Positions 1 to 52,459 of a stretch of 52,459 bases of DNA are shown one piece after another. How positions within the stretch are numbered: the stretch's first letter is position 1; the number at the start of each line of letters is the position of its first letter. Position numbers and translations under genes: made by a program. The DNA comes from a virus, in the UHGV virus genome UHGV-0060500; one strand, given 5' to 3'. The notes beneath the pieces were generated by a model, which saw nothing but the letters and a program-made list of their open reading frames with translations, made no database searches and was not told the origin of the DNA.

Positions 1-171
1 TCAACAGTCGCGCCGCGCTGTTGGCATAAATTAACTGTTCCTCAAAGGGCGAAACGATCCAGACAGGACCAGCGCACTATGTTTAAAGGCGTTTAACTCT
101 GTTCAATCTCTCCACTAAAATTACTTAAAAATCATCCGGTTGCAACCAAAACCAAGCATCACGTTTCTAAT

Positions 172-200
172 TCCGTACAATACTGTTAATATCCGTACAA
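172..200. promoter_or_regulatory. Direct repeat TCCGTACAA x2 (172-180, 192-200) upstream of integrase; possible int promoter or arm-type site
   Basis: Two identical 9-mers 20 bp apart, about 45 bp upstream of the int start codon. Confidence 0.25.
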
Positions 201-242
201 CAAAAACTGTGTACCAAAACGTGACCAAAATGGGGGGGCAAC

Positions 243-1433
243 ATGCTTACGGATACCAGGTTAAGGACTATTGCCAACAAGCCATATGACGGCCCAAGCG
301 AGATAGCTGATCGTGATGGCCTGTCAGCCAGGATAAGTCCAAAAGGGAAAATTACTTTCCAGTACCGTTACAGATTCAACGGTAAGCCAGTGCGAATGAA
401 GATCGGCGAGTACGGGAAAATGAGTCTGAAAGACGCCCGCTATGCGGTGGCTGAATACAGGGAGTTGCTTGCGAAAGGGAAGAATCCGGCACTGTGCGTA
501 AAGCAGGCCATAGCCTTTGAACAGGGCAAGAGATCGATAACAGACGTAGTGGAAGACTATCTATCCCTGCCGAACGTCATTAAGCTGGTGGCATATAAAG
601 AAGTCAAAAGCGCATTGATGCGCCATGTTGTCAACAAGTACGGCGACTACATAGCTGACGACGTAACGACAAAACAGTGGATGGATATATTTGGCGAGAT
701 CACTGCGGCGGGTCACGCGGTTACGGCTGGTTTGATATTGAAGCGAATGAAAATCATCGTTAACAGCGCAATCAGGCGCGGGCTAATGACTAACACGGCG
801 ATAAACAATATCCGTGTAGCTGACGTTGGCGAGCATTATGCGGTGGGGGAGCGTTACCTTTCATGTGAGGAGATAGGCCACTTCTGGCGCACGGTAGACA
901 GTTCGCAGATCTATCCGCAGAACAAAATAGCCTTAAAGCTATTATTGCTAACCGGGTGCAGGGTTGGTGAATTGCAGAAAATGAGAAGGGAACACCTAGA
1001 CCTGGACAACGGTGTGTGGACCGTTCCGGCGGCGGTGGCGAAGACAAGAAGTGAAATCAGGCGGGGATTATCTGACTTGTCGATAAAAATGCTCAGGGAG
1101 GTTTTAACCTCCCATGAGTATGATTATGTATTCCCGCCAGTGATTAACGGCGGCAACAGGCCAGTAAACGCATCAGTGATAAAAGTAGCTGCAATATTCG
1201 TGCGTAAAAGGATGGGCGGTAAATCATGGTCCTGTCACGACCTCCGCAGGACGTGCCGGACACACCTTTCAGCTATAGGTGTTCCGGTACATATTGCAGA
1301 AAAGGTCTTAGGCCATTCATTAAGGGGGATACTGGCGGTGTACGATAAATATGATTATCTTGATGAACAAAAGGAGGCACTAAATAAGTTTGCGGATTAT
1401 GTATTATCTTTGGCTGACGTTAAACCAATCTGA
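243..1433 (+). CDS. int: Tyrosine site-specific integrase (P4-like)
   Basis: 396 aa; N-terminal arm-binding-like region, C-terminal catalytic region with R...HDLRRT...H...Y pattern (CHDLRRTCRTHL, LGHS, VYDKYDY) typical of tyrosine recombinases. Confidence 0.85.
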   Translation: MLTDTRLRTIANKPYDGPSEIADRDGLSARISPKGKITFQYRYRFNGKPVRMKIGEYGKMSLKDARYAVAEYRELLAKGKNPALCVKQAIAFEQGKRSITDVVEDYLSLPNVIKLVAYKEVKSALMRHVVNKYGDYIADDVTTKQWMDIFGEITAAGHAVTAGLILKRMKIIVNSAIRRGLMTNTAINNIRVADVGEHYAVGERYLSCEEIGHFWRTVDSSQIYPQNKIALKLLLLTGCRVGELQKMRREHLDLDNGVWTVPAAVAKTRSEIRRGLSDLSIKMLREVLTSHEYDYVFPPVINGGNRPVNASVIKVAAIFVRKRMGGKSWSCHDLRRTCRTHLSAIGVPVHIAEKVLGHSLRGILAVYDKYDYLDEQKEALNKFADYVLSLADVKPI

Positions 1434-1627
1434 TCAAAGAACTGCATTACGTCCTGATAGCGGTACATAACGCCACGCCCGGTACCAAGTACATCAACAG
1501 GGGCCGGGAACGGAGTTCCGTTCCGTTCCCACTTTTTACGCCATAAATAAAACGTTCCCCTGCTAATTCCTCCCAGCATCCGGCAGATGGCAGGGCGACT
1601 AAGAAGAATTGTCCCGGTTTTATCCAT
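1397..1627 (-). CDS. AlpA-family phage transcriptional regulator / excisionase-like protein
   Basis: 76 aa; ICRMLGGISRGTFYLWRKK...RYQDVMQF resembles the AlpA/Xis HTH; convergent with and adjacent to int. Confidence 0.65.
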   Translation of the reverse strand: MDKTGTILLSRPAICRMLGGISRGTFYLWRKKWERNGTPFPAPVDVLGTGRGVMYRYQDVMQFFDQIGLTSAKDNT

Positions 1628-2286
1628 TATTCCCCCTTGTATTCAGTGAACGGGATATTGCCATCAATGATCTCGCAGGCCATGTTGCGATAATCATGCG
1701 ACCATTCGTTTTCATGATAAAAATCAATCTCTTTTGCCGCATCTTTACCAATAACGACAATAGCCAGAGATTTAGCTATTCTCCCCAACGCCTGGTTGCG
1801 CGGATCTATATACAGCTTGAAAGAGCATGTTTTCCATGATAGCGGCCTCTCGCCACCGCAATCTTCCTTGCTTTCACATATAGCCCATTTATCACCAACA
1901 TATTTAAATTTAACGACATCGAGAACCGTTCCGCTCGTAAGACCCACACAATCAAGCCATACATTAACAGGAGGTTTATCACCTGCGGCCCATTCCGTTT
2001 TTTCTGGTTGTGTTTCGCAGTCATGGCGTTCATCTTCGATTAATTCATCAATGATTTCACTTTCTTTATTCATGCCATCATCATCCTTATTAGATAAATT
2101 AGCGTATTTATCAAATTTCCAGCCCGCAGCCATAACAGAATAAGTGCCGCCAGTGTCAGCGCGAACACCCAATAAATAGTATGTTCCAAAATTATATTCT
2201 GTGCGGCATGTTGTTACCTCAAACGATGGGTAACACTCAGGGTTAGTGCGATGGCTAATCACACCGATTGCTTTTGATTTACTCAT
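1627..2286 (-). CDS. Hypothetical protein (219 aa)
   Basis: Long ORF in operon context on the minus strand; no motif recognised. Confidence 0.5.
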   Translation of the reverse strand: MSKSKAIGVISHRTNPECYPSFEVTTCRTEYNFGTYYLLGVRADTGGTYSVMAAGWKFDKYANLSNKDDDGMNKESEIIDELIEDERHDCETQPEKTEWAAGDKPPVNVWLDCVGLTSGTVLDVVKFKYVGDKWAICESKEDCGGERPLSWKTCSFKLYIDPRNQALGRIAKSLAIVVIGKDAAKEIDFYHENEWSHDYRNMACEIIDGNIPFTEYKGE

Positions 2287-2300
2287 TTGTTTATCCTCAA

Positions 2301-2477
2301 TTATGCCACTGGTACATCGTCAACTTTAATAAAATAATGTGGATGATTTCTAATATCTCTCAGGTAGTAGCATTGACACTCTCGCCACTCATTAGCCGCG
2401 CGATTAAGATAAAACACATTACCATTTTCTACCTTGTAATAAATCCCGGTCGGTTTAGCTTTAAAATACTCAACCAT
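2301..2477 (-). CDS. Hypothetical small protein (58 aa)
   Basis: ATG overlaps the NinB stop (TAATG); no recognised motif. Confidence 0.3.
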   Translation of the reverse strand: MVEYFKAKPTGIYYKVENGNVFYLNRAANEWRECQCYYLRDIRNHPHYFIKVDDVPVA

Positions 2478-2908
2478 TATTGCCCCCAGCGTTTTATGAA
2501 TTCCTCGTTTAATTTCGTATCACCCGACCATTGAACATCATGTTCAGCACCGAACGAGTAAATTAATTCGATTAGTTCACTGAATTCTGATTTACTCATT
2601 CGACTTGTAGATGTTCCCAATACAACGAAGCCGGATTTATCCAGATTAGGCACGACGCCATATTTTTTAAGCCCGGCGGTGAATACCGCTTTCCAGTCTT
2701 CCGGCGACAGCTTCTTACCGTACCAATTAACCTGATCACTAATGTCGGTTAGCAACGCCCATAGAAAGCTATTTTGGCTTAGCGAGCGGGTTTTCTCCTG
2801 GATGGTAATTATCAGCGGGCTTTTGCTATCAGGCTGGATCTCTCTTATCTGCCTGATAGCGTTTTCTTTTACGGCGTCGTTTACTATTTCAAATCTAATT
2901 TGCCTCAT
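2477..2908 (-). CDS. ninB: NinB-like recombination protein (Orf family)
   Basis: 143 aa; ITIQEKTRSLSQNSFLWALLTDISDQV...VVPNLDKSGFVVLGTSTSRMSKSEFSELIELI aligns closely with lambda NinB as recalled. Confidence 0.8.
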   Translation of the reverse strand: MRQIRFEIVNDAVKENAIRQIREIQPDSKSPLIITIQEKTRSLSQNSFLWALLTDISDQVNWYGKKLSPEDWKAVFTAGLKKYGVVPNLDKSGFVVLGTSTSRMSKSEFSELIELIYSFGAEHDVQWSGDTKLNEEFIKRWGQ

Positions 2909-3102
2909 AATACACCGTTACTGTTTTTCCACTGCGCCCGCGCATACATGATCGCCTGCAAAGAAATTAGACGTGAGCTTGTCATGAAAGCGCTTTTTAA
3001 GTATCTCATATCAACCACAACAGGTTTATCAGGATCGTCACCGCGCATGTATTCCGCAATAGTGCTAAAGTCTTCAATGGTTAAATCTAACTCCTTATTC
3101 AT
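2905..3102 (-). CDS. Hypothetical protein (65 aa)
   Basis: ORF with start/stop coupling to neighbours in the nin-like region. Confidence 0.4.
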   Translation of the reverse strand: MNKELDLTIEDFSTIAEYMRGDDPDKPVVVDMRYLKSAFMTSSRLISLQAIMYARAQWKNSNGVL

Positions 3103-3111
3103 GATCGCCCC

Positions 3112-3318
3112 TCACACAATACGCATTGTGTTTCGTAATTCACCGCGCAGCACCCGCAGTGCATCACGCATTGGTACAAAAAACCGGTTAAATTTTACGT
3201 GTTTATATTTCCGCATCAGTGGCGGTGTATACACCTTTGCGTCGTATACTTCCCACGGATAATAAACACGCGTATCGTCGACAAACGTTTCAACTGAATA
3301 AAAGATTACCCGTCTCAT
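3112..3318 (-). CDS. Hypothetical protein (68 aa)
   Basis: ORF coupled to the upstream gene (overlap at 3315-3318). Confidence 0.35.
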   Translation of the reverse strand: MRRVIFYSVETFVDDTRVYYPWEVYDAKVYTPPLMRKYKHVKFNRFFVPMRDALRVLRGELRNTMRIV

Positions 3319-3908
3319 AATTCTAACCCCGTTTCACCGTTAAGTTTTTCGATCTCAAATACTGGTTTATCCGGTAACAGTCCGTTATTTTTCCGGTATT
3401 CATTCAGGCGGCTGTCAAAATCAAACGCGAGATCATTAGCGTGACCAAAGCGACCAGGTTTAAACAGTGAGTAAAAATTAAGGCCGTGTTTATTGGTATC
3501 TATGCAAAGCGTTTCATCCAGCACCATTAAACGCAGCGTGCGCGAAAGGTAATTCCACGGAATACCAGTTTCCGCGCTAATATCTCTCATTCGCTTTCTA
3601 ACGTTGTAGTCAGTAAATAACGCGGCTACACGCTCGCGTCGTTGTTCGTATAAATATTTAATTCGATAGCCCAGCAAGCGGCGGCGCGGGCCAAAATATG
3701 TATACACCCGCTCAACCAGATTAGTGTCGATCAGGTGTTTAACTGTTTCCGGCAAGCATCCGGCTTCGTCGTATTCCGCTGATAATCCGGTTTTCTGGCG
3801 TAGCTGGTGCATTGTTGCGATGCCATCAAGTTCAAGGATATTGATAATTTTTGCTTCAAGTTCAATGCTCATTGTTTTTCGCCTCGTTTTAAGCGCGAAA
3901 ACAGCCAC
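3315..3908 (-). CDS. Hypothetical protein (197 aa), replication/nin region
   Basis: Long ORF immediately downstream of the helicase gene in the same operon. Confidence 0.5.
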   Translation of the reverse strand: MAVFALKTRRKTMSIELEAKIINILELDGIATMHQLRQKTGLSAEYDEAGCLPETVKHLIDTNLVERVYTYFGPRRRLLGYRIKYLYEQRRERVAALFTDYNVRKRMRDISAETGIPWNYLSRTLRLMVLDETLCIDTNKHGLNFYSLFKPGRFGHANDLAFDFDSRLNEYRKNNGLLPDKPVFEIEKLNGETGLEL

Positions 3909-3951
3909 CAGAAAGCGGTCAACTTTCCGGTAAGCCGTTTGCTCAAGTTAA

Positions 3952-5367
3952 TTAAAAAGATGCGTTGTTCTGGCTGTTTCGTGGGGAGAATCTACTTGCC
4001 GCCGGACGTTGTTGCATTGACTGAATGCAAGCGGACGCCGCGCGGGCCTGGTCGCATGGGATGATGTTGCCGTTATCGTCAAACCGCTGGTAAACAGTCC
4101 CCGTTTTCCCGTGACGGTTTTTTGAAACGATGATCTCCATATATTCGCGGGCAACCGATTGTTCGTTGTAGTAGCCGTCGCGGTAGACCATGATGATCCG
4201 GTCTGCGTCCTGCTCAAGATTACCGGAATCACGCAGATCAGAATTGTTCGGGCGCTTGTTCGGTCGTTCCTCAACGCGGCGGGATAATTGCGCCAGCGCC
4301 GCCACTGGCACGCGCAACTCTTTCGCCATCATTTTCAATGACCACGACAATTGCCCTACGGCGAGATCATGACGTTCGGCCTTAGCCAGCTTCATTAACC
4401 CGATGTAGTCAATCATTACCATCCCCAGGTTAGGATGGTCCTGTTTCATCCGTTCGACGGTGGCGCGTATTTCCTCGACCGTTAACTGCGATGCGTCAAC
4501 AATCCACACATCGAGATCGGCAAGGGCACTCATTCCCTGGGCGACGTGCGCCCAACCTTCGTCATCCAGTTTTACCGGATTACGTAGGCAATCCGTTGAT
4601 AAGTTCCCAGCGCCAGCGATAGCACGTTCAGTCATCTGATCGAGCGACATTTCAAGCGTGAACAGCAAAACGCCGACCCGCTGACCTTCGCCGCCAGGGT
4701 ATGGACGTTCAGCCGCCGCGCGGGCAATTGCCAACGCCAACGCCGATTTACCAGACCCTGGGCGTCCGGCGATAAGCACCAGATCAGTAGCATTAATGCC
4801 GCCTAACATTTCGTCGAGTGGGTCAATACCTGTTTTGATGTTGTCAGAGTTCACGCCACACTCCATGCGTTTACTTAGCACTTCCGTGTATTCCTGGACC
4901 GCATCGCGCAACAGCACCGGGATAATTTGATCTTTTGTTACCTTTAATTTTGAATACCGGGAATCAAAATCTTTCATCGTCTCTTTGACGACCTCAAGTG
5001 TCCCAGTTTCCAGTTTGTAGCGCATATCGTCGATGAGTTCCAACATCTGCCGCCGCTGGTGCTCTTCACGTAGTAGCTGTGCATATCCCTTCAGGTTGGC
5101 AGCAGAAGGGCACGATCGCGCCGTTTGCATTAGCGGTACAAAGTTTTCATTACCAATCTCATCACCAACCAGTAACGCGTCGATAAGATTTCTGTTTCTG
5201 GCTTGCGCCCGGATAATTTCAAAAGCCCGCTTATATAGCGGAATAGTGAATACTTCAGGATCGAGCGTAGCAAGAACGTCTTGCGCGTTAGGTGTAAGCC
5301 CGCCTAACAGGAGTCCGCCTATCACAGCAGACTCTCGTTCTTGTCGCAGTGAGTTAACAGAATCCAT
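3952..5367 (-). CDS. Replicative DNA helicase, DnaB family
   Basis: 471 aa; Walker A GRPGSGKSALALAIA, DnaB-like N-terminal and RecA-like C-terminal regions. Confidence 0.9.
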   Translation of the reverse strand: MDSVNSLRQERESAVIGGLLLGGLTPNAQDVLATLDPEVFTIPLYKRAFEIIRAQARNRNLIDALLVGDEIGNENFVPLMQTARSCPSAANLKGYAQLLREEHQRRQMLELIDDMRYKLETGTLEVVKETMKDFDSRYSKLKVTKDQIIPVLLRDAVQEYTEVLSKRMECGVNSDNIKTGIDPLDEMLGGINATDLVLIAGRPGSGKSALALAIARAAAERPYPGGEGQRVGVLLFTLEMSLDQMTERAIAGAGNLSTDCLRNPVKLDDEGWAHVAQGMSALADLDVWIVDASQLTVEEIRATVERMKQDHPNLGMVMIDYIGLMKLAKAERHDLAVGQLSWSLKMMAKELRVPVAALAQLSRRVEERPNKRPNNSDLRDSGNLEQDADRIIMVYRDGYYNEQSVAREYMEIIVSKNRHGKTGTVYQRFDDNGNIIPCDQARAASACIQSMQQRPAASRFSPRNSQNNASF

Positions 5368-5385
5368 TATGGCATTACCTCCGGT

Positions 5386-6504
5386 TTACAAAATGGAATA
5401 TTCAGGGTAATAAACAAAGCGCCCGATTTCCCCGTGATCAGGACTGTAAATTATTACCGCCGCCAGACGCCGCGACCGCCAGCCGCCATTCGTTGAATAA
5501 GCGTCTTTGCCCGCTAACGTGCCGTGATACTCAACAACGCCTAACGATGATTCAATCAACCGTTGGTGGTGCCAGTGCCCGCAATGAGCATAAACCGCCG
5601 CAGACTTACCGAAATCTTCCCGCCAGTCAGAGACGCAGGCAGACAACAAATTTTCTGGTTTTTTGATGGTGTGTCCGTGGTGGTAAGCAAGGAATGTTTT
5701 GCCGTACTGTGTGTGGTGTACGATAGCAGGTGACACGTCAACCGTTACGCGCGGTTCATCTTCGTAAAAAGCCGCCAGCGCAGCACGTAGCCAAATCATC
5801 CCCGACTGATCGTGATTACCTGATAATACCTGGATTTCGATTTCTTTGTGGTTTAACAACATCTTTCCTACAGCACGGCGGACTGACCGGATCGCCACAT
5901 AAACAAGTTTTGCGTAGCGTGAATCGCAATCAAGTACGTGATTGCTTGATGGCGTCACTGGCAACAGCCCATCAGTGTGAAGAACATCCCCACCGAGAAG
6001 CAATACAGCTTTTTCAGACATCGGCGCTGCGCCTACCGCGTAGTCAAAGAAATCATTTAGCACGCGTTCAGCGATCCCGGTGTCGTAGCTCTCACCGCAT
6101 TCAGCTTTATGAGCAAGCGCCCCGATATGCAGATCGAATACCGGATAAAGGGCCAGGCTTTTTTGGAAATCAATTTCCGGCACTGGCACGGCCTCCGCGC
6201 GTGGCATGTCTTCCGTGAAAGCATCGCAAGCCGCTTGCATTAGCCTTTCCATTTCATCGCGATCACGGGCTGTTTTAATCCAGCGCATAATCACATTGCC
6301 ATCCTTATCGACGAGCAATGACTCACCATTGACGCCAAAGCCCGGCGCGCGACGCGTGGATATTAAACCGCGTTTCGCCAACCGTGCGCCCAGGCGTTCG
6401 ACGTTGCGTTTTGCCATTCCATATTCTTCTGCTATTTGCTTGTAAGTTTTCCCCTTGTTGTACTCGGCGATCAGTTCCTCATCGCTGATCTTTCTTTGTG
6501 ACAT
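5386..6504 (-). CDS. HTH domain protein fused to calcineurin-like metallophosphoesterase domain (replication-module protein)
   Basis: 372 aa; N-terminal HTH (TYKQIAEEYGMAKRNVERL); phosphoesterase motifs FDLHIG, GGDVLHTDG, SGNHDQ, GHWHH. Confidence 0.6.
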   Translation of the reverse strand: MSQRKISDEELIAEYNKGKTYKQIAEEYGMAKRNVERLGARLAKRGLISTRRAPGFGVNGESLLVDKDGNVIMRWIKTARDRDEMERLMQAACDAFTEDMPRAEAVPVPEIDFQKSLALYPVFDLHIGALAHKAECGESYDTGIAERVLNDFFDYAVGAAPMSEKAVLLLGGDVLHTDGLLPVTPSSNHVLDCDSRYAKLVYVAIRSVRRAVGKMLLNHKEIEIQVLSGNHDQSGMIWLRAALAAFYEDEPRVTVDVSPAIVHHTQYGKTFLAYHHGHTIKKPENLLSACVSDWREDFGKSAAVYAHCGHWHHQRLIESSLGVVEYHGTLAGKDAYSTNGGWRSRRLAAVIIYSPDHGEIGRFVYYPEYSIL

Positions 6505-6681
6505 AACGTTATTACCTCCGGTTCGCGGAATGAGTATTTATTCATAAATAACTAATTTTTATTAACATGGATTTCACGGTGTCAAAAAATGCCAGTAGGG
6601 TTAATCAACAACTTATGCAAATTGAAATAACCACTTAATGAATAACTAATCGTATACATTGCGGTTTACAATTTGTATACA

Positions 6682-7818
6682 TTAGGATATAGCACAACGG
6701 AAAAACTTGCACCCCAAATAATCTTCAATGCGTTTTTGTCTTATCGCATCGCTTTTTACTTGCCGTTTGTGATGTGACTCATCAATTTCTACAGCAACGT
6801 TATTCACAGGATCGTAGCCATCAATAAAATACTTATTGCCAGCAACATCAACAGGATATTGCCTTATTAATTTAACTCCTTTTAGTTTTTCATACATAGT
6901 TAAGCCAGCATGTTCATAACGCTTCCTAATCATATTTTTACAATTATCTCTCATTTCTGATAATTTCGAGTCGTACTCCTTTTTTATTTCTTCAATTACA
7001 TTTTTATCGCTTTTTAATTCAATAAAGTTTTCTATGTCGTTATAATTCCCGCATTCAAAATTATTATTAAGACCTTTATTTTCACCCCATGCATGATACT
7101 TTTCTGCTATCTTATCGCTAATATATCTTTCATACCCATAATTTGTTTTAACTATAAAATATTCAATATTTAAATCAATGGTAAACTCATCATTATTGAG
7201 GTGTTCAGTTAAAAACGCATCTGGATCTGCAATATCGCTTGAATGGAACAACCTTACCCATAGCTTTTCTATTGATACTCCGCGAGTGACGAACAACCAT
7301 TTTTTGTACTTTTCAGCATCTTCTTTTGACACATACACAGAACATCGCCCAGGAGTATCACTCGTTTCAACATAATTGTTACACCATAAAATATAATTAT
7401 AAGCATAAGGACTATCTTTTTTGGTGTTATTTGAATATGTATTAAAGATATCTTGCAAGTCAACTAATCCACAAGATTCAATAACTGGCTTAACCCATTT
7501 TTCATTATATTCATAATGTCTATATTTACCAGGTGTAACGAATCTAATAAACGTTATGGGTGTGATATACACATCATCACCATCAACAATAAAATCCTTG
7601 TATTCCTCAAATCCGTAAAGATCAGAGTATTTAACAAATGATTTAAGTCTATCAATTTCAAGTTCAGAAACCAGATTATTAACAGACAGTAATTGCGTGT
7701 CCTTACAATTGAGTTTCATATGATAAGTAGCAATCACATATACCTCCTTTATTAATTTTCTATATAACGCCTCAGACGCGCTACAACGCAAAAATCCCAC
7801 CGCGTAACCCGTTTGCAC
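6682..7818 (-). CDS. AT-rich moron protein with C-terminal PD-(D/E)xK (DUF559/Vsr-like) nuclease-like domain; true start probably 7720-7745
   Basis: Markedly lower GC than neighbours; C-terminus YPVDVAGNKYFIDGYDPVNNVAVEIDESHHKRQ...RQKRIEDYLGCKFFR fits the restriction-endonuclease-like fold pattern; strong SD AAGGAGG near 7750. Confidence 0.55.
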   Translation of the reverse strand: MQTGYAVGFLRCSASEALYRKLIKEVYVIATYHMKLNCKDTQLLSVNNLVSELEIDRLKSFVKYSDLYGFEEYKDFIVDGDDVYITPITFIRFVTPGKYRHYEYNEKWVKPVIESCGLVDLQDIFNTYSNNTKKDSPYAYNYILWCNNYVETSDTPGRCSVYVSKEDAEKYKKWLFVTRGVSIEKLWVRLFHSSDIADPDAFLTEHLNNDEFTIDLNIEYFIVKTNYGYERYISDKIAEKYHAWGENKGLNNNFECGNYNDIENFIELKSDKNVIEEIKKEYDSKLSEMRDNCKNMIRKRYEHAGLTMYEKLKGVKLIRQYPVDVAGNKYFIDGYDPVNNVAVEIDESHHKRQVKSDAIRQKRIEDYLGCKFFRCAIS

Positions 7819-7890
7819 AGGTTGCAGTGTCTTATTGCGCCAGAGACGCTATCAGGTGGCTAATTTTCGGTTTACAGACTGGTAGGTAGG

Positions 7891-7992
7891 TTATGGATTA
7901 ACGAGAAGGTACAAACCGCCGAACAAAACGACGTTAACATCTATTGCCGCAGCTATGGCGAAAGCCAGGGCGAAAACGTGTTTACTATCCAT
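7891..7992 (-). CDS. Tiny hydrophobic peptide (33 aa, MDSKHVFALAFAIAAAIDVNVVLFGGLYLLVNP)
   Basis: ATG preceded by GAGAGGA; single predicted TM helix; between the O-like gene and the AT-rich moron. Confidence 0.3.
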   Translation of the reverse strand: MDSKHVFALAFAIAAAIDVNVVLFGGLYLLVNP

Positions 7993-8125
7993 TTTAAAAT
8001 CCTCTCTGTAACGCTCTCTAACGAGCTAATCGCAAAAAGGTAAGCAAGTGTAGCACCACATGCGATTTAGCTCGCTGGTGAGGTTGTTTTGTGGGTAATT
8101 TTGGATTTTTGCGGATCGTGGTTGG

Positions 8126-9067
8126 TCAAAGAGCGCCAGCGCGCGTATCACGTAGCGTTTTTGGTTTAAGCAGGAAATCAAGTGTCGCAGTGAAGCCATT
8201 GCCGAAGTAAAAATCTGAAGCCGTGTTTTTGAACGTTTCGAAGTAGGCGACAAAGCCGTTAATGCTTTTGTCTTTCAGGTAGTCAGTGAACGCATAGATC
8301 TTGCGTTCAAGATCCCGATCCAGTTCGGCAGGTGGTAACAGGCCGTCAAACGTGCTGTTAAATGCTTCCACCACGTCGGCAGCGTTTACAGTAGATGATA
8401 GCTTGCGCCATTGTTCAGCATCAGCCAGATACCCATCGAATTTAGTTACCCGGCAAATGTTAACAGGCTTAGGCACTCCACCACGGCTACGCCATTGTGT
8501 CAAAGCCCATTCGATTACTAATGTGATCTCATCCTCCGTGTATGCCTTACGTGTTTTTGTTTCTGTCAGTAGTTCGATAAATGGTTTAGCGTCACGACAC
8601 TTGCATCCTGCCTTGTCGTTGTAGAAGGCCAGGCAACGATAAGCCGCCAGATTAACCTCCCGATCTTCTTCGCTGATAGACCAGTCTTTTTCCAATACAC
8701 GGAGTGTATTGTTTTTAATGTTCTCTTTACTGGTTATATATGACTGGTTAGGGTGACTCTGTGACACTACCCCCGGTGACTCTGTGTCACTACCCCGGTG
8801 ACTCTGTGTCACTACCCCCGGTGTCACAGTGACACTACCATGCAATGACGGAAGGACTATTACATAGAAATTACTAGTTTGCTCTTTTCCTCCGATTAAG
8901 TATCTTGGTTGTTTAATCAACAACCCTTTTTCACAAAGTGAGTCTACAGCCCTCATAGCTGTTCTTTTGCTGATCTCACACTCCTTTGCTATGTGATGGT
9001 AAGAAGGGTAACACTCGCCGTTATCATTAGCGTTATCAGCTAACTTCAACAGCACTAGTTTGTGCAT
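8126..9067 (-). CDS. Replication initiation protein (lambda O-like, N-terminal winged HTH, conserved phage C-terminal domain)
   Basis: N-terminus LKLADNANDNGECYPSYHHIAKECEISKRTAMRAV typical of phage replication initiator HTH; iterons inside the gene; start taken at Met 9067 (SD GAGGT), longer ORF-track start to 9133 is unlikely. Confidence 0.75.
   Translation of the reverse strand: MHKLVLLKLADNANDNGECYPSYHHIAKECEISKRTAMRAVDSLCEKGLLIKQPRYLIGGKEQTSNFYVIVLPSLHGSVTVTPGVVTQSHRGSDTESPGVVSQSHPNQSYITSKENIKNNTLRVLEKDWSISEEDREVNLAAYRCLAFYNDKAGCKCRDAKPFIELLTETKTRKAYTEDEITLVIEWALTQWRSRGGVPKPVNICRVTKFDGYLADAEQWRKLSSTVNAADVVEAFNSTFDGLLPPAELDRDLERKIYAFTDYLKDKSINGFVAYFETFKNTASDFYFGNGFTATLDFLLKPKTLRDTRAGAL
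8752..8840. repeat. Origin iterons: three and a half copies of the 22-23 bp repeat GGTGACTCTGTGTCACTACCCC inside the O-like gene, followed by an AT-rich segment
   Basis: Direct tandem repeats each containing the inverted half-sites GTGAC/GTCAC; the AT-rich stretch 8690-8750 lies downstream in the O reading direction, as in lambda ori. Confidence 0.7.
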
Positions 9068-9232
9068 TGGGTCGCCGACCTCAGTATGGAAGACCTCTAC
9101 CATTAGCCGCATACTCATAAGCATTAACCTCATGGCGAACTAAAACATTAACTGATAAACACAGAAGAAACCTGGCAGCTGGCTGATTAGGCCGCTTCTT
9201 TTCAGTTGATGCAGTGCAGAGATAGTGTCGCG

Positions 9233-9385
9233 TTACGAAATTTCGCACATTTCCGCGATCTCTTCTGGCGTTACTTCGCTTTTGCCGTTGCATCCAGCCT
9301 TTGTTGCCAGTGCAATTAAGATGAGTTTTTGCGCCGGATCATTGTTATTCAGGCGAATATCAAAAGCCTTGCGCACGTAATACAT
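9233..9385 (-). CDS. Small protein (50 aa) paralogous to the N-terminal HTH segment of the O-like initiator
   Basis: DPAQKLILIALATKAGCNGKSEVTPEEIAEMCEIS aligns with O residues DPMHKLVLLKLADNANDNGECYPSYHHIAKECEIS; strong SD AGGAGA 8 nt upstream of the ATG at 9385. Confidence 0.45.
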   Translation of the reverse strand: MYYVRKAFDIRLNNNDPAQKLILIALATKAGCNGKSEVTPEEIAEMCEIS

Positions 9386-9427
9386 ATTCTTTTCTCCTAT
9401 GGTTAGAGTGAACGCGCGGGCGGGCAT

Positions 9428-9690
9428 CCCATTAGCATTAGATAGCAGTGACTGACCGCTGAACAGATCCCGCCGTTGCGTGATATTTGTTTTTCGCTTC
9501 GCAGCGACACCGGATTTTTAAAGAGCTTAAGGTAAGTGCCTTTTTGTGCCTTCAGTTATCTTTTTCCTTGCGTCTTTGCAAGTATGGCCTTACCTTGTCT
9601 GCAAGTTTACAAAATGGAATTTTAAGATCAAGGCTTAAAATACACGTTTTGTGACTTGCATCAAACTTTTTGAGGTTATAGGGTAGCGAC
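9428..9690. promoter_or_regulatory. Divergent immunity-region control region between the replication operon and the cI-like repressor
   Basis: 263 bp non-coding region between divergent operons; contains the repeated TGCAAGT elements and one copy of the dispersed GTTTACAAAATGG motif (9605-9617). Confidence 0.5.
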
Positions 9691-10338
9691 ATGAAAACAA
9701 AATGGTATGACTTAGCAAAGCAGCTCATGCGGGCGCAGGGCATGAGCCAGGATTCACTCGCGGATCGTATGGGGATAACTAAAGGCGGCCTGTCACACTG
9801 GCTGAACGGTCGCCGAGAGCCAAATCTTGAAGATATTGCGCGGATTATGCGCGAGCTTGGTCGTCGGCAGTTTACTGTTACACATGATGGCATGGTCATT
9901 GATGATTCTGTTTCTAATACACTTCAGGCCGTGCCGCCGCGTGATTTAGGTAGTTACCCGGTTATTGACTGGAAGGACACAGTAAACAATATGGATGACG
10001 CAAGGCGTTCAGCATTACGACACGTTACGACTAGCGTTATTTGTTCAGATGACAGTTACTGGCTGGTTGCCAAAGGTGAATCAATGAACGCGCCGCAGGG
10101 GTTGAGCATCCCGGCGGGGACGATGATACTTGTGGACCCGCACGCGCCAGCTATTGACGGCAAACTGGTTATAGCCCAGCTTGAGGAAGGGCAGATACCG
10201 ACGTTTAAACAGTTGATTATTGATGGAGGTCAAAGGCTTTTACGTTCGCTCAATCCGCTGTATCCGCCAATCCCTATGAATCCAGAATCAAAAATTATAG
10301 GCGTGGTGGTTGATGCGAAGATCGTAAACCTGCCATAA
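9691..10338 (+). CDS. cI: CI-like repressor (HTH_XRE plus S24 LexA-like peptidase domain)
   Basis: 215 aa; N-terminal HTH (QDSLADRMGITKGGLSHWLNGRREP); C-terminal GESM...K self-cleavage motif pattern. Confidence 0.85.
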   Translation: MKTKWYDLAKQLMRAQGMSQDSLADRMGITKGGLSHWLNGRREPNLEDIARIMRELGRRQFTVTHDGMVIDDSVSNTLQAVPPRDLGSYPVIDWKDTVNNMDDARRSALRHVTTSVICSDDSYWLVAKGESMNAPQGLSIPAGTMILVDPHAPAIDGKLVIAQLEEGQIPTFKQLIIDGGQRLLRSLNPLYPPIPMNPESKIIGVVVDAKIVNLP

Positions 10339-10343
10339 ACATT

Positions 10344-10369
10344 AGCCGCCGAATGGCGGCTTTTCTTTG
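10344..10369 (+). terminator. Rho-independent terminator after the repressor gene
   Basis: Hairpin AGCCGCCGAATGGCGGCT followed by TTTTCTTT. Confidence 0.55.
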
Positions 10370-10838
10370 CCTGGGAAACACCAAAACGTAAACAGAAAAC
10401 GTTATTTATTATTTAAATATCAATGGCATATAAAATATTTTAAAAAAGTATACAAAATGGATTGACTCGATGTTTTACGGGGCGTATATTGCGAGTCAAA
10501 GGAAGGGCGCAGGTAACAAAAGCAACTTCCTGGCACTTTAAAAATCAGGCTTAACACCTTGTCAACCGTGGAGTAACTCCCCGATGGGGGACCGAAAGCG
10601 GCACTGATAACAAGGCGCATGGGGTGTTTAAAGCGTTACATCCCCCACGAAACCGCACGCAAGGCGACGAGTCAGCTTGCTTGGAGTGAGCAAGGTCACG
10701 CCGGGAACGGCGATGATTGCGGGATTAGTTGAAAGATGTTAAGCCGCTCATTAACAATCTGGTCAGCCGCTGGAAGTGCGGCAATTAACGAAGATGATTT
10801 TTTATTAAGTATCATCAAGGATATACGGAGATCAGATT
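10370..10838 (+). promoter_or_regulatory. Long GC-rich untranslated region (candidate early leftward-type promoter and antitermination/structured RNA region)
   Basis: About 470 bp without a plausible ORF, several GC-rich hairpins (CCCCGATGGGGG, GGGGTGTTTAAAGCGTTACATCCCCC), one dispersed-motif copy at 10448-10460. Confidence 0.3.
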
Positions 10839-11129
10839 ATGAGCGTTACAATTATATATGGTAAATGTGATAGCAAAATGAATGCCAGGGAACGCAGAAG
10901 GATAAAAAGAGAAAACGAAAGAAAATCATCACCTGCAATCAATAAAACAGACAATGTGGATAAAGCTATTCGATTTGCAAACGAGGAAAGATGCAAACCA
11001 AATAGCATTAAAGAACGTCGCAAAGGATCAGTAAAATGGTATACGGAAAATGAAAGCGGCAGCTACTACCACGCAACGCAACCACGCCATTTAGGGGAAA
11101 AACCCCTGGATAAAGTCCGCTACCATTAA
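10839..11129 (+). CDS. Putative N-like antitermination protein (arginine-rich motif)
   Basis: 96 aa; MNARERRRIKRENERK resembles N-family arginine-rich RNA-binding motifs; first gene after the repressor; start may be the internal Met at 10878. Confidence 0.4.
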   Translation: MSVTIIYGKCDSKMNARERRRIKRENERKSSPAINKTDNVDKAIRFANEERCKPNSIKERRKGSVKWYTENESGSYYHATQPRHLGEKPLDKVRYH

Positions 11130-11159
11130 TACAAAATGTAAACATCCGGAGATGACATT

Positions 11160-11282
11160 ATGGTTATTCAGGCGCTTCAATTCAAACTGGCAGTAGCGGA
11201 AATGCTTCACGATGCCGAAATGTGGAGCGCCGCGAATAAAGCCTTATACATAGTGTTAACAGCACGGGAGATTAAATGGTGA
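11160..11282 (+). CDS. Hypothetical small protein (40 aa)
   Basis: ATG with GGAG 9 nt upstream; stop overlaps the erf start. Confidence 0.3.
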   Translation: MVIQALQFKLAVAEMLHDAEMWSAANKALYIVLTAREIKW

Positions 11283-11920
11283 AAACAGAGTTACATAAAA
11301 AGCTATGGACGATTCAGCAAACGCTGAACGCGCCGAAAAATCAGCGTAATAATTTTGGTGGATATAATTACAGGTCGGCGGAGGATATTTTAGAGGCGGT
11401 TAAACCACTGCTTCAAAGTATTACGCTGACTGTAAGCGATGAAATTGTCCTGATCGGCAATCGCTATTATGTGAAAGCTACGGCGACGCTAAGCGACGGT
11501 GAAGACGAAATAGCGGTAACGGCTTACGCCAGGGAAGAAGAAAGCAAGAAGGGAATGGACGCAAGCCAGCTAACAGGTGCGACATCAAGTTACGCGCGAA
11601 AATATGCTTTGAACGGTTTATTCTGCATTGATGATGCGCGAGATCCTGATACTGACGCATACGCTAAGCAGACAGGCCAGCAGCCTCGCCAGCAGAAAAA
11701 CCCACCAAAACAACAACCACAGCAGCAGAAAGCGCCGCCAAATCCTGATGAAGTATTAGCACGTTTCTGTGATGCAGCAGCGAAAGCGCAGGACGCTAAC
11801 AAGCTGCGTGAAATATTTGGCAAATGCTGGAAATTACTACCGGAAGGATCGGAACATCGAATCAAGGCAAAAGATGTTTATGACATCCGGGTAGCAGAGC
11901 TTAACGGGGAGATGGGTTAA
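11276..11920 (+). CDS. erf: Erf-family single-strand annealing protein
   Basis: 214 aa; N-terminal region (GGYNYRSAEDILEAVKPLL...VTAYARE...GATSSYARKYALNGLF) matches the Erf family as recalled; Q/P-rich linker. Confidence 0.7.
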   Translation: MVKTELHKKLWTIQQTLNAPKNQRNNFGGYNYRSAEDILEAVKPLLQSITLTVSDEIVLIGNRYYVKATATLSDGEDEIAVTAYAREEESKKGMDASQLTGATSSYARKYALNGLFCIDDARDPDTDAYAKQTGQQPRQQKNPPKQQPQQQKAPPNPDEVLARFCDAAAKAQDANKLREIFGKCWKLLPEGSEHRIKAKDVYDIRVAELNGEMG

Positions 11921-12324
11921 TGAGTTTAAATTCAATCACGCTGGGCGGGAATATCGGTAATGATATGGAGGTTCGCTACACACAAAACGGGAAAGCGATT
12001 GGTAGTTTTCCGTTAGCTGTAACGAATGGCTACGGCGATAATAAGCGGACAATGTGGGTCACTTGCCTGGTATTTGGTGAGCGTGCGGAAAAATTAGCGC
12101 CACATATCCGCAAGGGTGGAAAAATAGTGGTAAGCGGTCGCCTGGATGTTCGGCAATATGACCGGAACGACGGCACGAAGGGAACGGCGGTAGAAGTGGC
12201 GGTTAACGAATTTGAATTCATGAACGTTAACCAACAAGGCCAGCAGCAGAAAGCGCCTCCGCAGCAGCAGAATAATAACGGGAATAATCCGCCGATGGAC
12301 TTTGATGACGATATCCCGTTTTGA
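11920..12324 (+). CDS. ssb: Single-stranded DNA-binding protein
   Basis: 134 aa OB-fold protein with Gln/Pro-rich tail ending in the acidic DFDDDIPF, as in bacterial SSB. Confidence 0.9.
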   Translation: MSLNSITLGGNIGNDMEVRYTQNGKAIGSFPLAVTNGYGDNKRTMWVTCLVFGERAEKLAPHIRKGGKIVVSGRLDVRQYDRNDGTKGTAVEVAVNEFEFMNVNQQGQQQKAPPQQQNNNGNNPPMDFDDDIPF

Positions 12325-12339
12325 TCCAATAGGTTAGCG

Positions 12340-12618
12340 ATGGTTGATTATCTAAAACCGCCACCACCGCCACGAACAAAAGAGCAAGTATTAAAAGAAG
12401 CCCGTGATCAAATCGATCGCGGGCTTTTTTTATGCGGCACGGCAGCGGAACGGATGGCAAAAAGATTTAGTGACCTGTACGCAAAACAAATATGGTTCGA
12501 CAACTGGCAGGCAAGTTTTTATCCGCTGCAAAGAAAACCGGATATGCACTGGCCTGAATATGTCGATCCACGTATGCGCAAATATCGCGGGCGTATGGGC
12601 CAGGTCATTAACGATTAA
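12340..12618 (+). CDS. Hypothetical protein (92 aa)
   Basis: Plus-strand ORF in the tightly packed early operon. Confidence 0.4.
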   Translation: MVDYLKPPPPPRTKEQVLKEARDQIDRGLFLCGTAAERMAKRFSDLYAKQIWFDNWQASFYPLQRKPDMHWPEYVDPRMRKYRGRMGQVIND

Positions 12619-12630
12619 TGAGGTGTTATC

Positions 12631-12855
12631 ATGATTGAAGAAAAAGAAGTAGACAAGGAAATTCCTGACGGTTGTGATGAGCTTATTTGTTTTGACGGCG
12701 GCCTGTATGAGTTCGAAACGTCTGCAGGGTGGCACGATAAATGGCCTAAGCCTACTCGCCAGGAATTAAGCGACCGTAAATCATTCGGCGAAGATGCCGA
12801 ACGGCTGGCTAATAACAAATGGCTTGATAAGTTAATTGCGGAGGGTGGCAAATGA
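12631..12855 (+). CDS. Hypothetical protein (74 aa)
   Basis: ORF with coupled stop/start to the next gene. Confidence 0.4.
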   Translation: MIEEKEVDKEIPDGCDELICFDGGLYEFETSAGWHDKWPKPTRQELSDRKSFGEDAERLANNKWLDKLIAEGGK

Positions 12856-12965
12856 GCTTTGCAAAAATTGCCGCATTGCTTGCGGCTTTATCTATCGCCG
12901 TGCTGTATCTCAGTGTATCTCTTTATATCACGGTAGCGATCATTAAACTCATTACTAACATGTGA
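12852..12965 (+). CDS. Small membrane protein (37 aa)
   Basis: MSFAKIAALLAALSIAVLYLSVSLYITVAIIKLITNM; ATGA overlap with the upstream stop. Confidence 0.35.
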   Translation: MSFAKIAALLAALSIAVLYLSVSLYITVAIIKLITNM

Positions 12966-12973
12966 GGCCAATC

Positions 12974-13093
12974 ATGAAAGTCGGTAAGGATATTGTGACT
13001 GTCGCGTTTTGCATTATTTGCTTCCTGTTTGTGGTTGTTTCTTGTGGCGCATTTGCTGCGTTGGTTAGCTTTATTTTTAGAGGGTTGCCGTGA
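12974..13093 (+). CDS. Small membrane protein (39 aa)
   Basis: MKVGKDIVTVAFCIICFLFVVVSCGAFAALVSFIFRGLP; follows the previous small membrane ORF. Confidence 0.35.
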   Translation: MKVGKDIVTVAFCIICFLFVVVSCGAFAALVSFIFRGLP

Positions 13094-13365
13094 TGAAAAC
13101 ATGGGATGCAAAGGCTGGTGATCTTGTTGTGTTGCCTGAATATCGTGATGACCCTGGCCTGGTTGTACTGAATAAGATATATAACGATCTCGAGCGCCCG
13201 CTAGTGGTTAAATACCTGGACGGAACAATCATAGAACCGCGCTACTTTGATGAGATTGAACTAAAGGCCCACAATGTTCGCGTTAAGCCGTTCCGTGCTT
13301 ATGTTGAAAACCACTGGCGGAAATTGTTCGCCGGACTGAATGGGATGTTTGGCGTATGGCTATAA
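13093..13365 (+). CDS. Hypothetical protein (about 90 aa)
   Basis: ORF; ATG at 13093 preferred over the GTG at 13090. Confidence 0.4.
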   Translation: MKTWDAKAGDLVVLPEYRDDPGLVVLNKIYNDLERPLVVKYLDGTIIEPRYFDEIELKAHNVRVKPFRAYVENHWRKLFAGLNGMFGVWL

Positions 13366-13547
13366 AATTAGTGAAAGTTAAAGACCTGAAAGGCGGCGAA
13401 AAGATCCGCACGTGGTATGGCTATAAATTTATTGTCGCTGCCTTTTCTTTCGGGTCAGGGGGTCAAGTAACATTATTTGATGAAGAAGACGACGAGGTGG
13501 GTAAATGGCATCTTGAACAATATGTTGAGGTGTTAAATGAAAATTAA
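13356..13547 (+). CDS. Hypothetical protein (63 aa)
   Basis: ORF in operon. Confidence 0.35.
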   Translation: MAIKLVKVKDLKGGEKIRTWYGYKFIVAAFSFGSGGQVTLFDEEDDEVGKWHLEQYVEVLNEN

Positions 13548-13869
13548 ATTACATAAGGCCTATGATAGCGAAACAAATAAGCTATCACTATTTATTGAGT
13601 TCGAACGCCGGATCGTGTGTGTACCGTGGGCGCGTCGCTTTAATGATGCAGCAGGGCGGCGACAGTTCGCGTTAGACATGTTGTTGCGCGGTTGCGGCCT
13701 TATGCGCCCGCTATCTGATTTAAAACGGATGATGCCGGGATCGTTCGGTCAGATTGATGAAATAGAAATAAGCCCGGAAGAACTGAAACGTGAGCGTGAT
13801 TTATTCCTTTCAAGCGAAGGAAACCCGTTTAATTCAGAAACTGAAATGAAATGGCATCATCCACTATAA
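13537..13869 (+). CDS. Hypothetical protein (110 aa)
   Basis: ORF in operon. Confidence 0.4.
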   Translation: MKIKLHKAYDSETNKLSLFIEFERRIVCVPWARRFNDAAGRRQFALDMLLRGCGLMRPLSDLKRMMPGSFGQIDEIEISPEELKRERDLFLSSEGNPFNSETEMKWHHPL

Positions 13870-14501
13870 GGGTAAATATTATGAACAATATCAAAACGGC
13901 TTATTCACTCGGCAGCGAAGGCATGTTAATTACTCGCTACACAGAGGACGCGAGCTTTCACGAAGTGGTAACTAAGGATTATCACGAAGTTTTAAAAGAT
14001 ATGGAAGCAGGAGTGTATGACAGTGACTTAAATCTGGCGCTACAGATTGTTGATATTATGATGGATGCATCAATCCGCGATTACGTGTCTTTAAGCATGG
14101 AAGAAAAAACATCGGTAGCGCGTTATGTGTTCTGCCTCACTTTCGTAAGACGCATGGAGGAGGAATTCGGACGCGCACCAGTGCCGGAAGATGTTGATCC
14201 GCTCGCGTTCGGAAGTGCTGTTATTTTCCCGTTGAACAAGGATCGGCTTGGCAGTGTTTCACTGCATTCTATGCGCGCCCTGATGAAAAAGGTCTTTGAG
14301 GTTAAGATGTTGCAGAAATTTATTGAGGAAGGACACGAAGAAGTGAACGTTAAGGCGTTTATTCCGGTGCTTTACGGAAATTTTGTTGGCGATGATATGC
14401 GCGCTAATGAATTAGGCGTACAGGCGGCTATAGCTACGCTTAACGAAGCAATGAAAAGTGCACAGCCTATTCATGAACAGGAAAAACGTGTACTGCATTA
14501 A
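13851..14501 (+). CDS. Hypothetical protein (about 200 aa; start uncertain, possibly 13881)
   Basis: Long ORF, no motif recognised. Confidence 0.45.
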   Translation: MASSTIRVNIMNNIKTAYSLGSEGMLITRYTEDASFHEVVTKDYHEVLKDMEAGVYDSDLNLALQIVDIMMDASIRDYVSLSMEEKTSVARYVFCLTFVRRMEEEFGRAPVPEDVDPLAFGSAVIFPLNKDRLGSVSLHSMRALMKKVFEVKMLQKFIEEGHEEVNVKAFIPVLYGNFVGDDMRANELGVQAAIATLNEAMKSAQPIHEQEKRVLH

Positions 14502-14543
14502 CAGCGTGATTGCGATCACATAAATATACATTTTGTATTGTGA

Positions 14544-14819
14544 TTGCATATCCGTTTTGTAAGCCGAAATCAAAAGGTTTACGGTGCGGAGGAAGCAAAA
14601 ATGGAACGCGAATTGATGCTTTATTGCGTAGAAGGTGGCGTAGGTCACGATGCCTACGTCGCCGGGAAAGGCTATCCAGCCGATGAAGTGCTTTCTAATA
14701 TGCACTTCAGAGAAAATGAAAGCCAGGTGTCTGTGTGGAAACGGTGCATTGATGGTATTGAAGTTGTAAGTATCGAGCGGTATTTAGGCACGTTTGATTA
14801 CGGTGTTATTGAGGCTTAA
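14544..14819 (+). CDS. Hypothetical protein (start possibly 14601)
   Basis: ORF after an intergenic region carrying repeat motifs. Confidence 0.35.
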   Translation: MHIRFVSRNQKVYGAEEAKMERELMLYCVEGGVGHDAYVAGKGYPADEVLSNMHFRENESQVSVWKRCIDGIEVVSIERYLGTFDYGVIEA

Positions 14820-14917
14820 TTATGGACGATACATTGTTTTATATGTGCTGTTGCTGGGGTTTTATTGCTTTATGCCTGTTTATCAGGTGGTTTATTGAAT
14901 ACCATATGAGGTGATTT

Positions 14918-15109
14918 ATGAAATGCGTTGCATATTACAGGCTACCGGATAACGCCAAGTTAGCTGGGATCGGTCAATTTGGCTGTTATTACTATAACTC
15001 AATCGGTGATATTTACTTTGTAAATATTGTTGGTGGTGTGCAGCATTTTCGCTTGATGACTTGCACATTAAAAGAACTAAAACAGGCGGTAAAAATGTAT
15101 GAAGTATAA
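14918..15109 (+). CDS. Hypothetical protein (63 aa)
   Basis: ORF. Confidence 0.35.
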   Translation: MKCVAYYRLPDNAKLAGIGQFGCYYYNSIGDIYFVNIVGGVQHFRLMTCTLKELKQAVKMYEV

Positions 15110-15302
15110 ACGCTATAAAGAATGGAAAATACCGGAATCAGCAACAAAAGCAGCGCCAGGAAATTATTCTGGCGTTTACTTTTTTATGGATGGCAAATGG
15201 TATTTCGGCAGCAGGCCAGATCGCTATTATCAGGAAATATGCAAGCCTCACGTATGGGATATTAAAGAGCGCGTGAAAGGCGGGGTAATTGAGGACGTTT
15301 AA
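15099..15302 (+). CDS. Hypothetical protein (67 aa)
   Basis: ORF. Confidence 0.35.
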   Translation: MKYKRYKEWKIPESATKAAPGNYSGVYFFMDGKWYFGSRPDRYYQEICKPHVWDIKERVKGGVIEDV

Positions 15303-15303
15303 A

Positions 15304-15540
15304 ATGCTTAAGAGCTTTTTTAACTGGTTGGGGGCGTGGCTTTTGGCTACGCTTTTTGTTTTACTGGCGGCCCTGACTGTTATCGGTGTTATTATGCTGG
15401 GGGCTATGTTTATTACGTGGTCGCTTCCTGAATTTAACGACATTGGGAATATTCTTTTTGCAGCCCGCGCTTTATTGGCTGTTAGCGCATTCATTGGTTT
15501 TTGCTGGACTGCCGCGCCTGATTGGGCTGACACATGGTGA
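15304..15540 (+). CDS. Small membrane protein (about 78 aa, two predicted TM helices)
   Basis: MLKSFFNWLGAWLLATLFVLLAALTVIGVIMLGAMF...; SD GAGGACG. Confidence 0.4.
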   Translation: MLKSFFNWLGAWLLATLFVLLAALTVIGVIMLGAMFITWSLPEFNDIGNILFAARALLAVSAFIGFCWTAAPDWADTW

Positions 15541-15544
15541 TCCT

Positions 15545-15778
15545 ATGGCTTTATTCAATATGTCAGAGCCGCAATTTAACGCCGTAAAGACTGCCGCCCG
15601 CGCCGCGCTTTCGGCCTGCAAAGCGGAGGTAGAGAAGAACGGCTACAGCGATAAAGCCACGCGGCTGATATTAGACAAGCATTATCGCAAGGTCGCCCCG
15701 CTAATCAGTATTGAGCGTTTTGTGTGGTTGGTGGGGTATCTGAATAACCGCTGGGGAACAGATCAGGATTATTTCTAA
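15545..15778 (+). CDS. Hypothetical protein (about 77 aa)
   Basis: ORF; internal ATG start chosen to avoid a long overlap. Confidence 0.3.
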   Translation: MALFNMSEPQFNAVKTAARAALSACKAEVEKNGYSDKATRLILDKHYRKVAPLISIERFVWLVGYLNNRWGTDQDYF

Positions 15779-15787
15779 GGGGGCGTA

Positions 15788-16327
15788 ATGAAAAATGATT
15801 ACGGCGGCAGCCATACGCCGAAAGAAATAAAGGACTTATGGCAAACGCCAAAACCCGTTTTTAGAGGAATGGATCGTGAATTCGAATTCGTCGCGGACGT
15901 GGCGGCAAACAAGGCAAACGCATTAATCCCGCGATATATAACCGAAGAAATGGACACGCTGCATTATCCGTGGGGAGCGGTGGCAATGCCTGGTGAGTAT
16001 GTCTGGCTTAATCCGCCATATTCGAATCCGGGGCCATTCGTTGATAAGGCAGCGATGGAACATCACCGAAATCATATTGGCTGTGTAATGTTGTTGCCCG
16101 CTGATATCTCTGTTGGCTGGTTTATGAACGGCGTGGAGACGGCAAACGAATGCCGATTAATCACGCGCGGGCGGCTGGCGTTTATCAATGCTGCGACAGG
16201 GAAACCAGCAAGCGGAAACAATAAGGGTAGCTTGTTTTTGATCTGGCATCCACGGTGCAGACATGAATGTATTTTCACGCAGATAACACGTAAAGAGCTA
16301 TATGCAAGAGGTGCAGAAAATGAGTAA
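15788..16327 (+). CDS. dam: Phage DNA N6-adenine methyltransferase (Dam-like)
   Basis: 179 aa; catalytic NPPY motif (VWLNPPYSNPG) and overall pattern of the phage N-6-adenine methyltransferase family. Confidence 0.75.
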   Translation: MKNDYGGSHTPKEIKDLWQTPKPVFRGMDREFEFVADVAANKANALIPRYITEEMDTLHYPWGAVAMPGEYVWLNPPYSNPGPFVDKAAMEHHRNHIGCVMLLPADISVGWFMNGVETANECRLITRGRLAFINAATGKPASGNNKGSLFLIWHPRCRHECIFTQITRKELYARGAENE

Positions 16328-16832
16328 AGCGGCTGAATTGCTAAGACTTGCGGCTGAAACTATTGAGGCAAGAGGGGAACAAAACGGATACGATCGAAAA
16401 GAAGAAAAATCAGCGCCAAAAGTAGCGGCTATTTTCAACGCTAAGATGAATGCAAATTTAACCCCGCTTGATGTATGGGATCTACTAATTTGTCTCAAGG
16501 AAGCGCGTTTAGGGGCTATTTTAAGCAATGGTAGCGACCCGCTCGATACTCTTATAGACCTTATTGCTTATAACGCGCTAAAAGCGGAGCAAATATTAAC
16601 GGAGCGGGAGGAAGAGCAAAAGAAAAAACAGGGCGTTTTTGATCTCCCTATCGGTGGATTGAAGAAAACTTTTGCTGACCTTGCCGGACCAGAACCATCT
16701 ATTGTACCGGGGACAATCCCACCTGTGATGTTTAACGGTGGTGAGATTACTAATCGGCTTGATGTGAAGTTTGACAACGAATCGCTATTACGCGCGGCGG
16801 GGTATCATAAAAATGGAAAGGGTGACAATTGA
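16320..16832 (+). CDS. Hypothetical protein (about 170 aa)
   Basis: ORF between the two methyltransferase genes; SD GAGGTG before the ATG at 16320. Confidence 0.4.
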   Translation: MSKAAELLRLAAETIEARGEQNGYDRKEEKSAPKVAAIFNAKMNANLTPLDVWDLLICLKEARLGAILSNGSDPLDTLIDLIAYNALKAEQILTEREEEQKKKQGVFDLPIGGLKKTFADLAGPEPSIVPGTIPPVMFNGGEITNRLDVKFDNESLLRAAGYHKNGKGDN

Positions 16833-17316
16833 TAGGTTATTAGCCTGCGTTTATGTCGCCGTTTTTGTGATCATCAATCTTATTGTTAATCATTGCGGCC
16901 CGTGGGTAATTCCGATCACCACGGTAGCCGCCGTGTGTGTCAATATGATGATCCGTGACCTCCTGTTATATGACGGCGGCCTGAAATGGTCGGCTACAAC
17001 ATGCGCCGCCGCTGGCGCAATCACGGTGCTGATAAATTACGACGCCGGGATGGTGGCGATCGCGTCATTCGTCGCGGTTGTTTCCGGTGCGCTTATTTCT
17101 GGCGGCGTTTACCGGGTTTTGCCTGGTGGCTTTGATTCTAAACGTTGGCCTGCAAATATAGCGTCCGCCATTGGTGATGCGTTAATTTTTCCTACGCTAT
17201 CGTTTATGGCGTTTATGCCGGAAATATCAGCTATGCAATTCATCTCAAAAATGGCAGCGGTAACGGTGATTACTATCATCATGCGACGCTACTTCACGTT
17301 TGAGGGTAGAAAATGA
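16771..17316 (+). CDS. Multi-pass membrane protein, tentatively VUT/YhhQ-like (queuosine-precursor transporter family); start possibly 16813
   Basis: 4-5 predicted TM helices; loose resemblance to YhhQ segments (PANIASAIGDALIFPTLSFMAF versus YhhQ PTASTLFGNVSDTLAFFFIAF as recalled); assignment is tentative. Confidence 0.35.
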   Translation: MTTNRYYARRGIIKMERVTIDRLLACVYVAVFVIINLIVNHCGPWVIPITTVAAVCVNMMIRDLLLYDGGLKWSATTCAAAGAITVLINYDAGMVAIASFVAVVSGALISGGVYRVLPGGFDSKRWPANIASAIGDALIFPTLSFMAFMPEISAMQFISKMAAVTVITIIMRRYFTFEGRK

Positions 17317-18095
17317 GCAGGGCTAAACATTGGTTAAATAATTGGCTTAGAAGTTGGGTGGTGTGGTCGCTGTACGACGGCAGCGGGTACGCCGTTAAAG
17401 ATTGGGCGGAAGCAGGATATAAGTGCTATTGCTTCAACTATGACGGCGCAAATCACGGCGATTATGAAGGCGTTAAAATCATTCATCCAAATATTGAATA
17501 CGTTAACGTATGGATTGACAACCATTTCCTGGTAATGTTCTCCCCTGAATTGTCTGTTTATCCAGAGCCTGACATTATCTTGGGCTTTCCTCCGTGTGAT
17601 GATCTTGCCGTGTCCGGCGCTCGTTGGTTCGCTGACAAGCGGAAGAAAGATCCTCACTTCCAGCAAAAAGCAGCGTACAACGCAAAGTTAGTAGAAACGC
17701 TGGCGAGTATGTATAACGTCCCGTGGATGGTGGAAAATCCGGTGGGCGCACTGTCAACGCTATGGCGTAAACCGGATTTTATCTTCAATCCGTGCGCTTA
17801 CGGTGGCTACCTGCCGGAAGATGACAAACATCCTGCTTTCCCGGATGTTTACCCGCCGCGCGACGCGTATACGAAGAAAACTTGTATTTGGTGCGGCAAC
17901 GGATTTAAGCAGCCTCTTTTTAGGCCTGTAGATCTTAACTCTGGTGATAACCCTGGGTGGGCGAAAACCGGAGGCAGGACGAAACGAACAAAGATGATCC
18001 GCTCACTAACACCGCGTGGCTTTGCCCGTGCTGTATTCCTGGCTAACGACCGGGCCATCACGCGGACTACGCTTAACCGCGTTTTACCGGACTAA
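17313..18095 (+). CDS. DNA cytosine-5 methyltransferase-like protein (short)
   Basis: 260 aa; motif I-like LYDGSGY, motif IV-like GFPPCDDLAVSG (PC catalytic dipeptide), motif VI-like VENPVG. Confidence 0.55.
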   Translation: MSRAKHWLNNWLRSWVVWSLYDGSGYAVKDWAEAGYKCYCFNYDGANHGDYEGVKIIHPNIEYVNVWIDNHFLVMFSPELSVYPEPDIILGFPPCDDLAVSGARWFADKRKKDPHFQQKAAYNAKLVETLASMYNVPWMVENPVGALSTLWRKPDFIFNPCAYGGYLPEDDKHPAFPDVYPPRDAYTKKTCIWCGNGFKQPLFRPVDLNSGDNPGWAKTGGRTKRTKMIRSLTPRGFARAVFLANDRAITRTTLNRVLPD

Positions 18096-18254
18096 AGTTT
18101 ACAAAATGGCGTCATTGCGTGATATGGATCACATAATGGCGCTTTTCGCCTTGTTCTGGTGTATCCATTTTGTATACTTCAAGCAAACAAAATGCTCTTT
18201 AAAAATCCGGCAGCGCTGAAATGCGTAGAAATCACCTGAAAAGGAGAGAGCATT

Positions 18255-18431
18255 ATGTCTTTTGATGATTACCAATGGCATGACGACTATGAAAGAGAAA
18301 GCGTCATGCGTGCAATGTGCAATGTATGCAGCACGAAGAAAGGAGGCTGTAACGAGTGCAACGAATGCTTAGAACATTGGCTAAGGGCCGGACACGCCGA
18401 AAGGCTGAACGAAACAGAGAATCAAAAATAA
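18255..18431 (+). CDS. Small Cys-rich protein (58 aa)
   Basis: MSFDDYQWHDDYERESVMRAMCNVCSTKKGGCNECNEC...; strong SD AAGGAGAGAG. Confidence 0.4.
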   Translation: MSFDDYQWHDDYERESVMRAMCNVCSTKKGGCNECNECLEHWLRAGHAERLNETENQK

Positions 18432-18445
18432 TCGGGGTGGTTTTT

Positions 18446-19051
18446 ATGCAGAACCCTAAAAAACCCATAAGACGCCGTTGCAAATGCTGCGGCGTTTTTT
18501 TTGAGCCTAAATATCACAATCAAACGTGGTGCAGCGATGAATGTCTGGAAGAACTGAAGTTTGATCAGCTATGTCGCGACCGTGAGAAGGCTATGAAGGC
18601 TATGGAGCGGAAGAAACGCCGTGATAGCCAGCGTGAAGAACGCAACCGGAAGCGTAAACAGTTAAATCCGCGTAGTTATTGGATCAAACAAGTTCAAAAT
18701 GTATTTAACGCCTATATTCGCGAACGTGACGCGCGCTTGCCGTGTATATCTTGCGGGACTTACTACGGTGAGCAATGCGGGTGGGATGCGGGCCATTATA
18801 GGACGGTTGCCGCCGCCGGACACCTTCGCTTTAACGAGGATAATTGCCATAAACAATGCAGGCACTGCAACCAGACATTAGACGGAAACATAGGAGGGTA
18901 TCGCCCGGCACTGATTCGAAAAATTGGCCTCGCCAGGGTGGTGGCGCTGGAAAACAACAATGATACGCATAAATGGACGATCGCAGAATGTAAGGAGCTA
19001 ATAAACATCTATCAGGCTAAATTGGACGCCTTAAGGAGAAAGGCAGCATGA
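18446..19051 (+). CDS. ninG: NinG/Rap-like recombination protein
   Basis: Zinc-binding RRRCKCCG...WCSDEC and PRSYWIKQVQNVFNAYIRERDARLPCISCGT...WDAGHYRT...LRFNEDNCHKQC match lambda NinG closely as recalled; ORF-track start at 18356 is an upstream extension. Confidence 0.8.
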   Translation: MQNPKKPIRRRCKCCGVFFEPKYHNQTWCSDECLEELKFDQLCRDREKAMKAMERKKRRDSQREERNRKRKQLNPRSYWIKQVQNVFNAYIRERDARLPCISCGTYYGEQCGWDAGHYRTVAAAGHLRFNEDNCHKQCRHCNQTLDGNIGGYRPALIRKIGLARVVALENNNDTHKWTIAECKELINIYQAKLDALRRKAA

Positions 19052-19455
19052 ATGAATATTCTTTTAGCCTGCCTTACCCGCCATCGAATAATCGCTATTA
19101 CCGACATTCGCGCGGTTTTCACTATATCAGCAAAGTGGGGAAGGAATACAGGGAACAAGTAAGAGACATCATCGAGCTATTAAATTTAAATATTAACCTA
19201 CCTTGCCGACTGGCAATTGCCATTTACGCCGCGCCGCCGGATAACCGGATCAGAGATCTGGATAATATCCCTAAATGCCTTTTTGACAGCCTTACTTATG
19301 CCGGATTCTGGAGGGATGACGGGCAAATCGACTCAATAAAAATTGTTCGCTGCCGGAAGGCAAAAGGCGGACGCTTGTTTATTAAGATCCGCGAACGCGG
19401 CGACCTACTACCGGATATTGACGAATACGCGACTAATATGTGGGGTGAGCAATGA
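19048..19455 (+). CDS. rusA: RusA-family Holliday junction resolvase
   Basis: 135 aa; LPYPPSNNRYYRHSRG...DLDNIPKCLFDSL...WRDDGQI matches the RusA pattern. Confidence 0.8.
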   Translation: MNEYSFSLPYPPSNNRYYRHSRGFHYISKVGKEYREQVRDIIELLNLNINLPCRLAIAIYAAPPDNRIRDLDNIPKCLFDSLTYAGFWRDDGQIDSIKIVRCRKAKGGRLFIKIRERGDLLPDIDEYATNMWGEQ

Positions 19456-19634
19456 AAAACGAAGTTAAAGATCTGCAAATAGATATTCAGCGCGACGAGC
19501 GTGATTTAGAGACGGTCCGACAAATCCAGGCTTTCCACATGCGCGAATTACTTGCGCTGAAAGAGTTCGAAAGAAAGCTGGTGCAATCCATTTCTGATCG
19601 TAAACGTCTGGCGGCACGTTATGAGGGCAAATAA
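19452..19634 (+). CDS. Hypothetical coiled-coil protein (60 aa)
   Basis: ORF coupled to rusA. Confidence 0.35.
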   Translation: MKNEVKDLQIDIQRDERDLETVRQIQAFHMRELLALKEFERKLVQSISDRKRLAARYEGK

Positions 19635-20362
19635 TGAATTTAGAATCCATTCTAAAATTCCACTTTCCTAAATCACCGCGATTATCTGACGAAAGCCGGG
19701 GCACGTCCCCGGACGCTCTTAATACGACGGATGCGCTAACCGCTGCGGGTATGGCGCAATCGCGCGTAGAGCTTGGATATAGCGCTTTTTTAGGGAAGAT
19801 GGAACTATCACAAGCCGAAAAACACAGGGCCGTAGTTTTGCTTACAGAGCGTTTAAGGGCTATGGCGAAAGATTACGAATACGTGATGGAGTTAAACGAG
19901 GCACAACGCAATGATCTTATTATTCTTGTTGCCGTTTTCGCATTTCGGGATTATTGCCAGAGTGCGGCGACCGAAAAAGTTTGCCCTAAGTGCGGCGGTC
20001 ACGGGCATTTACCAAATCCATATGGCGAATACACATCAACAATTTGCGCACGGTGCGGCGGCAAAGGCTACGTTAAAAACCATTGCCAACGTTGCAAGGG
20101 GCGCGGCGAAGTACCGGATAAAACAGCCAGCGAAGCGGCGGAAATGCCAGTATTCAAAACGTGCCAGCATTGCGGCGGGCGCGGGTACTCGCGTTACCCT
20201 GTAGATCTTGTCCGGCAGGCAGTTAATCAGCTTGTTTTCCCGGTGAGCCGATCAACATGGTGGAAGAAATACCGTGCTTTCTATGAAGACGCCATTGCTG
20301 AATTGTTCAAAGAAGAGGCGCGGGCTGACAACGAAATTAAACGAGTGACGCGGGGTGAATAA
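19634..20362 (+). CDS. Putative late-gene antiterminator Q-like protein with DnaJ-type CxxCxGxG zinc-finger repeats
   Basis: Four CxxCGG(H/K/R)G repeats (CPKCGGHG, CARCGGKG, CQRCKGRG, CQHCGGRG); position after ninG/rusA as in lambdoid phages; assignment is tentative. Confidence 0.4.
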   Translation: MNLESILKFHFPKSPRLSDESRGTSPDALNTTDALTAAGMAQSRVELGYSAFLGKMELSQAEKHRAVVLLTERLRAMAKDYEYVMELNEAQRNDLIILVAVFAFRDYCQSAATEKVCPKCGGHGHLPNPYGEYTSTICARCGGKGYVKNHCQRCKGRGEVPDKTASEAAEMPVFKTCQHCGGRGYSRYPVDLVRQAVNQLVFPVSRSTWWKKYRAFYEDAIAELFKEEARADNEIKRVTRGE

Positions 20363-20565
20363 TGGATAAGTTAGAAATAAACGATCAGTTTGCCGTTATC
20401 TTGTTCGAAGATAAAACAGGCGGCGCATGGTGTAAGAAAGTCACTGGCGCAGAAGCGCGTTTGGTGTTGGGTATGGCAAGCGCGTTAAATGAAGGTGAAT
20501 TGCCAGCCGTACCTATTGAGCCTGTTCACATTTACGGGAGGAATAGAGAAGATGAAAATAATTAA
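20362..20565 (+). CDS. Hypothetical protein (67 aa)
   Basis: ORF. Confidence 0.35.
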   Translation: MDKLEINDQFAVILFEDKTGGAWCKKVTGAEARLVLGMASALNEGELPAVPIEPVHIYGRNREDENN

Positions 20566-20899
20566 TATCGGGTGGTTATATTGCAAAAACTGCGACGACG
20601 ACGGCATGGTTGTTAAGACTGAAAAAGGTTGCGGCTTCTTTTTGTATCAAGGCGATAAGTTTGTTTGTCCGCGATGCGGTGGTCATGGTGAGATAGAAAT
20701 TATTGAAGATAATGCTACAGCACCAGAGCCGGAGCGCATTGTTCTTGACGAAAAAATAAAAATTCATCCTGATTTATTGCAGCAAATTATCGATCACATA
20801 TCGGCAGCAGCAATCTATGCAGATAATAATTATCATCGTGAAATGAACGTAAAACGTGTTCTTGAGCAGTATTTCGAGGGTGGTGATAATGAAGCCTAA
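20552..20899 (+). CDS. Small zinc-ribbon protein (about 115 aa)
   Basis: CKNCDDDG...CPRCGGHG pair of CxxC motifs; SD GGGAGG. Confidence 0.4.
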   Translation: MKIINIGWLYCKNCDDDGMVVKTEKGCGFFLYQGDKFVCPRCGGHGEIEIIEDNATAPEPERIVLDEKIKIHPDLLQQIIDHISAAAIYADNNYHREMNVKRVLEQYFEGGDNEA

Positions 20900-21158
20900 A
20901 TTAAAAGAACATGAATTTAGGGATCTTGTAAACGGAATAACTGATAAGACCAGGACGTACTCAAATACACAACAATTAAGGGCGATGATAATTACGGAAT
21001 TAAGGAAATACATTGAGCCAGGCGGGCCAGGCGACGAAATGACTATGGACAAGGCCATCAAGCGCCGTTCGGCTGATTGGTCAGTCAGTAACACTGGATT
21101 AACCGGATACATCGAAGGCTATAACGACTGTTTACAGGATCATAGCAATGGCAAATAA
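20889..21158 (+). CDS. Hypothetical protein (about 89 aa)
   Basis: ORF; SD GAGGGTGGTGA. Confidence 0.35.
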   Translation: MKPKLKEHEFRDLVNGITDKTRTYSNTQQLRAMIITELRKYIEPGGPGDEMTMDKAIKRRSADWSVSNTGLTGYIEGYNDCLQDHSNGK

Positions 21159-21447
21159 ACACTTACATTTAAATTTAAAAGGGGAATACTTTCACGCTAT
21201 CCGGGCGGGAAAGAAGGTGGAGGAATACCGGCTTTATAATGACTATTGGCGTAAACGCCTGGAAGGGCGGGAATACACAAGATTAATCATCAAATGGGGA
21301 TACCCGGCTAACGACGAGAAGGAACGAATACTGATTCTTCCTTATATGGGGTACACAATCAAGACAATTCAGCATCCTTTATTTGGTGACGATCCTGTTA
21401 AAGTTTTTGCTATCAAATGCGATATTTATTGGCAATATAGGTTTTAG
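21148..21447 (+). CDS. ASCH/DUF3850-like PUA-fold protein
   Basis: HLNLKGEYFHAIRAGKKVEEYRLYNDYW...LIIKWGY resembles ASCH-domain proteins. Confidence 0.4.
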   Translation: MANKHLHLNLKGEYFHAIRAGKKVEEYRLYNDYWRKRLEGREYTRLIIKWGYPANDEKERILILPYMGYTIKTIQHPLFGDDPVKVFAIKCDIYWQYRF

Positions 21448-21450
21448 AAT

Positions 21451-21663
21451 ATGAAAAGTAACCGTAAACGCCTTGTAAGGGCATACGACAAAGCATTAAA
21501 GGCTTTTGATGATCTGCGACGCAATAAGCGCCAGCGCCGCAAATGGGCGCGAATGCTTGTTAGTGAATGGCATAACGAAGATTTCTTTCTGGAAGCGCGG
21601 CACATGACGCAAGAAGACGCGGATCAATTAGCTTACGATAACGTTTACTATATGATGTGGTGA
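21451..21663 (+). CDS. Hypothetical protein (70 aa)
   Basis: ORF. Confidence 0.35.
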   Translation: MKSNRKRLVRAYDKALKAFDDLRRNKRQRRKWARMLVSEWHNEDFFLEARHMTQEDADQLAYDNVYYMMW

Positions 21664-21667
21664 TAAT

Positions 21668-22033
21668 ATGCAGATAATCATTGATTACCTTTGCCACGCT
21701 GCAAATACAATTTTCGGTATGTATCAACAACCGTTTCTCAAAGAATGGGATGATATGCTAAACGACATCCTCGACAAAGGATTAATAATGGAGGTTGACG
21801 AGCTTACAATCAGATTTAATTATGAAGGTGAAGAATATCTAATTTGGGTGGGTAATAGATGGTATTCATACGGTCATATTTATTCAATTGGTGGTAAGTT
21901 CATTAAAAGAAACCAGGAATTCAGACCGCGCTTCCGCACTATGCGCCGCCTGCATGATCTGCATATAAAGCTATTCGAAGATCAGGAAGCGCGGGAATTA
22001 TTCAAAATTTACGGGGATAAATCATGGAGCTAA
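21668..22033 (+). CDS. Hypothetical protein (121 aa)
   Basis: ORF. Confidence 0.4.
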   Translation: MQIIIDYLCHAANTIFGMYQQPFLKEWDDMLNDILDKGLIMEVDELTIRFNYEGEEYLIWVGNRWYSYGHIYSIGGKFIKRNQEFRPRFRTMRRLHDLHIKLFEDQEARELFKIYGDKSWS

Positions 22034-22254
22034 AAATCTGGCAGGCTATCGACGTTGTTGATAACGAATTGTCTATGTTCGCCACTAACGGGAAACGCGT
22101 TGTGATCGCTACATGGACACGTAACCATGATGATATTGCTTTTCGTCGCGCTGCGGCGGAATTGCTTTTCTCTGATGGCGGCTACACGATGAACATCGCA
22201 CAGCTTGCCAGAATGAAAGATGAAAAGCTGGTGGACAGCTACACAACTGCGTAA
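22024..22254 (+). CDS. Hypothetical protein (76 aa)
   Basis: ORF. Confidence 0.35.
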   Translation: MELKIWQAIDVVDNELSMFATNGKRVVIATWTRNHDDIAFRRAAAELLFSDGGYTMNIAQLARMKDEKLVDSYTTA

Positions 22255-22264
22255 CGGGGTAAAT

Positions 22265-22498
22265 ATGCGTATCTATGAACACAAGCGGGATAAAACCCGC
22301 TTTTTTGTTCGTGCTGGCGTGGCGTACCAGTATCACGAATGCGGTTACATTGAGGCGCTAGCCTACGATCTGGATTTCGAACAGGAAAAAGCATGGTTCG
22401 ATTTTAAAATTTACCGGAAGCGCAAACCAACGCGCGACGAGCGACACGCTATCCGTGACTTTTTAATCAGTATTGAGCGCTGGGAGACAGAGGAATGA
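22265..22498 (+). CDS. Hypothetical protein (about 77 aa)
   Basis: ORF. Confidence 0.35.
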   Translation: MRIYEHKRDKTRFFVRAGVAYQYHECGYIEALAYDLDFEQEKAWFDFKIYRKRKPTRDERHAIRDFLISIERWETEE

Positions 22499-22722
22499 AG
22501 GTAAAATTCTTGCACGATCACGGTTATCCGTCACTGAAACAGGTTGTTGGTAAGGTGGTTAATGTCGTTCATGGCGATGATGTCACTTGCATGATTAACG
22601 GTGCTGATTTAATCGCCGCTGGCGCTGATGGCCATTACATAAATCCGGCATGGTCGTATACGTTCAGCCTGGGCGACTTCGTTGGCGATAAGGGGCGCGG
22701 GCTGGAAGTAGTCGAGGGTTAA
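22495..22722 (+). CDS. Hypothetical protein (75 aa)
   Basis: ORF. Confidence 0.35.
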   Translation: MKVKFLHDHGYPSLKQVVGKVVNVVHGDDVTCMINGADLIAAGADGHYINPAWSYTFSLGDFVGDKGRGLEVVEG

Positions 22723-22726
22723 CATC

Positions 22727-22975
22727 ATGGACGTTTACGAAGATCTATACCTCCAGACAAACACCCGCACTTTTTATTTTCTGAAAAACGGCGTCGTATA
22801 TCGCAGCGACGACGGGGTAATAATGAAGGAGTGGTTATTTAAGCGTAAAGACCTACTCGACGATTTGGTTTTTGCCGGAATATTTCGTAAACGTCCGGCT
22901 AACCTGGAAGAAGAAATGTTGATTGAGGTTATTAAAAATGAAAATCAGGGTAAGTTATTTCCGGGCGAAAGATAA
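22727..22975 (+). CDS. Hypothetical protein (82 aa)
   Basis: ORF. Confidence 0.35.
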   Translation: MDVYEDLYLQTNTRTFYFLKNGVVYRSDDGVIMKEWLFKRKDLLDDLVFAGIFRKRPANLEEEMLIEVIKNENQGKLFPGER

Positions 22976-23189
22976 GGCAACAGGAAAGCAGATGGCGATC
23001 CTGGTTAACGAGGCCAATTACATGTTTGTGCTTCAGCCGTGGTGTATAGCTGACTATAACGATGATTATCGCCGTCACGCGGCGCGGAGTGCGGTCGGGA
23101 TGAAAGGGTGGCAACCGCGCGACATGGAAAATTATTGCGACTGGAAACTGATTGCTAAATATACGGTTAATTATAAAGGGGTTTTCTGA
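22938..23189 (+). CDS. Hypothetical protein (about 83 aa)
   Basis: ORF; SD GAGGT. Confidence 0.35.
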   Translation: MKIRVSYFRAKDKATGKQMAILVNEANYMFVLQPWCIADYNDDYRRHAARSAVGMKGWQPRDMENYCDWKLIAKYTVNYKGVF

Positions 23190-23191
23190 TT

Positions 23192-23407
23192 ATGTTTGCA
23201 AGATGTGTTTATTCTGACACTACGTGCTTTACTACTGGCGAACTATATAGCGTTGATCTTCTTAATGGGTGCAAGCGCGGCGCTGGCCGGATTTATTATG
23301 TAAAAGATAATGATGGTGATGCGTGGCAATTTTACGGCGAGCATGCGAAAGGGGTTGTTAAGAGTAGTTTTGATAATCGTGTAATGGCGCATTTTGTTAA
23401 GTGGTGA
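23192..23407 (+). CDS. Hypothetical protein (71 aa)
   Basis: ORF. Confidence 0.35.
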   Translation: MFARCVYSDTTCFTTGELYSVDLLNGCKRGAGRIYYVKDNDGDAWQFYGEHAKGVVKSSFDNRVMAHFVKW

Positions 23408-23521
23408 GGTGTTGGACAACCATAAATGTGATCTGTATCACAATGTATACGAAATGGCATTGTTCCGGCAGTGCCGTTTTGTTATATATGAGCCACAGAA
23501 AGACGGAGGGGAGGCAAGAAG

Positions 23522-23662
23522 ATGAACGCAAACGCAAAATATCCTGCCTGGGTGTTTGAGTTATATGCCAGATACTTCGAACTACTGGCACCAGGTGAAG
23601 AAGCATTAAGCATTGACGAATACGCGGAGTGTCTGGGGTTCAAAGGAGGCAAAGAAGGATAA
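23522..23662 (+). CDS. Hypothetical small protein (46 aa)
   Basis: ATG with SD GACGGAGGGG upstream. Confidence 0.3.
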   Translation: MNANAKYPAWVFELYARYFELLAPGEEALSIDEYAECLGFKGGKEG

Positions 23663-23706
23663 AGCACGGGGTCGGATGGCCCCCATCAAACCAGAAGGGT
23701 TGAATT

Positions 23707-24006
23707 ATGAAAAGCGATAAATTCATAGCGTGCTGTTTTGTTGAAGTGCCTAAAGGTGATGTTTTCTGTAATTACGAATTTAAAGACAGTTTAGGCCGAT
23801 CTCATGTTGTTGTTGGTAAGCGCGGTGACTGGTTATATATAACAGACGACGACATGATTTTTACCAGAAATCAACTATTTCACATCAACTCGGTAAATAA
23901 TTATGCGCCAGTTGCCGCTATATCCATGATGGATCTTAAATCTAATATGTGGCTTGAAAAGGACACTGTGCATAAAGCGCGTAGCTTACCTGGTGCGGAG
24001 TTTTAA
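23707..24006 (+). CDS. Hypothetical protein (99 aa)
   Basis: ORF. Confidence 0.4.
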   Translation: MKSDKFIACCFVEVPKGDVFCNYEFKDSLGRSHVVVGKRGDWLYITDDDMIFTRNQLFHINSVNNYAPVAAISMMDLKSNMWLEKDTVHKARSLPGAEF

Positions 24007-24008
24007 TT

Positions 24009-24266
24009 ATGGTTGTGTTCAGGCTGTGGCGCGGCAATAGCATACTCGATGGCGAGTACAGCCGCGTGATTGAAGATGTTAATCGCGGGCGTTTTTATGA
24101 ACTGGCATACAGGGAGGCAATGGAGAACACCTATTTTGATGAGTCAATCCCTATGTGGCGGAAGATGTCTGGCGAAATAGCTTTCGCAATGCGCCACGGG
24201 TTTTATACAGATCATAACACGCTAATTGATGCCGAACTGGTGACAATTCTTTACGAAGGAGAATAA
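24009..24266 (+). CDS. Hypothetical protein (85 aa)
   Basis: ORF. Confidence 0.35.
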   Translation: MVVFRLWRGNSILDGEYSRVIEDVNRGRFYELAYREAMENTYFDESIPMWRKMSGEIAFAMRHGFYTDHNTLIDAELVTILYEGE

Positions 24267-24269
24267 CAA

Positions 24270-24593
24270 ATGTCTAAATTTATCAGCGTTAAGGTTTTCC
24301 GTGGCACTATTCCAGAAGATAAAAAATATGGACAATTCGCCGGACAACCTGGCGCATGTTTCCGTGTAGCCACTGACGACGAAGTTAGTGTCAAATGCTT
24401 CCATGTAGCTGAACCGCCTTTTGACGTGAAAGACCTTGATAATGCAGATCACGTTAAACATTTTGTTTTCGCATCGGTAGTGCTTAATCCTTGCCCTGAT
24501 GCTGAAGTGGAATTGCTTGGGGCTGAACTGGTTGCAGAATACCAAATGACTGAAGGAGAAAACGGAGGGATTGAAATTGAGCGCATCAAGTAA
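24270..24593 (+). CDS. Hypothetical protein (107 aa)
   Basis: ORF. Confidence 0.4.
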   Translation: MSKFISVKVFRGTIPEDKKYGQFAGQPGACFRVATDDEVSVKCFHVAEPPFDVKDLDNADHVKHFVFASVVLNPCPDAEVELLGAELVAEYQMTEGENGGIEIERIK

Positions 24594-24822
24594 GCTATAC
24601 AAGATCAGGTGTAAAGGCGAATATCCTGGCTTTACGATTGGTTGCGAATACATGGGCCACATTGGGTACGGCCCTTTCGGTGAATTAGGGATGAATACGC
24701 TGGACGACGACGGCGACAGCAGGACGCTTGATCTTGATTCTGATGATTTCGAATACATCCCGCCGATAACTTACCGCGACGTTGATGATTTCATGGCTGA
24801 ACATGACGACGAGGACGATTAA
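24571..24822 (+). CDS. Hypothetical acidic protein (83 aa)
   Basis: ORF with Asp-rich C-terminus. Confidence 0.35.
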   Translation: MKLSASSKLYKIRCKGEYPGFTIGCEYMGHIGYGPFGELGMNTLDDDGDSRTLDLDSDDFEYIPPITYRDVDDFMAEHDDEDD

Positions 24823-24954
24823 ATGGAAGAGTGGTATAAAAATTTATTAATCATGTTTCTTTCTGAAAATTGGGCGCTATTTGAGCGTTTTTGCGAGGAA
24901 CATGGTGAAGACCCTAACGATATTTATCACGATCTTGGTGGTGAAGATGACTGA
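24823..24954 (+). CDS. Hypothetical small protein (43 aa)
   Basis: ATG immediately after the upstream stop. Confidence 0.3.
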   Translation: MEEWYKNLLIMFLSENWALFERFCEEHGEDPNDIYHDLGGEDD

Positions 24955-25144
24955 ATGCCTTATTGTTGCGGTAGTTATAATTTACCTGGCTGGTGTCATT
25001 TTAATGGGCGCTTTTCAGAAGGCTGTTGATAGTGACGGCGTTATTTGGTTCGAGCTAGTCTTCTGGCCTTTCATTACGATATACGCATTCAGTGATGCTA
25101 TGCGTATTAACATCATGCGAGCCATTAAGGAGCGCAAAAAATGA
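24947..25144 (+). CDS. Small membrane protein (about 65 aa)
   Basis: MTECLIVAVVIIYLAGVILMGAF...; two hydrophobic helices. Confidence 0.35.
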   Translation: MTECLIVAVVIIYLAGVILMGAFQKAVDSDGVIWFELVFWPFITIYAFSDAMRINIMRAIKERKK

Positions 25145-25323
25145 TTGAAGATGGGGTGTACGCAGCAACAGTAGTCGACGGGTTGTTTTACCGCGTGGAA
25201 GGTGATGATATTCGTATCCGTGTTGGCGGTGGCGAGTGGGTAGCGCCAATCATTAAGACGACGCGAGAAACAATTAAAATATTTCTTGATGCTGGTGAAC
25301 TGGTAAAGGTTAGCGACCTATGA
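25141..25323 (+). CDS. Hypothetical protein (60 aa), paralogue of the next ORF
   Basis: MIEDGVYAATVVDGLFYRVEG... shares the IEDG.Y pattern with the ORF at 25320. Confidence 0.35.
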   Translation: MIEDGVYAATVVDGLFYRVEGDDIRIRVGGGEWVAPIIKTTRETIKIFLDAGELVKVSDL

Positions 25324-25496
25324 ACGAGATCGAAGATGGCATCTATTTGCATAAGGTATTTGACATCGCCTATTTGGTAAGAGGCGAAGAGGTGATGATA
25401 AGGAATGAAGATGTTCCTTATTGGGAATTAAGCGACATGGATCGCGAACACATGCAAACATTGCTTGATAACGGACTGATATACAGAACTGCGTAA
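25320..25496 (+). CDS. Hypothetical protein (58 aa), paralogue of the previous ORF
   Basis: MNEIEDGIYLHKVFDIAYLVRGEE...; ATGA overlap with the upstream stop. Confidence 0.35.
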   Translation: MNEIEDGIYLHKVFDIAYLVRGEEVMIRNEDVPYWELSDMDREHMQTLLDNGLIYRTA

Positions 25497-25560
25497 AGCC
25501 GTATTTGTGGGTCGAAAACAAACAGATTAAAATATTACCTAACAATGCGAAACTGTAACT

Positions 25561-25586
25561 ACCCGGCCCAGTGCCGGGTTTTTGCT
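25561..25586 (+). terminator. Hairpin plus T-tract immediately upstream of the lysis cassette (candidate late-operon terminator/antitermination site)
   Basis: ACCCGGCCCAGTGCCGGGT followed by TTTTGCTTTG, 18 bp before the holin start. Confidence 0.4.
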
Positions 25587-25603
25587 TTGTTGGAGGAAAA
25601 TCT

Positions 25604-25804
25604 ATGTTCGACAGAATACGGGAGGCGTGTGCGTATGTGACTGGGGCCGTAACTGCTTTTTTCGGCGCGATAACCATCAATGACATTGCCGTCTTTGTGG
25701 GTATTTTATCAACCGTAGGCACATTTGCCGTTAATTATTACTTCAAATCACAGGAGAACAAGCGAGCGCAAGAGGAACACGACGCGCGAATGGGGAATAA
25801 GTAA
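25604..25804 (+). CDS. Class II holin (pinholin-like)
   Basis: 66 aa, two TM helices then charged C-terminus (YFKSQENKRAQEEHDARMGNK); followed by a SAR endolysin; SD GGAGG. Confidence 0.7.
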   Translation: MFDRIREACAYVTGAVTAFFGAITINDIAVFVGILSTVGTFAVNYYFKSQENKRAQEEHDARMGNK

Positions 25805-26296
25805 ATGATTAGCCAATCGCTGAAAAACAAGATTGTTGCGGCGGCGGCTGGTGGGGCGATCGCTATTGCGGCGGTGATGATTAAGCCATTAGAGGGCGTG
25901 GAACACGATCCTTATCGTGATGTTGTTGGCGTATGGACTGTTTGCTACGGTCACACCGGAAAAGACATCATGCTTGGGAAGACTTACACGCAATCAGAAT
26001 GCGATGCTTTGTTGAACAAAGATCTACATAAGACCGCAAAAGCGATTGACCCATATATCAAAGTCGAAATATCAGATTTTACCCGCGCTGCACTTTATTC
26101 GTTCGCCTATAACGTAGGCGCAACCAACTTCAAAACATCAACCTTATTAAAGCTACTCAATGACGGCAAGAAATCAGAGGCGTGCGCACAGCTTAAGCGC
26201 TGGGTATACGCTGGCGGTAAGAAGTGGCAAGGCCTGGTTAACCGCCGCGAGGTTGAATATGCCGTTTGCGAATGGGGTGAGAAATGGACAAGGTGA
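25805..26296 (+). CDS. SAR endolysin (lysozyme, T4-lysozyme-like catalytic triad region)
   Basis: 163 aa; N-terminal signal-anchor-release helix [17 protein letters not shown], then E...D...T catalytic spacing ([16 protein letters not shown]). Confidence 0.8.
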
Positions 26297-26754
26297 AGAC
26301 GTTAATCATCGCCGTTGTTGTTTGCATTATTGCCGGACTAACCGCCGTAACGTGTTATTACCAGGGTGAGGCGGCAAGGTTACAGGAAGAAGTCACGGTG
26401 ACGAAAGGCGCACTGAAGACAGCAAGTAACACTATTCAGCAGATGAAGGAGCGAAACGCCGAACTGTCAAAACTTGATAAGAGGTATCACGATGAGATTA
26501 AAGCTATCAGATCTGACATTGCCGATCTGCGCACTGGCATTGATAACGGCACTATCAGGCTGCGCGTCAACGCAATACCGGTGCGAGTGTCTGACCCCAC
26601 CGGAACCGCCAGCGCCATTGATGGAGCCGCCTGTAGACTCACTCCCGACGCTGAATCGGCTTATCTATCCCTCAGAGAACAACTAAAAACGAAAGACGCT
26701 CAGATTACTGGTCTTCAGGACTACATCAAAACTCAGTGCTTACGCAAAGAATAA
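26284..26754 (+). CDS. Rz: Rz-like i-spanin
   Basis: 156 aa; N-terminal TM helix, coiled-coil periplasmic domain; embedded Rz1-like ORF in another frame. Confidence 0.75.
26474..26686 (+). CDS. Rz1: Rz1-like o-spanin lipoprotein (embedded in Rz); start probably the Met at 26492
   Basis: Lipobox LSGC followed by a Pro-rich sequence, entirely inside the Rz gene in the +1 frame. Confidence 0.7.
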   Translation: MIRGITMRLKLSDLTLPICALALITALSGCASTQYRCECLTPPEPPAPLMEPPVDSLPTLNRLIYPSENN

Positions 26755-27032
26755 CAGCGCGTGGACGTGTCGCCGTTTCTGCCAGCCAGCCATAACCGGG
26801 CCAATCCTTCCCGCGAGCGACGGCGGAAATTCAAAAACACGTAATACCGGATCAACAGTCCCATTAACAGGTCAGGCGCTACCTGGGTAGAAGAAAGCGC
26901 CATCCACCAATTTTATAAAATTCTGTAAACGGTACTCACACAGCGCCGTTTTCAGTGTTTTATAGCTGTTTTCACTCCCTGCGGTGTCCAGTTTTGCGGG
27001 GGTTATATTTTTCAGGATAGAGGAATATTCTG

Positions 27033-27575
27033 ATGGCTAAGGGTAAAGGCATTAAGTTGCCTCAATTCAAAGTCCCGCTCTTTGAGCATACAACAGTTTT
27101 CTTCTGCCCGACTCGCGACATGTTCTATGAATTTTGCGAAAAGGCAGGGATCCCAATCGAACCTGATTTCGAACTGGCTGGAGGATTGACGCTTACTTGC
27201 ACTGGTGAGAAAGGCGGTAACTTCTACGTGATCGCAGTATTCGACAATGAGTTGGGTACGCTGGTACATGAATGCGCCCACACTACATTCCACGTCTTAA
27301 GTGATGTAGGCGTCGTGGCGACCACTGATCCAATTCATCCGGCAAACGAGACTTACGCTTACATGGTGGGCCGCATCTTTGACGCATTCTTCCCAATCCT
27401 GGCTGAATCAAACGAAGCGCAGGTTGCAGCAATGCAGGCGGCTGAAGTCGTAGAGAAGGCATTAGAACAGGCAGAACAGCCGAAGGAAGAGGAAAAGCCC
27501 GCTAAGAAAGGCAAACGCAAGCCGAAAGCAAAAGATGCGCTTGTGCCGCGTGTAATGAGCTTTAAACGAGGCTGA
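27033..27575 (+). CDS. Hypothetical protein with HExxH motif and lysine-rich acidic/basic C-terminal tail
   Basis: 180 aa; LVHECAHTTFH (HExxH) and C-terminal EQAEQPKEEEKPAKKGKRKPKAK; SD GAGGAA. Confidence 0.5.
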   Translation: MAKGKGIKLPQFKVPLFEHTTVFFCPTRDMFYEFCEKAGIPIEPDFELAGGLTLTCTGEKGGNFYVIAVFDNELGTLVHECAHTTFHVLSDVGVVATTDPIHPANETYAYMVGRIFDAFFPILAESNEAQVAAMQAAEVVEKALEQAEQPKEEEKPAKKGKRKPKAKDALVPRVMSFKRG

Positions 27576-27577
27576 TT

Positions 27578-28154
27578 ATGGACGCTTACATCATCGCCGG
27601 ATTAATTGGTATTCTGTATTTCTGGTGAGTTTTGTTATTGCCGTACTGATAACCGTAAAGAGCAAGTATTAGATGTGGTGGCAATATGATTGACCCGCTA
27701 ATTATCCTTTCTGCCTGCGTCGCTGTATGGCTGGCGATCATGATATTCATTGAAAGCTGAAGGTATCCACAATGAACGCATACGAAATGCTATTGCTGGT
27801 GGCTGTTATTACAGTTATTGCCGTAGATGTTTATCGGGAGTTTAAAAAATGAAATGGCTTGATTTCTTTTTCCTGATCGTTGCGATTGTTCTCACTATGA
27901 CCGCGCTTGCTCAATAGGTGAAAGCATGAACGCTATTGATATTATGTTGATCGTGTGTACCGTTGCATTAGTTATTATTGGGGTGATTATCAATGTCTGA
28001 TGGTGATTTCTTAATCATGGCTATATGCACGCTGTTAACTGTTATTGTTTTCTTCGCGTAAAGGTAAACAATGAAAGAATTATTCGATTGGTTGGAAGTA
28101 TTAACATACTGTGCAAGTTTTGTTGCTTGCGTATATATCATCAATAAATATTGA
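27578..28154 (+). other. Array of seven tandem micro-ORFs encoding 16-27 aa hydrophobic peptides (27578-27628, 27686-27760, 27772-27852, 27849-27917, 27926-28000, 27993-28061, 28071-28154)
   Basis: Each ATG is preceded by an SD-like purine run; peptides MDAYIIAGLIGILYFW, MIDPLIILSACVAVWLAIMIFIES, MNAYEMLLLVAVITVIAVDVYREFKK, MKWLDFFFLIVAIVLTMTALAQ, MNAIDIMLIVCTVALVIIGVIINV, MSDGDFLIMAICTLLTVIVFFA, MKELFDWLEVLTYCASFVACVYIINKY. Confidence 0.4.
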
Positions 28155-28164
28155 GAGGTGAATT

Positions 28165-28680
28165 ATGGCCCGCACTAAAAAGGCAAAAGCTGACGACAAA
28201 AAGCCAGCCGCAAAAAGGGTGGGCCGTCCGCATGGTTATACCGAAGAAAAGGCGTTAGAAATCTGTGAACTGGTGGCGGACGGTCAGAGCGTTAACAAAA
28301 TTTCGAAGATGCCTGGTATGCCTACCCGTTCAACAATCCTGAAATGGTTTAGAGACGTGCCGGAATTCTCGGACATGTACATGCGCGCGAAGGAAATCGG
28401 CTTCGAGGTATTAGCTGATGAGATCCTCGATATAGCTGATGATGCTAAGAACGTTGATAAAGACCAACTACGCCGCCACCAATTAATGATTGAAACGCGT
28501 AAATGGTTATTGGCTAAGCTACAACCGCGCAAATACGGCGAACGCGTCACACAGGAGATCGTCGGTAACAAGGAAGAAGCACCCGTCCAGGTAGAAGTAA
28601 ATCAGACTACTGTCCTTGAGATAATCGATAACCTGAATAAGGAGTACAATACTCATGGAGACTGCGACGACAAAGATTGA
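28165..28680 (+). CDS. Terminase small subunit
   Basis: 171 aa; N-terminal basic HTH-like region (GRPHGYTEEKALEICELVADGQSVNKISKMPGMPTRSTI), immediately upstream of and overlapping the large subunit. Confidence 0.75.
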   Translation: MARTKKAKADDKKPAAKRVGRPHGYTEEKALEICELVADGQSVNKISKMPGMPTRSTILKWFRDVPEFSDMYMRAKEIGFEVLADEILDIADDAKNVDKDQLRRHQLMIETRKWLLAKLQPRKYGERVTQEIVGNKEEAPVQVEVNQTTVLEIIDNLNKEYNTHGDCDDKD

Positions 28681-30169
28681 CAGAGAGGTTCTAAGGGGGT
28701 TGTGTGTTAAAGGTTGTGCTCCCAAAGACATATCAGCACCTTTGTTTTTTAGTTCCTACTTTTATAAGCAACAGGTTGGCAAGGACTTTTTGGTTGGGCG
28801 TCATCACAGAATAATTGCCGATACGCTACAACGAGTTATTAATGGTGAAATCACCAGGTTGATAATCAACATCCCACCGGGCTATGGCAAAACAATGATT
28901 GCCACAATTCACATGATGGCCCGCTGCCTCGCAATAGAACCCCGCACCAGATTCCTGCATGTATCGTATTCACACGGACTCGCCTTGCTTAATTCCTCAG
29001 AGACAAGAAACATAATCACGATGCCGCAATATCAGGAATTGTGGCCTATGCAAATGCGCAACGATTCGAACGCGAAAAACCTGTGGTGGACCACTCAGGG
29101 TGGCGGCGTGTATGCGACGTCATCGCTTGGACAGGTGACAGGGTTCCGCGCCGGGTACATGGAACCTGGGTTTAACGGCGCAATGATTATTGATGACCCC
29201 CTGAAACCAGCTGACGCTTATTCTGATGTGGTGCGAAAGCAGGTTAATACCAATTACAACGACACGCTTTCTTCGCGCCTGGCTGTGCAAACAACGCCAG
29301 TGATCGTCATCATGCAGCGTATCCACTACGATGATTTATCCGGCTACCTGTTACGTGGCGGTAGTGGTGAGAAATGGCATCACCTTTGCCTGCCAGTGAA
29401 GATCGACAACAGTCTTGACTATTGGGATCTGTACCCGGAAAACAAATTCGCTATTCCTGTTCCTCACAACCTGCCGGATGGCTGGCTATGGTTGCATAAG
29501 CATAGTGATAAAGATGAATCAACTCTTAAATCACATCGCCGAACATTCGAAGCTCAATATATGCAGTGTCCGCGCAAGTTCGATCAAGAGGGCGCATTGT
29601 GGACTGAAGCGATGATAACCGCCGCGCACATGATGCAGATAACGCAGGAGAAAATTCGCACGGTGATAGCCATCGACCCGGCGACAACATCATCTGATGA
29701 GTCAGACGAAACAGGGATTGTAGCCTGTTCCGCTTATGGTGGTGGCAAGAATGCTCAGTATTCAGTAGACGGTGACTACTCAGGCCGCATGTCACCTAAT
29801 GACTGGGCGCAAGCAGCAATGAACGCCTACAACATCCATGAAGCTGACGCGATGGTTATCGAAACCAACCAGGGTGGTGATATGGCAGAGGCCACACTAC
29901 GCAATGCAGGATTTAAGGGCCGCATTGTTAAGGTGCACGCAAGCAAGGGTAAATTTGCCCGCGCCGAACCAATATCTGCATTGTATGCACAGGGTAGGGT
30001 AGCCCACACTGGCAGCCTGTACACGCTGGAAAATCAAATGATGGAATATGTGCCAGCCACCGCTAAAAAATCCCCTGACCGTATGGATGCTATGGTATGG
30101 GGTATCACTGAACTAAGCCAGCCACAGGCGATGGGCCTCATGTTACCTAAGCGCCTGCGAGGGTTTTAA
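28655..30169 (+). CDS. Terminase large subunit
   Basis: 504 aa; Walker A-like PPGYGKTM, ATPase then nuclease domain arrangement. Confidence 0.85.
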   Translation: METATTKIDREVLRGLCVKGCAPKDISAPLFFSSYFYKQQVGKDFLVGRHHRIIADTLQRVINGEITRLIINIPPGYGKTMIATIHMMARCLAIEPRTRFLHVSYSHGLALLNSSETRNIITMPQYQELWPMQMRNDSNAKNLWWTTQGGGVYATSSLGQVTGFRAGYMEPGFNGAMIIDDPLKPADAYSDVVRKQVNTNYNDTLSSRLAVQTTPVIVIMQRIHYDDLSGYLLRGGSGEKWHHLCLPVKIDNSLDYWDLYPENKFAIPVPHNLPDGWLWLHKHSDKDESTLKSHRRTFEAQYMQCPRKFDQEGALWTEAMITAAHMMQITQEKIRTVIAIDPATTSSDESDETGIVACSAYGGGKNAQYSVDGDYSGRMSPNDWAQAAMNAYNIHEADAMVIETNQGGDMAEATLRNAGFKGRIVKVHASKGKFARAEPISALYAQGRVAHTGSLYTLENQMMEYVPATAKKSPDRMDAMVWGITELSQPQAMGLMLPKRLRGF

Positions 30170-30317
30170 GTTATTGATTATTATCAACTTCGAAAAATTT
30201 TCGAAGATGAACAATAATAATTCTCAATTAGCTACACAAAATCTGCCTCACAATCCCTCACGAATTTTTCTATTTTTCGCGTAGCAACGCGTAAACATGT
30301 ATTCAGGAGTAAACATT

Positions 30318-31688
30318 ATGCCATCCAATTTAGAATTGGCGGTTAATGCTGCCTTGTCTCAACGCCAGGCGGCCTTTGCCCGCTATGCAGCGGCACATCC
30401 GTTCACTATGGGGATAGATGCCAAACGTGATGCTGCGTGGAGTGAATACGGATTTAAAGAAGAGATCACGTATCACGATCTATACAAACTGTACAGACGC
30501 GGCGGCATCGCTCACGGTGCTGTAGAAAAGATTGTTACTACTTGCTGGCGCACCAAGCCAAAGATGATTGAAGGAACTGAAGACGAGAAAGCGAAAAAGG
30601 AAACACCGTGGGAAAGAGAAATCAAGAAGAAATTTAACAACAGATTTTGGCGCACTGTTGCTGAATGTGATCGCCGCCGCCTCATTGGTCGTTACTCTGG
30701 TCTGTTAATTCATATCAGAGATAACAAGCCGTGGGATCAGCCAGTGACAAAAGGCGTAGGCATTGCAAAATTTACCCCTGTGTGGGCTGGCGCTCTTACA
30801 CCGAAGGACTTCGAAGAAAACCCGGATAATGAAAACTATGGCCTGCCAACGTGGTGGGAATACAAAGAACGCATTAACAGTAAGACCATTGCCAGAAAGA
30901 TCCACCCTGACCGCATATTCATCTTTGGCGACTATTCTGATGATGTCATCGCTTTCCTTGAACCTTCCTACAACGCATTCGTATCACTGGAAAAAGTGGA
31001 AGGCGGTAGTGGTGAATCATTCCTGAAAAACGCAGCGCGTCAGCTTGCCATTTCGTTCGATAAAGAGATTGACTTCCGTTCCCTGGCTGCAACATACGAT
31101 TGCGACGTTACAGAGTTACGCGAAAGATTCAATGAGGCTACGGCTGAAATGAATAAGGGTAATGACGTAATGATGGCGTTACAGGGTGCGACAGTAAGCC
31201 CGCTGGTTACTGCCGTATCTGACCCGTCATCAACCTATGACGTAAACCTGCAAACCGCCGCCGCTGGTGTTGATATTCCAACCCGCATCTTGGTTGGGAA
31301 CCAGCAGGGAGAACGCGCATCAACCGAAGACCTGCGTTACTTCAACAGCCGCTGCATGACCCGCAGGGAGGAAATCGGTGGCGAGATTGAAGATCTGTTT
31401 CGCAAGATGGCAGATCTACGCCTTATCAGTATGCCAGTAGATGTATCAGTGCTATGGGACGACCTTAACGCCATGACCAAAGCAGAGCTACTGGAAGCCG
31501 CAGACAAGATGGCGCAAATCAATCAGGCTTGTTTGGCTACTGGTGAAGAAATATTTAGCGGCGATGAGATCCGCGAGGCTGCCGGATACGATGGCCCAGC
31601 CAGTGAAGTAGAAACGGAAGAGGATGACGATGATGAAGGTGAAGAAAATAATCAGGCGAATACCTCCAGCCGCGATAATGCCATCTAA
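30318..31688 (+). CDS. Portal protein
   Basis: About 456 aa following terminase, acidic C-terminus; SD AGGAGT before the ATG at 30318 (ORF-track start 30297). Confidence 0.7.
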   Translation: MPSNLELAVNAALSQRQAAFARYAAAHPFTMGIDAKRDAAWSEYGFKEEITYHDLYKLYRRGGIAHGAVEKIVTTCWRTKPKMIEGTEDEKAKKETPWEREIKKKFNNRFWRTVAECDRRRLIGRYSGLLIHIRDNKPWDQPVTKGVGIAKFTPVWAGALTPKDFEENPDNENYGLPTWWEYKERINSKTIARKIHPDRIFIFGDYSDDVIAFLEPSYNAFVSLEKVEGGSGESFLKNAARQLAISFDKEIDFRSLAATYDCDVTELRERFNEATAEMNKGNDVMMALQGATVSPLVTAVSDPSSTYDVNLQTAAAGVDIPTRILVGNQQGERASTEDLRYFNSRCMTRREEIGGEIEDLFRKMADLRLISMPVDVSVLWDDLNAMTKAELLEAADKMAQINQACLATGEEIFSGDEIREAAGYDGPASEVETEEDDDDEGEENNQANTSSRDNAI

Positions 31689-32574
31689 CACCGAAGACCC
31701 GACCATGACAGGGAAGTTAAGGTCGGGAGCTATTAAGCGTTTTAAAGCCTGCCTGAAGAAAGTTGCGGATCCGTATATCGCCATATTGGACAGAATCCAA
31801 TATAGCCTGGCTGTTAATAAGAAATACACCTTTCAGATTTACATGGATGAATTTCACGACATGCTGGAGGACGCAAGCGACATGATTGATGAGATATTCG
31901 AGTTAACAGACCCGGAAAACTTCTGGTTCTGGCAGAATTACGTGAAGGTGGCCTATCAGCGCGGCACGGCACAGGAATATGCCAACCTCGCTAACCAGTC
32001 TGTCACGTACTCAAGCGTTTATCCCGATGTATCTGCCGTACTATCAAGCACAACCTACCGCACGCGCCTTGCCCTGGTCCGTACCCGTGTATTTGAGGAA
32101 ATGCGCGGGCTGACAGCACAGATCAAAAAGGATATGGCCCGCCGACTAACTGAAGGCATGGCCCGTGGTTTAAACCCACTGGAAATAGCGCGCACATTGA
32201 ATCAGGAGACGCAATTACCGCTATACAGGTGTAAACGTATTGCTCGAACTGAAATATGCACAGCGTTACGCACAGCGCGTATGGATGAGGCAGAAGCGGC
32301 GACAGAAGAATTTAATCTGCGCACTATGCAAATGCACATTTCGGCATTATCACCGACTACCAGGCTATCGCACGCGCAGCGGCACGGTAAAACATACACC
32401 ATAGATGAGCAGCGCGAATGGTGGAGTAGATCCCCTAATTCAATTAACTGCAAATGTAGCACGATTACCGTATTAGTTGACGAAGACGGTAACATATTAA
32501 ACGAACGAATATTAGATCGGGCGCAAGAAAACTATAAAGTTGCGCACGCTAAATATGGCGAAGATTGGGAGTAA
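31624..32574 (+). CDS. Head morphogenesis protein (Mu F-like minor head protein); start uncertain
   Basis: 316 aa; C-terminal HGKTYT...CKCS pattern typical of the Mu F / SPP1 gp7 family; position after portal. Confidence 0.6.
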   Translation: MTMMKVKKIIRRIPPAAIMPSNTEDPTMTGKLRSGAIKRFKACLKKVADPYIAILDRIQYSLAVNKKYTFQIYMDEFHDMLEDASDMIDEIFELTDPENFWFWQNYVKVAYQRGTAQEYANLANQSVTYSSVYPDVSAVLSSTTYRTRLALVRTRVFEEMRGLTAQIKKDMARRLTEGMARGLNPLEIARTLNQETQLPLYRCKRIARTEICTALRTARMDEAEAATEEFNLRTMQMHISALSPTTRLSHAQRHGKTYTIDEQREWWSRSPNSINCKCSTITVLVDEDGNILNERILDRAQENYKVAHAKYGEDWE

Positions 32575-33893
32575 AAACCGTGAGTAAAGAACTGATTCAG
32601 GTTAATACCAAATTAACCGCTAATACCATACGCCGGGAAACTTATAACGGACGCGAGCACATTGTTGTGCCATCATATACGCTGCCATTCAATATCGTTA
32701 TGAATCGTGAATATTACCCGGAAGCTGAAATTATCGCTAATTACCAGTCACTGGAGGGTACGCTTGCCCCGCTGGGCCATCCTACCGTTGACGGTAAATT
32801 TGTTTCAGCATTTAGCCCGGAAGGATTAAACACGGGTTTTTGTGGTGCGTGGAACAGAAACGTTGAGTTACGCGGCAACCGTGTTTATGTGGAAAAATGG
32901 GTGGATGTGGAAACCGCCAGCCATTCAAGCCAGGGCCGCGAATTATTAGCCCGACTGGAAGCACTGGAGAAAGGAGAAAGCAAAGATCCTATCTGGTCGT
33001 CCGTCGCTGTATATCGCCAGCGTATGCCAGCCACCGAAAAAATGAAAGCCCAGGGTGCTGACCATGTAGTGAAAATCATGTCGATCGACCATGACGCTAT
33101 CTTGCTGCATGAGCCGCCAGCCGCTTCGCCGGAACAGGGCGTAGGCTTAATGGTTAATACCGACCAGGCGAAGCCGTTAATGGCGGTGGCGATGAAAGAA
33201 AACAGCTACAGAACACTTGAGAAACAATTAACAGACGCGGCGCGGGATTTATTCCCTGATGCTGATTATGTGTATGTGGTGGACTTCACTGATAAAGAGG
33301 TGACGATCGCCACTAATGCGGAAAGTGCTCAAGTTTGCGCATATGAAAAACAGGCTGATAAAATTATTCTCAATAATGGCGAGCTTGCAACCAACGAGGA
33401 AAGTAAATCATGGTTTGCTCAGTTCGCTGAACACCTTTCTAATCTTTTCTCCCTGAATGAAAAAATTAAGGCCAATAAATCGGAGGACGATCCCATGCCT
33501 TTGACCAAAGAAGAACGCGCCGAACTGGTAAAAGAAATTAACGAAGGCTTAGCCGCCAACATCGCTAATGCAGTAGCAGAGGCATTAAAACCAGTACAGG
33601 CAAGCGTAGAAGAATTACAGACCAACCAAGAAGAATTACAGACCAACCAAGAAGAATTACAGACCAACCAGAAAGCAATTAAAGAAGAAATTGCAGCAAA
33701 CGCAGATAAAGAAGTAGCAGAAAAACGCGCCGCAGTAGCAAAAGTTCACGGCGAAATTGTTGCTAACGCATTAAGCGGTGAAGCGTTAGACGCAATGTTT
33801 AAATCCCTGGGTAAAGCAGCACCAATGGCAGCAAACTCAGCCGCTGGTGGAAATAAACCTGCCACCCCTGACATTAACAACTATTTCGCATAA
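32565..33893 (+). CDS. Putative head scaffolding protein with coiled-coil C-terminal half
   Basis: 442 aa; position between the morphogenesis and capsid genes; (EELQTNQ)x3 heptad tandem repeat. Confidence 0.45.
   Translation: MGVKTVSKELIQVNTKLTANTIRRETYNGREHIVVPSYTLPFNIVMNREYYPEAEIIANYQSLEGTLAPLGHPTVDGKFVSAFSPEGLNTGFCGAWNRNVELRGNRVYVEKWVDVETASHSSQGRELLARLEALEKGESKDPIWSSVAVYRQRMPATEKMKAQGADHVVKIMSIDHDAILLHEPPAASPEQGVGLMVNTDQAKPLMAVAMKENSYRTLEKQLTDAARDLFPDADYVYVVDFTDKEVTIATNAESAQVCAYEKQADKIILNNGELATNEESKSWFAQFAEHLSNLFSLNEKIKANKSEDDPMPLTKEERAELVKEINEGLAANIANAVAEALKPVQASVEELQTNQEELQTNQEELQTNQKAIKEEIAANADKEVAEKRAAVAKVHGEIVANALSGEALDAMFKSLGKAAPMAANSAAGGNKPATPDINNYFA
33609..33671 (+). repeat. 3 x 21 bp perfect/near-perfect tandem repeat GAAGAATTACAGACCAACCAA inside the scaffold gene
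   Basis: Direct tandem repeat read from the sequence; in frame (EELQTNQ). Confidence 0.8.
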
Positions 33894-33903
33894 GAGGTGA
33901 ATT

Positions 33904-34305
33904 ATGGCCCGTTTTCGTCGTGTAAATATTGACGGCAAATCCGTTACTGAAACAGCAGTATCTGCCGCAGCACTTAAGCCGGGTACTCCGGTAAAAATGG
34001 CGTCTGGTAAATTCGCTGCCGCAACTGATACCACAGGACGTATTTATGTTGTTAACCCTGCATACCATGAAGGTTTAGGCATTGAAGATGCGATCCCGGT
34101 TGGTCATTCCGTGGTTGCTGACTACGCAGAAGAAGGACGTGAATTTGCGATTCTGCTTCCTGAAGGTGCTTACACCAAAGACGCTGCCATCACCATTGGT
34201 GAAGGTGGCTTTAAATTGGTTACATCTGATGAACCTGTTTTCGCTTTCTGCCAGGAAACTGTAACCCTTGAAGCGGCTGATTTTGTACGTGTCCGCGTTG
34301 CATAA
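33904..34305 (+). CDS. Putative head decoration / capsid accessory protein
   Basis: 133 aa, immediately upstream of the major capsid gene. Confidence 0.4.
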   Translation: MARFRRVNIDGKSVTETAVSAAALKPGTPVKMASGKFAAATDTTGRIYVVNPAYHEGLGIEDAIPVGHSVVADYAEEGREFAILLPEGAYTKDAAITIGEGGFKLVTSDEPVFAFCQETVTLEAADFVRVRVA

Positions 34306-34324
34306 TAATAAGAGGTGAAAAACT

Positions 34325-35377
34325 ATGTTGTTTAATAAACACAACCTTGCTACCAACAGCCGCATTCGTGCCCAGTGGGATCACCTTTGGGCGCAGCGCA
34401 ACATGTTCAATGATCAGGACGGCGCTCTTATTGCCGCAAATATGGCAAACATGACCGCTGACATCCTGGCATGTAATGCCGTTGGCGGCTTCGATCAGGA
34501 GTTCTGGAAAGCTGTCGATAACCAGATTATCGAAATGAGCACCGAAGAGACTGGTATTGAAATCGTAAACGATTTGATGGCTGTGCAAACCGTATTGCCA
34601 ATCGGTAAAACCGAGAAAATGTACAGCGTATCCGGTGATATTAACGATGAAGTTGTCGTTAGTATCGATGGTCAAGCCCCGCATGGCTTCGATCACACTG
34701 AATATGGCAGCGATGGCGACCCGATCCCGATGTTCGCAGCGGGTTACGGTGTCAGCTGGCGTCATTCCGAAGGTCTGAAAACTGTTGGTATTGACCTTGC
34801 ACTGGATAGCCAGCGCCTGAAACTGCAAAAATTCAACAAGGCCCGCGTTGATTATTACCTTAACGGTAACGCAAAAATCAACGTCAACGGTAAACCTGGC
34901 CAGGGTATTAAAAATCACCGCAATACCCAGCAACTAGTCATGACCTCCGAAGATCTCACCACTGACGGATTCGATGCTCTCATCAAATTCTTCACCACTG
35001 GTGCATTCGGTGTTATGGCCCGCAACAACCGCGTTGACCAGTATGATCTCATGTGGGTGTCACCTGAAATTATGGCTAACCTGGCAGCGCCGCACATTGC
35101 AAACGGGACTGTCGTAGGCAGTGTTCTGAATATCGTTAAACCGTTCATTCCGGTTAAAGAAATCCGTCAGACCTATGCACTGAAAGGCAACGAGTTCATT
35201 GCCTATCAACGCCGCCGCAACGTCATTACCCCGCTGGTTGGTATGACTACTGGCGTAGTGCCTCTGCCGCGCACCATGCCTACCGATAACTACAACTTCA
35301 AAATCATGTCTGCCGAAGGCTTACAAATCACCTGCGACATGCTGGGCCGTTCCGGTGTTGTTTACGGTCACAAATAA
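34325..35377 (+). CDS. Major capsid protein
   Basis: 350 aa; position, size and terminator directly downstream. Confidence 0.75.
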   Translation: MLFNKHNLATNSRIRAQWDHLWAQRNMFNDQDGALIAANMANMTADILACNAVGGFDQEFWKAVDNQIIEMSTEETGIEIVNDLMAVQTVLPIGKTEKMYSVSGDINDEVVVSIDGQAPHGFDHTEYGSDGDPIPMFAAGYGVSWRHSEGLKTVGIDLALDSQRLKLQKFNKARVDYYLNGNAKINVNGKPGQGIKNHRNTQQLVMTSEDLTTDGFDALIKFFTTGAFGVMARNNRVDQYDLMWVSPEIMANLAAPHIANGTVVGSVLNIVKPFIPVKEIRQTYALKGNEFIAYQRRRNVITPLVGMTTGVVPLPRTMPTDNYNFKIMSAEGLQITCDMLGRSGVVYGHK

Positions 35378-35394
35378 TTTCGTATTTCCTGTAA

Positions 35395-35424
35395 CTCCCC
35401 GGCGCGATGCCGGGGATTTTTTTT
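35395..35424 (+). terminator. Rho-independent terminator after the major capsid gene
   Basis: CTCCCCGGCGCGATGCCGGGGA followed by TTTTTTTT. Confidence 0.7.
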
Positions 35425-35442
35425 GTATGTGGAGCAAACAAA

Positions 35443-35829
35443 ATGGTCACTACAGAACAGGCGCGGGAATATCTTGAAAGCCAGGGTATTGACCTGCCAG
35501 ACATTATCTTATCTTTGCTGGTGGAGCAGGCAAATAGCGTTAATGAATGCCTTGATGCCAACTATCCGGCCTCCACTGCAACATTGATTCAGCTTTATCT
35601 GATTGGCCTGTTAGGACTAAGCCAGGCTGATAAATACGTTTCCTCGCAGACTGGGCCGAACGGTGCGAGTCAGTCATACCGCTATGTCGATTTCAACAAA
35701 CGATGGAAGGCGGCCTATTCGTTGCTTTACTCCATTGATAAACATCACTGTACAGCCGAACTGATTCCAGCAGATCCAGAAAACACCGCGCACGCAGGGC
35801 TTTGGATAGGTAAAAGTGGGAGGATGTAA
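35443..35829 (+). CDS. Head-tail connector / DNA packaging protein
   Basis: About 128 aa after the capsid terminator; SD GGAG. Confidence 0.45.
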   Translation: MVTTEQAREYLESQGIDLPDIILSLLVEQANSVNECLDANYPASTATLIQLYLIGLLGLSQADKYVSSQTGPNGASQSYRYVDFNKRWKAAYSLLYSIDKHHCTAELIPADPENTAHAGLWIGKSGRM

Positions 35830-35831
35830 CA

Positions 35832-36017
35832 ATGTGGAACGACCTGACATTACCGGATCCGTTATTGCCGAAACTGTTTACCCGCGTATGGGTGAAGACA
35901 GACACCGGGCGACAGGTAGCCGCCTACCTCAATGATGCTGGCGAATGGGTAATTCTTTGCCCGCGCGTGGCGAAAACCCATCCGAAAATTGTTAAATGGA
36001 GCTATGGCTATGAGTAA
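35832..36017 (+). CDS. Hypothetical head-tail joining protein (61 aa)
   Basis: ORF in the structural operon. Confidence 0.4.
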   Translation: MWNDLTLPDPLLPKLFTRVWVKTDTGRQVAAYLNDAGEWVILCPRVAKTHPKIVKWSYGYE

Positions 36018-36378
36018 GATCGCGAGATTCAGTTACAAGGCATTAGCCACCATTTACCCCGTAACGCGTGACGACTGGACAAACTCCGACGTATACGGTG
36101 CGCCATACCTGGTAGATTGTGCATGGGAGCGTACTGACGGAACCGCAACAGACGCAAACGGGAATGAGGTTAGCAACACGATAACCGTATATACCGAACT
36201 GCTTCACAAGATGCAGCCAGTGCAGCTCCCGGAAAAAGGATGGATGCTTGCCACTGGTGACACTACTGCTATTTCCGACCCGCTGGCGGCTGGGGCCAAC
36301 TTTATAACCGGAATCGTTGAATGGGACATGAGCATGTTTAACGACACGCCGGATTATAAGATCGTAACAGGGGGTTAA
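35989..36378 (+). CDS. Head-tail joining protein (about 125 aa)
   Basis: ORF in the structural operon; start uncertain (36004/36010). Confidence 0.45.
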   Translation: MLNGAMAMSKIARFSYKALATIYPVTRDDWTNSDVYGAPYLVDCAWERTDGTATDANGNEVSNTITVYTELLHKMQPVQLPEKGWMLATGDTTAISDPLAAGANFITGIVEWDMSMFNDTPDYKIVTGG

Positions 36379-36380
36379 TT

Positions 36381-36845
36381 ATGCCTATTAAGGGCGTTAA
36401 ACGCGTCAGGGAGCGATTGAAGCAGGAGCTAAAGGAAATTACAGACAGAAAAACGCACGATGTATTATGGCGAGTGGGGCTTGTTGCTGGTGGATTTGCT
36501 GCAAATATGACGCCGATCGATACTGGTTTTTTAATTAACAGTCAATTCCAGTATATAGGTGACACTCCTGAGGGTATGCAATTACGTCTGGGTTATACCG
36601 CCCGCTACGCTGAATGGGTGCATGACATGCCGGGCACATTAAAAGGCCAGCCGCGCGAACATTTCGGGAAAACAAATAACCTTTCAGATTTCGGGCCGAA
36701 ACAGGTAATTGAGTTCGGCGGCGGTACTGGAAAAGGTAAATATTGGGACCCAAACGCGGAGCCGGAATTTTTGCGCAAGGCATTCGAAGATCCAAACAAC
36801 GCCGACGATATTTATAAAGAGATTGTAGAAGGTTACAAAACATGA
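36381..36845 (+). CDS. Tail component (HK97 gp10-like)
   Basis: 154 aa in the head-tail joining block. Confidence 0.45.
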   Translation: MPIKGVKRVRERLKQELKEITDRKTHDVLWRVGLVAGGFAANMTPIDTGFLINSQFQYIGDTPEGMQLRLGYTARYAEWVHDMPGTLKGQPREHFGKTNNLSDFGPKQVIEFGGGTGKGKYWDPNAEPEFLRKAFEDPNNADDIYKEIVEGYKT

Positions 36846-37228
36846 AACGCAGCGAAGTATACGACGAAATAAGGGATTGGATTAAATCCCACGGATACGA
36901 TGAGGGCTATATTTTGCAGGCCCGTTTCTGGAATGAGCGGAGCAATTCGAATAATGACAGATACATCGTAATCCAGCAAAACGGCGGCGCGGCGGGAGAA
37001 GAGGCGATAACCCGTGACTATTTTCGCATCCTGGTTATTTCAGCGCGTAACGATGCAAATATTAGTGAAGTGGAAGACCTCGCCGACGCAATACGTCAAA
37101 GTATGATAACCGAGTATAAAACTGATAAAATTACACACATGAAGCCAGTTGGCGCTATTCCCGCAATGCAGACGAGAGAAGGGCGCTTTATTTTTACCGT
37201 AGCTTTTCAAACCATAATATCCAGATAA
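36842..37228 (+). CDS. Tail completion / terminator-like protein
   Basis: 128 aa immediately upstream of the major tail gene. Confidence 0.45.
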   Translation: MKRSEVYDEIRDWIKSHGYDEGYILQARFWNERSNSNNDRYIVIQQNGGAAGEEAITRDYFRILVISARNDANISEVEDLADAIRQSMITEYKTDKITHMKPVGAIPAMQTREGRFIFTVAFQTIISR

Positions 37229-37241
37229 GAGGTAACTAAAC

Positions 37242-37718
37242 ATGTCTCAGACTTGCGAAAAAGGCACGTTTACAGGCCGTGACGTTGCTGTATTCTTCGC
37301 TATCGCTTGTCCAAATGCGAAGCCGGAAGCTGAAGCGTACAAAGCGTTAGGCATGATGCGTGGTAAAACACTTTCCGTTGAATGGGAAACCGCTGACGCC
37401 ACCGCCGATAAATCAGCCGATTACACGAAAGAATCAATGGTTACTTACAAATCCGTTTCTTTCTCCGGCGACGGTGTGTCCCGCACTGAAGAAATCCATA
37501 ATCAGAAAGCGCTGAAACGCCACGTAATTACGCCAGGTGAAACCACCGGATCACAACCTTATGTATGGCTGAAGATCGTTTCTCCTGTAGACGTAACTGA
37601 AGGCCCATTCCTTTGCACTTCCTTTAAAGAAGAAGATCCGCATGATGATGTTTCCACCTGGTCTATTGAGTGCGAAAGCGCTGGCAAGGTAACGGTAGGC
37701 GACGTTCCGCCAGCATAA
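37242..37718 (+). CDS. Major tail protein
   Basis: 158 aa; followed by a terminator and a chaperone-like gene, upstream of the tape measure. Confidence 0.6.
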   Translation: MSQTCEKGTFTGRDVAVFFAIACPNAKPEAEAYKALGMMRGKTLSVEWETADATADKSADYTKESMVTYKSVSFSGDGVSRTEEIHNQKALKRHVITPGETTGSQPYVWLKIVSPVDVTEGPFLCTSFKEEDPHDDVSTWSIECESAGKVTVGDVPPA

Positions 37719-37735
37719 CAGCCAATATTAACAAT

Positions 37736-37761
37736 CGGGGCCATTTGGCCCCTTTTCTTTT
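37736..37761 (+). terminator. Rho-independent terminator after the major tail gene
   Basis: GGGGCCATTTGGCCCC followed by TTTTCTTTT. Confidence 0.65.
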
Positions 37762-37773
37762 AAGGTGAATACT

Positions 37774-38472
37774 ATGATCCATGTTCGTACAGGACAATTT
37801 GCTGCCGTGGTGAACGGTAAGCGCTATGAGTTTAATCCTTGCTTTGCTGCGATGGCTAAAATCGGCAACGATAGTGAGCTTGTCGAATATTTCGCACTTA
37901 TCCACGGCGGCAAATATCCATCACGATTGCCAGCAGATCCAGACCTACGCAATCGCATTCTGGCGCGGTGTTATGGTGAAATAGTTAAGACATCAATGCA
38001 CATCCTGAAATGTTGCTCAGACGACGAAATAGGCCCGTTATTGGGCGAATGCTGGTTTACTCCTTCGGGTAAGTTAAAGTTAAAGCCCGGATTAATGCCG
38101 ATCGAGGATATCATCACGCTTGCGCAGCACTGCATGTACCACGGTCTTATTGGTGATGGCCCGGAAGAAGAGTCCGGGGAAATCCCGGAAGGGGAATATA
38201 AGCCGACTTTTAACGTCCTTGAATTCGTCTATTCTGCCGTTGCTCACCTGGGCTTGTCAGAATCGGAAGCATGGAATATGACAATGACCGGATATAGGGC
38301 CGCTGTACGCGCTAAAACGCCGCCAGACGAAAGAAACGAGAAAAGCAAGCCAAACATTCACATAAATAAACGTGCTTATGACGAGCAAATGGAGGCCGCT
38401 AAAAAGGCACTAGAAAGAATGAAAAATCGTGAGCAAGAAAAGCCCGGTAGATCCGGGCGTTTTGCTAATTGA
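37774..38472 (+). CDS. Putative tail assembly chaperone
   Basis: About 233 aa between the major tail and tape measure genes; SD AAGGTGA. Confidence 0.45.
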   Translation: MIHVRTGQFAAVVNGKRYEFNPCFAAMAKIGNDSELVEYFALIHGGKYPSRLPADPDLRNRILARCYGEIVKTSMHILKCCSDDEIGPLLGECWFTPSGKLKLKPGLMPIEDIITLAQHCMYHGLIGDGPEEESGEIPEGEYKPTFNVLEFVYSAVAHLGLSESEAWNMTMTGYRAAVRAKTPPDERNEKSKPNIHINKRAYDEQMEAAKKALERMKNREQEKPGRSGRFAN

Positions 38473-38839
38473 AATCTTTAATTGCTGTACCTGGTGAACT
38501 GTGTGTGATTGTATTGTATACAGACTTTGCCTTACTGCGATCTTTCCATTCTTTTAGGATGCAGTTATCAAACTTTGCGATAACCCTTGAAGGGGATAAT
38601 TCTTCAACATCCATGTAAGTAAATCCTATCGTGCTGGTTACTGAATACCATACGTGATAACTATAATTACCGTCATGCTCGATTCTTTGTGGTTCCCCCA
38701 TTATTTTATTCACTTGCTCACAAGTCATTCCAACTTGCAAATTTTTATCAGCTAACTTAACGAAATCAGTTGATCTTGCGCACCCTGTAAGAGCTAAAGC
38801 CATAACACCAATGAGAACCGCTTTGATTATTTTTTTCAT
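38465..38839 (-). CDS. Lipoprotein (124 aa), antisense moron in the tail module
   Basis: Signal peptide with lipobox LTGC (MKKIIKAVLIGVMALALTGC). Confidence 0.6.
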   Translation of the reverse strand: MKKIIKAVLIGVMALALTGCARSTDFVKLADKNLQVGMTCEQVNKIMGEPQRIEHDGNYSYHVWYSVTSTIGFTYMDVEELSPSRVIAKFDNCILKEWKDRSKAKSVYNTITHSSPGTAIKDFN

Positions 38840-38849
38840 GATTTACCCC

Positions 38850-39509
38850 TTAATTCCAGTTGCAAGCGTTTTTCACTTTGTCGATGTGGTTATAAAGACC
38901 ATCAATGTTAAACACTGCTTTCTCAATGTCGCCAGCTTCCGGCACTACTTCAATGATGAATTGTTTTTCGTTAACCAGTTTTTTAATCATTGGGATGGCT
39001 TTTTTGCCGTCCCATAATCCAAGAGCTTTATAATTAGTTGACCGCCACCACTCAGTAGCTACAGCTTTGTGAACGCCGATCCGGTAGTTAATATAAGTAG
39101 TGTCCCCGGCGTCAGTTACATGGTGTGACCATGCTACGAACATTTTTGTTTTATTACCCTGGCAAGCGATTGTTAATACCGGTTTATTCTTATCCTGTGC
39201 CTTCAGTGTCGGGAAAGCATCAAGACTTCCGCTGAATTGTTCTGCTTTCACAAAAAGGAATACGTTTTTTGCGTCCTGCATATCATCTTTTCTTTCAACT
39301 ACAAGCCACTGTTTACCAGCATTTTCTTTTTCTAACTGTGCATCGTATGCGGCTTGTTTTGCTTGTTGTTCTGCAAGCCATTTAGCATTTTTCTCTGCTA
39401 ATGCTTGTTGCTCTTGATTGGTCACTATAGGCGCTTTTTCATTATCCTCATTGCAACCAACCAGACCCAATACCGCCGCAATCATTGCCACTTTTGCTAA
39501 CCGTTTCAT
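38850..39509 (-). CDS. Lipoprotein (219 aa), antisense moron in the tail module
   Basis: Signal peptide with lipobox LVGC (MKRLAKVAMIAAVLGLVGC); Gln/Ala-rich linker. Confidence 0.6.
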   Translation of the reverse strand: MKRLAKVAMIAAVLGLVGCNEDNEKAPIVTNQEQQALAEKNAKWLAEQQAKQAAYDAQLEKENAGKQWLVVERKDDMQDAKNVFLFVKAEQFSGSLDAFPTLKAQDKNKPVLTIACQGNKTKMFVAWSHHVTDAGDTTYINYRIGVHKAVATEWWRSTNYKALGLWDGKKAIPMIKKLVNEKQFIIEVVPEAGDIEKAVFNIDGLYNHIDKVKNACNWN

Positions 39510-39636
39510 AACCCACCACGCTAACTTGATTTACTGACCATTCCCTTTAGCTTCCTTATACAAAATGGAGTCGTTGAAGTAAAGCCATTTTGTATAAAAT
39601 AGATACACAGATCACATTTTTGCATGAGGTTAAATC

Positions 39637-41979
39637 ATGGCTACCAGTGTAGGTACAATTTATTACGAAGTTGATGCGAAAACTGGTCAACTTCTCGTTG
39701 CACAACGACAGGCAGACCAGGCCTTTGATCGTATAGAGCGCGGCGCAAAACAGGCTGACCGCCAGGTAAACACCCTGAAAACATCCATCAAGGCACTGAC
39801 CAGGGTTATCCATCTGCTAATTGCTGCGGAGGCTGTGCGCCAATTTATGGATATGGCGGAGCAAGCAAAAATGCTTCGCGTAAAAATCAAAATGCTTACG
39901 GGCGATGCGGAGTCCGCCGGACGGGTTTTCGACGGCCTGAAAGCAATATCCAGGGAGACGGGGCAGAGCCTGAAAGATACTGGCGAATTATGGCAAGGCC
40001 TGGCTATCTCACTAAAAAACACCTCCGCTACGGAAGGGCAATTGCTTAACCTGGTTGGCACTATTCAGAAAATGGGTGCATTAGGCGGCGCGTCAGCGGA
40101 ACAGATGTCTAACTCAATGCGTCAATTCCGTCAGTCTATCGACGGCGGTGTTCTTCGTGCCGAAGAATTTAACAGCCTGCTTGAAAATACGCCGACCATC
40201 GTACAAACAATGGCCCGCCATATGGGATTATCAATGGGCCAGTTCCGCGCCGAAATGCTGGACGGCAAGATCACGGCTGAAAGGATGGTTAACGCAATAC
40301 AGGCGGCTACGCAGGAAACAAACGATAAGTTTGCTCAGTTGCCGCGCACATCCGGCATGGCTATCAATGAGCTTAAAGTAGAAATTATGGGCCTTGTTGA
40401 GCAGTTGGATGATCTTTTTGGCGTGTCAGATGGCGTTGTTTCAGCTATCGACTTGATCACGAAAGGCGTTAAAGGGCTTGGCGATGGCGCTAAATTCGCT
40501 AAAACCTGCTTCGACACACTCAAAACGGCTGGTAGCGAATTTATCGACATGTTTGATGATGTGGCTGTTAAGGCTGGAGAGGTGGCAGAGAAGATCATCG
40601 CAATGGTGACGCCAATCAAGGCGCTAATGGATGGCTATAAATGGATGAAGGAGGTAGTAGGAGAGCAAACCGACGAATATAACAGCAACTACGAGAAGAA
40701 ATACGGGAAGACCGTTGGCAAGGTCATGCAACTACAGGATGATCTGACCGCAGCAATCCAGGCTACAGAAGAAGCAAGGAAAAATGAACAGAATGCTGCC
40801 AATGACGGAGCGATTACCGGATTCGACAAGCCAGTAGACAAGCCGAAAAAACAGAAAAAAGAGAAGAAATCGGAAGCTGATCGGCTTGGTGACAAAGGTA
40901 TAAGCGTTTCTGATCAGTATAACAAAGACGCCGCCGCCATGCGCAAAGCGTTGGAGAACGGCAAGGCCATTGATGCTGCATTTGCCCAGGGTAAAATCAC
41001 GCTCCTTGAGTACCGCGCCGCGCAAAAAGGGATCGGCAAGGAACTGAAAGAAGAATTAGCACAAATTCCGGTAGATGAATTGCGTGATAAATGGTCACAA
41101 ATAGTAAGCCCGATGGATCAGCTAAAAGGCGAAGTTGACCCCATCCAGCAGGCGCAAAATGAATGGGCCATCCGTAAGCAAATGCTTATAGACCTGGGCG
41201 CTACTGAAGCGCAACAGAAACAGGAATTGTTAGCCTATGAGCAACAGATCCGCGATCTGAAATGGGAACAATGGCAGGCGCAAAGCGACACAAACGGCCT
41301 TATCGGTGATTGTGTTAATGGCCTTAAAGGCGGAATGAGTAATGCGCTTGTTGGCCTGTTAAACGGCACTCAATCATTGAGTGATGTTTTTGCTAACTTA
41401 GGAAGCAATATACTCGGCAATATCGGTAACAGACTCTCAGACATAGCTGCAAACTGGATAGCAGATCAGATCATGATGGAGACACAAAGCAAGGCCACGC
41501 AAACAAGTACAACAGCAAGCGCGGTAGCAGCTCAGGGAAGCATTGCTGCGGCGGCGGCCCCAGCAGCGGCGGCAACTGCGGCGTCAACTGGCGGTAGCTG
41601 GGCGGCGGCTGGTTCGGCGGCGCTCACTGCGATCATGTCGCTGGCTACGTCAATTTTCGGCGGCGGTCGCTTTAATGGTGGTAGCGTCATTGGTGGTAAT
41701 ATGTACCGCGTAGGGGAACACAACAGGCCGGAGCTATTCCAGACATCTAACGGCAATCAATATATGATCCCTGGCGAGAACGGCAGAGTTATTCCTGGCC
41801 GTGATATTGGCGGCGGTGGCGGTATTAGTATGCCTGTCAGTATCAGCATTCAGACCACGAACGGATTCAGCGACGAAGACAGCCGCAGACTTGAATTAAC
41901 AATGGAACGTGTAGCCATGAAAATGATAACAAGGGAATCTCAAAGACCAGGCGGAATGTTGCAACCTCGCCGCAAATAA
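39637..41979 (+). CDS. Tail tape measure protein
   Basis: 780 aa, helical N-terminal two thirds, Gly/Ala-rich C-terminal region; position before gpM/L/K/I/J homologues. Confidence 0.8.
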   Translation: MATSVGTIYYEVDAKTGQLLVAQRQADQAFDRIERGAKQADRQVNTLKTSIKALTRVIHLLIAAEAVRQFMDMAEQAKMLRVKIKMLTGDAESAGRVFDGLKAISRETGQSLKDTGELWQGLAISLKNTSATEGQLLNLVGTIQKMGALGGASAEQMSNSMRQFRQSIDGGVLRAEEFNSLLENTPTIVQTMARHMGLSMGQFRAEMLDGKITAERMVNAIQAATQETNDKFAQLPRTSGMAINELKVEIMGLVEQLDDLFGVSDGVVSAIDLITKGVKGLGDGAKFAKTCFDTLKTAGSEFIDMFDDVAVKAGEVAEKIIAMVTPIKALMDGYKWMKEVVGEQTDEYNSNYEKKYGKTVGKVMQLQDDLTAAIQATEEARKNEQNAANDGAITGFDKPVDKPKKQKKEKKSEADRLGDKGISVSDQYNKDAAAMRKALENGKAIDAAFAQGKITLLEYRAAQKGIGKELKEELAQIPVDELRDKWSQIVSPMDQLKGEVDPIQQAQNEWAIRKQMLIDLGATEAQQKQELLAYEQQIRDLKWEQWQAQSDTNGLIGDCVNGLKGGMSNALVGLLNGTQSLSDVFANLGSNILGNIGNRLSDIAANWIADQIMMETQSKATQTSTTASAVAAQGSIAAAAAPAAAATAASTGGSWAAAGSAALTAIMSLATSIFGGGRFNGGSVIGGNMYRVGEHNRPELFQTSNGNQYMIPGENGRVIPGRDIGGGGGISMPVSISIQTTNGFSDEDSRRLELTMERVAMKMITRESQRPGGMLQPRRK

Positions 41980-41983
41980 ACTA

Positions 41984-42012
41984 AACCCCGGTGCAATGCC
42001 GGGGTTATTTTT
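41984..42012 (+). terminator. Rho-independent terminator after the tape measure gene
   Basis: AACCCCGGTGCAATGCCGGGGTT followed by ATTTTT. Confidence 0.7.
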
Positions 42013-42065
42013 CGTATTTATAAACGACCATTCCGCGCGATATATCCCCTTTCGAATATCTCGAC

Positions 42066-42320
42066 TCACTTATGAGTGCCTTTCACGCCACATAACTTGT
42101 TATAGGCATGGTGCTCAACAATTAACCAAACCTTCAAATCTTCGCTAAACAGCCTCCAATCAAGATTGATATCCATTTTGTATCCGTAACCGTCGCGTAA
42201 CTTTTTGGGGTAAACTTCTTTTCTCAGAAAGGCTTTAAGTAATTCCTTACCTTTCTTGATGATCCGGTCCTGTGCGTTTTTCTGTGCTTTCAGATTTCTG
42301 TCAATCGCTACCAGTTTCAT
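42066..42320 (-). CDS. Small basic protein (84 aa), possible RelE/YafQ-like toxin; antisense moron
   Basis: C-terminal ...DW...GTHK loosely resembles the YafQ C-terminal pattern (EPDW...RTGTHAALF) as recalled; low certainty. Confidence 0.4.
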   Translation of the reverse strand: MKLVAIDRNLKAQKNAQDRIIKKGKELLKAFLRKEVYPKKLRDGYGYKMDINLDWRLFSEDLKVWLIVEHHAYNKLCGVKGTHK

Positions 42321-42337
42321 AACTCACCCCATCATCC

Positions 42338-42493
42338 TTAGTTAAGTGCCTTCAGGAAGAAGTCCCGGTATTCATCTTCTTTCGCATTCATCATGAATTG
42401 ACCGTATTTGAATGCGTCGTCGAAACCCTTAACGATTGCTATTTCCACTTGTTCGAATGCGTTATTTAGCATTACTACTACATAGCGTTTCAT
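42338..42493 (-). CDS. Small protein (51 aa) upstream of and coupled to the 84 aa gene (possible antitoxin)
   Basis: ORF ending 17 bp before the next start; MKRYVVVMLNNAFEQVEIAIVKGFDDAFKYG... Confidence 0.35.
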   Translation of the reverse strand: MKRYVVVMLNNAFEQVEIAIVKGFDDAFKYGQFMMNAKEDEYRDFFLKALN

Positions 42494-42660
42494 TTTGGGC
42501 CTCCTTCGTTGGTACTACTTTCTTCTTGCTTTCTATATACATCTTGTTGCGTGCTATGTGAAGCCATTTTGTAAACTAGCTATAATCATTGTGACAATGA
42601 TCTTATTTTTCGCGTAGAAGCGCGTAAAGATATATACAAAATGTAACTTGTGGGGGTTTT

Positions 42661-43014
42661 ATGCCGGAAGTGTTCAGATGGACGCCGCAAAGAAGCTACA
42701 GCGTGACCAGGAAGCCAGACGTATCTGTTGTTAAGCTGGGCGATGGTTATGAGCAAAGACAGGTAAAAGGTATCAATCCATTGCTTGATAGCTACACCCT
42801 GGTGTTTAAAGGCAGTAGCGCCGGATGTGGTGATGGTGGAAACGTAGCAATCCAGGCGGAAGCATTCTTGAGGGCGCGCGGCGCGGTCGAGGCTTTTTAC
42901 TGGTCGCCGTCAATGGATAACGTGCAAAGGCTTTTTGTCTGTCGGCAATGGAGCATGACTAAAGACGGGCCTTTGTACACGCTAAACGCAACGTTTGAGC
43001 AAGTTGTTGGCTAA
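42661..43014 (+). CDS. Minor tail protein M (lambda gpM homologue)
   Basis: 117 aa; FRW...GDGYEQRQ...FYWSP...TFEQVVG matches lambda M closely as recalled. Confidence 0.85.
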   Translation: MPEVFRWTPQRSYSVTRKPDVSVVKLGDGYEQRQVKGINPLLDSYTLVFKGSSAGCGDGGNVAIQAEAFLRARGAVEAFYWSPSMDNVQRLFVCRQWSMTKDGPLYTLNATFEQVVG

Positions 43015-43211
43015 TGGGGGTTGTTATGTACGGGACTTGTGTAGTTGACAAAACTTACGCTTTTACATTGTTTGACGACTATGAGATCAACGACCTTACT
43101 GTAAAAGCTGACAACGGCGATATATGGTATCTTCACGACGTTGGTGATGGGTACGTTGGGTGTAGATCCCGGGAAGGGAAGGAGGTTTTATTTTTGGTTG
43201 ATGGCGTATAA
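43014..43211 (+). CDS. Hypothetical protein (65 aa)
   Basis: ORF coupled to gpM and followed by a terminator. Confidence 0.4.
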   Translation: MGVVMYGTCVVDKTYAFTLFDDYEINDLTVKADNGDIWYLHDVGDGYVGCRSREGKEVLFLVDGV

Positions 43212-43213
43212 AC

Positions 43214-43243
43214 ACGACCCCGCGCGAAGCGGGGTTATTTTTA
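43214..43243. terminator. Bidirectional rho-independent terminator
   Basis: GACCCCGCGCGAAGCGGGGTT followed by ATTTTTATT; between convergent genes. Confidence 0.65.
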
Positions 43244-43367
43244 TTCTATTTCCATTAATGCTATATTTTCTGCTATCGTTTTCCAGTCCAGATCTACAGC
43301 ATGAACGCCAAATACTATCAACCCCATTATTATTAGCGCCAAAACTTCTATTTTTATAATCAGTCAC

Positions 43368-43616
43368 CTATAAGTTATCACGCAGATAATTAACGCCCTT
43401 ATCAGTGACGAATGAATGGTTAACCTGGTTTTCATCCGTCATGATGATGAATAACTTTTCATGTAGGTATTTCGCTTTCGGGTACAGCGTTAAACAGACC
43501 TGGTACAGTATCCCGCGCTCAATCAGCAAATCAATAAATTCGTGTTCATGATAACCGATGAGGCGGGCGGCCTGTTTCAACGTGTACACATAATCACCGT
43601 GATTGCGCCGCCCCAT
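43368..43616 (-). CDS. Small HTH-like protein (82 aa), antisense moron
   Basis: YTLKQAARLIGYHEHEFIDLL resembles a helix-turn-helix. Confidence 0.4.
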   Translation of the reverse strand: MGRRNHGDYVYTLKQAARLIGYHEHEFIDLLIERGILYQVCLTLYPKAKYLHEKLFIIMTDENQVNHSFVTDKGVNYLRDNL

Positions 43617-43625
43617 GTTGCCGCC

Positions 43626-43973
43626 TTATTTATCGAATGCTGAAAGGTTATCGATACAGAAATCTTTCGCCGCTTTTTCGTATTCGCGTTTTGCTTCTGG
43701 ATCGTCAGCCGGGAAACCTTTTGCGTGTATTTCACCAGGGCAAGACTGGTCCATAGAATCTGCATAATAAGCAGTGAAGCTACCATTAATATCTTTCGGG
43801 TTCATATCTTCCACCTCATCAACTATCTGTACCGGATTAGCAGCATATTTCACTGGATGGCCTAAACTACATTCAAGAATCCTGCCTTCTTCCAGGGCTA
43901 CTTCTTCGCTATCAAATAATCCGAAACACTCCTTGCTACCACTTAACCACACATCAAGACTGTATTTTTTCAT
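43626..43973 (-). CDS. Hypothetical protein (about 115 aa) with N-terminal region paralogous to the upstream small gene
   Basis: MKKYSLDVWLSGSKECFGLFDSEEVALEEGRILECSLGHPVKY; SD GAGG before the ATG at 43973. Confidence 0.45.
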   Translation of the reverse strand: MKKYSLDVWLSGSKECFGLFDSEEVALEEGRILECSLGHPVKYAANPVQIVDEVEDMNPKDINGSFTAYYADSMDQSCPGEIHAKGFPADDPEAKREYEKAAKDFCIDNLSAFDK

Positions 43974-44142
43974 TTTTGTTAGCCTCATATTTGACAGGTT
44001 CGATCTGGTATCCCAAAAGGCGGTCATCCTCAGCAAGTAAAAGCGCGTCAACCAATGCTTCACCCTCGTCGTCATACAGGGCGATAACCTTTTCCCTACC
44101 GTCTGTCATGAATACCGTCAACTTCCATAGCTTTTCAGTCAT
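43954..44142 (-). CDS. Hypothetical small protein (about 62 aa), paralogue of the N-terminus of the next gene
   Basis: MTEKLWKLTVFMTDGREKVIALYDDEGEALVDALLLAEDDRLLGYQIEPVKY; SD GGAGGTG. Confidence 0.45.
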   Translation of the reverse strand: MTEKLWKLTVFMTDGREKVIALYDDEGEALVDALLLAEDDRLLGYQIEPVKYEANKNEKIQS

Positions 44143-44271
44143 AACGCACCTCCGCGCCATTTTGTTAACTATGCTTCCGTTTGAGTAAAATATACATATT
44201 GTAAAAACCGCGATCAATCCATTTTGGTATGATTTAGCGTGACGCAGATCACAGAATGACAAGGTGAGAAA

Positions 44272-44976
44272 ATGCGCAATATTCCGAGAGAAATGATTAT
44301 TGATTCCGTCGATGCCGGAGTCGGCGCGGTAATTGACTTGTTTGAATTAGACCTCACGCCCCTGGGTGGCGAGGTTATCCGCTTCCATTCCGGCGTGAAT
44401 GGCTATTACGGCCCGGTTATCTGGAAGGGGGTGGCTTACAACAGCTACCCTATCGAGGCCACTGGCTTCGAAATGAAAAACGAGGGTGTCTATTCACGCC
44501 CGCAAATGGTTGTAGCCAACATTGGCGGCCTAATCACCGGGATGAATAACGATTTCAACGACCTGCGAGGAATGAAAGTTACACGCCGCCAGGTGGAAGT
44601 AAAATACCTGGACGCCATCAACTTCCCCAACGGCAACCCGGATGCAGATCCGTCTATCGAGGCGGTGTCTTTTTACGTCGTTGAGGCGATGAGCGAAGAA
44701 ACAGCCGACCAGGTGCAATATGAGCTGTCAACGCCAATTGATGCTGACAAGGCGGTTATCCCAGGGCGCACAATCCTTGCTGACGTTTGCCAATGGCAAT
44801 ATCGCGGCGACGGTTGCGGATACAGTGGCGGCCCTGTAGCTACTGATAAAGACGAATCGACCAGCGATCCAAAGCTGGATAAATGCAGCCACCGCCTGAG
44901 CGGTTGCCGTTTACGTTTCCCGCGCCCGAATCCGTTACCAATTTCATGTTTCCCAGGATCGAGCAAGGTGGGTTGA
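44272..44976 (+). CDS. Minor tail protein L (lambda gpL homologue)
   Basis: 234 aa; CQWQYRGDGCGYSG cysteine cluster and overall similarity to lambda L as recalled. Confidence 0.85.
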   Translation: MRNIPREMIIDSVDAGVGAVIDLFELDLTPLGGEVIRFHSGVNGYYGPVIWKGVAYNSYPIEATGFEMKNEGVYSRPQMVVANIGGLITGMNNDFNDLRGMKVTRRQVEVKYLDAINFPNGNPDADPSIEAVSFYVVEAMSEETADQVQYELSTPIDADKAVIPGRTILADVCQWQYRGDGCGYSGGPVATDKDESTSDPKLDKCSHRLSGCRLRFPRPNPLPISCFPGSSKVG

Positions 44977-44978
44977 TT

Positions 44979-45710
44979 ATGGCACTTGAAGATAAAATGA
45001 TTCGCTATGCAGCAGCCCACCCGCGCGAGGAAGTGTGCGGGCTGGTGATAGATAACGATTATTTTTACCCGTGCGCTAACGTGTCTGAAACGCCGCACAA
45101 CAGCTTTAAAATCTCGCCTGACGATTATATCAAAGCTGACGAATTGGGCGTTATAACAGCCGTTTTCCACTCTCACGTTGAAGATATTCCGGTATTGTCG
45201 GCACGGGATCGACAACAGCAGGTTATTTCCGGCCTGCCGTGGTTTTTATGTTCCGGTGGCATGGTGAGGAAATTCCGCCCGGTGGCGCACCTGTTAGGCC
45301 GTAAATTTGAACACGGGAAAACAGATTGCTACTCGCTTTTTCGTGACGCCTATCACCTTTGCGGCGTGGATCTGCCTGACTTTGAACGCCACGATGGGTG
45401 GTGGCTGCGTGGGGAAAACCTGTACATAAAAAACCTGCCATTGAACGGGTTTTTCATGGTTGATGCGCAAAGCATTCAGCCTGGTGACGTGATTATTCGC
45501 CAGCCGTTCAAGGGTGCTGACCCATGTCACGCGATGATTTACCTGGGCGATAACACTGTTTTGCATCATGACAATGCCGGACTGCTAAGCCGCCGCGAGC
45601 AAATGCGGCCCGCGTATGTTCGACAAACGCATTCAATATGGAGATCTGACAAATGCTCAAATTTAGATTTACGGGCAATCTTCGAAGATATTACGGCAAA
45701 GTGTGTTTAA
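44979..45710 (+). CDS. Tail assembly protein K (JAB/MPN plus NlpC/P60 domains)
   Basis: JAMM motif HSHVEDIPVLSARD; NlpC/P60-type Cys in DCYSLFRDAYHLCG; start Met after the L stop. Confidence 0.85.
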   Translation: MALEDKMIRYAAAHPREEVCGLVIDNDYFYPCANVSETPHNSFKISPDDYIKADELGVITAVFHSHVEDIPVLSARDRQQQVISGLPWFLCSGGMVRKFRPVAHLLGRKFEHGKTDCYSLFRDAYHLCGVDLPDFERHDGWWLRGENLYIKNLPLNGFFMVDAQSIQPGDVIIRQPFKGADPCHAMIYLGDNTVLHHDNAGLLSRREQMRPAYVRQTHSIWRSDKCSNLDLRAIFEDITAKCV

Positions 45711-46183
45711 ACGTTGATACGCCAGCACAAGGACTTAGCCTATTGACCGCGCAGAATCAGGAGTTCAAGAAGGCTTTTTTAAATACACCTTTGCGGTTAC
45801 GGATTGCCGGGAAAGATTATAACGAAAAGACGGCCCCGGCAGCGGTTAATAGTAAATACCCTGACGGAACTACCGTCATTATTGCGCCAGTAGTTGAAGG
45901 CGGTATTGCTGGGATTGGTGTTGTAGGCTGGATCCTGATTGGTGTTTCGGTGGTTAGCGTTGCGTTCTCAATCTTTATGTCCCGCAACATGAAGATAAAA
46001 ACATCGGCAGAAAGCGCACAAGATAACACCATAACGAACAACACCTACACCAGCATTGAAAACAAGGTGGGCCAGGGTAGACCAGTGCCAATACTATTAG
46101 GTGAAATGAAAATAGGTTCAAACGTCGGATCGTTAGGCATAGACACAAGCAACAATAGAGACGCCTTAGACGTTGTAAGTTAA
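45653..46183 (+). CDS. Tail assembly protein I-like
   Basis: 176 aa between K and J, hydrophobic central segment; overlaps the K 3' end as in lambda. Confidence 0.6.
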   Translation: MLKFRFTGNLRRYYGKVCLNVDTPAQGLSLLTAQNQEFKKAFLNTPLRLRIAGKDYNEKTAPAAVNSKYPDGTTVIIAPVVEGGIAGIGVVGWILIGVSVVSVAFSIFMSRNMKIKTSAESAQDNTITNNTYTSIENKVGQGRPVPILLGEMKIGSNVGSLGIDTSNNRDALDVVS

Positions 46184-46196
46184 CAGGAGAAAAACC

Positions 46197-49100
46197 ATGA
46201 GTAGCGGCGGCGGCAAAGCCAAAACACCAACATTATTGAACGATAACCTGTATCACAAACAGTTTTATCGTGTTTTAGATATTCTCAGCGAAGGGCCGAT
46301 ATACGGTCCGGTAAACCAGAAAGCGCCATTGAATGACGTGATGCTTAATGACACTCCTGTTACTGACGCAAACGGGAATACATCAATTCCGGGGATTAGT
46401 ATAGCCTGGCGCAACGGCACGGCTGACCAATCGCCGATTAATGGTTTTAACGCCATTGAGTCAACCGTTATTGTCAACGCAAAGGTAACTCACGACACAC
46501 CAATAATCAGGACTGTTTCAGATCCAAACGTTACCCGCGTCAGGTTGAATCTTGGTGTTGATGCTCTCGTTCAGTCAGATGAAAAGGGCAATCAATATAA
46601 TACATCCGTCATGTTGATGGTTGATGTTAAACCGTCATCATCTTCTACGTGGTCGCTGATTAAAGACATACACATTGGCCCTGGTAAACAAAGCGGTGAA
46701 TACCTGGAAGCTCACATCATTAAAGCGCCGGATGAAAAACCGTTTGATATTCGCGTTCGTCGCATAACACCAGACAGCAACGGCGATCTATTGCGGAATG
46801 ATACGCGGTGGAGTAGTTACAGCGAAATAATAGATGATAATCTGTCTTATCCTCATACCGCTGTAGCTGGCGCCGTAATTGACCATGATCAGTATACTGA
46901 TACGCCTACCCGCACCTATCACCTTCGCGGCCTGATTGTTGATGTGCCTGACAACTACAACCCTGAAACGCGCACATATTCAGGTTTATGGCTTGGTGGA
47001 TTTAAAAAGGCGTATACCAATAACCCTGCATGGCTTTTCCGGTATCTGGTTAAAAACGAGCGCTTTGGACTTGCTCGACATGCTGGTTACATTGATGTTG
47101 ATGATGGCGCTTTGTACGTGCTTTCTCAATACTGCGATCAGTTGGTTGATGATGGCTATGGTGGCCTTGAACCTCGCATGACGCTTAACGCTTACATTAC
47201 GGAGCAAATGAGCGCCCGCGACCTACTGGATAACATCGCAGGTATGTTCCGTGGTATCGCGTTATGGGACGGACAACGTCTTACCGTGATGATTGATGCG
47301 CCACAAGATCCAATCGCCACCATCACAAATGCAAACGTCGTTGATGGCGCGTTTACTCGTTCAAGTATCGCACGCGCAGAATGCTACAACGCCGTGATCG
47401 TATCCTGGACTGACCCTGAAAACGGCTGGGAGCAATCAAAAGAATATGTCGCAGATGATAAACTAATCGCCCGTGATGGTTATAACGAAACCACGTTGGA
47501 GGCGTTCGGTTGCACTTCACGCGGGCAAGCGCACCGCGCTGGTAAATGGCTGATCGAAACAGCGAAACGCGAGCCGTCAAAATTCACATTTAAAATGGCC
47601 CGTGACGCCATTCACTTTACGCCGGGGGATATAATCGAGATCCTCGATAATAATCGCGCAGGCGCTCGTTTAGGCGGTCGCATCGTGGCGAACAATGGCA
47701 GAGCGATCACGGTCGACAAGGTTGATTCTGAATATATCGCGGCTGGCGACACCATCAGCTTACTTGATAGCGATGGTAAATTTAAAAAACACCAGATCAT
47801 CGGAGTTAACGGGAACATTATCACCCTTGCAGCCGCCCCGGCGTGGATTCGTAACGGCACTGTTTTTGCTGTATCAACCAACGCAGCAAAACCCGTTTTA
47901 TGTCGAATCACCAGTGTAGCAGAAACAGAAAATAACAGCGTATACACCATCGAGGCCGCACAGCATGATCCACATAAGCAGGCCGTAGTCGATAATGGCG
48001 CAATCTTCGAGATCAATAACGACACGCTTAATCACTTCCGCGTGCCGAACATTGAAAATCTGAAGGTGTTAAACGTTGGATCTGAAACGGTTCAATGTCG
48101 CGCAACATGGGAAACACAGACGACAACGCGTCGCCTGACCTTTGAGATTCGCGTGTATAACGCCGAAGGCGCTGTAGTTAAAAGCTACGAAACCACGAAT
48201 TACAGTTATGATTTTTATGGCATTGATGCTGGCAACTACTCATTAGGCATTCGTGGCAGAAATGACACGGGCATGAAGGGTGCGGAAAGCATTGTCGATC
48301 TGGTTATTGGCGCACCAGCGGCCCCAGTTGGCGTTAATTGGGTTCCCGGTGTATTCCAGGCTACAGTTTACCCGATCAGCAGAACAACGCTCACCACTGA
48401 TACCAGTTACGAGTTTTATTACTCAGGTGAAACGCAGATCACTGATCCGGCATCAATAACCACTAAAGCACAATATACCGGGCGTGGTCATCAGTGGACG
48501 TTTGGCGGCATGAATACAGGTCACACATATTACGTTTATGTGCGCGCGCGTAACGCTTTTGGTGTGTCTGACTTTGTGGAAGCGTCAGGTAAGCCAACAG
48601 AAAACTTTGATGAAATTACCGATTACGTCACCAAAGACGTAATGAATTCCAAACAATTTAAAGAAATGGTTGGTGACATTAAAGATCTAGGCGACCGCAC
48701 TGATCTTATCGAAAGCGCTACGAATGACCTTAAAACTGCTACTGACAACCTCAAAACTGCAACTGATAATCTGACCAACATAACTGACGATTTAAGGACT
48801 GAAACTGACAACCTAACCATAGAAACAGGATCAATAAAAGCTGATACTGATACGCTCAAAAAAGAAACGGAAGATCTTTATAAAAAAGTTAAGGAAAACG
48901 CCGATGATATTGGACAGCATGAGTCGAGAATCGACTCGCTGGAGGTGTCTAGCGAAAAAGTTGGCAGCGAACTGGCGCAAGCAAAAGCAAGTCTGCAAAA
49001 CGCCTCACTTGCTCTTATTAATAACTCGCTTGCACAGACTAACACTCGCGTAACTCTTACCGCTCAGTACAAGAAAGGCAGGACAGAGACGAAAGCGGAA

Positions 49101-51167
49101 ATTGACCGCATTGACAACGTTATCGCTGAAGAGAAAAAAGCGACAGCGGAATCACTGGAAACCATCACGGCAGAAATGAATGTGATGGACACAAACCTTA
49201 AAGGTCAGATCTCTAATGTGCAACGCGCAGTAGCTGACGAGGCCAGCGCCCGCGCTGAAGCTATTAACGGTGTAAATGCCTCAATAAGCAATCTTGACAA
49301 GAAAACTGACGCCAGCGTAAACCGTCTTGATCAGGCAATTGCAGACGAAACAAGTGCGCGTACTCAGGCTATCAGCGACGTGAACGCAAGTATCTCAACA
49401 CTTGACAAGAAAACTGACGCCAGCGTTAAGCGCCTCGATAATGCAATATCAGATGAAACGCAGGCAAGAAGCGACGCAATAACAGTGGTTAAAGCTGATT
49501 TAACAACGCTTGAAAATAACACAAATGCCAGTGTTAGCCGTCTTGATCAAGCTATCGCTGATGAATCAAGCGCACGTGCTCAGGCGATATCAGGTATCAG
49601 CGCGACGCTTGGCGGCGTTAAAAGTGAGGTTGATAAAAACAGCGACGAGATAGATCAGGCGAAAGCAAGTCTGCAAAACGCATCTCTGGCGCTTATTAAT
49701 AACTCAATGGCGCAAAGCAAGATGAGCACTGTTATTGAGGCGAAATACAGGAAAGGACAAACAAAAACAAAAGCGGAAATAGCAAGGGTAGACACAGCAA
49801 TCGCAGATGAGGCGAGCGCACGCGCAGAAGCTATTAGCAACGTTAACGCCAGCGTCAGTAGTCTTGAAAGCAAAACCGACGCGAGCGTTTCCCGTCTTGA
49901 TAAAGCAATCGCAGATGAGGCGAGCGCACGCGCAGAAGCTATTAGCGGGGTTAATGCGTCAATTTCCACGCTCGATAGCAAGGTGACAAGCAACGTAACC
50001 AGGATGGATAAAGCGATCGCAGATGAGAAGAATGCACGCACTGACGCAATCAGCAGCCTTAACTCATCGCTTACCAGTACGATTAATTCGAAAGTATCCG
50101 AAGTGTCAACTGCACTTTCTACGCATGAAACATCAAGCGCGGAAAAATTTGGCCAGATCTCGGCATCTTTCGACGATGTAAACTCAAGCATCACGGAATG
50201 GTCACAGGCTATGGCAACGGCAGACGAGGCATTGTCAACCAGAATCGACCAGTTGAAAGTAACTATTAACGGAAACACAACGGCGATAGAAACGACATCA
50301 AAAGCACTGACTGACTTCAAAGGTAACGTTGATGCGTCATATTCAATTAAGATTGCCACTGATAAAAACGGTATGAAATACGCTACAGGAATGTCGCTCG
50401 GCCTTACTGGTAGCGGGACTAACGTTCAATCGCAGTGTATTTTCCTCGTTGACCGTTTCGTGCTTATGACTGCGGCAGGTGGCTCCTATCAGACCCCGTT
50501 CTATGTTACTAACGGTGCTTGCTACATCCGTGATGCGTGGATCAGAGACGCATCAATCACTACCGCGAAGATTGCGCAGCAAATTCAGTCAACCAACTAT
50601 AAAGCTGGTTCGGCTGGCTGGATGCTAAATAAAAACGGCAATGCGGAGTTCAACAACGTCACTGTACGCGGTACGGTGTACGCAACATCTGGTAAATTCA
50701 CTGGTGAGATTCAGGCCACAAGCGGGAAGTTTAAAGGTACAGTAGAGGCAAAGTCATTTGTCGGTGACGTTGCTAACATGGGGGTTGGTCCAGATCGAGT
50801 GCTTGGGCATAACGGAAGTTATAGCGCAACCATCACATATAAAGACAGCACGGATAATGCATTGACGAAATCAGTTATGCTTATGGCGACTATTTCATTA
50901 ATGTCTGGTGAATATAGATCCACTTATAACGTAACGTTTAGTTGCGGAGATAAAAACAAAACAATTTCATATTACGTGCCTTATGGTGGATGCACATTAA
51001 CAGTGCAATGCGCTTTTTCTGGTTTAAAAGCATCAGATATTATCGGGAAAATATATTGTCCTCAAACATCATCATCTGAAGGATACGCATATTGTACCGC
51101 GTTGTATTCTCCAACAATGATAGTAGCAAGAGGCACCGGATCATTTAGAACATCAACGACAGCATAA
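46197..51167 (+). CDS. Host specificity protein J (central tail fibre / tip attachment protein)
   Basis: 1656 aa; N-terminal two thirds typical of lambda J-like proteins, followed by a long coiled-coil repeat region and a C-terminal receptor-binding region. Confidence 0.85.
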   Translation: MSSGGGKAKTPTLLNDNLYHKQFYRVLDILSEGPIYGPVNQKAPLNDVMLNDTPVTDANGNTSIPGISIAWRNGTADQSPINGFNAIESTVIVNAKVTHDTPIIRTVSDPNVTRVRLNLGVDALVQSDEKGNQYNTSVMLMVDVKPSSSSTWSLIKDIHIGPGKQSGEYLEAHIIKAPDEKPFDIRVRRITPDSNGDLLRNDTRWSSYSEIIDDNLSYPHTAVAGAVIDHDQYTDTPTRTYHLRGLIVDVPDNYNPETRTYSGLWLGGFKKAYTNNPAWLFRYLVKNERFGLARHAGYIDVDDGALYVLSQYCDQLVDDGYGGLEPRMTLNAYITEQMSARDLLDNIAGMFRGIALWDGQRLTVMIDAPQDPIATITNANVVDGAFTRSSIARAECYNAVIVSWTDPENGWEQSKEYVADDKLIARDGYNETTLEAFGCTSRGQAHRAGKWLIETAKREPSKFTFKMARDAIHFTPGDIIEILDNNRAGARLGGRIVANNGRAITVDKVDSEYIAAGDTISLLDSDGKFKKHQIIGVNGNIITLAAAPAWIRNGTVFAVSTNAAKPVLCRITSVAETENNSVYTIEAAQHDPHKQAVVDNGAIFEINNDTLNHFRVPNIENLKVLNVGSETVQCRATWETQTTTRRLTFEIRVYNAEGAVVKSYETTNYSYDFYGIDAGNYSLGIRGRNDTGMKGAESIVDLVIGAPAAPVGVNWVPGVFQATVYPISRTTLTTDTSYEFYYSGETQITDPASITTKAQYTGRGHQWTFGGMNTGHTYYVYVRARNAFGVSDFVEASGKPTENFDEITDYVTKDVMNSKQFKEMVGDIKDLGDRTDLIESATNDLKTATDNLKTATDNLTNITDDLRTETDNLTIETGSIKADTDTLKKETEDLYKKVKENADDIGQHESRIDSLEVSSEKVGSELAQAKASLQNASLALINNSLAQTNTRVTLTAQYKKGRTETKAEIDRIDNVIAEEKKATAESLETITAEMNVMDTNLKGQISNVQRAVADEASARAEAINGVNASISNLDKKTDASVNRLDQAIADETSARTQAISDVNASISTLDKKTDASVKRLDNAISDETQARSDAITVVKADLTTLENNTNASVSRLDQAIADESSARAQAISGISATLGGVKSEVDKNSDEIDQAKASLQNASLALINNSMAQSKMSTVIEAKYRKGQTKTKAEIARVDTAIADEASARAEAISNVNASVSSLESKTDASVSRLDKAIADEASARAEAISGVNASISTLDSKVTSNVTRMDKAIADEKNARTDAISSLNSSLTSTINSKVSEVSTALSTHETSSAEKFGQISASFDDVNSSITEWSQAMATADEALSTRIDQLKVTINGNTTAIETTSKALTDFKGNVDASYSIKIATDKNGMKYATGMSLGLTGSGTNVQSQCIFLVDRFVLMTAAGGSYQTPFYVTNGACYIRDAWIRDASITTAKIAQQIQSTNYKAGSAGWMLNKNGNAEFNNVTVRGTVYATSGKFTGEIQATSGKFKGTVEAKSFVGDVANMGVGPDRVLGHNGSYSATITYKDSTDNALTKSVMLMATISLMSGEYRSTYNVTFSCGDKNKTISYYVPYGGCTLTVQCAFSGLKASDIIGKIYCPQTSSSEGYAYCTALYSPTMIVARGTGSFRTSTTA
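48960..50060 (+). repeat. Nested in-frame repeats within J: duplicated block of about 690 bp (starting near 48963 and 49661) containing repeats of a 34 aa unit
   Basis: Repeated peptide DASV.RLD.AIADE.SARA.AIS.VNASIS.LD.KT and duplicated QAKASLQNASLALINNS...KAEI segments visible in the translation. Confidence 0.7.
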
Positions 51168-51197
51168 AAAACGGGGCATAAGCCCCGTTTTTTTTTA
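51166..51197. terminator. Strong bidirectional rho-independent terminator after J
   Basis: AAAAACGGGGCATAAGCCCCGTTTTTTTTT. Confidence 0.8.
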
Positions 51198-51207
51198 TGC
51201 ATTGTTT

Positions 51208-51453
51208 TTATTTTTTACACCCATCATTTACACCAGAAAAATGGATAGGTAAATTACATTCACTGTCAATAATTTTACCTTGTAGTTGTTTTTCTTTCCA
51301 TGAGTCAGTATTGAAATAACTCGAACGTTGGTTATCAAGGCCAGTATCACCATATTGAGCAGTGCCAGCATCACTCTTATCTGTCGAATTTACAGAAGCA
51401 AAAGCACCAAAAGACAGAGCTGATAAGATGCAAGCAACAATTAGTTTTTTCAT
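51208..51453 (-). CDS. Small secreted protein (about 81 aa, signal peptide), moron downstream of J
   Basis: MKKLIVACILSALSFGAFA signal peptide; SD AAGGTGA; longer ORF-track start to 51510 unlikely. Confidence 0.5.
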   Translation of the reverse strand: MKKLIVACILSALSFGAFASVNSTDKSDAGTAQYGDTGLDNQRSSYFNTDSWKEKQLQGKIIDSECNLPIHFSGVNDGCKK

Positions 51454-51651
51454 TGTATTCACCTTACTGTTTGTTTTACTGTCATTTGTTGTTCGTGATG
51501 ATCCACCCATCCGATGAGCAAATCACCGCAGAAGCTATCATTTCGTATGTTGATATAGATCAAAAAAATACATTATGTATAAGCCCAAAGTGTAACACAG
51601 ATCACAAAATGGTAGAATTGTTTAGTTAATTAACAAAACGGAGTTATTGCG

Positions 51652-52459
51652 ATGATTTACACAACAGGCACTATAGCTGTTAGCGGAAACACAGTTACCG
51701 GGGCAGGGACTGAATTCAACGCCGCATTATCTCTGATCAGAGTGGGTTGCACTCTTATTGCCATTAGCGATCCGGTGCAGATTTTTTCAATCACAAAGGT
51801 AAAAAGCGCAACAAGTTTGTCGGTAACTCCTGCGGCAAGTCCGGCTATTCCGGCTGGAACTAAATTTAGCATCCTGCTTTCAGATTCGATCTCTGTGGAT
51901 GGTCTTGCTCAGGATGTTGCCGAAACACTGCGTTACTACCAGGGCAAAGAATCAGAAATAGCTGACGCTGTGGAGTTTTTCAGCGACAACAAAGATGTGA
52001 TTTCAGCATCAAAATTAGCATTAGCATCAGCTACCACTGCAACCAATGCGGCAACAACAGCGACAAGCGCCGCCGATTCAGCTAAGACATACAGAGACGA
52101 AGCCCACGAATACGCCAATCAGACCGCACAGCCTTACGCGTATGTTTTGCAACCGCTGCCGGACGTATGGATACCGTTTAACGATTCTCTCGATATGATC
52201 ACGGGCTACGGCCCTGGTACTAAAAAAGTAACCATTAATGGGGAAGAAAAAACAATATCATCAGATAAAGTTGTTTCTTTCTCACGCGCAAGCACTGCTA
52301 CTTACATTAACAAATCAGGTGTTTTAACTGTGGCTGGTATTAATGAGCCACGTTTTGAACGCGAAGGATTACTGATTGAGGGGACGCGCACAAACCTGTT
52401 AATAAACAGTACAGACCCTTCGAAGTGGAATAAGTCAACTTCACTGGACGTTACAGAAA
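51652..52459 (+). CDS. Putative tail fibre protein (5' part; continues beyond window)
   Basis: Open frame from the ATG at 51652 (SD AACGGAG) to the window end with no stop; Ala/Thr/Ser-rich repeats typical of fibre shafts; location after J. Confidence 0.5.
   Translation, partial: MIYTTGTIAVSGNTVTGAGTEFNAALSLIRVGCTLIAISDPVQIFSITKVKSATSLSVTPAASPAIPAGTKFSILLSDSISVDGLAQDVAETLRYYQGKESEIADAVEFFSDNKDVISASKLALASATTATNAATTATSAADSAKTYRDEAHEYANQTAQPYAYVLQPLPDVWIPFNDSLDMITGYGPGTKKVTINGEEKTISSDKVVSFSRASTATYINKSGVLTVAGINEPRFEREGLLIEGTRTNLLINSTDPSKWNKSTSLDVTE

Follow-up and report, generated by a model that had tools for sequence, protein, structure and literature searches.

The analyzed window, a 52,459-nt stretch of viral DNA (UHGV-0060500), is a temperate coliphage and a member of the mEp021-like (mEpimmI) group, with 92.7% identity to mEp010 over 94% of positions 19000-27000. 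As had been stated in the first-pass annotation, a gene for a Q-like protein follows ninG and rusA (Table 1), with a 60-aa ORF in between, and is located some 5 kb upstream of the lysis genes (5241 nt from its stop codon to the holin ATG). The true start of NinG is probably near 18446, since relatives annotate a gene of 606 nt. An ORF of 60–61 aa is found immediately before Q also in mEp010, in MagusPhagus, in a relative with 45% identity (L128) and in five E. coli prophages (those with sequence extending upstream of Q). The holin gene, preceded by a ribosome-binding site (GGAGGA, 25592-25597), is proposed to be the first gene of the late operon.

Upstream of ninG-rusA-Q, a nutR2-like site indicates the site of action of the N-like (Gp17) antitermination system. 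The combination of its boxA and hairpin is unique within the window, the boxA string recurs on the minus strand (9527-9510, the nutL position), and a weaker form is present at 10532 (the nutR1 position). The boxA/boxB of the nutR2-like site agrees with the published location, which the searchable text of PMC11893012 gives as downstream of a cytosine methyltransferase gene.

Table 1. Features of the window around the Q gene and the lysis genes.
Feature	Position	Strand	Basis or remark
nutR2-like site	18193..18226	+	boxA-like TGCTCTTTAAAAATCCGG; A-rich-loop hairpin GCGCTGAAATGCG
NinG homologue	18356..19051	+	PF05766, E=1.3e-66
RusA Holliday-junction resolvase	19048..19455	+	PF05866, E=4.5e-15
60-aa ORF of unknown function	19452..19634	+	phrog_18514, E=5e-22
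Q-lambda family late antiterminator	19634..20362	+	242 aa; PF03589, phmmer, AlphaFold/Foldseek
Array of ~21 small ORFs, 43-121 aa	20362..25496	+	ORF list
Invariant terminator-like hairpin, AAGCGGG-ATAAAA-CCCGCTT + TTTTTG	22279..22310	+	inside array ORF 22265-22498
Weak -35-like hexamer TTGTGG	25505..25510	+	3/6 consensus
Spacer between -35 and -10, 17 nt	25511..25527	+	
-10 hexamer TAAAAT of proposed late promoter PR'	25528..25533	+	5/6 consensus
TAACAAT, -10-like element at about +1 to +6	25540..25546	+	proposed sigma70-dependent pause element
Intrinsic terminator, proposed tR'	25561..25584	+	7-bp GC-rich stem, 5-nt loop, T-tract
Class II (HP1-family) holin	25604..25804	+	PF16080, E=2.5e-14
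Lysozyme	25805-26296	+	PF00959
Rz spanin	26284-26754	+	PF03245
Rz1-like lipoprotein ORF embedded in Rz	26474-26686	+	lipobox-like LSGC

The small-ORF array between Q and the holin gene

The gap between Q and the holin gene is 95% coding on the plus strand and is filled by a packed same-strand array of small ORFs; their count, given before as about 25, comes to 21 when those with an ATG or GTG start and a length of 40 aa or more are considered, and stop and start codons of neighboring ORFs mostly overlap. PHROG families were matched by 18 of 20 array ORFs, all of them families of unknown function, and a Pfam search of these ORFs returned nothing above threshold. Across the mEp021 group, the array is 1.9–6.7 kb long with 9–30 ORFs, at a coding density of 90–96% on a single strand, and is variable accessory cargo; we tentatively regard it as the distal part of the right operon, with delayed-early expression. 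One array protein (a homologue of mEp021_41) has been detected in mEp021 virions, an observation that better fits late expression. The array also holds a terminator-like hairpin 1921 nt past the Q stop, identical across 38 distinct related sequences while the codons around it are substituted; in each of the 33 group loci, the first terminator-like site lies 0.7–2.1 kb (mostly 1.6–2.1 kb) past the Q stop.

The split between Q and the lysis genes is present in every group relative with enough sequence, Q being located 1.9–6.7 kb upstream of the same holin-proximal element. This distance is indeed unusual: in 43 of 47 other (non-group) loci of the Q-lambda family, a terminator is located 84–123 nt past the Q stop, and in the printed sequences of such loci it is preceded by a promoter/pause motif. 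No promoter/pause/terminator cassette was found directly after the Q stop of the window, where the next ORF overlaps the stop codon; an ORF starts no more than 8 nt away from it in the window and in 30 of the 33 group loci (IMG/VR set).

Family membership and fold of the Q protein

Both sequence and modeled structure clearly identify the 242-aa product as a genuine Q-lambda family antiterminator. Its match to PF03589 (Antitermination protein Q) scores 107.1 bits over a cutoff of 26.7, phmmer aligns aa 1-114 and 150-240 with chain Q of 7UBM (E=2.5e-37), and Q-lambda chains from cryo-EM and crystal structures are matched across N-terminus, body and arm. A Foldseek search with the AlphaFold model (pLDDT 82) yielded eight significant PDB matches, all Q-lambda (best 7UBN_Q, E=1.8e-15, TM 0.78). 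The predicted layout comprises an N-terminal segment homologous to the torus-forming region of lambda Q, a helical body and a zinc-ribbon arm. Despite an identity to lambda Q of about 34–39%, G39, C151, C154, C177, C180 and T239 are invariant with lambda, and the residues important in lambda (G39, L58, T206, here T239, and the four zinc cysteines) are retained.

In contrast to lambda Q, 35 additional residues (aa 115-149) expand the arm and bring with them another pair of CxxCxGxG motifs. The total of four such motifs bears out one part of the earlier "DnaJ-type CxxCxGxG" description, but the DnaJ label itself is rejected, as a Pfam domain search found no J domain and the DnaJ_CXXCXGXG match (29.8 bits) is under the threshold of 32.7; the likeness is one of motifs only. 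Arm insertions of this kind are common within the family: extra arm cysteine motifs are shared by long-arm Q proteins such as ST104 gp23, HK225 Q and those of many IMG/VR prophages. Long-arm Qs of the ST104 gp23/HK225 type have 254–276 aa, and among the loci fetched, long-arm Qs are 32–38% identical to the window Q; a protein search added intermediates at 41% (P0012, with a canonical PR') and 45% (P0010, with small ORFs after Q).

The non-coding spacer before the holin gene

The interval 25498-25603, singled out in the first-pass annotation, holds a conserved PR'-like cassette. Within the 107-nt spacer before the holin gene, its layout (TTGTGG-N17-TAAAAT-N6-TAACAAT-N14-hairpin-T5) parallels that of lambda (TTGACT-N17-TAAATT-tgactc-AACGAT), ST104, HK225 and 46 other loci compared, and the spacer core matches Q-lambda-type late promoters at the sequence level. 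The 88-nt non-coding core (25516-25603) has a mean pairwise identity of 0.952 over 39 distinct sequences, and third codon positions in the same comparison reach 0.878 for holin and 0.809 for lysozyme; part of this conservation could be due only to the terminator and the ribosome-binding site. The invariant core is retained even in a relative with a Q of just 71% identity.

The individual elements are conserved to different degrees. In place of the canonical TTGACT or TTGCAT of Q-lambda-family PR' promoters, the window has the poor -35 hexamer TTGTGG, and the same position is occupied by TTGTAG or TCGCGC elsewhere in the group (3/6 consensus matches for TTGTGG or TTGTAG, 2/6 for TCGCGC); a consensus promoter scan did not call the 25505-25533 site, and the differences among group Q proteins are not correlated with the two variants of the -35 region, so that co-variation lends the promoter no support. 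TAAAAT is invariant across 43 loci, a count to be read with the hexamer itself having formed part of the search pattern; it is also present in L126 (Q 71% identical), a relative found independently via its protein. TAACAAT, invariant in the mEp021 group, has counterparts in lambda (AACGAT), ST104 (AACAGT) and most relatives (TAACGCT), and the pattern TAWAAT-N7-AACRRT has a single exact site in the 52-kb window, the holin-proximal one. By analogy with lambda, transcription is predicted to start near 25540/25541 and to pause near 25556/25557. The lambda Q-binding element reportedly occupies a position between -35 and -10 (work of the Roberts laboratory). At this place the window has AAACAAACAGAT (25516-25527), nearly invariant in the group (one C/T/A position and one rare substitution); its assignment as a putative Q-binding element is weak, because the window spacer has A10-A12 and G15 alone in common with lambda-type spacers.

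About 20 nt downstream of TAACAAT lies the hairpin/T-tract that had already been noticed just upstream of the holin gene (ACCCGGC-CCAGT-GCCGGGT followed by TTTTTGCTTTG, 25561-25589), the best-ranked terminator-like site within 16000-29000 (-21.8 kcal/mol as RNA, z=-3.0). Its stem is invariant, with all variation in the loop, and we propose that it would also stop unmodified early transcripts. GenBank annotations independently place a terminator at the same spot (TERM_5 in mEp021, T9 in mEp010); TERM_5 is presumably the terminator t5, which the searchable text of PMC11893012 describes as shown experimentally.

Site of Q action and timing of the array

Of the two options offered by the first-pass annotation, a late promoter far upstream with the small ORFs as late or middle genes, and a protein other than the late antiterminator, both are disfavored by this analysis. 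A third reading fits best because the Q is real, no cassette adjoins its gene and a PR'-like cassette precedes the holin gene: we consider it probable that Q acts in trans on a late promoter adjoining the holin gene and that the small ORFs are delayed-early genes. A role as a DnaJ-like or other DNA-binding protein, suggested by the cluster of four cysteine motifs and by the lack of an adjacent late promoter, is highly improbable given the full-length homology and predicted fold, which extend over the first 60 residues, the part that makes up the exit-channel torus in Q-lambda, in addition to the failed DnaJ assignment. Moreover, long-arm Qs with three to four cysteine motifs make up the majority of the sampled Q-lambda relatives and are found by canonical PR' cassettes, and the region yielded no further homologue of Q, Q21 or Q82. 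A late promoter at or just past the Q gene, with the ~21 ORFs on a late or middle transcript, would correspond to the canonical position in 43–47 of the 47 other Q-lambda-family loci and would accommodate the virion-associated array protein; a TAAGTT-N7-AACGAT string (20367-20385) even overlaps the start of the first array ORF. This arrangement is nevertheless quite improbable: intergenic space is nil, the candidate -35 and -10 are poor, no terminator is present within 700 nt, and the conserved promoter-like cassette at 25505-25584 would be left unexplained. The AACGAT string looks like coding sequence (E-I-N-D), since it is lost in group members with a variant first ORF (AACATG in L056 and L072).

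It is also conceivable, though unlikely, that no working promoter precedes the holin gene and that late genes are expressed from the Gp17-modified early transcript reading across the 25561 terminator, the spacer being just terminator plus ribosome-binding site and Q being auxiliary, acting elsewhere or loading onto polymerases arriving from upstream. N-type complexes pass downstream terminators, the genes from nutR2 to holin run uninterrupted on a single strand, and the weak, variable -35 and silent promoter scan would be as expected. Nevertheless, the invariant block reaches 45 nt upstream of the hairpin and contains a 5/6 -10 hexamer and a TAAC-type -10-like element in the exact Q-lambda-type register, neither of which would be required for termination and ribosome binding alone. 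Furthermore, Q is kept in every group member (71–98% identity) with its N-terminal torus segment intact, and no second Q-type cassette was found in the window.

In the favored model, with Q acting in trans at the holin-proximal site, Gp17 at nutR1 and nutR2 would render early rightward transcription terminator-resistant, and the modified transcript would run via ninG, rusA and Q through the whole array, whose ORFs would therefore be delayed-early. A separate promoter, built from the weak -35 and TAAAAT, would fire before the holin gene, and sigma70-bearing RNA polymerase would pause ~16 nt downstream of the start because sigma region 2 rebinds TAACAAT. Without Q, transcription would end at the hairpin with release of an RNA of ~45 nt. 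Q diffusing to this site would bind the conserved spacer DNA and form with NusA an RNA-exit-channel nozzle, as described for Q-lambda, and the Q-loaded polymerase would read past the hairpin and later terminators, transcribing holin, lysozyme, Rz, terminase and morphogenesis genes.

Side-by-side comparison with lambda (PF03589; PDB 7UBM, 7UBN, 4MO1) reveals, beyond the protein itself, the same 17-nt spacer, -10, -10-like AAC..T at +1 to +6 and intrinsic terminator ahead of the lysis genes, as well as ninG and rusA-type genes preceding Q. The differences are the weak -35, a Q-to-PR' distance of 5.2 kb vs. ~45 nt, and a terminator beginning ~21 nt past the start, so that the predicted RNA is ~45 nt vs. 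the 194-nt lambda 6S RNA. ST104/HK225-type loci share the leader with TAAC(G/A)NT and a close terminator (starting about +28 in HK225), but their PR' begins ~40–90 nt past the Q stop. Stx phages likewise have several kilobases between Q and lysis genes; there, according to the abstract of PMC6266700, pR' adjoins Q and the intervening stx is in the late region under pR' control, whereas in the window the intervening genes seem to precede the late promoter. The telomere phages N15, PY54 and phiKO2 also have q (a putative antiterminator gene that shares an operon with cro within the immB region; PMC4488713) away from late or lysis genes, but they are linear plasmid prophages of another genome architecture. 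The mEp021/mEpimmI phages (GenBank MH706966, PP180001-5) are the same as the window in gene order, nut sites, Q, array, terminator and lysis cassette; in the searchable text of PMC11893012 the N-like system is characterized and Q is entered as "Q-lambda-like", with no discussion of its action site or of its separation from the lysis genes.

Overall, a late promoter separated from the Q gene that serves it would represent a modest variation on the textbook layout.

Q family membership and gene order

On the evidence of profile matching, alignment and modelled structure, the 242-aa protein encoded downstream of rusA (hereafter Q) is a Q-lambda family antiterminator and not a DnaJ relative. Q scores 107.1 bits (cutoff 26.7, E = 5e-31) against PF03589, the Pfam family of Q-lambda (PMC9388147), and a phmmer search of PDB sequences aligned its residues 1-114 and 150-240 with Q-lambda (7UBM/7UBN, E = 2.5e-37) over torus-forming N terminus, HTH body and zinc-ribbon arm alike, with 35 aa inserted where the arm begins left unaligned (in Q-lambda the torus spans residues 1-60, the HTH body 61-113 and 153-207, and the arm 114-152; PMC9388147). 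An AlphaFold model built with 30 homologues as input (pLDDT 82.1, pTM 0.73) predicts the Q-lambda three-dimensional fold: its best Foldseek match is 7UBN_Q, the NusA-engaged form of Q-lambda (E = 1.8e-15, target-normalised TM 0.78), and ranks 1-8 are all Q-lambda, with no other significant structural matches. Q is invariant with lambda at G39, L58 and T239 (lambda T206), positions needed for antitermination in lambda (PMC9388147), as well as at the zinc cysteines C151, C154, C177 and C180, and carries the substitutions V6->I, C53->L and H56->M. No match to Q21 (PF06530) or Q82 (PF06323) was found in a Pfam scan at E<=0.01. The first-pass annotation had described a "Q-like" and "DnaJ-type" protein, of which the former part stands and the latter does not: the DnaJ/Hsp40 zinc-finger profile (PF00684) reached 29.8 bits against a cutoff of 32.7, the Pfam scan found no J domain, and the CxxCxGxG motifs are part of the zinc-ribbon arm of Q. 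Extra cysteine motifs in this arm are not unusual in the family; among 84 sampled members, the short 207-aa form occurs only in lambda itself, with 3-4 cysteine motifs and 240-276 aa seen in ST104 gp23, HK225 Q and most homologues from prophages.

Judged by identity, synteny and nut-like sites, the window belongs to the mEp021-like (mEpimmI) coliphages (hereafter the group), described in the searchable text of PMC11893012 as Nus-dependent, non-lambdoid temperate coliphages from human faeces; the group is reported to be as common as lambdoid phages in human gut samples. Region 19000-27000 is 89-93% identical, at 59-94% coverage, to mEp010, MagusPhagus, mEp554, mEp044, mEp013, mEp021 and mEp515. 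In the searchable text of PMC11893012 and its predecessor paper, an N-like antiterminator (Gp17) acts at nutL, nutR1 and nutR2, a "Q-lambda-like" protein is mentioned only in passing, and neither a late promoter nor the Q-to-lysis gap is discussed. Three nut-like sites in the window match the published three-nut-site arrangement of the Gp17 system, and a boxA-like string, (A/T)GCTCTTTAAAAATCCGG, is common to them (GGCACTTTAAAAATCAGG at the nutR1 position). Within the group, Q is at least 86% identical outside its arm insertion (19976-20080, aa 115-149), which comes in two very different versions, VCPKCGGHGHLPNPYGEYTSTICARCGGKGY and TCMECGGYKFTFDEYGE--KHLCKKCKGHGT, that do not track promoter variants; on sequence comparison the insertion looks to be a recombination or diversification hotspot.

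Features of the window bearing on Q, the nut-like sites and the lysis genes
Feature	Position	Strand	Remarks
nut-like site	9490-9527	-	same boxA string at 9527-9510
nut-like site	10532-10550	+	weaker boxA copy at 10532
cytosine-methyltransferase-like gene	17313-18095	+	followed by 160-nt spacer
nutR2-like site	18193-18226	+	TGCTCTTTAAAAATCCGG and A-rich-loop hairpin, at reported nutR2 location
ninF-like and NinG genes	ending 19051	+	PF05766 (NinG)
RusA	19048-19455	+	PF05866
60-aa ORF	19452-19634	+	
Q (242 aa)	19634-20362	+	PF03589
small-ORF array	to 25496	+	unbroken run
non-coding spacer (107 nt)	between 25496 and 25604		array end to holin
HP1-family holin	25604-25804	+	
lysozyme	25805-26296	+	
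Rz	26284-26754	+	
small terminase subunit	28165-28680	+	

Between the stop codon of Q and the ATG of the holin lie 5241 nt, 95% coding on the plus strand, with 21 ORFs of at least 40 aa and overlapping stop/start codons in most. The earlier placement of a Q-like gene about 5 kb upstream of the lysis cassette is thus borne out, as is that of a hairpin/T-tract just upstream of the holin; the run of small ORFs between them is also present, at a count of about 21 rather than the approximately 25 first given. Further downstream, between a 180-aa ORF (27033-27575) and the small terminase gene, 590 nt (27576-28164) hold no gene that can be called with confidence, only hydrophobic ORFs of very short length, and several tiny CDSs are annotated at the equivalent place in relatives. 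A gene of about 457 aa after the large terminase in relatives carries the RefSeq name "anti-CBASS protein Acb1 family protein" (12187-13566, 11979-13349 and 12208-13581 in the related loci L004, L005 and L006, among others); from its position, it is more likely a portal or portal-fused protein.

Anatomy and conservation of the cassette before the holin

Between array and holin, the spacer runs TTGTGG (25505), 17 nt, TAAAAT (25528), ATTACC, TAACAAT (25540), 14 nt, a hairpin (25561-25579) and TTTTT. Read by sequence, this constitutes a putative late promoter (PR') with a weak -35 and with a -10, a pause-like element and a terminator (25528-25584) that are conserved in sequence and in lambda register. 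The hairpin, ACCCGGC-CCAGT-GCCGGGT followed by TTTTTGCTTTG (25561-25589), is the highest-ranked terminator-like site in 16-29 kb and folds at -21.8 kcal/mol (z = -3.0). It is independently annotated as a terminator in the GenBank records of mEp021 (TERM_5) and mEp010 (T9); according to PMC11893012, experiments have demonstrated a terminator t5, which we assume to be TERM_5. TAWAAT-N7-AACRRT has a single exact match in the 52-kb window (25528-25546), and no second copy of the spacer/-10 block was found elsewhere in the window (e.g., before the terminase genes) at up to 3 mismatches. The -35 matches consensus at 3/6 positions in the window (TTGTGG) and at 2/6 in a group variant (TCGCGC), and a consensus promoter scan did not call a promoter before the holin.

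Lambda PR' follows the same plan (TTGACT - 17 nt - TAAATT - TGACTC - AACGAT), as do ST104 (TATCAT-aaccc-TAACAGT) and HK225 (TAATTT-tatccc-AACGAT, with a terminator from about +28). The lambda AACGAT, at +1 to +6, acts as the sigma70-dependent pause element, with the Q-binding element (QBE) located in the spacer. The spacer of the proposed promoter carries AAACAAACAGAT, and its segment 25516-25527, a putative QBE between -35 and -10, is nearly invariant in the group; window and lambda-type spacers share few positions, in a QBE comparison that is qualitative. Q variants (in the arm insertion and at aa 64-77) do not co-vary with the two -35/upstream-spacer versions of the group, a result that speaks neither for nor against the proposal.

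The cassette turned up in 34 IMG/VR contigs and 33 complete E. coli genomes. Across 39 distinct sequences, the mean pairwise identity of the 88-nt non-coding core (25516-25603) is 0.952, compared with 0.878 and 0.809 at third codon positions of the adjacent holin and the lysozyme gene, respectively, and about 0.5 in the last array ORFs. Core variation is mostly confined to the hairpin loop and a few linked positions, and the stem is invariant. Homology among members starts abruptly at 25516, within the promoter spacer, upstream of which members carry one of two versions that look unrelated, ...GCCGTATTTGTGGGTCG... and ...CCATAATCGCGCATAA... This sharp mosaic boundary falls inside the proposed promoter (25497-25515), each version being linked to different last array ORFs; the TCGCGC version is also present at 16201-16206 of L126, a relative's locus with a 71%-identical Q.

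The same split between Q and cassette is seen in every group member examined, over distances from 1.9 kb (mEp021) to 6.7 kb and across 9-30 ORFs. A more distant E. coli prophage with a 71%-identical Q has an array of 6.55 kb and, directly before its holin, AAAACAAAAAGAT-TAAAAT-atcctc-AACAATGC...hairpin. In a relative with a 45%-identical Q, at least 11 small ORFs follow Q (the contig ends short of the lysis genes), and a lambdoid prophage with a 41%-identical Q has a canonical PR' directly after Q. A broader comparison drew on 80 IMG/VR loci with Q-lambda relatives, 33 of the group and 47 with Q at 32-38% identity to that of the window. In these 47 non-group loci, a good -35 comes within ~40-90 nt of the Q stop, and after it a 16-17-nt A-rich spacer, a -10, 5-7 nt, (T)AAC(G/A)NT or a similar element and a terminator; in 43 of the 47, the terminator nearest downstream of Q, as placed by a simple terminator finder, is 84-123 nt from its stop codon. 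In the 33 group loci, the Q stop is usually overlapped by the next ORF and the first terminator-like site lies 0.7-2.1 kb away, so that the usual post-Q cassette is missing after Q, and a cassette of the same anatomy is found in front of the holin.

Contents of the small-ORF array

None of the array ORFs tested reaches a Pfam threshold, the sole sub-threshold match being to DnaJ-type CxxC (ORF 20552-20899), and PHROG matches, which most of them have, are to unknown-function families only. Neither known RNA families (Rfam, gathering threshold) nor tRNAs (ARAGORN) were detected, hence no tRNA/moron block like that of Stx phages is present. At the same position, relatives carry other cargo, including a Lar restriction-alleviation homologue (L128, 9188-9415), a PAPS-reductase-like gene (L126, 14058-14813) and an annotated "RNA-binding protein" (L006, 932-1240). 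Array ORF 22727-22975 (82 aa) is a homologue of mEp021_41, annotated as "virion structural protein" in mEp021; PMC11893012 reports that the mEp021_41 product was identified by mass spectrometry in purified mEp021 virions and calls the gene "mislocated". Such detection is odd for a gene in an apparent early operon and would be easier to understand if the gene were late.

A hairpin followed by a T-rich stretch (AAGCGGG-ATAAAA-CCCGCTT, then TTTTTG; 22279-22310) lies within codons 5-15 of array ORF 22265-22498 and is the first site reported by the terminator finder after Q in the window, at 1921 nt, inside the 0.7-2.1 kb range of the 33 group loci. Among 38 distinct related sequences it does not vary even though neighbouring codons are substituted, a sign of selection on the nucleotide sequence itself; it may act as an attenuator that divides the array. 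A 31-nt direct similarity (74% identity) links 22240-22270 with 25482-25512, at the 3' ends of two array ORFs (...ACTGCGTAA), with a GC hairpin and T-tract within 15-50 nt after each copy; recombination or a past duplication could have left it there. Other repeats in 19600-25650 are short, chance-level matches only.

Proposed control of the late genes and its implications

Q-dependent antitermination is a textbook module, usually drawn with the Q gene directly before promoter, pause site and terminator, and Q is known to work in trans. In the published description, the PR'-SDPE-terminator unit (SDPE being the pause element) adjoins the Q gene (PMC9388147); the module of the window, which probably works as in lambda, departs from this usually stated feature, with its cassette (25505) lying 5.1 kb from the Q stop (20362). 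We consider it probable that Q acts in trans on a late promoter before the holin and that the array is early. Family membership, cassette anatomy, conservation and gene order are direct observations; by analogy with the general Q-dependent pause/antitermination model (PMC9388147), we infer the start site, pausing, Q binding and timing of expression as follows. Gp17 would modify the early rightward transcript at nutR1 and nutR2; ninG, rusA, Q and then the array would lie on that transcript, and the array would therefore be delayed-early. Transcription from a separate promoter before the holin would start near 25540/41, and polymerase would pause near +16/17 owing to sigma70 recognition of TAACAAT. 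Without Q, it would terminate at the hairpin and give a transcript of about 45 nt; once translated from the early transcript, Q would bind the conserved spacer in trans, engage the paused complex with NusA and render polymerase terminator-resistant through the lysis and morphogenesis genes.

The first-pass annotation correctly observed the separation of Q from the lysis genes; the two explanations that it offered are both disfavoured relative to action in trans. A late promoter far upstream, next to Q, with the small ORFs as late or middle genes, is very unlikely: the one candidate for a PR' directly after Q, TAAGTT-N7-AACGAT at 20367-20385, coincides with E-I-N-D codons of the first array ORF, other members with a variant first ORF have AACATG in place of its AACGAT, and there is no terminator nearby. 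In Stx phages, as in the window, kilobases separate Q from the lysis genes but, unlike the reading favoured here, pR' adjoins Q and the intervening genes are late (accessible text of PMC6266700). Telomere phages, with a putative q in the immunity region together with cro and far from the late genes (PMC4488713), offer a precedent for the remote position of a Q gene. That the protein is not an antiterminator at all is scarcely credible given its PF03589 score and the restriction of significant matches of its predicted structure to Q-lambda.

The late genes might instead be reached mainly by read-through from the early operon, which we regard as unlikely; this reading stays in play through the poor -35, the silent promoter scan, the few spacer positions in common with lambda-type spacers, the lack of co-variation between Q variants and the two upstream-spacer versions, and the presence of a homologue of one array protein in mEp021 virions. 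With so poor a -35 (there is almost none in one variant), the cassette may not work mainly as a free-standing promoter, and Q could conceivably capture polymerases from the early promoter that pause at TAACAAT after sigma70 rebinding from solution, turning the tail of the early transcript into the late one. On this view, the one terminator at 25561 would close the early operon and also serve as a Q-controlled gate, and the invariant internal hairpin at 22283 would be a second checkpoint within the array; we hold this to be highly improbable.

Overall, group and annotation are in the public domain, and the placement of the late promoter and the early status of the array appear to be undescribed. 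This is an incremental step, since action of Q in trans is established and nothing mechanistically new has to be invoked; the layout holds throughout a gut coliphage group that is common, and the predictions are clear and cheap to test. For mechanistic studies, the cassette would be a small natural variant of PR' whose -35 is weak and whose terminator follows the start by only ~21 nt. In the group, a variable 2-7 kb block of tiny genes of unknown function separates Q from its apparent target, even at 71% Q identity. If action of Q in trans before the holin is true, Q need not adjoin its target, and a terminated RNA of ~45 nt may be produced constitutively by the prophage. The block would likewise be under early and not late control, which bears on guessing the functions of ~20 uncharacterised proteins, for which roles in host takeover or anti-defence are plausible.

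Follow-up and report, generated by a model that had tools for sequence, protein, structure and literature searches.

The stretch of DNA analysed here (hereafter, the window) comprises 52,459 nt of the virus genome UHGV-0060500 and belongs to an mEp021-like (mEpimmI) coliphage, a group that has been described previously (PMC11893012), with the region under study sharing 91% DNA identity with mEp021-like coliphages and MagusPhagus. A Q-type antiterminator gene (19634-20362) is followed by small genes and then by a plus-strand lysis cassette (25571-26754), consisting of holin, lysozyme (25805-26296, +) and Rz (26284-26754, +) genes, and an Rz1-like lipoprotein ORF embedded in Rz (26474-26686, +). 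Downstream of this cassette, after a gap of 278 nt, lies the plus-strand ORF at 27033-27575, which, as read from the sequence, is complete, with an ATG start, 180 aa and a TGA stop (27573-27575), and is preceded by a Shine-Dalgarno-like GAGGA (27020-27024, +) located 8 nt 5' of the ATG. Seven hydrophobic micro-ORFs of 16-27 aa with ATG starts follow on the same strand (27578-28154), being treated here as context that lies outside this gene's functional unit, and the next conventional gene encodes the Sf6-type small terminase subunit, TerS (28165-28680, +; Pfam PF20901, E 1e-37, plus PF17289 and PF06381). The genes for TerL (28655-30169) and portal (30297-31688) come next, with a MuF-like protein and the major capsid protein encoded beyond the portal. 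The gene is therefore situated in the late-gene region, with the lysis cassette on one side and TerS on the other, in a position identical to that in mEp021 and MagusPhagus, from which we infer late expression in mEp021-like phages. The homologue in mEp021 (mEp021_49) is annotated as a hypothetical protein.

The first-pass annotation had described a 180-aa ORF carrying the motif LVHECAHTTFH and a charged tail, and the sequence bears this out, with the motif occupying residues 77-87. Its HExxH core (H79, E80, C81, A82, H83; 27267-27281, +) occurs only once among all window ORFs of at least 60 aa; since about 0.46 occurrences would be expected from composition across the window ORFs, a bare HExxH without other support is not significant, and the case for this gene rests on conservation and structure. 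Three parts can be delimited along the protein. A predicted catalytic-type domain at residues 1-125 (27033-27407, +) is followed by an acidic Ala/Glu/Gln-rich helical linker at residues 126-148 (27408-27476, +), with a net charge of -4, and by a basic C-terminal tail at residues 149-180 (27477-27572, +), which is predicted to be disordered and contains 12 K/R against 4 D/E, for a net charge of +8.

In this context, the gene is real and strongly constrained. Protein identity was 82-97% across 49 related loci, at synonymous divergence of up to 0.5-0.9. Median dN/dS over codons 1-135 was 0.046, whereas for the last 30 codons a dN of 0.029 against a dS of 0.73 yielded a dN/dS of about 0.04 for the tail, denoting strong purifying selection on both domain and tail. 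Furthermore, a homologue was carried by 7 of 7 cultured mEp-like phages, and the gene was found in 34 of 5,426 complete Escherichia coli genomes, with TerL of the same phage type present in 35, so that it is effectively a core gene of mEp-like phages.

Family membership and predicted fold

The window protein matched PHROG 1365, a catalogued phage family to which no function has been assigned, at E 7.8e-31, with residues 3-131 aligned to profile positions 5-124 of 127, and seven distant members also matched this profile (E 6e-23 to 1e-39). PHROG 1365 includes HK620 hkcC, ST64T orf-129, phage L Orf129 and epsilon34 gp70, as well as mEp021 gp49, RSB3 ORF49 and Det7 gp68, and its members share with the window protein a single domain of about 110-130 aa and an invariant G...HExxH...E...Y pattern. 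Unlike most of them, the window protein and its mEp-like relatives add some 55-70 aa of acidic helix and basic tail. When 1.84 billion representative proteins were searched exhaustively with the profile, 216 representative relatives were recovered at E<=1e-3, nearly all of them single-domain proteins and mostly of 110-140 aa, that is, the domain alone. These relatives are not domains of large polyvalent proteins, almost all being single-domain proteins of 110-200 aa; for the single very large match (P0197, 6,837 aa), the best stretch covered profile positions 4-19 only.

Queried singly, the window protein had no significant match in Pfam, NCBIfam, PADLOC or PDB sequences, and PADLOC-DB was likewise without a match for four distant relatives. 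Neither the window protein nor the family consensus matched Pfam MPTase-PolyVal (PF18818), which was reached by one of 66 members at E 0.1. For SprT-like (PF10263), which has a gathering score of 25.6 bits, the window protein had no match, the consensus scored 12.3 bits, and 15 of the 66 members gave weak matches under the gathering score (best E 0.009). Peptidase_M78 (PF06114) was not matched by the window protein and was matched by one of 66 members at E 0.099, while TIGR04267 (aKG-HExxH peptide beta-hydroxylase; cutoff 40 bits), also without a match to the window protein, touched ST64T orf-129 and RSB3 ORF49 (E 0.007 and 0.04), with 14-16 bits over a segment of some 20-30 residues that includes the motif. 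When PDB sequences were searched with the profile, zincins alone were listed (astacins, myroilysin and peptidyl-Lys metalloendopeptidase), all of them sub-threshold, at E 0.15-1. In nr, a relative with 62% identity bears the automated name "PolyVal Metallopeptidase superfamily domain" and another is automatically named "SprT-like family protein". Searches of viral contigs with the distant proteins P0122 and P0142 as single queries found nothing; a literature search on "hkcC" returned unrelated acronyms only, and one on SprT-like phage proteases no data on the PHROG 1365 family. What was known before is the family itself, together with metallopeptidase-like flags placed on some members by automated pipelines. 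Judged from sequence and model, PHROG 1365 appears to be a distinct, phage-specific family of stand-alone mini-zincins that has a complete set of catalytic-type residues and stands outside every curated peptidase family.

The fold was predicted with AlphaFold2. A first model, built from 10 close relatives, reached pLDDT 72 and its fold search was blurred by the long tail; it was replaced by a final model (m95c4ba3b3c39) of the trimmed 135 residues, based on an alignment of 89 sequences, with pLDDT 94 and pTM 0.88. The final model comprises strands at residues 11-13, 21-25, 51-57 and 63-69, and helices at 28-38, 74-91 and 103-134. Strand 63-69 is followed by helix 74-91, which bears H79-E80-x-x-H83, and E106 (27348-27350), 23 residues past H83 and so inside the span of about 18-30 residues typical of a zincin/gluzincin third ligand, lies at the start of helix 103-134, close to Y110 (27360-27362; both within 27348-27362, +). 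Among 66 sequences with 21-62% identity to the query, invariance was limited to G51, H79, E80, H83, E106 and Y110, and the same six were invariant across 11 separate phage lineages; H79, E80, H83 and E106 were also invariant in the 89-sequence alignment, in which Y110 was nearly so. H87, which creates a local HExxHxxxH, is not conserved in the family.

In BFVD, Foldseek placed 27 small phage proteins at E<=1e-3, almost all of them uncharacterised, and a few listed matches with weaker E-values carry the names SprT-like or metalloprotease. The layout of the model agrees with the core zincin layout of a phage metallopeptidase domain that places HExxH on the first C-terminal helix and a Glu ligand on the second (PMC5512222; Iyer et al., 2017). 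With these polyvalent-protein zincin domains (PF18818), the window protein shares an N-terminal helix, a three-stranded sheet, the HExxH helix and the Glu-ligand helix, as well as, in phages, a coding position among virion or packaging genes. Several features make a zincin-type metal enzyme very probable, namely an HExxH helix directly following a strand, a Glu on the next helix, a confident model and the invariance of catalytic-type residues across the family. The earlier suggestion of a putative metallopeptidase or metal-binding protein is accordingly strengthened by the model and by the invariance of the predicted site residues H79, E80, H83 and E106, and structure prediction places the motif in a zincin-type helix after a strand and not in a non-catalytic setting.

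Comparison with characterised zincins sets the scale of this protein. M3 oligopeptidases (oligopeptidase A, neurolysin, Dcp) and other gluzincins are multidomain proteins of about 680 aa with a substrate channel, of which a core of about 85 residues alone superposes on the window protein, with 12% identity. Closer in size are the minigluzincins of the proabylysin/projannalysin type, with a minimal zincin scaffold of about 100 aa. The same minimal scaffold idea applies to the "SprT-like protease" of Arthrobacter cluster AZ phages, which combines a small protease domain with a small C-terminal DNA-binding element (bioRxiv 10.1101/2025.05.26.655371).

Two other readings of the HExxH site bear on this assignment. 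The protein might be no peptidase at all, acting as a non-proteolytic metal enzyme or as a structural or regulatory metal binder with an HExxH...E site, in keeping with scores under threshold for all curated peptidase families and with the occurrence of HExxH in non-peptidase enzymes, as the name of TIGR04267 implies; very small zincin-like proteins can also have other hydrolytic activities. We consider this quite improbable, however, since E80 is invariant along with all three predicted ligands and the zincin strand and helix layout is present, which favours hydrolytic zincin-type catalysis. The ImmA/IrrE type (Peptidase_M78), which the first-pass annotation had named among the folds to search for and which would imply an anti-repressor protease controlling induction through a phage or host repressor, fares worse still and is in our view barely credible. 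HExxH with a downstream Glu and an association with mobile elements are indeed common ground with ImmA/IrrE and with CBASS CapP, and one family member did touch the M78 profile; nevertheless, the window protein itself did not, it is much smaller than ImmA/IrrE domains, and its gene lies in the late region, with the regulatory region some 10 kb or more away and no repressor gene adjacent.

The micro-ORF array

Each of the seven micro-ORFs is preceded by a purine-rich Shine-Dalgarno-like stretch, and the array reaches TerS at 28165. The stop codon of the HExxH gene does stand just before the first micro-ORF, as had been noted, with a spacer of 2 nt between the TGA and the ATG at 27578. This same-strand proximity had raised the idea of a RiPP-like or peptide-toxin cassette, in which the HExxH protein would process, modify or give immunity to the micro-ORF peptides, and the arrangement is regular within the group: hydrophobic micro-ORFs lie between the HExxH gene and TerS in 49 of 49 mEp-like loci, in 3 to 13 copies, and one further mEp-like contig (L067) carries 2 in a 213-nt interval. 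The motif-level TIGR04267 matches of the ST64T and RSB3 proteins might also be read in this sense, although the window protein has none.

Comparative data, on the other hand, largely refute this idea. Micro-ORF arrays were seen only in closely related mEp-like phages, where the HExxH gene is constant and the copy number spans 2-13, and no hydrophobic micro-ORF was found 3' of the family member in nine other lineages (ST64T, HK620, RSB3, Possum, Bp4, Det7 and three metagenomic lineages). The co-occurrence in the 49 loci, which stands, is for these reasons attributable to synteny within one phage group and does not extend to the nine other lineages sampled. Moreover, in L068 and L069, the HExxH gene is separated from the array by an HNH endonuclease gene, with the final micro-ORF, encoding MKELFDWLEVLTYCASFVACVYIINKY, remaining directly 5' of TerS; that is, the array tracks TerS and not the enzyme. 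The micro-peptides essentially consist of a single transmembrane-like helix, without leader/core organisation, and the enzyme has neither a signal peptide nor a membrane segment. In our judgement, a role in processing or immunity is highly improbable, the enzyme would not be acting on the adjacent peptides, and the neighbourhood looks like shared ancestry with no working partnership. The array is better studied separately, as a TerS-associated feature.

Acidic helix, basic tail and placement in other phages

The tail of the window protein reads EQAEQPKEEEKPAKKGKRKPKAK...SFKRG (also KKGKRKPKAK...LVPRVMSFKRG), and the pattern KKGKRKPKAK-x-A-[LY]-VPRVMSFKRG hardly varies, including in a relative whose overall identity is 62%. 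Some mEp-like phages have a different type of tail, KEAKRKAKAKEPPKVEKYIVAGRSSYAMG. The acidic helix varies in length by insertions of 10-14 aa, so that relatives total 180, 190 or 194 aa; by inspection, these lengths were found in all combinations with the TerS variants (160 or 171 aa aligned), with no sign of co-variation. Beyond the mEp-like phages, helical E/K-rich tails with basic ends were observed in several independent lineages (P0121, P0142, P0201/P0274 and P0232), while about 90% of family members have no tail.

None of the other window ORFs has a similar C-terminus, and tblastn with the tail recovered the same gene only, in cultured mEp-like phages, such short-motif searches being insensitive. 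A portable targeting module is thus not supported, the tail having been found on the HExxH gene alone in the window and in the cultured phages. In the mEp clade, the tail would most plausibly tether the enzyme to a polyanion (DNA, RNA or a membrane surface) or to a partner protein. Since most members have no tail, tethering of this kind would not be a general mechanism of the family.

Placement of family members in other phages often recalls that in the window. In ST64T, L, epsilon34 and g341c, the order is Rz, orf118, the family member, Dec and TerS, which leaves the ST64T member one gene before TerS, and in a P22-like metagenomic phage (L056) the member is immediately 5' of putative TerS and TerL genes. 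The Pectobacterium N4-like phage Possum has the order TerS, a 65-aa ORF, the member and TerL, and L060 has TerS, TerL, the member, portal and an ART-PolyVal protein. Two phages with an SPP1-type portal (L058 and L061) encode two ParB_N proteins, an ATPase and a tailed member of 181 aa in the same operon, with TerL four genes later, and T7-like Ralstonia phages (RSB3) carry TerL, endolysin, Rz and the member at the right genome end.

Other members are placed differently. The hkcC gene of P22 and HK620 lies between ejection gene 16/sieA and mnt/tailspike, in the immI region, far from the terminase genes; in the P22 RefSeq record this ORF is intact and unannotated, and some P22-like phages have two paralogues. 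Det7 gp68 sits among unannotated genes, with no informative neighbours. In Bp4, ECBP1 and phCDa, the member is divergent from TerL and located in clusters of small genes, so that its expression timing may differ and may be early there.

Overall, in about 7 of 11 sampled lineages a terminase subunit was encoded on the same strand as the member and only a few genes away, and by eye, in lineages that were not chosen randomly, this adjacency looks commoner than chance. The terminase-side site of temperate phages is also a common location for accessory genes.

Candidate functions

Taken together, these data lead us to favour, with somewhat more confidence than doubt, a small cytoplasmic stand-alone enzyme of the zinc-metallopeptidase type, belonging to PHROG 1365 and acting on a host or phage protein independently of the micro-ORFs. 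In the predicted active site, H79 and H83 on the HExxH helix and E106 on the next helix would hold a metal ion, E80 would serve as general base, strand 63-69 would receive the docked substrate as an extended chain, and Y110 would aid catalysis, as in a cytoplasmic Zn-dependent endopeptidase with a gluzincin-like fold. In the mEp clade, this enzyme of about 125 aa would be extended by the acidic helix and the strongly conserved basic tail. Among candidate substrates, host or phage proteins are the most likely, and placement by the terminase and portal genes points to the packaging or head-assembly stage, or to an effector made alongside the virion.

A head-maturation protease was considered as a general role and rejected, because P22 capsid assembly is not known to involve proteolytic maturation and P22-like phages nevertheless carry family members, hkcC of P22 being located away from the head genes.

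Among more specific versions of the favoured enzyme, a conflict effector is possible, though rather doubtful. Such a solo polyvalent-type zincin would cut proteins of host defence or housekeeping, or process effectors delivered together with it; it would act upon early expression, or upon ejection along with the DNA following its packaging in the head. The core fold fits the published description of polyvalent-protein zincins, for which solo versions of some domains are encoded among virion genes (PMC5512222), and the automated PolyVal name of the 62%-identical relative goes in the same direction. Genomic settings also agree with this proposal: in L060 a single gene, portal, lies between the member and the ART-PolyVal protein, hkcC of P22 and HK620 closely follows the ejection-protein gene 16 and neighbours sieA, two paralogues are present in some P22-like phages, and N4-like phages carry it in small-gene clusters. 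Against these observations, MPTase-PolyVal was matched by a single member of the 66, the PADLOC searches gave no match, no homology to anti-defence proteins is known, and in mEp-like phages the gene is a core syntenic one and not a patchy accessory. For mEp021 virions, 16 structural proteins were reported on the basis of gel-band mass spectrometry, with the homologue gp49 not among them and still listed as hypothetical; these gel-band data offer no support for virion packaging and do not exclude it.

A packaging-linked protease resembling SprT or Wss1 is, by our estimate, unlikely. In this version, the tail would bind DNA and the enzyme would clear tightly bound or cross-linked proteins from concatemeric DNA before the terminase. 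It would be consistent with the presence of a terminase or portal gene next to the member in at least six lineages, some of which have the member inside the TerS-TerL or the TerL-portal junction, with a lysine-rich tail that is under strong constraint in the mEp clade and has counterparts with basic ends elsewhere, and with the SprT-like name on one relative in nr and on some BFVD structural neighbours. SprT-like, Spartan and Wss1 proteins (PF10263) are likewise built on a small HExxH zincin domain, to which the 15 weak Pfam matches relate, with a basic and possibly nucleic-acid-binding extension. Their third metal ligand is a His, whereas the predicted one here is a Glu 23 residues downstream, and the nearby H87 that could complete HExxHxxxH varies within the family. 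Moreover, the model has no zinc-binding or ssDNA-binding subdomain, most members have no tail, even the best SprT-like score stayed under the gathering threshold, and P22 hkcC is distant from the terminase genes.

Extended to the whole family, this proposal would make PHROG 1365 a set of phage mini-metalloproteases, tethered either by basic tails or via the terminase/portal machinery, that free the concatemer of DNA-bound or cross-linked proteins before the packaging motor reaches them, in a viral parallel to the SprT/Wss1 type of DNA-protein crosslink protease, which would explain their repeated wedging beside or between TerS, TerL and portal genes in unrelated phages; we regard it as speculative and improbable. 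The polyvalent-type effector and the DNA-tethered SprT/Wss1-like version are not separable with present data, and both fall within the favoured reading of a stand-alone zincin-type enzyme.

In brief, our analysis provides a concrete and testable identity for a hypothetical protein that is a core gene product of gut-prevalent mEpimmI coliphages, and removes as unsupported a tempting link between this enzyme and the micro-ORF array. The finding is modestly interesting for its very small scaffold, strongly constrained tail and repeated terminase adjacency, and extends to a family also present in the model phages P22, HK620, ST64T, L and epsilon34, as well as in N4-like, T7-like and Vi1-like phages. 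Terminase adjacency and the constrained basic tail offer two experimental handles on the family, and a stand-alone zincin of about 110-130 aa would rank close to the smallest metalloprotease scaffold known.

The micro-ORF array and its association with TerS

The HExxH gene (27033-27575, + strand), which encodes a predicted zincin-type protein, is followed in the window by an array of seven micro-ORFs on the same strand (27578-28154), with products of 16, 24, 26, 22, 24, 22, and 27 aa, and each of the seven is preceded by a purine-rich, Shine-Dalgarno-like stretch. Each peptide amounts to a single hydrophobic helix, in many cases bearing an acidic residue close to its N-terminus, and copy number in related phages ranges from 2 to 13. 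The final peptide, MKELFDWLEVLTYCASFVACVYIINKY, is identical in the four loci listed, in all of which it lies directly 5' of the gene for the small terminase subunit (TerS). The array tracks TerS rather than the HExxH gene.

The first micro-ORF of the window (27578-27628, + strand) encodes just 16 aa and is overlapped by a GTG-started hydrophobic ORF of 15 aa (27625-27672, + strand). Since the first micro-ORF of relatives encodes 22-31 aa, a frameshift may have split this ORF in the window copy.

Overlapping frames and insertions from lysis to head genes

Within Rz (26284-26754), an out-of-frame ORF on the + strand (26474-26686) carries a lipoprotein-type signal ending in LSGC; this ORF looks like a nested Rz1 (o-spanin) gene. 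Farther downstream, the reading frames of TerS and the large terminase subunit (TerL) overlap by 26 nt (28655-28680). Rz and the HExxH gene are separated by 278 nt (26755-27032), and a consensus scan of this gap detected neither a terminator nor a promoter on the + strand; in mEp021, a weak terminator (TERM_6, score 81) is annotated about 80-110 nt 5' of the start of the homologous gene.

Additionally, HNH_3 endonuclease genes were observed in the lysis-to-terminase region of three mEp-like phage loci, L053 (3752-4273), L067 (7250-7753), and L068 (4739-5263 and 6563-7000). Their insertion points vary: such a gene can separate lysozyme from Rz, the HExxH gene from the micro-ORF array, or TerS from TerL. 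The MuF-like head protein of one relative (L053, 9491-10534) contains an intein-splicing domain (PF14890) and reaches at least 635 aa; the MuF-like ORF of the window (31624-32574) encodes 316 aa.

HExxH family members in P22 and P22-like phages

The RefSeq record of phage P22 contains an intact but unannotated ORF of 121-125 aa on the + strand (2965-3342 of the P22 locus L051, corresponding to about 13849-14226 of NC_002371.2, with an ATG at about 13861), flanked by sieA and orf59a. Read from this ATG, its sequence equals that of HK620 hkcC. Some P22-like phages (ST160, SE1, UAB_Phi20, Phi75, and ST-87) carry two family paralogues per record, one of the orf-129 type upstream of TerS and another of the hkcC type in the immI region. 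Like the HExxH gene of the window, the unannotated P22 ORF belongs to this family.

What the first reader, a model, noticed from the sequence alone, without database searches (positions are those of the whole stretch)
27578..28154. Tandem array of seven translationally coupled micro-ORFs encoding single-helix hydrophobic peptides between the lysis cassette and terS
Seven consecutive small ORFs of 16, 24, 26, 22, 24, 22 and 27 codons (27578-27628, 27686-27760, 27772-27852, 27849-27917, 27926-28000, 27993-28061, 28071-28154) sit 3 bp after the HExxH gene and 10 bp before terS. Each ATG is preceded by an SD-like purine run, and two junctions overlap (ATGA at 27849-27852; 8-nt overlap at 27993-28000), which argues for real coupled translation rather than chance ORFs. 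The peptides look paralogous: a short polar N-terminus, often M-x-A-(Y/I)-(D/E), followed by 15-18 hydrophobic residues. Their size resembles type I toxin or membrane-active peptides, but the sense-strand tandem arrangement inside a late operon is not something I can assign to a known family.
Basis: partly seen in the sequence, partly recalled or inferred. Interest (0 to 1): 0.8.

Follow-up and report, generated by a model that had tools for sequence, protein, structure and literature searches.

The report
Array of tiny phage membrane-peptide genes
Between the lysis genes and the DNA-packaging genes of this E. coli prophage lies a tightly packed row of real but almost never annotated genes for 22-27-residue single-helix membrane peptides; the row is conserved, varies in gene number (3-13) across a whole phage group, and its function is unknown.

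Summary
All seven ATG micro-ORFs sit at the stated coordinates, each has an SD-like run, and two junctions overlap. The 605-nt stretch holds 7 such ORFs against 0.17±0.42 in shuffles, and the minus strand holds none.

They are real genes. In 68 related loci (mEp021/mEpimmI coliphages, E. coli prophages, IMG/VR contigs) the same slot holds 3-13 colinear micro-genes from about 18 recurrent peptide families. Variable sites fall 150:86:303 by codon position. The synonymous fraction is 0.52 against 0.27 expected (p≈1e-32), and only in the called frames. About 1% of roughly 500 copies are disrupted.

One correction: ORF1 (16 codons) is a 31-codon family member truncated by a 1-bp deletion. The window therefore has six intact genes and one broken one.

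The peptides are uniformly hydrophobic, not amphipathic, with acidic N-tails. Several families are paralogous. No Pfam, PHROG, NCBIfam, PADLOC or PDB match was found, and no homologue turned up outside this phage group. Most have never been called as proteins.

The type I toxin, holin, bacteriocin/PSM and pac/cos readings are not supported. The best reading is late-expressed, translationally coupled inner-membrane peptides that act by helix-helix contacts. Their target is not established; lysis timing or membrane state is my leading guess.

The parts
27033..27575 (+). 180-aa HExxH (zincin-like) protein gene. Its stop codon sits inside the SD of the first micro-gene.
   Evidence: ORF. Matches phrog_1365 (unknown function), E 8e-31. 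121 homologues; every one that carries an organism name is from E. coli except one Caudoviricetes MAG protein, which its source labels 'PolyVal metallopeptidase superfamily'. The HExxH motif is invariant.
27578..27628 (+). Micro-ORF 1 (16 codons, MDAYIIAGLIGILYFW): the truncated 5' part of a family-4 gene, with a 1-bp deletion at about 27611/27612.
   Evidence: Alignment with four relatives shows one T missing from the ATTTCT run. It is one of only two frameshift candidates among about 500 copies.
27613..27672 (+). Out-of-frame remainder of the family-4 gene (SVFLVSFVIAVLITVKSKY*).
   Evidence: The intact 31-aa gene is present in relatives.
27686..27760 (+). Micro-gene family 0, 24 aa MIDPLIILSACVAVWLAIMIFIES (core gene, near-invariant peptide).
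   Evidence: Found in 65 of 68 loci. 25 DNA alleles give 14 peptide alleles; 17 synonymous vs 10 non-synonymous changes, p = 5e-5. Identical peptide in a relative whose HExxH protein is only 62% identical.
27772..27852 (+). Micro-gene family 1, 26 aa MNAYEMLLLVAVITVIAVDVYREFKK (core gene, basic C-tail).
   Evidence: Found in 65 of 68 loci; 22 synonymous vs 16 non-synonymous, p = 2e-4. Paralogous to family 16 (z 10) and family 11 (z 5).
27849..27917 (+). Micro-gene family 2, 22 aa MKWLDFFFLIVAIVLTMTALAQ (core gene; ATGA overlap with family 1).
   Evidence: Found in 63 of 68 loci; 19 synonymous vs 15 non-synonymous, p = 4e-4. Paralogous to family 5 (z about 6).
27926..28000 (+). Micro-gene family 6, 24 aa MNAIDIMLIVCTVALVIIGVIINV (accessory gene; its SD, TAGGTGA, contains the stop codon of the previous gene).
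   Evidence: Found in 44 loci; 26 synonymous vs 22 non-synonymous, p = 2e-4.
27993..28061 (+). Micro-gene family 7, 22 aa MSDGDFLIMAICTLLTVIVFFA (accessory gene; 8-nt overlap with family 6).
   Evidence: Found in 42 loci; 17 synonymous vs 25 non-synonymous, p = 0.044, the weakest individual signal. Paralogous to family 5K (z 5).
28071..28154 (+). Micro-gene family 3, 27 aa MKELFDWLEVLTYCASFVACVYIINKY. It is the last membrane-peptide gene before terS wherever it occurs.
   Evidence: Found in 53 loci, with 25 DNA alleles but only 7 peptide alleles; p = 7e-4. 12 synonymous vs 1 non-synonymous in the first 23 loci.
28165..28680 (+). Terminase small subunit (Sf6-type), 10 nt downstream of the array.
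   Evidence: Matches phrog_1482, E 5e-52. Its homologue carries Pfam Sf6_terminase. 35% identical to the terS genes of Sf6 and HK620.

Best explanation
The segment is a multigene array specific to one phage lineage. Its genes encode very small (22-35 aa) single-pass inner-membrane peptides. The array lies inside the late operon of an mEp021/mEpimmI-type temperate coliphage, between an HExxH-protein gene and terS.

Shown: the micro-ORFs are protein-coding genes under purifying selection. They are packed at operon-like spacing (-8 to +18 nt) with their own SD sequences. They form recurrent, partly paralogous families. Gene number changes between phages by whole-gene gain or loss at gene starts. 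One copy in this window is frameshifted.

Inferred: the genes are co-transcribed with the lysis and packaging genes and translated by coupling or re-initiation late in infection. At 22-27 residues they are too short for co-translational targeting, so they would insert post-translationally. The acidic N-tail probably goes outward and any basic C-tail inward. Once inserted they would act through transmembrane helix-helix contacts with other membrane proteins.

My leading guess for the target process is the membrane stage of the lytic programme, that is, tuning when or how the class II holin and SAR-type endolysin system fires, or the membrane's energetic state. The genes look accessory and are not expected to be essential.
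For: Coding status. Variable sites by codon position are 102:55:214 in 23 loci and 150:86:303 in 68 loci. The synonymous fraction is 0.55 and 0.52 against 0.28 and 0.27 expected (p = 2e-27 and 1e-32). The two alternative frames show 0.23 and 0.14. Each of the window's families is individually significant. Only about 6 of roughly 500 copies have a start or frame defect. The window has 7 ORFs against 0.17 in shuffles.

Conservation and modularity. All 68 loci, plus one extra IMG/VR contig, carry the array in the same slot and in the same colinear family order, with 3-13 genes and a median of 9. The sequence upstream of a gene belongs to whichever gene precedes it, so breakpoints sit at the ATG. 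An example is the family 0 to family 1 junction in the window compared with family 0 to 8 and family 9 to 1 in L001.

Operon context. Same strand throughout. No terminator-like site lies inside the array, and promoter-like sites are at chance level (6 found, 7.4 expected). Gaps are -8, -4 or +1 to +18 nt in about 94% of junctions. The stop codon is embedded in the SD (TAGGTGA), and ATGA overlaps occur.

Membrane character. Mean Eisenberg hydrophobicity is 0.29-0.75, hydrophobic moment 0.02-0.25, apolar runs 13-19 residues, net charge -2 to 0, and an acidic residue lies within the first 6 positions.

Lysis neighbourhood. A class II holin, an endolysin with an N-terminal SAR-like hydrophobic stretch, and Rz lie upstream.

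Accessory nature. One contig has only 3 micro-genes, and the viable phage mEp021 has 5.
Against: There is no direct evidence of transcription, translation or membrane insertion. The link to lysis rests only on position, and a 277-nt gap plus the HExxH gene separate the array from Rz. The holin is nearly invariant while array content varies, so there is no sign of co-variation. Selection is weaker than on the flanking genes: the (pos1+pos2)/2 over pos3 diversity ratio is 0.25-0.54 against 0.13-0.18. Part of the constraint may therefore be simply 'stay hydrophobic'. No homology to any holin, antiholin or known small membrane regulator was found.
Confidence: 0.55

Rival explanations
1. The peptides are host- or competitor-interference factors (superinfection exclusion or anti-defence). 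Each helix would bind and block a particular inner-membrane protein, for example a DNA-entry channel used by other phages or a membrane-embedded abortive-infection effector. The array would change gene content under an arms race.
For: Gene content varies strongly by presence or absence, with about 18 families and 3-13 genes per phage. The array occupies the slot between lysis genes and terS, which in HK620 holds unrelated accessory genes hkbK-N. Families diversify by duplication. Small-xxx-small helix-packing motifs occur in several peptides.
Against: No promoter above chance would give expression in the lysogen. The position inside the late operon suggests expression only shortly before lysis. 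The core families (0, 1, 2, 3) are nearly invariant rather than diversifying. No PADLOC match.
Confidence: 0.22
2. The peptide products do not matter. The ORFs exist to keep ribosomes on the mRNA, preventing Rho-dependent polarity and passing ribosomes by coupling from the HExxH gene to terS. They look hydrophobic only because the DNA is T-rich.
For: An unbroken chain of coupled junctions runs from the HExxH stop to the terS start. GC falls to 35-41% with negative AT skew. Selection on amino-acid sequence is weaker than in the flanking genes.
Against: The synonymous excess and codon periodicity show that the amino-acid sequence is constrained, not just frame openness. Peptides such as families 0 and 3 are nearly invariant over 25 DNA alleles. 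The spacer can be as short as 318 nt with 3 genes, so no fixed length or count is needed. A short intergenic region would serve coupling better than up to 13 genes.
Confidence: 0.1
3. They are type I toxin-like peptides (Ibs, Ldr, ShoB or Hok style), each held in check by an antisense RNA. They would act in prophage maintenance or abortive infection.
For: Their size and hydrophobicity resemble IbsC (reference sequences are from memory). Type I toxin loci are often tandemly repeated (PMC2887945).
Against: Genes abut or overlap (-8 to +18 nt), which leaves no room for a promoter, 5' UTR or antisense unit per gene. Minus-strand promoter-like sites are at chance level and no minus-strand terminator-like site lies within the array. 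No Rfam sRNA match. No toxin-family match. Most of the window's peptides lack the charged or aromatic C-tail typical of these toxins, and their net charge is -2 to 0.
Confidence: 0.04
4. The peptides are released at lysis as membrane-active agents against neighbouring cells, like multi-peptide leaderless bacteriocins or phenol-soluble modulins.
For: The organisation resembles psm-alpha or aureocin A70: tandem leaderless 20-35-aa ORFs, each with its own SD (from my own knowledge). Lysis would release them without an exporter.
Against: The peptides are uniformly hydrophobic with low hydrophobic moment (0.02-0.25, against about 0.44 for PSM-alpha3) and are neutral or acidic rather than cationic. 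No immunity or transporter genes are nearby.
Confidence: 0.04
5. The segment is mainly a DNA element, the pac or cos packaging site bound by terS, and the ORFs are incidental.
For: It lies immediately upstream of terS. Family 0 shows unusually low third-position diversity (0.062, against 0.17-0.29 in the other micro-genes and 0.26-0.27 in the flanking genes), which hints at an extra DNA-level constraint there.
Against: The coding signal is strong. There are no repeated terS-binding-like motifs or long repeats. The segment's length and content vary 3.5-fold between functional phages. terS is Sf6-type, a headful family whose pac sites (from my own knowledge) lie in or near terS itself. An adjacent 277-nt non-coding block is a better candidate for a conserved cis site. 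This rival is not exclusive of the coding reading.
Confidence: 0.05

Closest known systems
Tandemly repeated type I toxin loci of E. coli (ibs-sib, ldr-rdl, zor-orz; Fozo et al. 2010, PMC2887945)
   Same: Very small (19-35 aa) single-helix hydrophobic peptides. Several copies sit side by side. Gene callers usually miss them.
   Different: In type I loci each toxin is its own transcription unit with an antisense sRNA, and repeat units span hundreds of nt. Here the genes abut or overlap on a single sense transcript, belong to different families, lie in a phage late operon and show no antisense signals.
Accessory holin-like and lysis-regulator membrane proteins next to lysis cassettes (P1 LydA-E, P2 LysA/B, T4 RI, and the runs of small TM proteins beside actinobacteriophage lysis genes; from my own knowledge)
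   Same: Small membrane proteins encoded in the late region near holin and endolysin genes. Several occur per phage, and they are accessory and variable.
   Different: Those proteins are typically 60-150 aa, often with two or more TM domains and charged C-termini. Here the peptides are 22-35 aa with one helix, up to 13 in a row, separated from the cassette by another gene, and they match no holin profile.
Small inner-membrane regulatory proteins of enterobacteria (KdpF, AcrZ, MgtS, CydX, YohP; from my own knowledge)
   Same: Peptides of 27-49 aa with a single TM helix, which act (where the function is known) by binding a larger membrane protein. Hydrophobicity profiles are comparable.
   Different: Those are single genes, usually in an operon with or regulated alongside their target. 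Here a multi-family tandem array sits in a phage, no target is known, and no sequence similarity was found.
Operons of tandem leaderless peptides (S. aureus psm-alpha1-4, aureocin A70 aurABCD; from my own knowledge)
   Same: The gene layout matches: several consecutive 20-35-codon ORFs, each with its own SD and no signal peptide.
   Different: Those peptides are amphipathic and cationic and act on other cells' membranes. These are uniformly hydrophobic and neutral or acidic.
Predicted phage small-gene families (Fremin et al. 2022, Cell Rep; cited in PMC11188072 but not readable here)
   Same: The same general class: unannotated phage genes under 50 codons, supported by conservation, many with predicted TM helices.
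   Different: I could not check whether these families are in that catalogue. I found no description of a coupled array of up to 13 such genes in the searchable literature.

Membership tests
Type I toxin-antitoxin (Ibs/Ldr/ShoB/Hok type) | Small hydrophobic single-TM peptide under 70 aa | tested here: met
   22-27 aa, apolar runs of 13-19 residues, mean Eisenberg hydrophobicity 0.29-0.75.
Type I toxin-antitoxin (Ibs/Ldr/ShoB/Hok type) | Each toxin gene is a separate transcription unit with its own promoter and 5' UTR | tested here: not met
   Inter-gene gaps are -8 to +18 nt in about 94% of junctions. Promoter-like sites are at chance level (6 found, 7.4 expected).
Type I toxin-antitoxin (Ibs/Ldr/ShoB/Hok type) | A cognate antisense or divergent sRNA antitoxin | tested here: inconclusive
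   No minus-strand terminator-like site lies within the array, and the two weak minus-strand promoter-like hits are at chance level. No Rfam match. RNA data would be needed for a firm answer.
Type I toxin-antitoxin (Ibs/Ldr/ShoB/Hok type) | Sequence membership in a known toxin family | tested here: not met
   No Pfam or NCBIfam hit at E <= 1 other than noise.
Type I toxin-antitoxin (Ibs/Ldr/ShoB/Hok type) | Toxicity or membrane depolarisation on overexpression | not testable with these tools
   Needs an experiment.
Holin / antiholin | Match to a holin or antiholin family profile | tested here: not met
   No PHROG or Pfam match for any window peptide. Only the 47-aa family 11, which is absent from the window, touches a holin PHROG, at E = 0.04.
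Holin / antiholin | Encoded inside the lysis cassette next to the endolysin, as the hole-forming component | tested here: not met
   The cassette already has a class II holin (25571-25804; Pfam Phage_holin_2_3 in relative L068) directly upstream of the endolysin. The array lies about 820 nt downstream of Rz, beyond another gene.
Holin / antiholin | Alters lysis timing when mutated or overexpressed | not testable with these tools
   Needs an experiment. This is the key test of my leading functional guess.
Leaderless multi-peptide bacteriocins / phenol-soluble modulins | Tandem leaderless ORFs of 20-45 codons, each with its own SD | tested here: met
Leaderless multi-peptide bacteriocins / phenol-soluble modulins | Amphipathic, usually cationic helix | tested here: not met
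   Hydrophobic moment 0.02-0.25 and net charge -2 to 0.
Leaderless multi-peptide bacteriocins / phenol-soluble modulins | Linked immunity or ABC-exporter genes | tested here: not met
   The neighbouring genes are an HExxH protein, terS, terL and portal.
Small inner-membrane regulatory proteins (KdpF/AcrZ/MgtS-like) | Protein under 50 aa with a single TM helix | tested here: met
Small inner-membrane regulatory proteins (KdpF/AcrZ/MgtS-like) | Homology to a named family, or co-operonic with its membrane-protein partner | tested here: not met
   No NCBIfam, Pfam or PDB similarity. No polytopic membrane protein is encoded nearby.
Phage packaging site (pac/cos) | Conserved cis-acting DNA with terS-binding repeats, fixed relative to terS | tested here: not met
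   No significant repeats. Segment length varies from 318 to 1154 nt between relatives. Substitutions follow a coding pattern.
Phage packaging site (pac/cos) | Virion DNA ends or packaging-series start map here | not testable with these tools
   Needs virion sequencing reads or restriction mapping.

The most novel reading that the evidence does not exclude
The array is a combinatorial battery of free-standing transmembrane 'interferer' helices, a membrane-phase counterpart of anti-defence gene islands. Each 22-35-aa peptide would dock onto a specific host or rival-phage membrane protein, such as an abortive-infection pore, a DNA-entry channel or the phage's own pinholin. Unequal crossing-over between paralogous gene starts would let the phage gain and lose specificities quickly.
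Probability: 0.18. Interest if true: 0.85.

Novelty: new variant of a known kind. Interest (0 to 1): 0.62.

Why it matters
If these peptides are made, one well-sampled group of gut coliphages carries 3-13 functional genes per genome that standard annotation misses. PGAP calls none of the hydrophobic peptide genes under 50 aa. Phanotate calls wrong, merged frames. Five of the six intact peptides in this window are absent from a 15-billion-protein collection. The array is also a compact, tractable system: mEp021 has only 5 of these genes and grows on K-12. It could show what free-standing transmembrane helices do during infection and how such mini-genes arise, duplicate and are lost. It is also a concrete example of how much small-protein coding capacity can hide in a supposedly intergenic 0.3-1.1 kb.

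Tried and rejected
1. Profile searches of the peptides against PHROGs, Pfam, NCBIfam and PADLOC, and phmmer searches against PDB sequences, gave only noise.
2. Rfam at E <= 1 over 26000-29000 gave two sub-threshold chance hits.
3. The repeat search found only short two- or three-copy matches of 12-18 nt, and nothing like terS-binding repeats.
4. The promoter and terminator scan found nothing above the shuffle expectation inside the array.
5. The GTDB species-representative scan with a terS alignment found no relatives. I did not use the permitted second scan.
6. blastn 'distant' and tblastn of the concatenated peptides against 50,697 phage records found only the seven mEpimmI phages. A degenerate-codon scan for family 0 in IMG/VR found only the same phage group.
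7. The AlphaFold2 model of the HExxH neighbour, built on a shallow 12-sequence alignment, had mean pLDDT 48.8, so I ran no fold search.
8. An RNA fold of the low-diversity family 0 segment was no more stable than shuffles (z = +1.24).
9. Literature: the only paper on this phage group (PMC11893012) does not mention the region. Searches for the peptide strings found nothing. Fremin et al. 2022 is not held.
10. I considered and rejected the idea that the ORFs are fragments of a decayed polytopic membrane-protein gene. Each has its own SD and ATG, all three frames are used, and the units are conserved as units across 68 loci.
Full report
**Observation**

They have 16, 24, 26, 22, 24, 22 and 27 codons and lie between a 180-aa HExxH-motif gene (27033-27575) and terS (28165-28680). 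The ATGA overlap (27849-27852) and the 8-nt overlap (27993-28000) are present. Each start is preceded by an SD-like core 4-8 nt upstream. The first start lies 2 nt after the HExxH stop, and the last stop lies 10 nt before terS.

As a chance test I counted ATG ORFs of 16-50 codons that have both an SD-like core and a hydrophobic 13-residue window. The 605-nt stretch holds 7 of them. In 2000 dinucleotide-preserving shuffles the mean was 0.17 (sd 0.42, maximum 3). The minus strand of the same stretch holds none, and the rest of the 52-kb + strand holds 6.

**Context**

Profile searches identify the neighbouring genes:
- an endolysin (25805-26296) with an N-terminal SAR-like hydrophobic stretch;
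- an Rz spanin (26284-26754);
- terS, terL (28655-30169) and portal.

A 66-77-aa two-TM holin lies at 25571-25804; its homologue in a relative carries Pfam Phage_holin_2_3. A 277-nt non-coding gap (26755-27032) separates Rz from the HExxH gene. terS is Sf6-type.

No terminator-like hairpin lies between the HExxH gene and terL. Promoter-like matches are at the shuffle expectation. There are no Rfam hits and no meaningful DNA repeats. GC drops to 35-41% with T excess, as expected for hydrophobic codons.

**Relatives**

The segment matches the seven sequenced mEp021/mEpimmI coliphages and prophages in 34 of 5,426 complete E. coli genomes. I collected four sets of related loci:
- 22 annotated loci;
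- 45 IMG/VR loci, found through terS;
- one contig found through a 62%-identical HExxH homologue;
- one further contig found through a degenerate-codon pattern for one peptide.

Every one of them carries a run of SD-preceded hydrophobic micro-ORFs on the + strand in the same slot. Across 54 distinct arrays there are 3-13 genes (median 9). Coding coverage of the spacer is 0.89. About 94% of junctions have gaps of -8 to +18 nt.

The peptides cluster into about 18 recurrent families with a fixed colinear order and presence or absence variation. Families 0, 1 and 2 occur in 63-65 of 68 loci. Family 3 or its variant is the last membrane-peptide gene before terS in most loci.

The window carries families 4 (broken), 0, 1, 2, 6, 7 and 3.

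PGAP annotates none of the hydrophobic micro-genes under 50 aa. Phanotate-based records call longer, merged or wrong-frame ORFs.

**Are they genes?**

For each family I compared all distinct DNA alleles. Pooled variable sites by codon position are 102:55:214 in the first 23 loci and 150:86:303 in all 68. Changes relative to the consensus are 55% and 52% synonymous, against 28% and 27% expected (binomial p = 2e-27 and 1e-32). Reading the same alignments in the +1 or +2 frame gives 23% and 14%.

Each family present in the window is individually significant:

| Family | p |
|---|---|
| 0 | 5e-5 |
| 1 | 2e-4 |
| 2 | 4e-4 |
| 6 | 2e-4 |
| 3 | 7e-4 |
| 4 | 6e-4 |
| 7 | 0.044 |

Of about 500 gene copies, only about six carry a start-codon loss or frameshift.

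The constraint is weaker than on the flanking genes. The ratio of first- and second-position to third-position diversity is 0.25-0.54, against 0.13-0.18 for the HExxH gene and terS. This fits transmembrane helices that tolerate I/L/V/F exchanges.

I conclude with high confidence that these are protein-coding genes. Translation itself has not been observed.

**Correction to the finding**

ORF1 is not a native 16-codon gene. Alignment with four relatives shows one T missing from an ATTTCT run at about 27611/27612. This truncates a 31-codon family-4 gene, and the remaining 19 codons and stop are readable at 27613-27672. It may be a real pseudogene or a homopolymer sequencing error. It is one of only two frameshift candidates in the data set.

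**Peptide properties and evolution**

The window peptides have these properties:
- mean Eisenberg hydrophobicity 0.29-0.75;
- hydrophobic moment 0.02-0.25;
- apolar runs of 13-19 residues;
- net charge -2 to 0;
- an acidic residue within the first six positions.

Family 1 also ends in a basic tail (YREFKK). This is the profile of membrane-spanning helices, not amphipathic lytic peptides. An acidic N-tail with an occasional basic C-tail fits an N-out/C-in topology; this step is inference from the positive-inside rule and from what is known about N-tail translocation.

Several families are paralogous beyond what composition explains:

| Family pair | z |
|---|---|
| 1 and 16 | 10 |
| 10 and 13 | 8.5 |
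| 2 and 5 | about 6 |
| 7 and 5K | 5 |
| 1 and 11 | 5 |

Many families share M-x-x-x-[D/E] followed by a hydrophobic run. The 18 nt upstream of a given gene depend on which gene precedes it. The first gene always starts 2 nt after the HExxH stop, whatever its family. Gain and loss therefore occur at the start codons, most simply by unequal crossing-over between similar 5' ends such as ATGAAC... This preserves every frame and every coupling junction.

**What it is not**

- Type I toxin loci share the peptide type and the tandem habit (PMC2887945). They need a separate promoter, a 5' UTR and an antisense RNA per unit. Here the genes abut or overlap, and no antisense signals appear.
- No holin or antiholin profile matches, and the cassette already has its own holin.
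- Bacteriocin or PSM-type operons share the layout, but not the amphipathic, cationic chemistry or the accessory genes.
- A pure pac/cos reading conflicts with the coding signal, the 3.5-fold length variation and the absence of repeats. It could still coexist with coding at one spot (see the family 0 observation under side observations).
- No homologue exists outside this phage group among 50,697 phage records at the DNA or protein level.
- Five of the six intact window peptides are absent from a 15-billion-protein collection.
- HK620, which has a related terS, holds ordinary 59-165-aa accessory genes in the same slot.
- The one paper on the phage group does not discuss the region, and the peptide strings occur in no searchable paper.

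**Mechanism**

Shown: the array consists of conserved coding genes with operon-type spacing and single-helix hydrophobic products, and it turns over in whole-gene modules.

Inferred:
- The genes are co-transcribed with the late operon and translated by coupling or re-initiation.
- At 22-27 residues they would finish translation before leaving the ribosome tunnel, so they must insert post-translationally. In E. coli, small membrane proteins are known to do this.
- Once in the membrane they can only act through the bilayer or through helix-helix contacts.

Given late expression and a pinholin-type holin with a SAR-type endolysin, a system sensitive to membrane energisation, I rank modulation of the terminal membrane events (lysis timing or membrane state) first, at roughly 0.3. 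Interference with host or rival-phage membrane proteins comes second, at about 0.2. 'Coupling only', type I toxin, released peptide and DNA-site readings are minor. None of these functional assignments was tested here.

**Novelty and score**

Small hydrophobic phage proteins are a known kind. A coupled array of up to 13 peptide genes of 20-35 codons, conserved across a phage group and essentially unannotated, is to my knowledge undescribed. I class it as a new variant of a known kind, with interest 0.62.

**Side observations**

- Two further adjacent small TM ORFs lie in the early region.
- The 277-nt non-coding gap upstream of the HExxH gene is 90-98.5% identical to the window in 67 loci.
- Family 0 has about four-fold lower synonymous diversity than its neighbours.
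- HNH endonuclease genes are inserted at different points of this region in some relatives.
- One relative has an in-frame fusion of families 4 and 0.
- Some relatives carry a soluble acidic 47-aa gene between the array and terS.

Noticed in passing
window 12852-12965 and 12974-13093 (+): Two more adjacent, SD-preceded single-TM small ORFs lie in the early region downstream of an SSB-like gene: 37 aa MSFAKIAALLAALSIAVLYLSVSLYITVAIIKLITNM and 39 aa MKVGKDIVTVAFCIICFLFVVVSCGAFAALVSFIFRGLP. They may be further unannotated membrane mini-genes.
   Followed up: no
window 26755-27032: The 277-nt non-coding gap between Rz and the HExxH gene is present in all 67 related loci searched, at 90-98.5% identity to the window (median 94.3%). 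mEp021 carries a 58-nt insertion here, roughly where that record annotates a terminator. It is a candidate cis element (regulatory or pac), not explained here.
   Followed up: partly
window 27686-27760 (family 0 gene): Third-codon-position diversity is 0.062, against 0.17-0.29 in the other micro-genes and 0.26-0.27 in the HExxH gene and terS. This suggests an extra DNA- or RNA-level constraint or a recent sweep. The RNA fold is no more stable than shuffles (z = +1.24).
   Followed up: partly
window 25561-25579 and 25571-26754: A strong terminator-like hairpin (7-bp stem, 6 GC pairs, T-run) sits at the 5' end of the holin ORF, whose first candidate start (GTG 25571) lies within it. This recalls lambda tR' ahead of S. 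The lysis cassette looks like a class II holin, an endolysin with an N-terminal SAR-like stretch ([31 protein letters not shown]) and Rz. An embedded Rz1-like lipoprotein ORF is visible in relative L075.
   Followed up: partly
L006 999-1484; L068 2252-2773; L075 (reverse-complement coordinates) 4729-5232: An HNH-type gene occupies a different position in three relatives: between the HExxH gene and the array in mEp013 (annotated HNH endonuclease), and between endolysin and Rz in L068 (Pfam HNH_3). In L075 an unclassified 167-aa ORF, which I read as HNH-like, lies between terS and terL. This looks like mobile homing-endonuclease traffic around the array.
   Followed up: no
L061 spacer (2155-3000): Families 4 and 0 are fused in frame into one 60-aa two-helix ORF (MDDYIIAGLIG...KRWLEGKMIDPLVILSL...FIES). 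Adjacent peptides can apparently tolerate being joined, and may pair in the membrane.
   Followed up: no
L014 2443-2589; L016 2613-2756; L017 2483-2626: Some relatives carry an extra soluble, acidic 47-48-aa gene (MNDEELKIADEIRKALDSAENNET...) between the last membrane-peptide gene and terS. It is one of only two genes in the spacers that PGAP annotates; the other is a 67-aa call in L021.
   Followed up: no
window 27033-27575: The HExxH protein (phrog_1365) has no Pfam, NCBIfam or PDB match. One MAG homologue is labelled 'PolyVal metallopeptidase superfamily'. Its lysine-rich C-terminal third varies in length. The AlphaFold2 model was unusable (pLDDT 48.8).
   Followed up: partly

Follow-up and report, generated by a model that had tools for sequence, protein, structure and literature searches.

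A clade-specific 23-nt element shared by the portal and gpM leaders of mEp021-like coliphages, a candidate RNA control site

Protein-bound hairpin operators in mRNA leaders include the gp43 and RegA operators of T4, the coat-protein operator of MS2 and Qbeta, and the Com site on the mom mRNA of Mu. Polycistronic mRNAs can also carry 5'-terminal stabilizer hairpins and processing sites, as in the ompA leader, T4 gene 32 and the intercistronic RNase III sites of T7. At the DNA level, lac O1 is an operator located downstream of the transcription start, and tandem-repeat phage sites include those of lambda CII (TTGC-N6-TTGC) and the Arc/Mnt-type ribbon-helix-helix operators. Activator sites shared by multiple late promoters are used by C in Mu and by Ogr, B and Delta in P2, 186 and P4. 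The mEp021 clade encodes the N-like protein Gp17 and has, unusually, three lambda-type nut sites (boxA plus boxB) named nutL, nutR1 and nutR2 (PMC11893012).

The window analyzed here, a stretch of 52,459 nucleotides, is an mEp021-like (mEpimmI) temperate coliphage. The sequence TTTTT-CGCGTAG-NNN-CGCGTAAA matches the window exactly twice, both times on the + strand, and the number remains two when up to 3 mismatches are allowed, compared with ~0.01 expected from 100 shuffles. The two copies were located by direct sequence match:

30273-30295, + strand: portal-site element, TTTTT-CGCGTAG-CAA-CGCGTAAA (TTTTTCGCGTAGCAACGCGTAAA)
42606-42628, + strand: gpM-site element, TTTTT-CGCGTAG-AAG-CGCGTAAA (TTTTTCGCGTAGAAGCGCGTAAA)

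The copies are identical at 21 of 23 positions, and both mismatches lie in the central triplet, which is CAA at the portal site and AAG at the gpM site. Two further identical bases (TA) precede the element in both copies, and a weaker similarity, TAAA-S-AT-R-TAT, follows it. Internally, the layout CGCGTAG-N3-CGCGTAA forms tandem CGCGTAR units 10 bp apart. The first-pass annotation had reported this pair of near-identical sequences; its description held except that the consensus is 23 nt rather than 24 nt long, its portal interval of 30274-30297 was off by 1-2 nt, and the portal ATG follows the element after 22 nt and not 21 bp. Its distance of 32 nt to the gpM ATG at 42661 was exact. A scan for CGCGTA-N2-8-CGCGTA in the window returned only these two elements.

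Both copies occupy the same positions in each member of the mEp021 clade examined, including the homologous sites in mEp021, mEp010 and MagusPhagus. The portal-site element was present in all 50 portal-upstream loci from viral contigs, which were recovered by protein search, and the gpM-site element in 31/31 gpM-upstream loci of the clade from viral contigs plus 20 metagenome loci; none of these portal or gpM loci were recovered with the element as bait. It was also present in the 11 E. coli prophage gpM sites that were read, out of ~35 E. coli genomes with a match. The nearest outgroup, the Salmonella S107/ES18-like phages, lacks the element; only 2 matches, the chance level, were seen in bacterial species-representative genomes, and it was not found in any other phage group searched. 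The element therefore appears to be specific to the mEp021 group, where it is shared by the portal and gpM leaders.

When the central triplet is excluded, nucleotide diversity is 0.002 for the portal-site element and 0.016 for the gpM-site element, compared with 0.18-0.24 in adjacent spacers, 0.26-0.32 at third codon positions and 0.05-0.06 at codon positions 1+2. Purifying selection on the element is strong and exceeds that on codon positions 1+2. Free variation is confined to the central triplet (positions 13-15), where a 1-nt deletion is tolerated in two loci (L172, L173) and the two triplets are occasionally swapped (L004 and L024 carry AAG at the portal site, and L059 carries CAA at the gpM site). 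Positions C8 G9 T10 G12 and G17 C18 G19 T20 A21 A22 A23 are invariant across all site instances read, and the stem positions that vary are the first one or two bases of the repeats (C6, G7, C16). Because of its presence at homologous positions throughout the clade and this strong purifying selection, the element is well supported as a functional cis-acting site. The finding named in advance as refuting the first-pass proposal, loss of the element from the matching positions of close relatives, was thus not observed.

The features around the portal copy are as follows.

30170-30240, + strand: insertion of ~70 bp between the terL stop and the element, in ~15/50 viral-contig portal sites
30262-30272, + strand: conserved T-rich tract GAATTTTTCTA running into the element (38 unique portal-site sequences aligned)
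30296-30317, + strand: near-invariant portal leader CATGTATTCAGGAGTAAACATT (diversity 0.007)
30318-31688, + strand: portal gene (PF06381 Phage_portal_3, E = 7.5e-19; annotated as portal in mEp021 and MagusPhagus)

The terL stop is at 30169, and the insertion that follows it holds a palindrome, TCAACTTCGAAAA/TTTTCGAAGATGA, at 30184-30210. In most relatives the insertion is absent and the terL stop lies 34 nt ahead of the element. This spacer is an indel hotspot; diversity in the 35 nt upstream of the conserved block is 0.18, and conservation begins sharply at the T-rich tract at 30262. The portal leader contains a Shine-Dalgarno sequence, AGGAG, at 30305-30309, and there are two occurrences of GTAAACAT (30291-30298 and 30309-30316). 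The most likely start of the portal gene is the ATG at 30318; an in-frame ATG at 30297, immediately next to the element, lacks a Shine-Dalgarno sequence. No convincing promoter or terminator was evident at the portal site.

The gpM copy has a different setting.

41984-42006, unstranded: bidirectional terminator-like hairpin after the tape-measure gene (mEp021 TERM_10 at the homologous position)
42066-42493, - strand: toxin-antitoxin moron, a 51-aa ORF (42338-42493) and then a ParE-like toxin (42066-42320; PF24732, E = 9e-12)
42534-42562, - strand: putative leftward moron promoter (TTCACA at 42562-42557, 17-bp spacer, TATATA at 42539-42534; direct reading)
42564-42575, + strand: CCATTTTGTAAA, one instance of a distinct over-represented motif, filling the P_M spacer
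42581-42586, + strand: TATAAT, -10 hexamer of a putative rightward promoter P_M (invariant in 48/48 unique gpM-site sequences, neighbours variable)
42596-42601, + strand: AATGAT, a -10-like hexamer 4 nt ahead of the T-run
42633-42644, - strand: inverted copy of the CCATTTTGTAWA motif just 3' of the element, partner of 42564-42575 (inverted repeat I2)
42661-43014, + strand: gpM, minor tail protein M (PF05939, E = 1.2e-27)
43014-43211, + strand: 65-aa ORF (phrog_3249), predicted to be co-transcribed with gpM
43216-43236, unstranded: bidirectional terminator-like hairpin closing the unit of gpM and the 65-aa ORF (mEp021 TERM_11 and TERM_12 at the homologous position)

P_M has a -35-like GTGAAG at 42558-42563 with a spacer of 17 bp. 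Transcription from it would start near 42593, which would place the element at approximately +13 to +35 of the transcript. The AATGAT hexamer takes the form N-A-R-N-W-T across variants, with A2 and T6 nearly invariant and one exception, AGATAT in E. coli KKa019; GAATTT or AAGTTT stands at a similar distance in the portal site. Both hexamers of the putative moron promoter are conserved in the 48-sequence alignment, and the PGAP name of the toxin homologue is ParE family toxin-like protein. The CCATTTTGTAAA-type motif occurs in 17 copies versus 2.2 expected. The 65-aa ORF is restricted to the phage clade (16 protein clusters known, the named ones from E. coli), and Salmonella phage S107 lacks an ORF between M and L. 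One prophage (L082) carries an inserted HNH gene that separates the leader from gpM, so the element need not be closely coupled to the ribosome-binding site of gpM.

The Pfam matches agree with the gene identities given by the first-pass annotation, and a gap or moron boundary does precede both copies, namely the terL stop at the portal site and the toxin-antitoxin moron at the gpM site. The suggestion that the copies delimit structural sub-operons applies to the gpM copy, whose leader belongs to a short unit with a conserved putative promoter, bracketed by bidirectional terminators. It does not apply to the portal copy, which follows the terL stop by only 34 nt in most relatives and lacks a convincing promoter or terminator.

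We tentatively favor a reading in which the element is a factor-recognized stem-loop in the plus-strand mRNA leader, serving the clade as a cis-acting control site. It would act on the plus-strand late transcript from the untranslated leaders of the portal gene and gpM, 9-23 nt upstream of their Shine-Dalgarno sequences. The predicted RNA fold is AUUUUU-CGCG / hexaloop UAGNNN / CGCG-(bulged U)-AAAGAU. A trans-acting factor would bind it sequence-specifically through the invariant stem, the loop UAG and the flanking U and A runs, and binding would decide the fate of the mRNA segment starting there, by processing, 5'-end stabilization or translation efficiency. At gpM the element would lie at approximately +13 to +35 of the P_M transcript, and at the portal gene it would lie inside read-through late mRNA from terL.

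Several observations favor this stem-loop. Both copies are on the coding strand, always in the same orientation and 22-32 nt from the start codon, and a search for hairpins of the same shape across the window returned no others. Positions 13-15, which vary freely and tolerate the 1-nt deletion, map to the loop of the predicted fold. The RNAalifold consensus structure is a 10-bp bulged hairpin whose four G-C pairs have pairing probabilities of 0.72-0.96 in natural context, and with the proposed pairing 94% of sequence-by-pair cells hold a standard pair, versus 24-78% for slides of 1-3 columns. All natural variants fold on the + strand (-5 to -11 kcal/mol): in C-to-T variants the affected pairs become G.U, and the CACG and AGCG/TGCG variants shift register and pair again with the help of the bulged U. 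On the minus strand the tested C-to-T variants fold weakly (about -3 kcal/mol). The portal site is near-invariant from the element through to the ATG, as a translated leader would predict, and it offers no credible promoter on which a DNA operator could act. Against the stem-loop, no compensatory double changes occurred at any pair and the covariation score equaled that of shuffles; leader folding z-scores were not significant; and in two prophage backgrounds G7-to-A is incompatible with the canonical register. The HNH insertion in L082 also weighs against it, and neither an RNA-binding protein candidate nor a family match in an Rfam search was found.

The main rival is a DNA operator, which we consider rather unlikely, in which the tandem CGCGTAR units 10 bp apart beside the T-run would be bound by a phage-encoded DNA-binding protein. 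At gpM, a protein at +13 to +35 of P_M would block initiation or elongation, and at the portal gene it would form a roadblock or architectural site within the late operon, for example as a means of silencing structural genes in lysogens. The helically phased direct repeat is indeed present, and the invariant positions form two CGTAR cores that match a tandem pair no worse than they match a helix. C6, G7 and C16, which vary, are all stem positions, and conservation extends to positions that the RNA fold would leave unpaired (TAG, the bulged T and the T-run). Natural variants did not preserve RNA structure significantly better than random single or double mutants (fractions 0.08-0.9), and the gpM site lies directly downstream of the conserved TATAAT, flanked by two copies of another operator-like motif. 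However, no promoter is available for regulation at the portal site, the 1-bp change of repeat spacing in L172 and L173 is tolerated, and autoregulation would predict a third copy by the regulator gene, whereas searches of the window for the element, the repeat and the hairpin found none near any regulator gene. No helix-turn-helix or ribbon-helix-helix candidate emerged from 10 of ~19 small Q-holin ORFs scanned (no Pfam match above threshold), and the clade-specific 65-aa ORF is modeled, at low confidence, as an all-beta protein. In addition, variant gpM sites are found together with a canonical portal site within the same genome, which indicates no co-variation with a factor.

Comparison of the element with sigma-70 promoters, terminators, nut/boxB sites, the Q-loading promoter and Rfam families gave no fit. 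A role in processive antitermination is improbable. Here the late operon would carry an RNA site, either a further nut/boxB-like hairpin for Gp17 or an HK022 put-like factor-independent site, that lets RNA polymerase pass the terminators inside the head-tail and tail-tip blocks. The Gp17 and three nut sites of the clade suit such a site, the blocks after both copies contain or end in terminator-like hairpins, and the G+C-rich hairpin carries a purine-rich loop, of which the variant UGGAAG resembles the nutR1 boxB loop. But in this phage the boxB loops are of the GNRA type (CGCU-GCGA-AGCG, CGCU-GAAA-UGCG, CCGCU-GGAAG-UGCGG), each with a clear boxA (GCTCTTTAAAAA or CGCTCATTAACAA) 7-11 nt upstream, while the element has the loop UAGNNN and, upstream, TCTYATTTTT, a poor boxA match; moreover, the region upstream of the lysis genes holds a PR'-like promoter with terminator and a lambda-type Q (PF03589), which already provide late antitermination. 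A shared activator site for late promoters, like those of Mu (C protein) or P2/186 (Ogr/B), is very improbable. It would explain a short identical sequence ahead of two virion-assembly gene blocks, and the direct repeat resembles CII-type sites, but the spacing does not allow it: only 22 and 32 nt separate the element from the start codons, and from a site centered near -41 or farther upstream, transcription would begin within the portal ORF or at the gpM ATG itself. The consensus scan gave no promoter using the element and, with direct reading, no conserved -10 hexamer at the right distance on either strand; the conserved gpM TATAAT is upstream of the element, not downstream. The recombination site proposed in the first-pass annotation, whether homology for structural-module exchange or a recombinase target, has no support, and we regard it as extremely improbable. 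The 11-6-11 layout is superficially like tyrosine recombinase sites, the portal-upstream spacer is an indel hotspot, and the triplet swaps, its sole hint, could reflect gene conversion between copies. Yet the copies flank 12.3 kb of essential genes as direct repeats, so that recombining them would be lethal; gene order does not differ among the genomes examined, and no recombinase is nearby or tied to the element. A passive patch of homology would not lead one to expect such strong purifying selection on 20 positions in otherwise collinear genomes of 85-100% identity, and absence of the element from other phage groups implies no exchange between groups through it.

Compared with the known systems, the element shares with the Mu C and P2/186/P4 Ogr, B and Delta sites one short sequence before head and tail blocks, but its distance to the genes is incompatible with a downstream promoter, and this phage has a lambda-type Q and a single PR'-like late promoter. 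Like the lac O1, CII and Arc/Mnt-type sites, it has two direct repeats 10 bp apart, with the gpM copy probably at +13 to +35 of a sigma-70-like promoter; unlike them, it has a copy without a promoter, a spacing that can shift by 1 bp and no cognate protein candidate. As in lambda-type nut sites, a predicted RNA hairpin with a G+C-rich stem lies in a leader of a phage with N-like antitermination, but there is no boxA, the loop is not GNRA-like and the operon is a late one served by Q.

The stem-loop that we favor resembles the stabilizers and processing sites in being intercistronic, with a U-rich single-stranded tract directly 5' of a stable hairpin, and in starting an mRNA segment whose products are needed in amounts unlike those of the upstream genes. 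Its predicted stem is far shorter than RNase III substrates, and its sequence conservation is much stricter than stabilizers require. It differs from the mRNA-leader hairpin operators in that the hairpin excludes the Shine-Dalgarno sequence and start codon, that one element serves two unrelated structural genes, and that its predicted helix shows no covariation. It resembles those operators in being a small stem-loop with a bulged base and a conserved loop, a few to tens of nucleotides before a ribosome-binding site, and in a sequence that is conserved beyond structural need.

Two plus-strand copies of a 23-nt conserved element, with the consensus TTTTTCGCGTAG-NNN-CGCGTAAA, were found in the window, one at the portal site and one at the gpM site:

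30273-30295, plus strand: portal-site element, central triplet CAA
42606-42628, plus strand: gpM-site element, central triplet AAG

The two copies are identical at 21 of 23 positions, and both mismatches fall inside the central triplet. When up to three mismatches were allowed, no other match was found in the 52.5-kb window (0.01 expected). The first-pass annotation had proposed a shared 24-bp element upstream of the portal and gpM genes that contains a CGCGTA direct repeat. The shared element was confirmed at a length of 23 nt, and the direct repeat is present in both copies and nowhere else in the window. The first of the two intervals proposed was off by 1-2 nt, the true portal-site coordinates being 30273-30295, while the gpM ATG at 42661 lies 32 nt past the element, exactly as claimed.

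The central triplet is freely variable (CAA, AAG, AAT, AGG, AAA, CTA and CGA), with CAA almost fixed at the portal site, AAG the most frequent at the gpM site, and occasional swaps between them. In rare variants of the element TAG is replaced by TGG, C6 by T or A, G7 by A, or C16 by T; the T-run is also altered on rare occasions, and a single variant lacks 1 nt in the centre. Positions C8, G9, T10 and G12, together with G17, C18, G19, T20, A21, A22 and A23, were unchanged in every site instance read. At three of the viral-contig loci matched in the searches (the portal sites of L004 and L024 and the gpM site of L059), the element carries the triplet typical of the other site and keeps its own flanks. 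Such swaps could come from rare gene conversion over very short tracts of the two copies, or from there being only a limited set of triplets that the sites tolerate; the second explanation accounts for them equally well.

The window is a temperate E. coli siphophage with 85-91% identity to mEp021, mEp010, related phages and MagusPhagus, a set that corresponds to the mEpimmI group described in PMC11893012. Each of mEp021, mEp010 and MagusPhagus carries the element at the two corresponding positions, and it is kept in all clade loci examined. Sites were also gathered without using the element as bait, and it was found in all of them: 50 of 50 portal-protein loci, 31 of 31 clade gpM loci and 20 of 20 metagenome loci (flanking anchors). 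An exact-pattern scan of IMG/VR returned about 45 contigs of 50-57 kb, mostly with two copies approximately 12 kb apart; three further matches, L036, L081 (a picorna-like RNA virus) and L091, are unrelated and due to chance. Among 5,426 complete E. coli genomes, about 35 contain the element, always within a prophage of this clade, and among 185,579 species-representative genomes the exact pattern gave only 2 chance-level matches, both in unrelated metagenome-assembled genomes. A looser structural pattern returned only noise from viral contigs.

With the central triplet excluded, the portal-site and gpM-site elements had nucleotide diversities of 0.002 and 0.016, respectively, compared to 0.18-0.24 in the adjacent spacers and, in the neighbouring genes, 0.26-0.32 at third codon positions and 0.05-0.06 at positions 1 and 2. 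The element is absent at both positions from the nearest outgroup, Salmonella S107 (ES18-like), whose portal protein and gpM are 59% and approximately 68% identical to those of the window. No intermediate relatives were found in a capsid-based scan of the species-representative genomes, and portal identity in the phage database drops from at least 85% straight to 61%. The presence of the element at both sites, its low diversity and its absence from the outgroup together indicate, on sequence evidence, that it is real, functional and clade-specific, and we rate it as a clade-specific cis-regulatory element.

The late genes of the phage are arranged in the order lysis genes, Sf6-type terS, terL, portal, head, tail, tape measure, M, L, K, I and J, and this region is broken by minus-strand morons ahead of the tape-measure gene, M and L and again after J. 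In mEp021 there is an HNH gene between I and J. The features of the late region and its control are as follows:

lambda-type Q: PF03589
~25506-25533: PR'-like late promoter, TTGTGG-N17-TAAAAT, upstream of the holin gene
25561-25579: PR' leader terminator just ahead of holin, giving a short terminated leader, ~25506-25579
38465-39509, minus strand: moron with a VasI-like (type VI secretion-associated) protein and a small lipoprotein-like ORF
42066-42493, minus strand: moron with a 51-aa ORF and a ParE-like toxin, likely a toxin-antitoxin pair
43014-43211: 65-aa ORF directly after gpM
43368-44075, minus strand: moron with a KilAC/ANT-like antirepressor fragment and partners

A pause-type, -10-like hexamer, AACAAT, follows the PR'-like promoter (region 25506-25604). 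Relatives have three alleles of the PR' -35/spacer region despite near-identical Q proteins (86-97%).

At the portal site, the start of the portal gene (PF06381) is most likely 30318, 22 nt past the element, with AGGAG at 30305-30309, and the 57 nt from the T-rich tract to the portal ATG are nearly invariant. In most relatives the element lies only 34 nt past the terL stop. About 15 of 50 viral-contig portal sites (~30%) carry an insertion of approximately 70 bp (30170-30240 in the window) between the terL stop and the element; it contains a near-perfect palindrome (30184-30210) and AT-rich inverted repeats, and may be a small mobile or remnant sequence. The best -10 candidate at this site, CACAAT, lacks an accompanying -35 and is replaced by CACAAC in about one genome in four; therefore, no promoter was proposed there. 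In RefSeq E. coli prophages, PGAP names the portal homologues 'anti-CBASS protein Acb1 family protein' (e.g. NZ_CP015228.1 at 1731393). Pfam assigns the same protein to Phage_portal_3, NCBIfam release 20 has no match for the protein of the window, and the Acb1 name looks like a misleading, propagated one.

At the gpM site, ahead of the gpM gene (PF05939), all 48 unique sequences have the TATAAT located at 42581-42586 in the window, and the element starts 19 nt downstream of it (24 nt to CGCG). A -35-like GTGAAG, with 3 of 6 consensus matches, lies 17 bp upstream of the TATAAT. These hexamers would form a sigma-70-like promoter, P_M, with a start near 42593 and the element at about +13 to +35. 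Back-to-back with P_M is a putative leftward promoter, TTCACA-N17-TATATA, located ahead of the 51-aa ORF and the ParE-like toxin, which it presumably drives. The unit of gpM and the clade-specific 65-aa ORF is bounded by bidirectional terminator-like hairpins at 41984-42006 and 43216-43236, and an inverted pair of a separate over-represented motif, CCATTTTGTAWA, flanks P_M and the element. In one prophage, L082 (IMGVR_UViG_2695420423_000006), a gene for a 157-aa HNH/AP2-type homing endonuclease (reverse strand, 8725-9198) sits exactly between the gpM leader, in which the element is kept, and gpM, and thereby takes over the leader.

The window also contains an over-represented 12-mer, CCATTTTGTWWA, with 17 matches at up to one mismatch where 2.2 are expected; none of 100 shuffles reached 17. 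Its copies include the following:

5385, 9606, 10449, 18098, 18165, 23389, 23446, both strands: 12-mer copies
39557, 39585, 42564, 42633, 44157, 51630, both strands: further 12-mer copies

They are located in regulatory gaps, namely beside the PL- and PR-like promoters of the immunity region, a short way upstream of nutR2, and ahead of the genes for the tape measure, M and L, often as inverted pairs at variable distance. The 12-mer probably represents either a promoter core common to several sites (TTGATC-N16-TAAACT at PL and TTGTTC-N17-TATACT before nutR2) or an operator for a repressor. It is not described in the mEpimmI paper (PMC11893012).

The element can be described in two ways that fit it equally well. 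The first is a plus-strand hairpin, AUUUUU-CGCG / hexaloop UAGNNN / CGCG / bulged U / AAAGAU, which is the RNAalifold consensus structure; its four G-C pairs have pairing probabilities of 0.72-0.96 in the natural context, and the calculated folding energy is -6 kcal/mol for the portal copy and -10.6 kcal/mol for the gpM copy. The other is a tandem repeat, CGCGTAG-N3-CGCGTAA, with units 10 bp apart.

The existence, conservation and position of the element are direct observations, as is the exclusion of several known classes. Consensus scans of both regions found no sigma-70 promoter in which the element serves as -35 or -10, and a manual reading of both strands found no -10 with the conserved A2 and T6 at a usable distance from it. 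The element was ruled out as an upstream activator site because the distance to the genes is too short and there is no suitably spaced -10 after it. It is not an intrinsic terminator on the plus strand, where a T-run precedes and an A-run follows the hairpin, or on the minus strand, where A5 follows the hairpin; the terminator scan did not report it. A type II toxin-antitoxin operator, whose repeats would overlap the -35/-10 of its promoter, is countered by the distance of the element from the putative -35 of the leftward promoter (the element lies ~45-65 bp upstream of it) and by the portal copy, which is far from any toxin-antitoxin module.

The element also differs from the sites used in antitermination. 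The window has recognisable counterparts of the three nut sites that have been reported in mEp021:

9495-9535, minus strand: nut site
10745-10790: nut site
18190-18225: nut site

These have a boxA of GCTCTTTAAAAA or CGCTCATTAACAA with GNRA-type boxB hairpins, and the phage's own nutL, nutR1 and nutR2 show a clear boxA and loops of GCGA, GAAA and GGAAG. At the element, a boxA like CGCTCTTTA would lie 7-11 nt upstream of the hairpin, and the sequence there reads TCTYATTTTT or TTTCTATTTTT; the loop is UAGNNN (AGNN if a U.A or U.G pair closes it), not a GNRA-like boxB loop. A Q-loading promoter was rejected as well, as the PR'-like promoter has no element, and at both element sites the -10-like hexamer is upstream of the element, the opposite of the PR' geometry. 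The GCGTAAACA match found in the PR' spacer of mEp021 is not shared by the three spacer alleles, although the Q proteins are 86-97% identical, and a supposed third copy at the late promoter, a GCGTAAANNNRTAT match at 25491, falls in the variable, unconserved 3' end of an ORF.

Among host factors, no chromosomal copies of the exact pattern were found, and in complete E. coli genomes it occurs only in prophages of the clade, which makes a host transcription factor unlikely. The NagC/Mlc operator is TT-CGCG-N-CGCG-AA, with a CGCG spacing of 1 nt as opposed to 6 nt in the element. The CpxR box (GTAAA-N5-GTAAA) and the PhoP, NarL, Fur, IHF and RfaH ops sites show only a partial likeness and leave the invariant CGCG unexplained. 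Rfam covariance models gave no match at gathering score anywhere in the window, and no sequence complementary to the element, as expected for an antisense or small-RNA partner, occurs elsewhere in it. Relatives do not preserve the pairing between the element and the start-codon region (UUAUGC), and possible mini-ORFs (an ATG-TAA after the gpM element, an in-frame ATG at 30297 and a minus-strand peptide) are unconserved between the sites or have no start codon.

Regarding the medium in which the element acts (RNA or DNA), the factor and the outcome, we infer, tentatively, that it is a cis-acting plus-strand leader site, recognised as a small stem-loop by a trans-acting factor, that controls mRNA fate. 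The factor would recognise the stem-loop sequence-specifically, and its binding would act on the stability, processing or translation of the mRNA segments that start with the portal gene and with gpM, thereby setting their fate. In favour of RNA, both copies have the same orientation within a 5' leader, the loop contains both the variable positions and the change in length, C to T changes yield G.U pairs on the plus strand only, and the CACG and AGCG/TGCG variants re-pair by a register shift that uses the bulged U. Plus-strand folds of all variants range from -5 to -11 kcal/mol, while the C to T variants tested are weak on the minus strand (~-3). Moreover, an operator at the portal site would have no promoter to act on. 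The main rival, a tandem-repeat DNA operator, is somewhat less likely in our estimation, and it draws on a different set of observations: the repeats are one helical turn (10 bp) apart, nominally unpaired positions are conserved, the invariant positions correspond to two CGTAR cores, the varying stem positions are the first bases of the repeats, and the gpM copy lies just past a promoter amid other operator-like motifs. Tests of the pairing itself showed that 94% of cells at the proposed pairs are paired, no pair is changed on both sides, and covariation equals that of shuffles. Natural variants keep the hairpin, but they are not significantly more structure-preserving than random mutants. Some of the variant prophages may be defective, which would weaken the inference in both directions.

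The other readings carry less weight. An RNA site for late antitermination is improbable given the loop and upstream sequence described for the element. An activator-dependent promoter, which would require a -10 at a usable distance after the element, is still less credible. Site-specific recombination, which had been suggested together with regulation, is the least likely reading: essential genes lie between the two directly oriented copies, gene order is constant and no recombinase gene is adjacent.

If the element is an RNA leader site, a single factor, of phage or host origin, could bind the hairpin and coordinately control portal and gpM synthesis, forming a post-transcriptional regulon within the Q-antiterminated late operon; this extension is quite unlikely as a whole. 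The portal protein and the tail-tip protein gpM are taken to be low-copy virion components. The clade-restricted 65-aa ORF co-transcribed with gpM is a possible partner. It is found only in the clade (16 protein clusters at at least 68% identity, the named ones from E. coli), co-occurs with the element, and is missing from ES18-like relatives. Its AlphaFold model is poor (pLDDT 58, all-beta) and had no Foldseek match in the PDB. Ten of the approximately 19 small ORFs between Q and holin were compared with Pfam, without an informative match.

At two key points among the virion-assembly genes, no non-coding sequence is as strongly conserved as the element, and such conservation points to a level of late-gene control additional to antitermination by Q. 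It was not until 2025 that the mEpimmI phages were described as a group, and their prevalence in the human gut reportedly equals that of lambdoid phages (PMC11893012). That paper covers the repressor, nut sites, integrases and receptors and is silent on control inside the late operon, and term searches of it returned no mention of the element. With its small size, a copy number of exactly two and a set of natural variants, the element offers an easy handle, and mEp021 exists as an E. coli K-12 lysogen (W3110). A protein-bound RNA operator common to the portal and gpM genes would represent an unusual case in which a temperate siphophage coordinates the translation of its assembly proteins, while the value of an ordinary operator or stabiliser hairpin would be mainly for annotation.

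Compared to known systems, the element is without the tested defining features of nut sites, terminators, late promoters and Q-binding sites. In function it is most like the protein-bound leader hairpins of the T4 gp43 and RegA operators, the MS2 coat-protein operator and the Mu Com site; it is also similar to 5' stabiliser hairpins and, if it acts as DNA, to operators located downstream of a transcription start.
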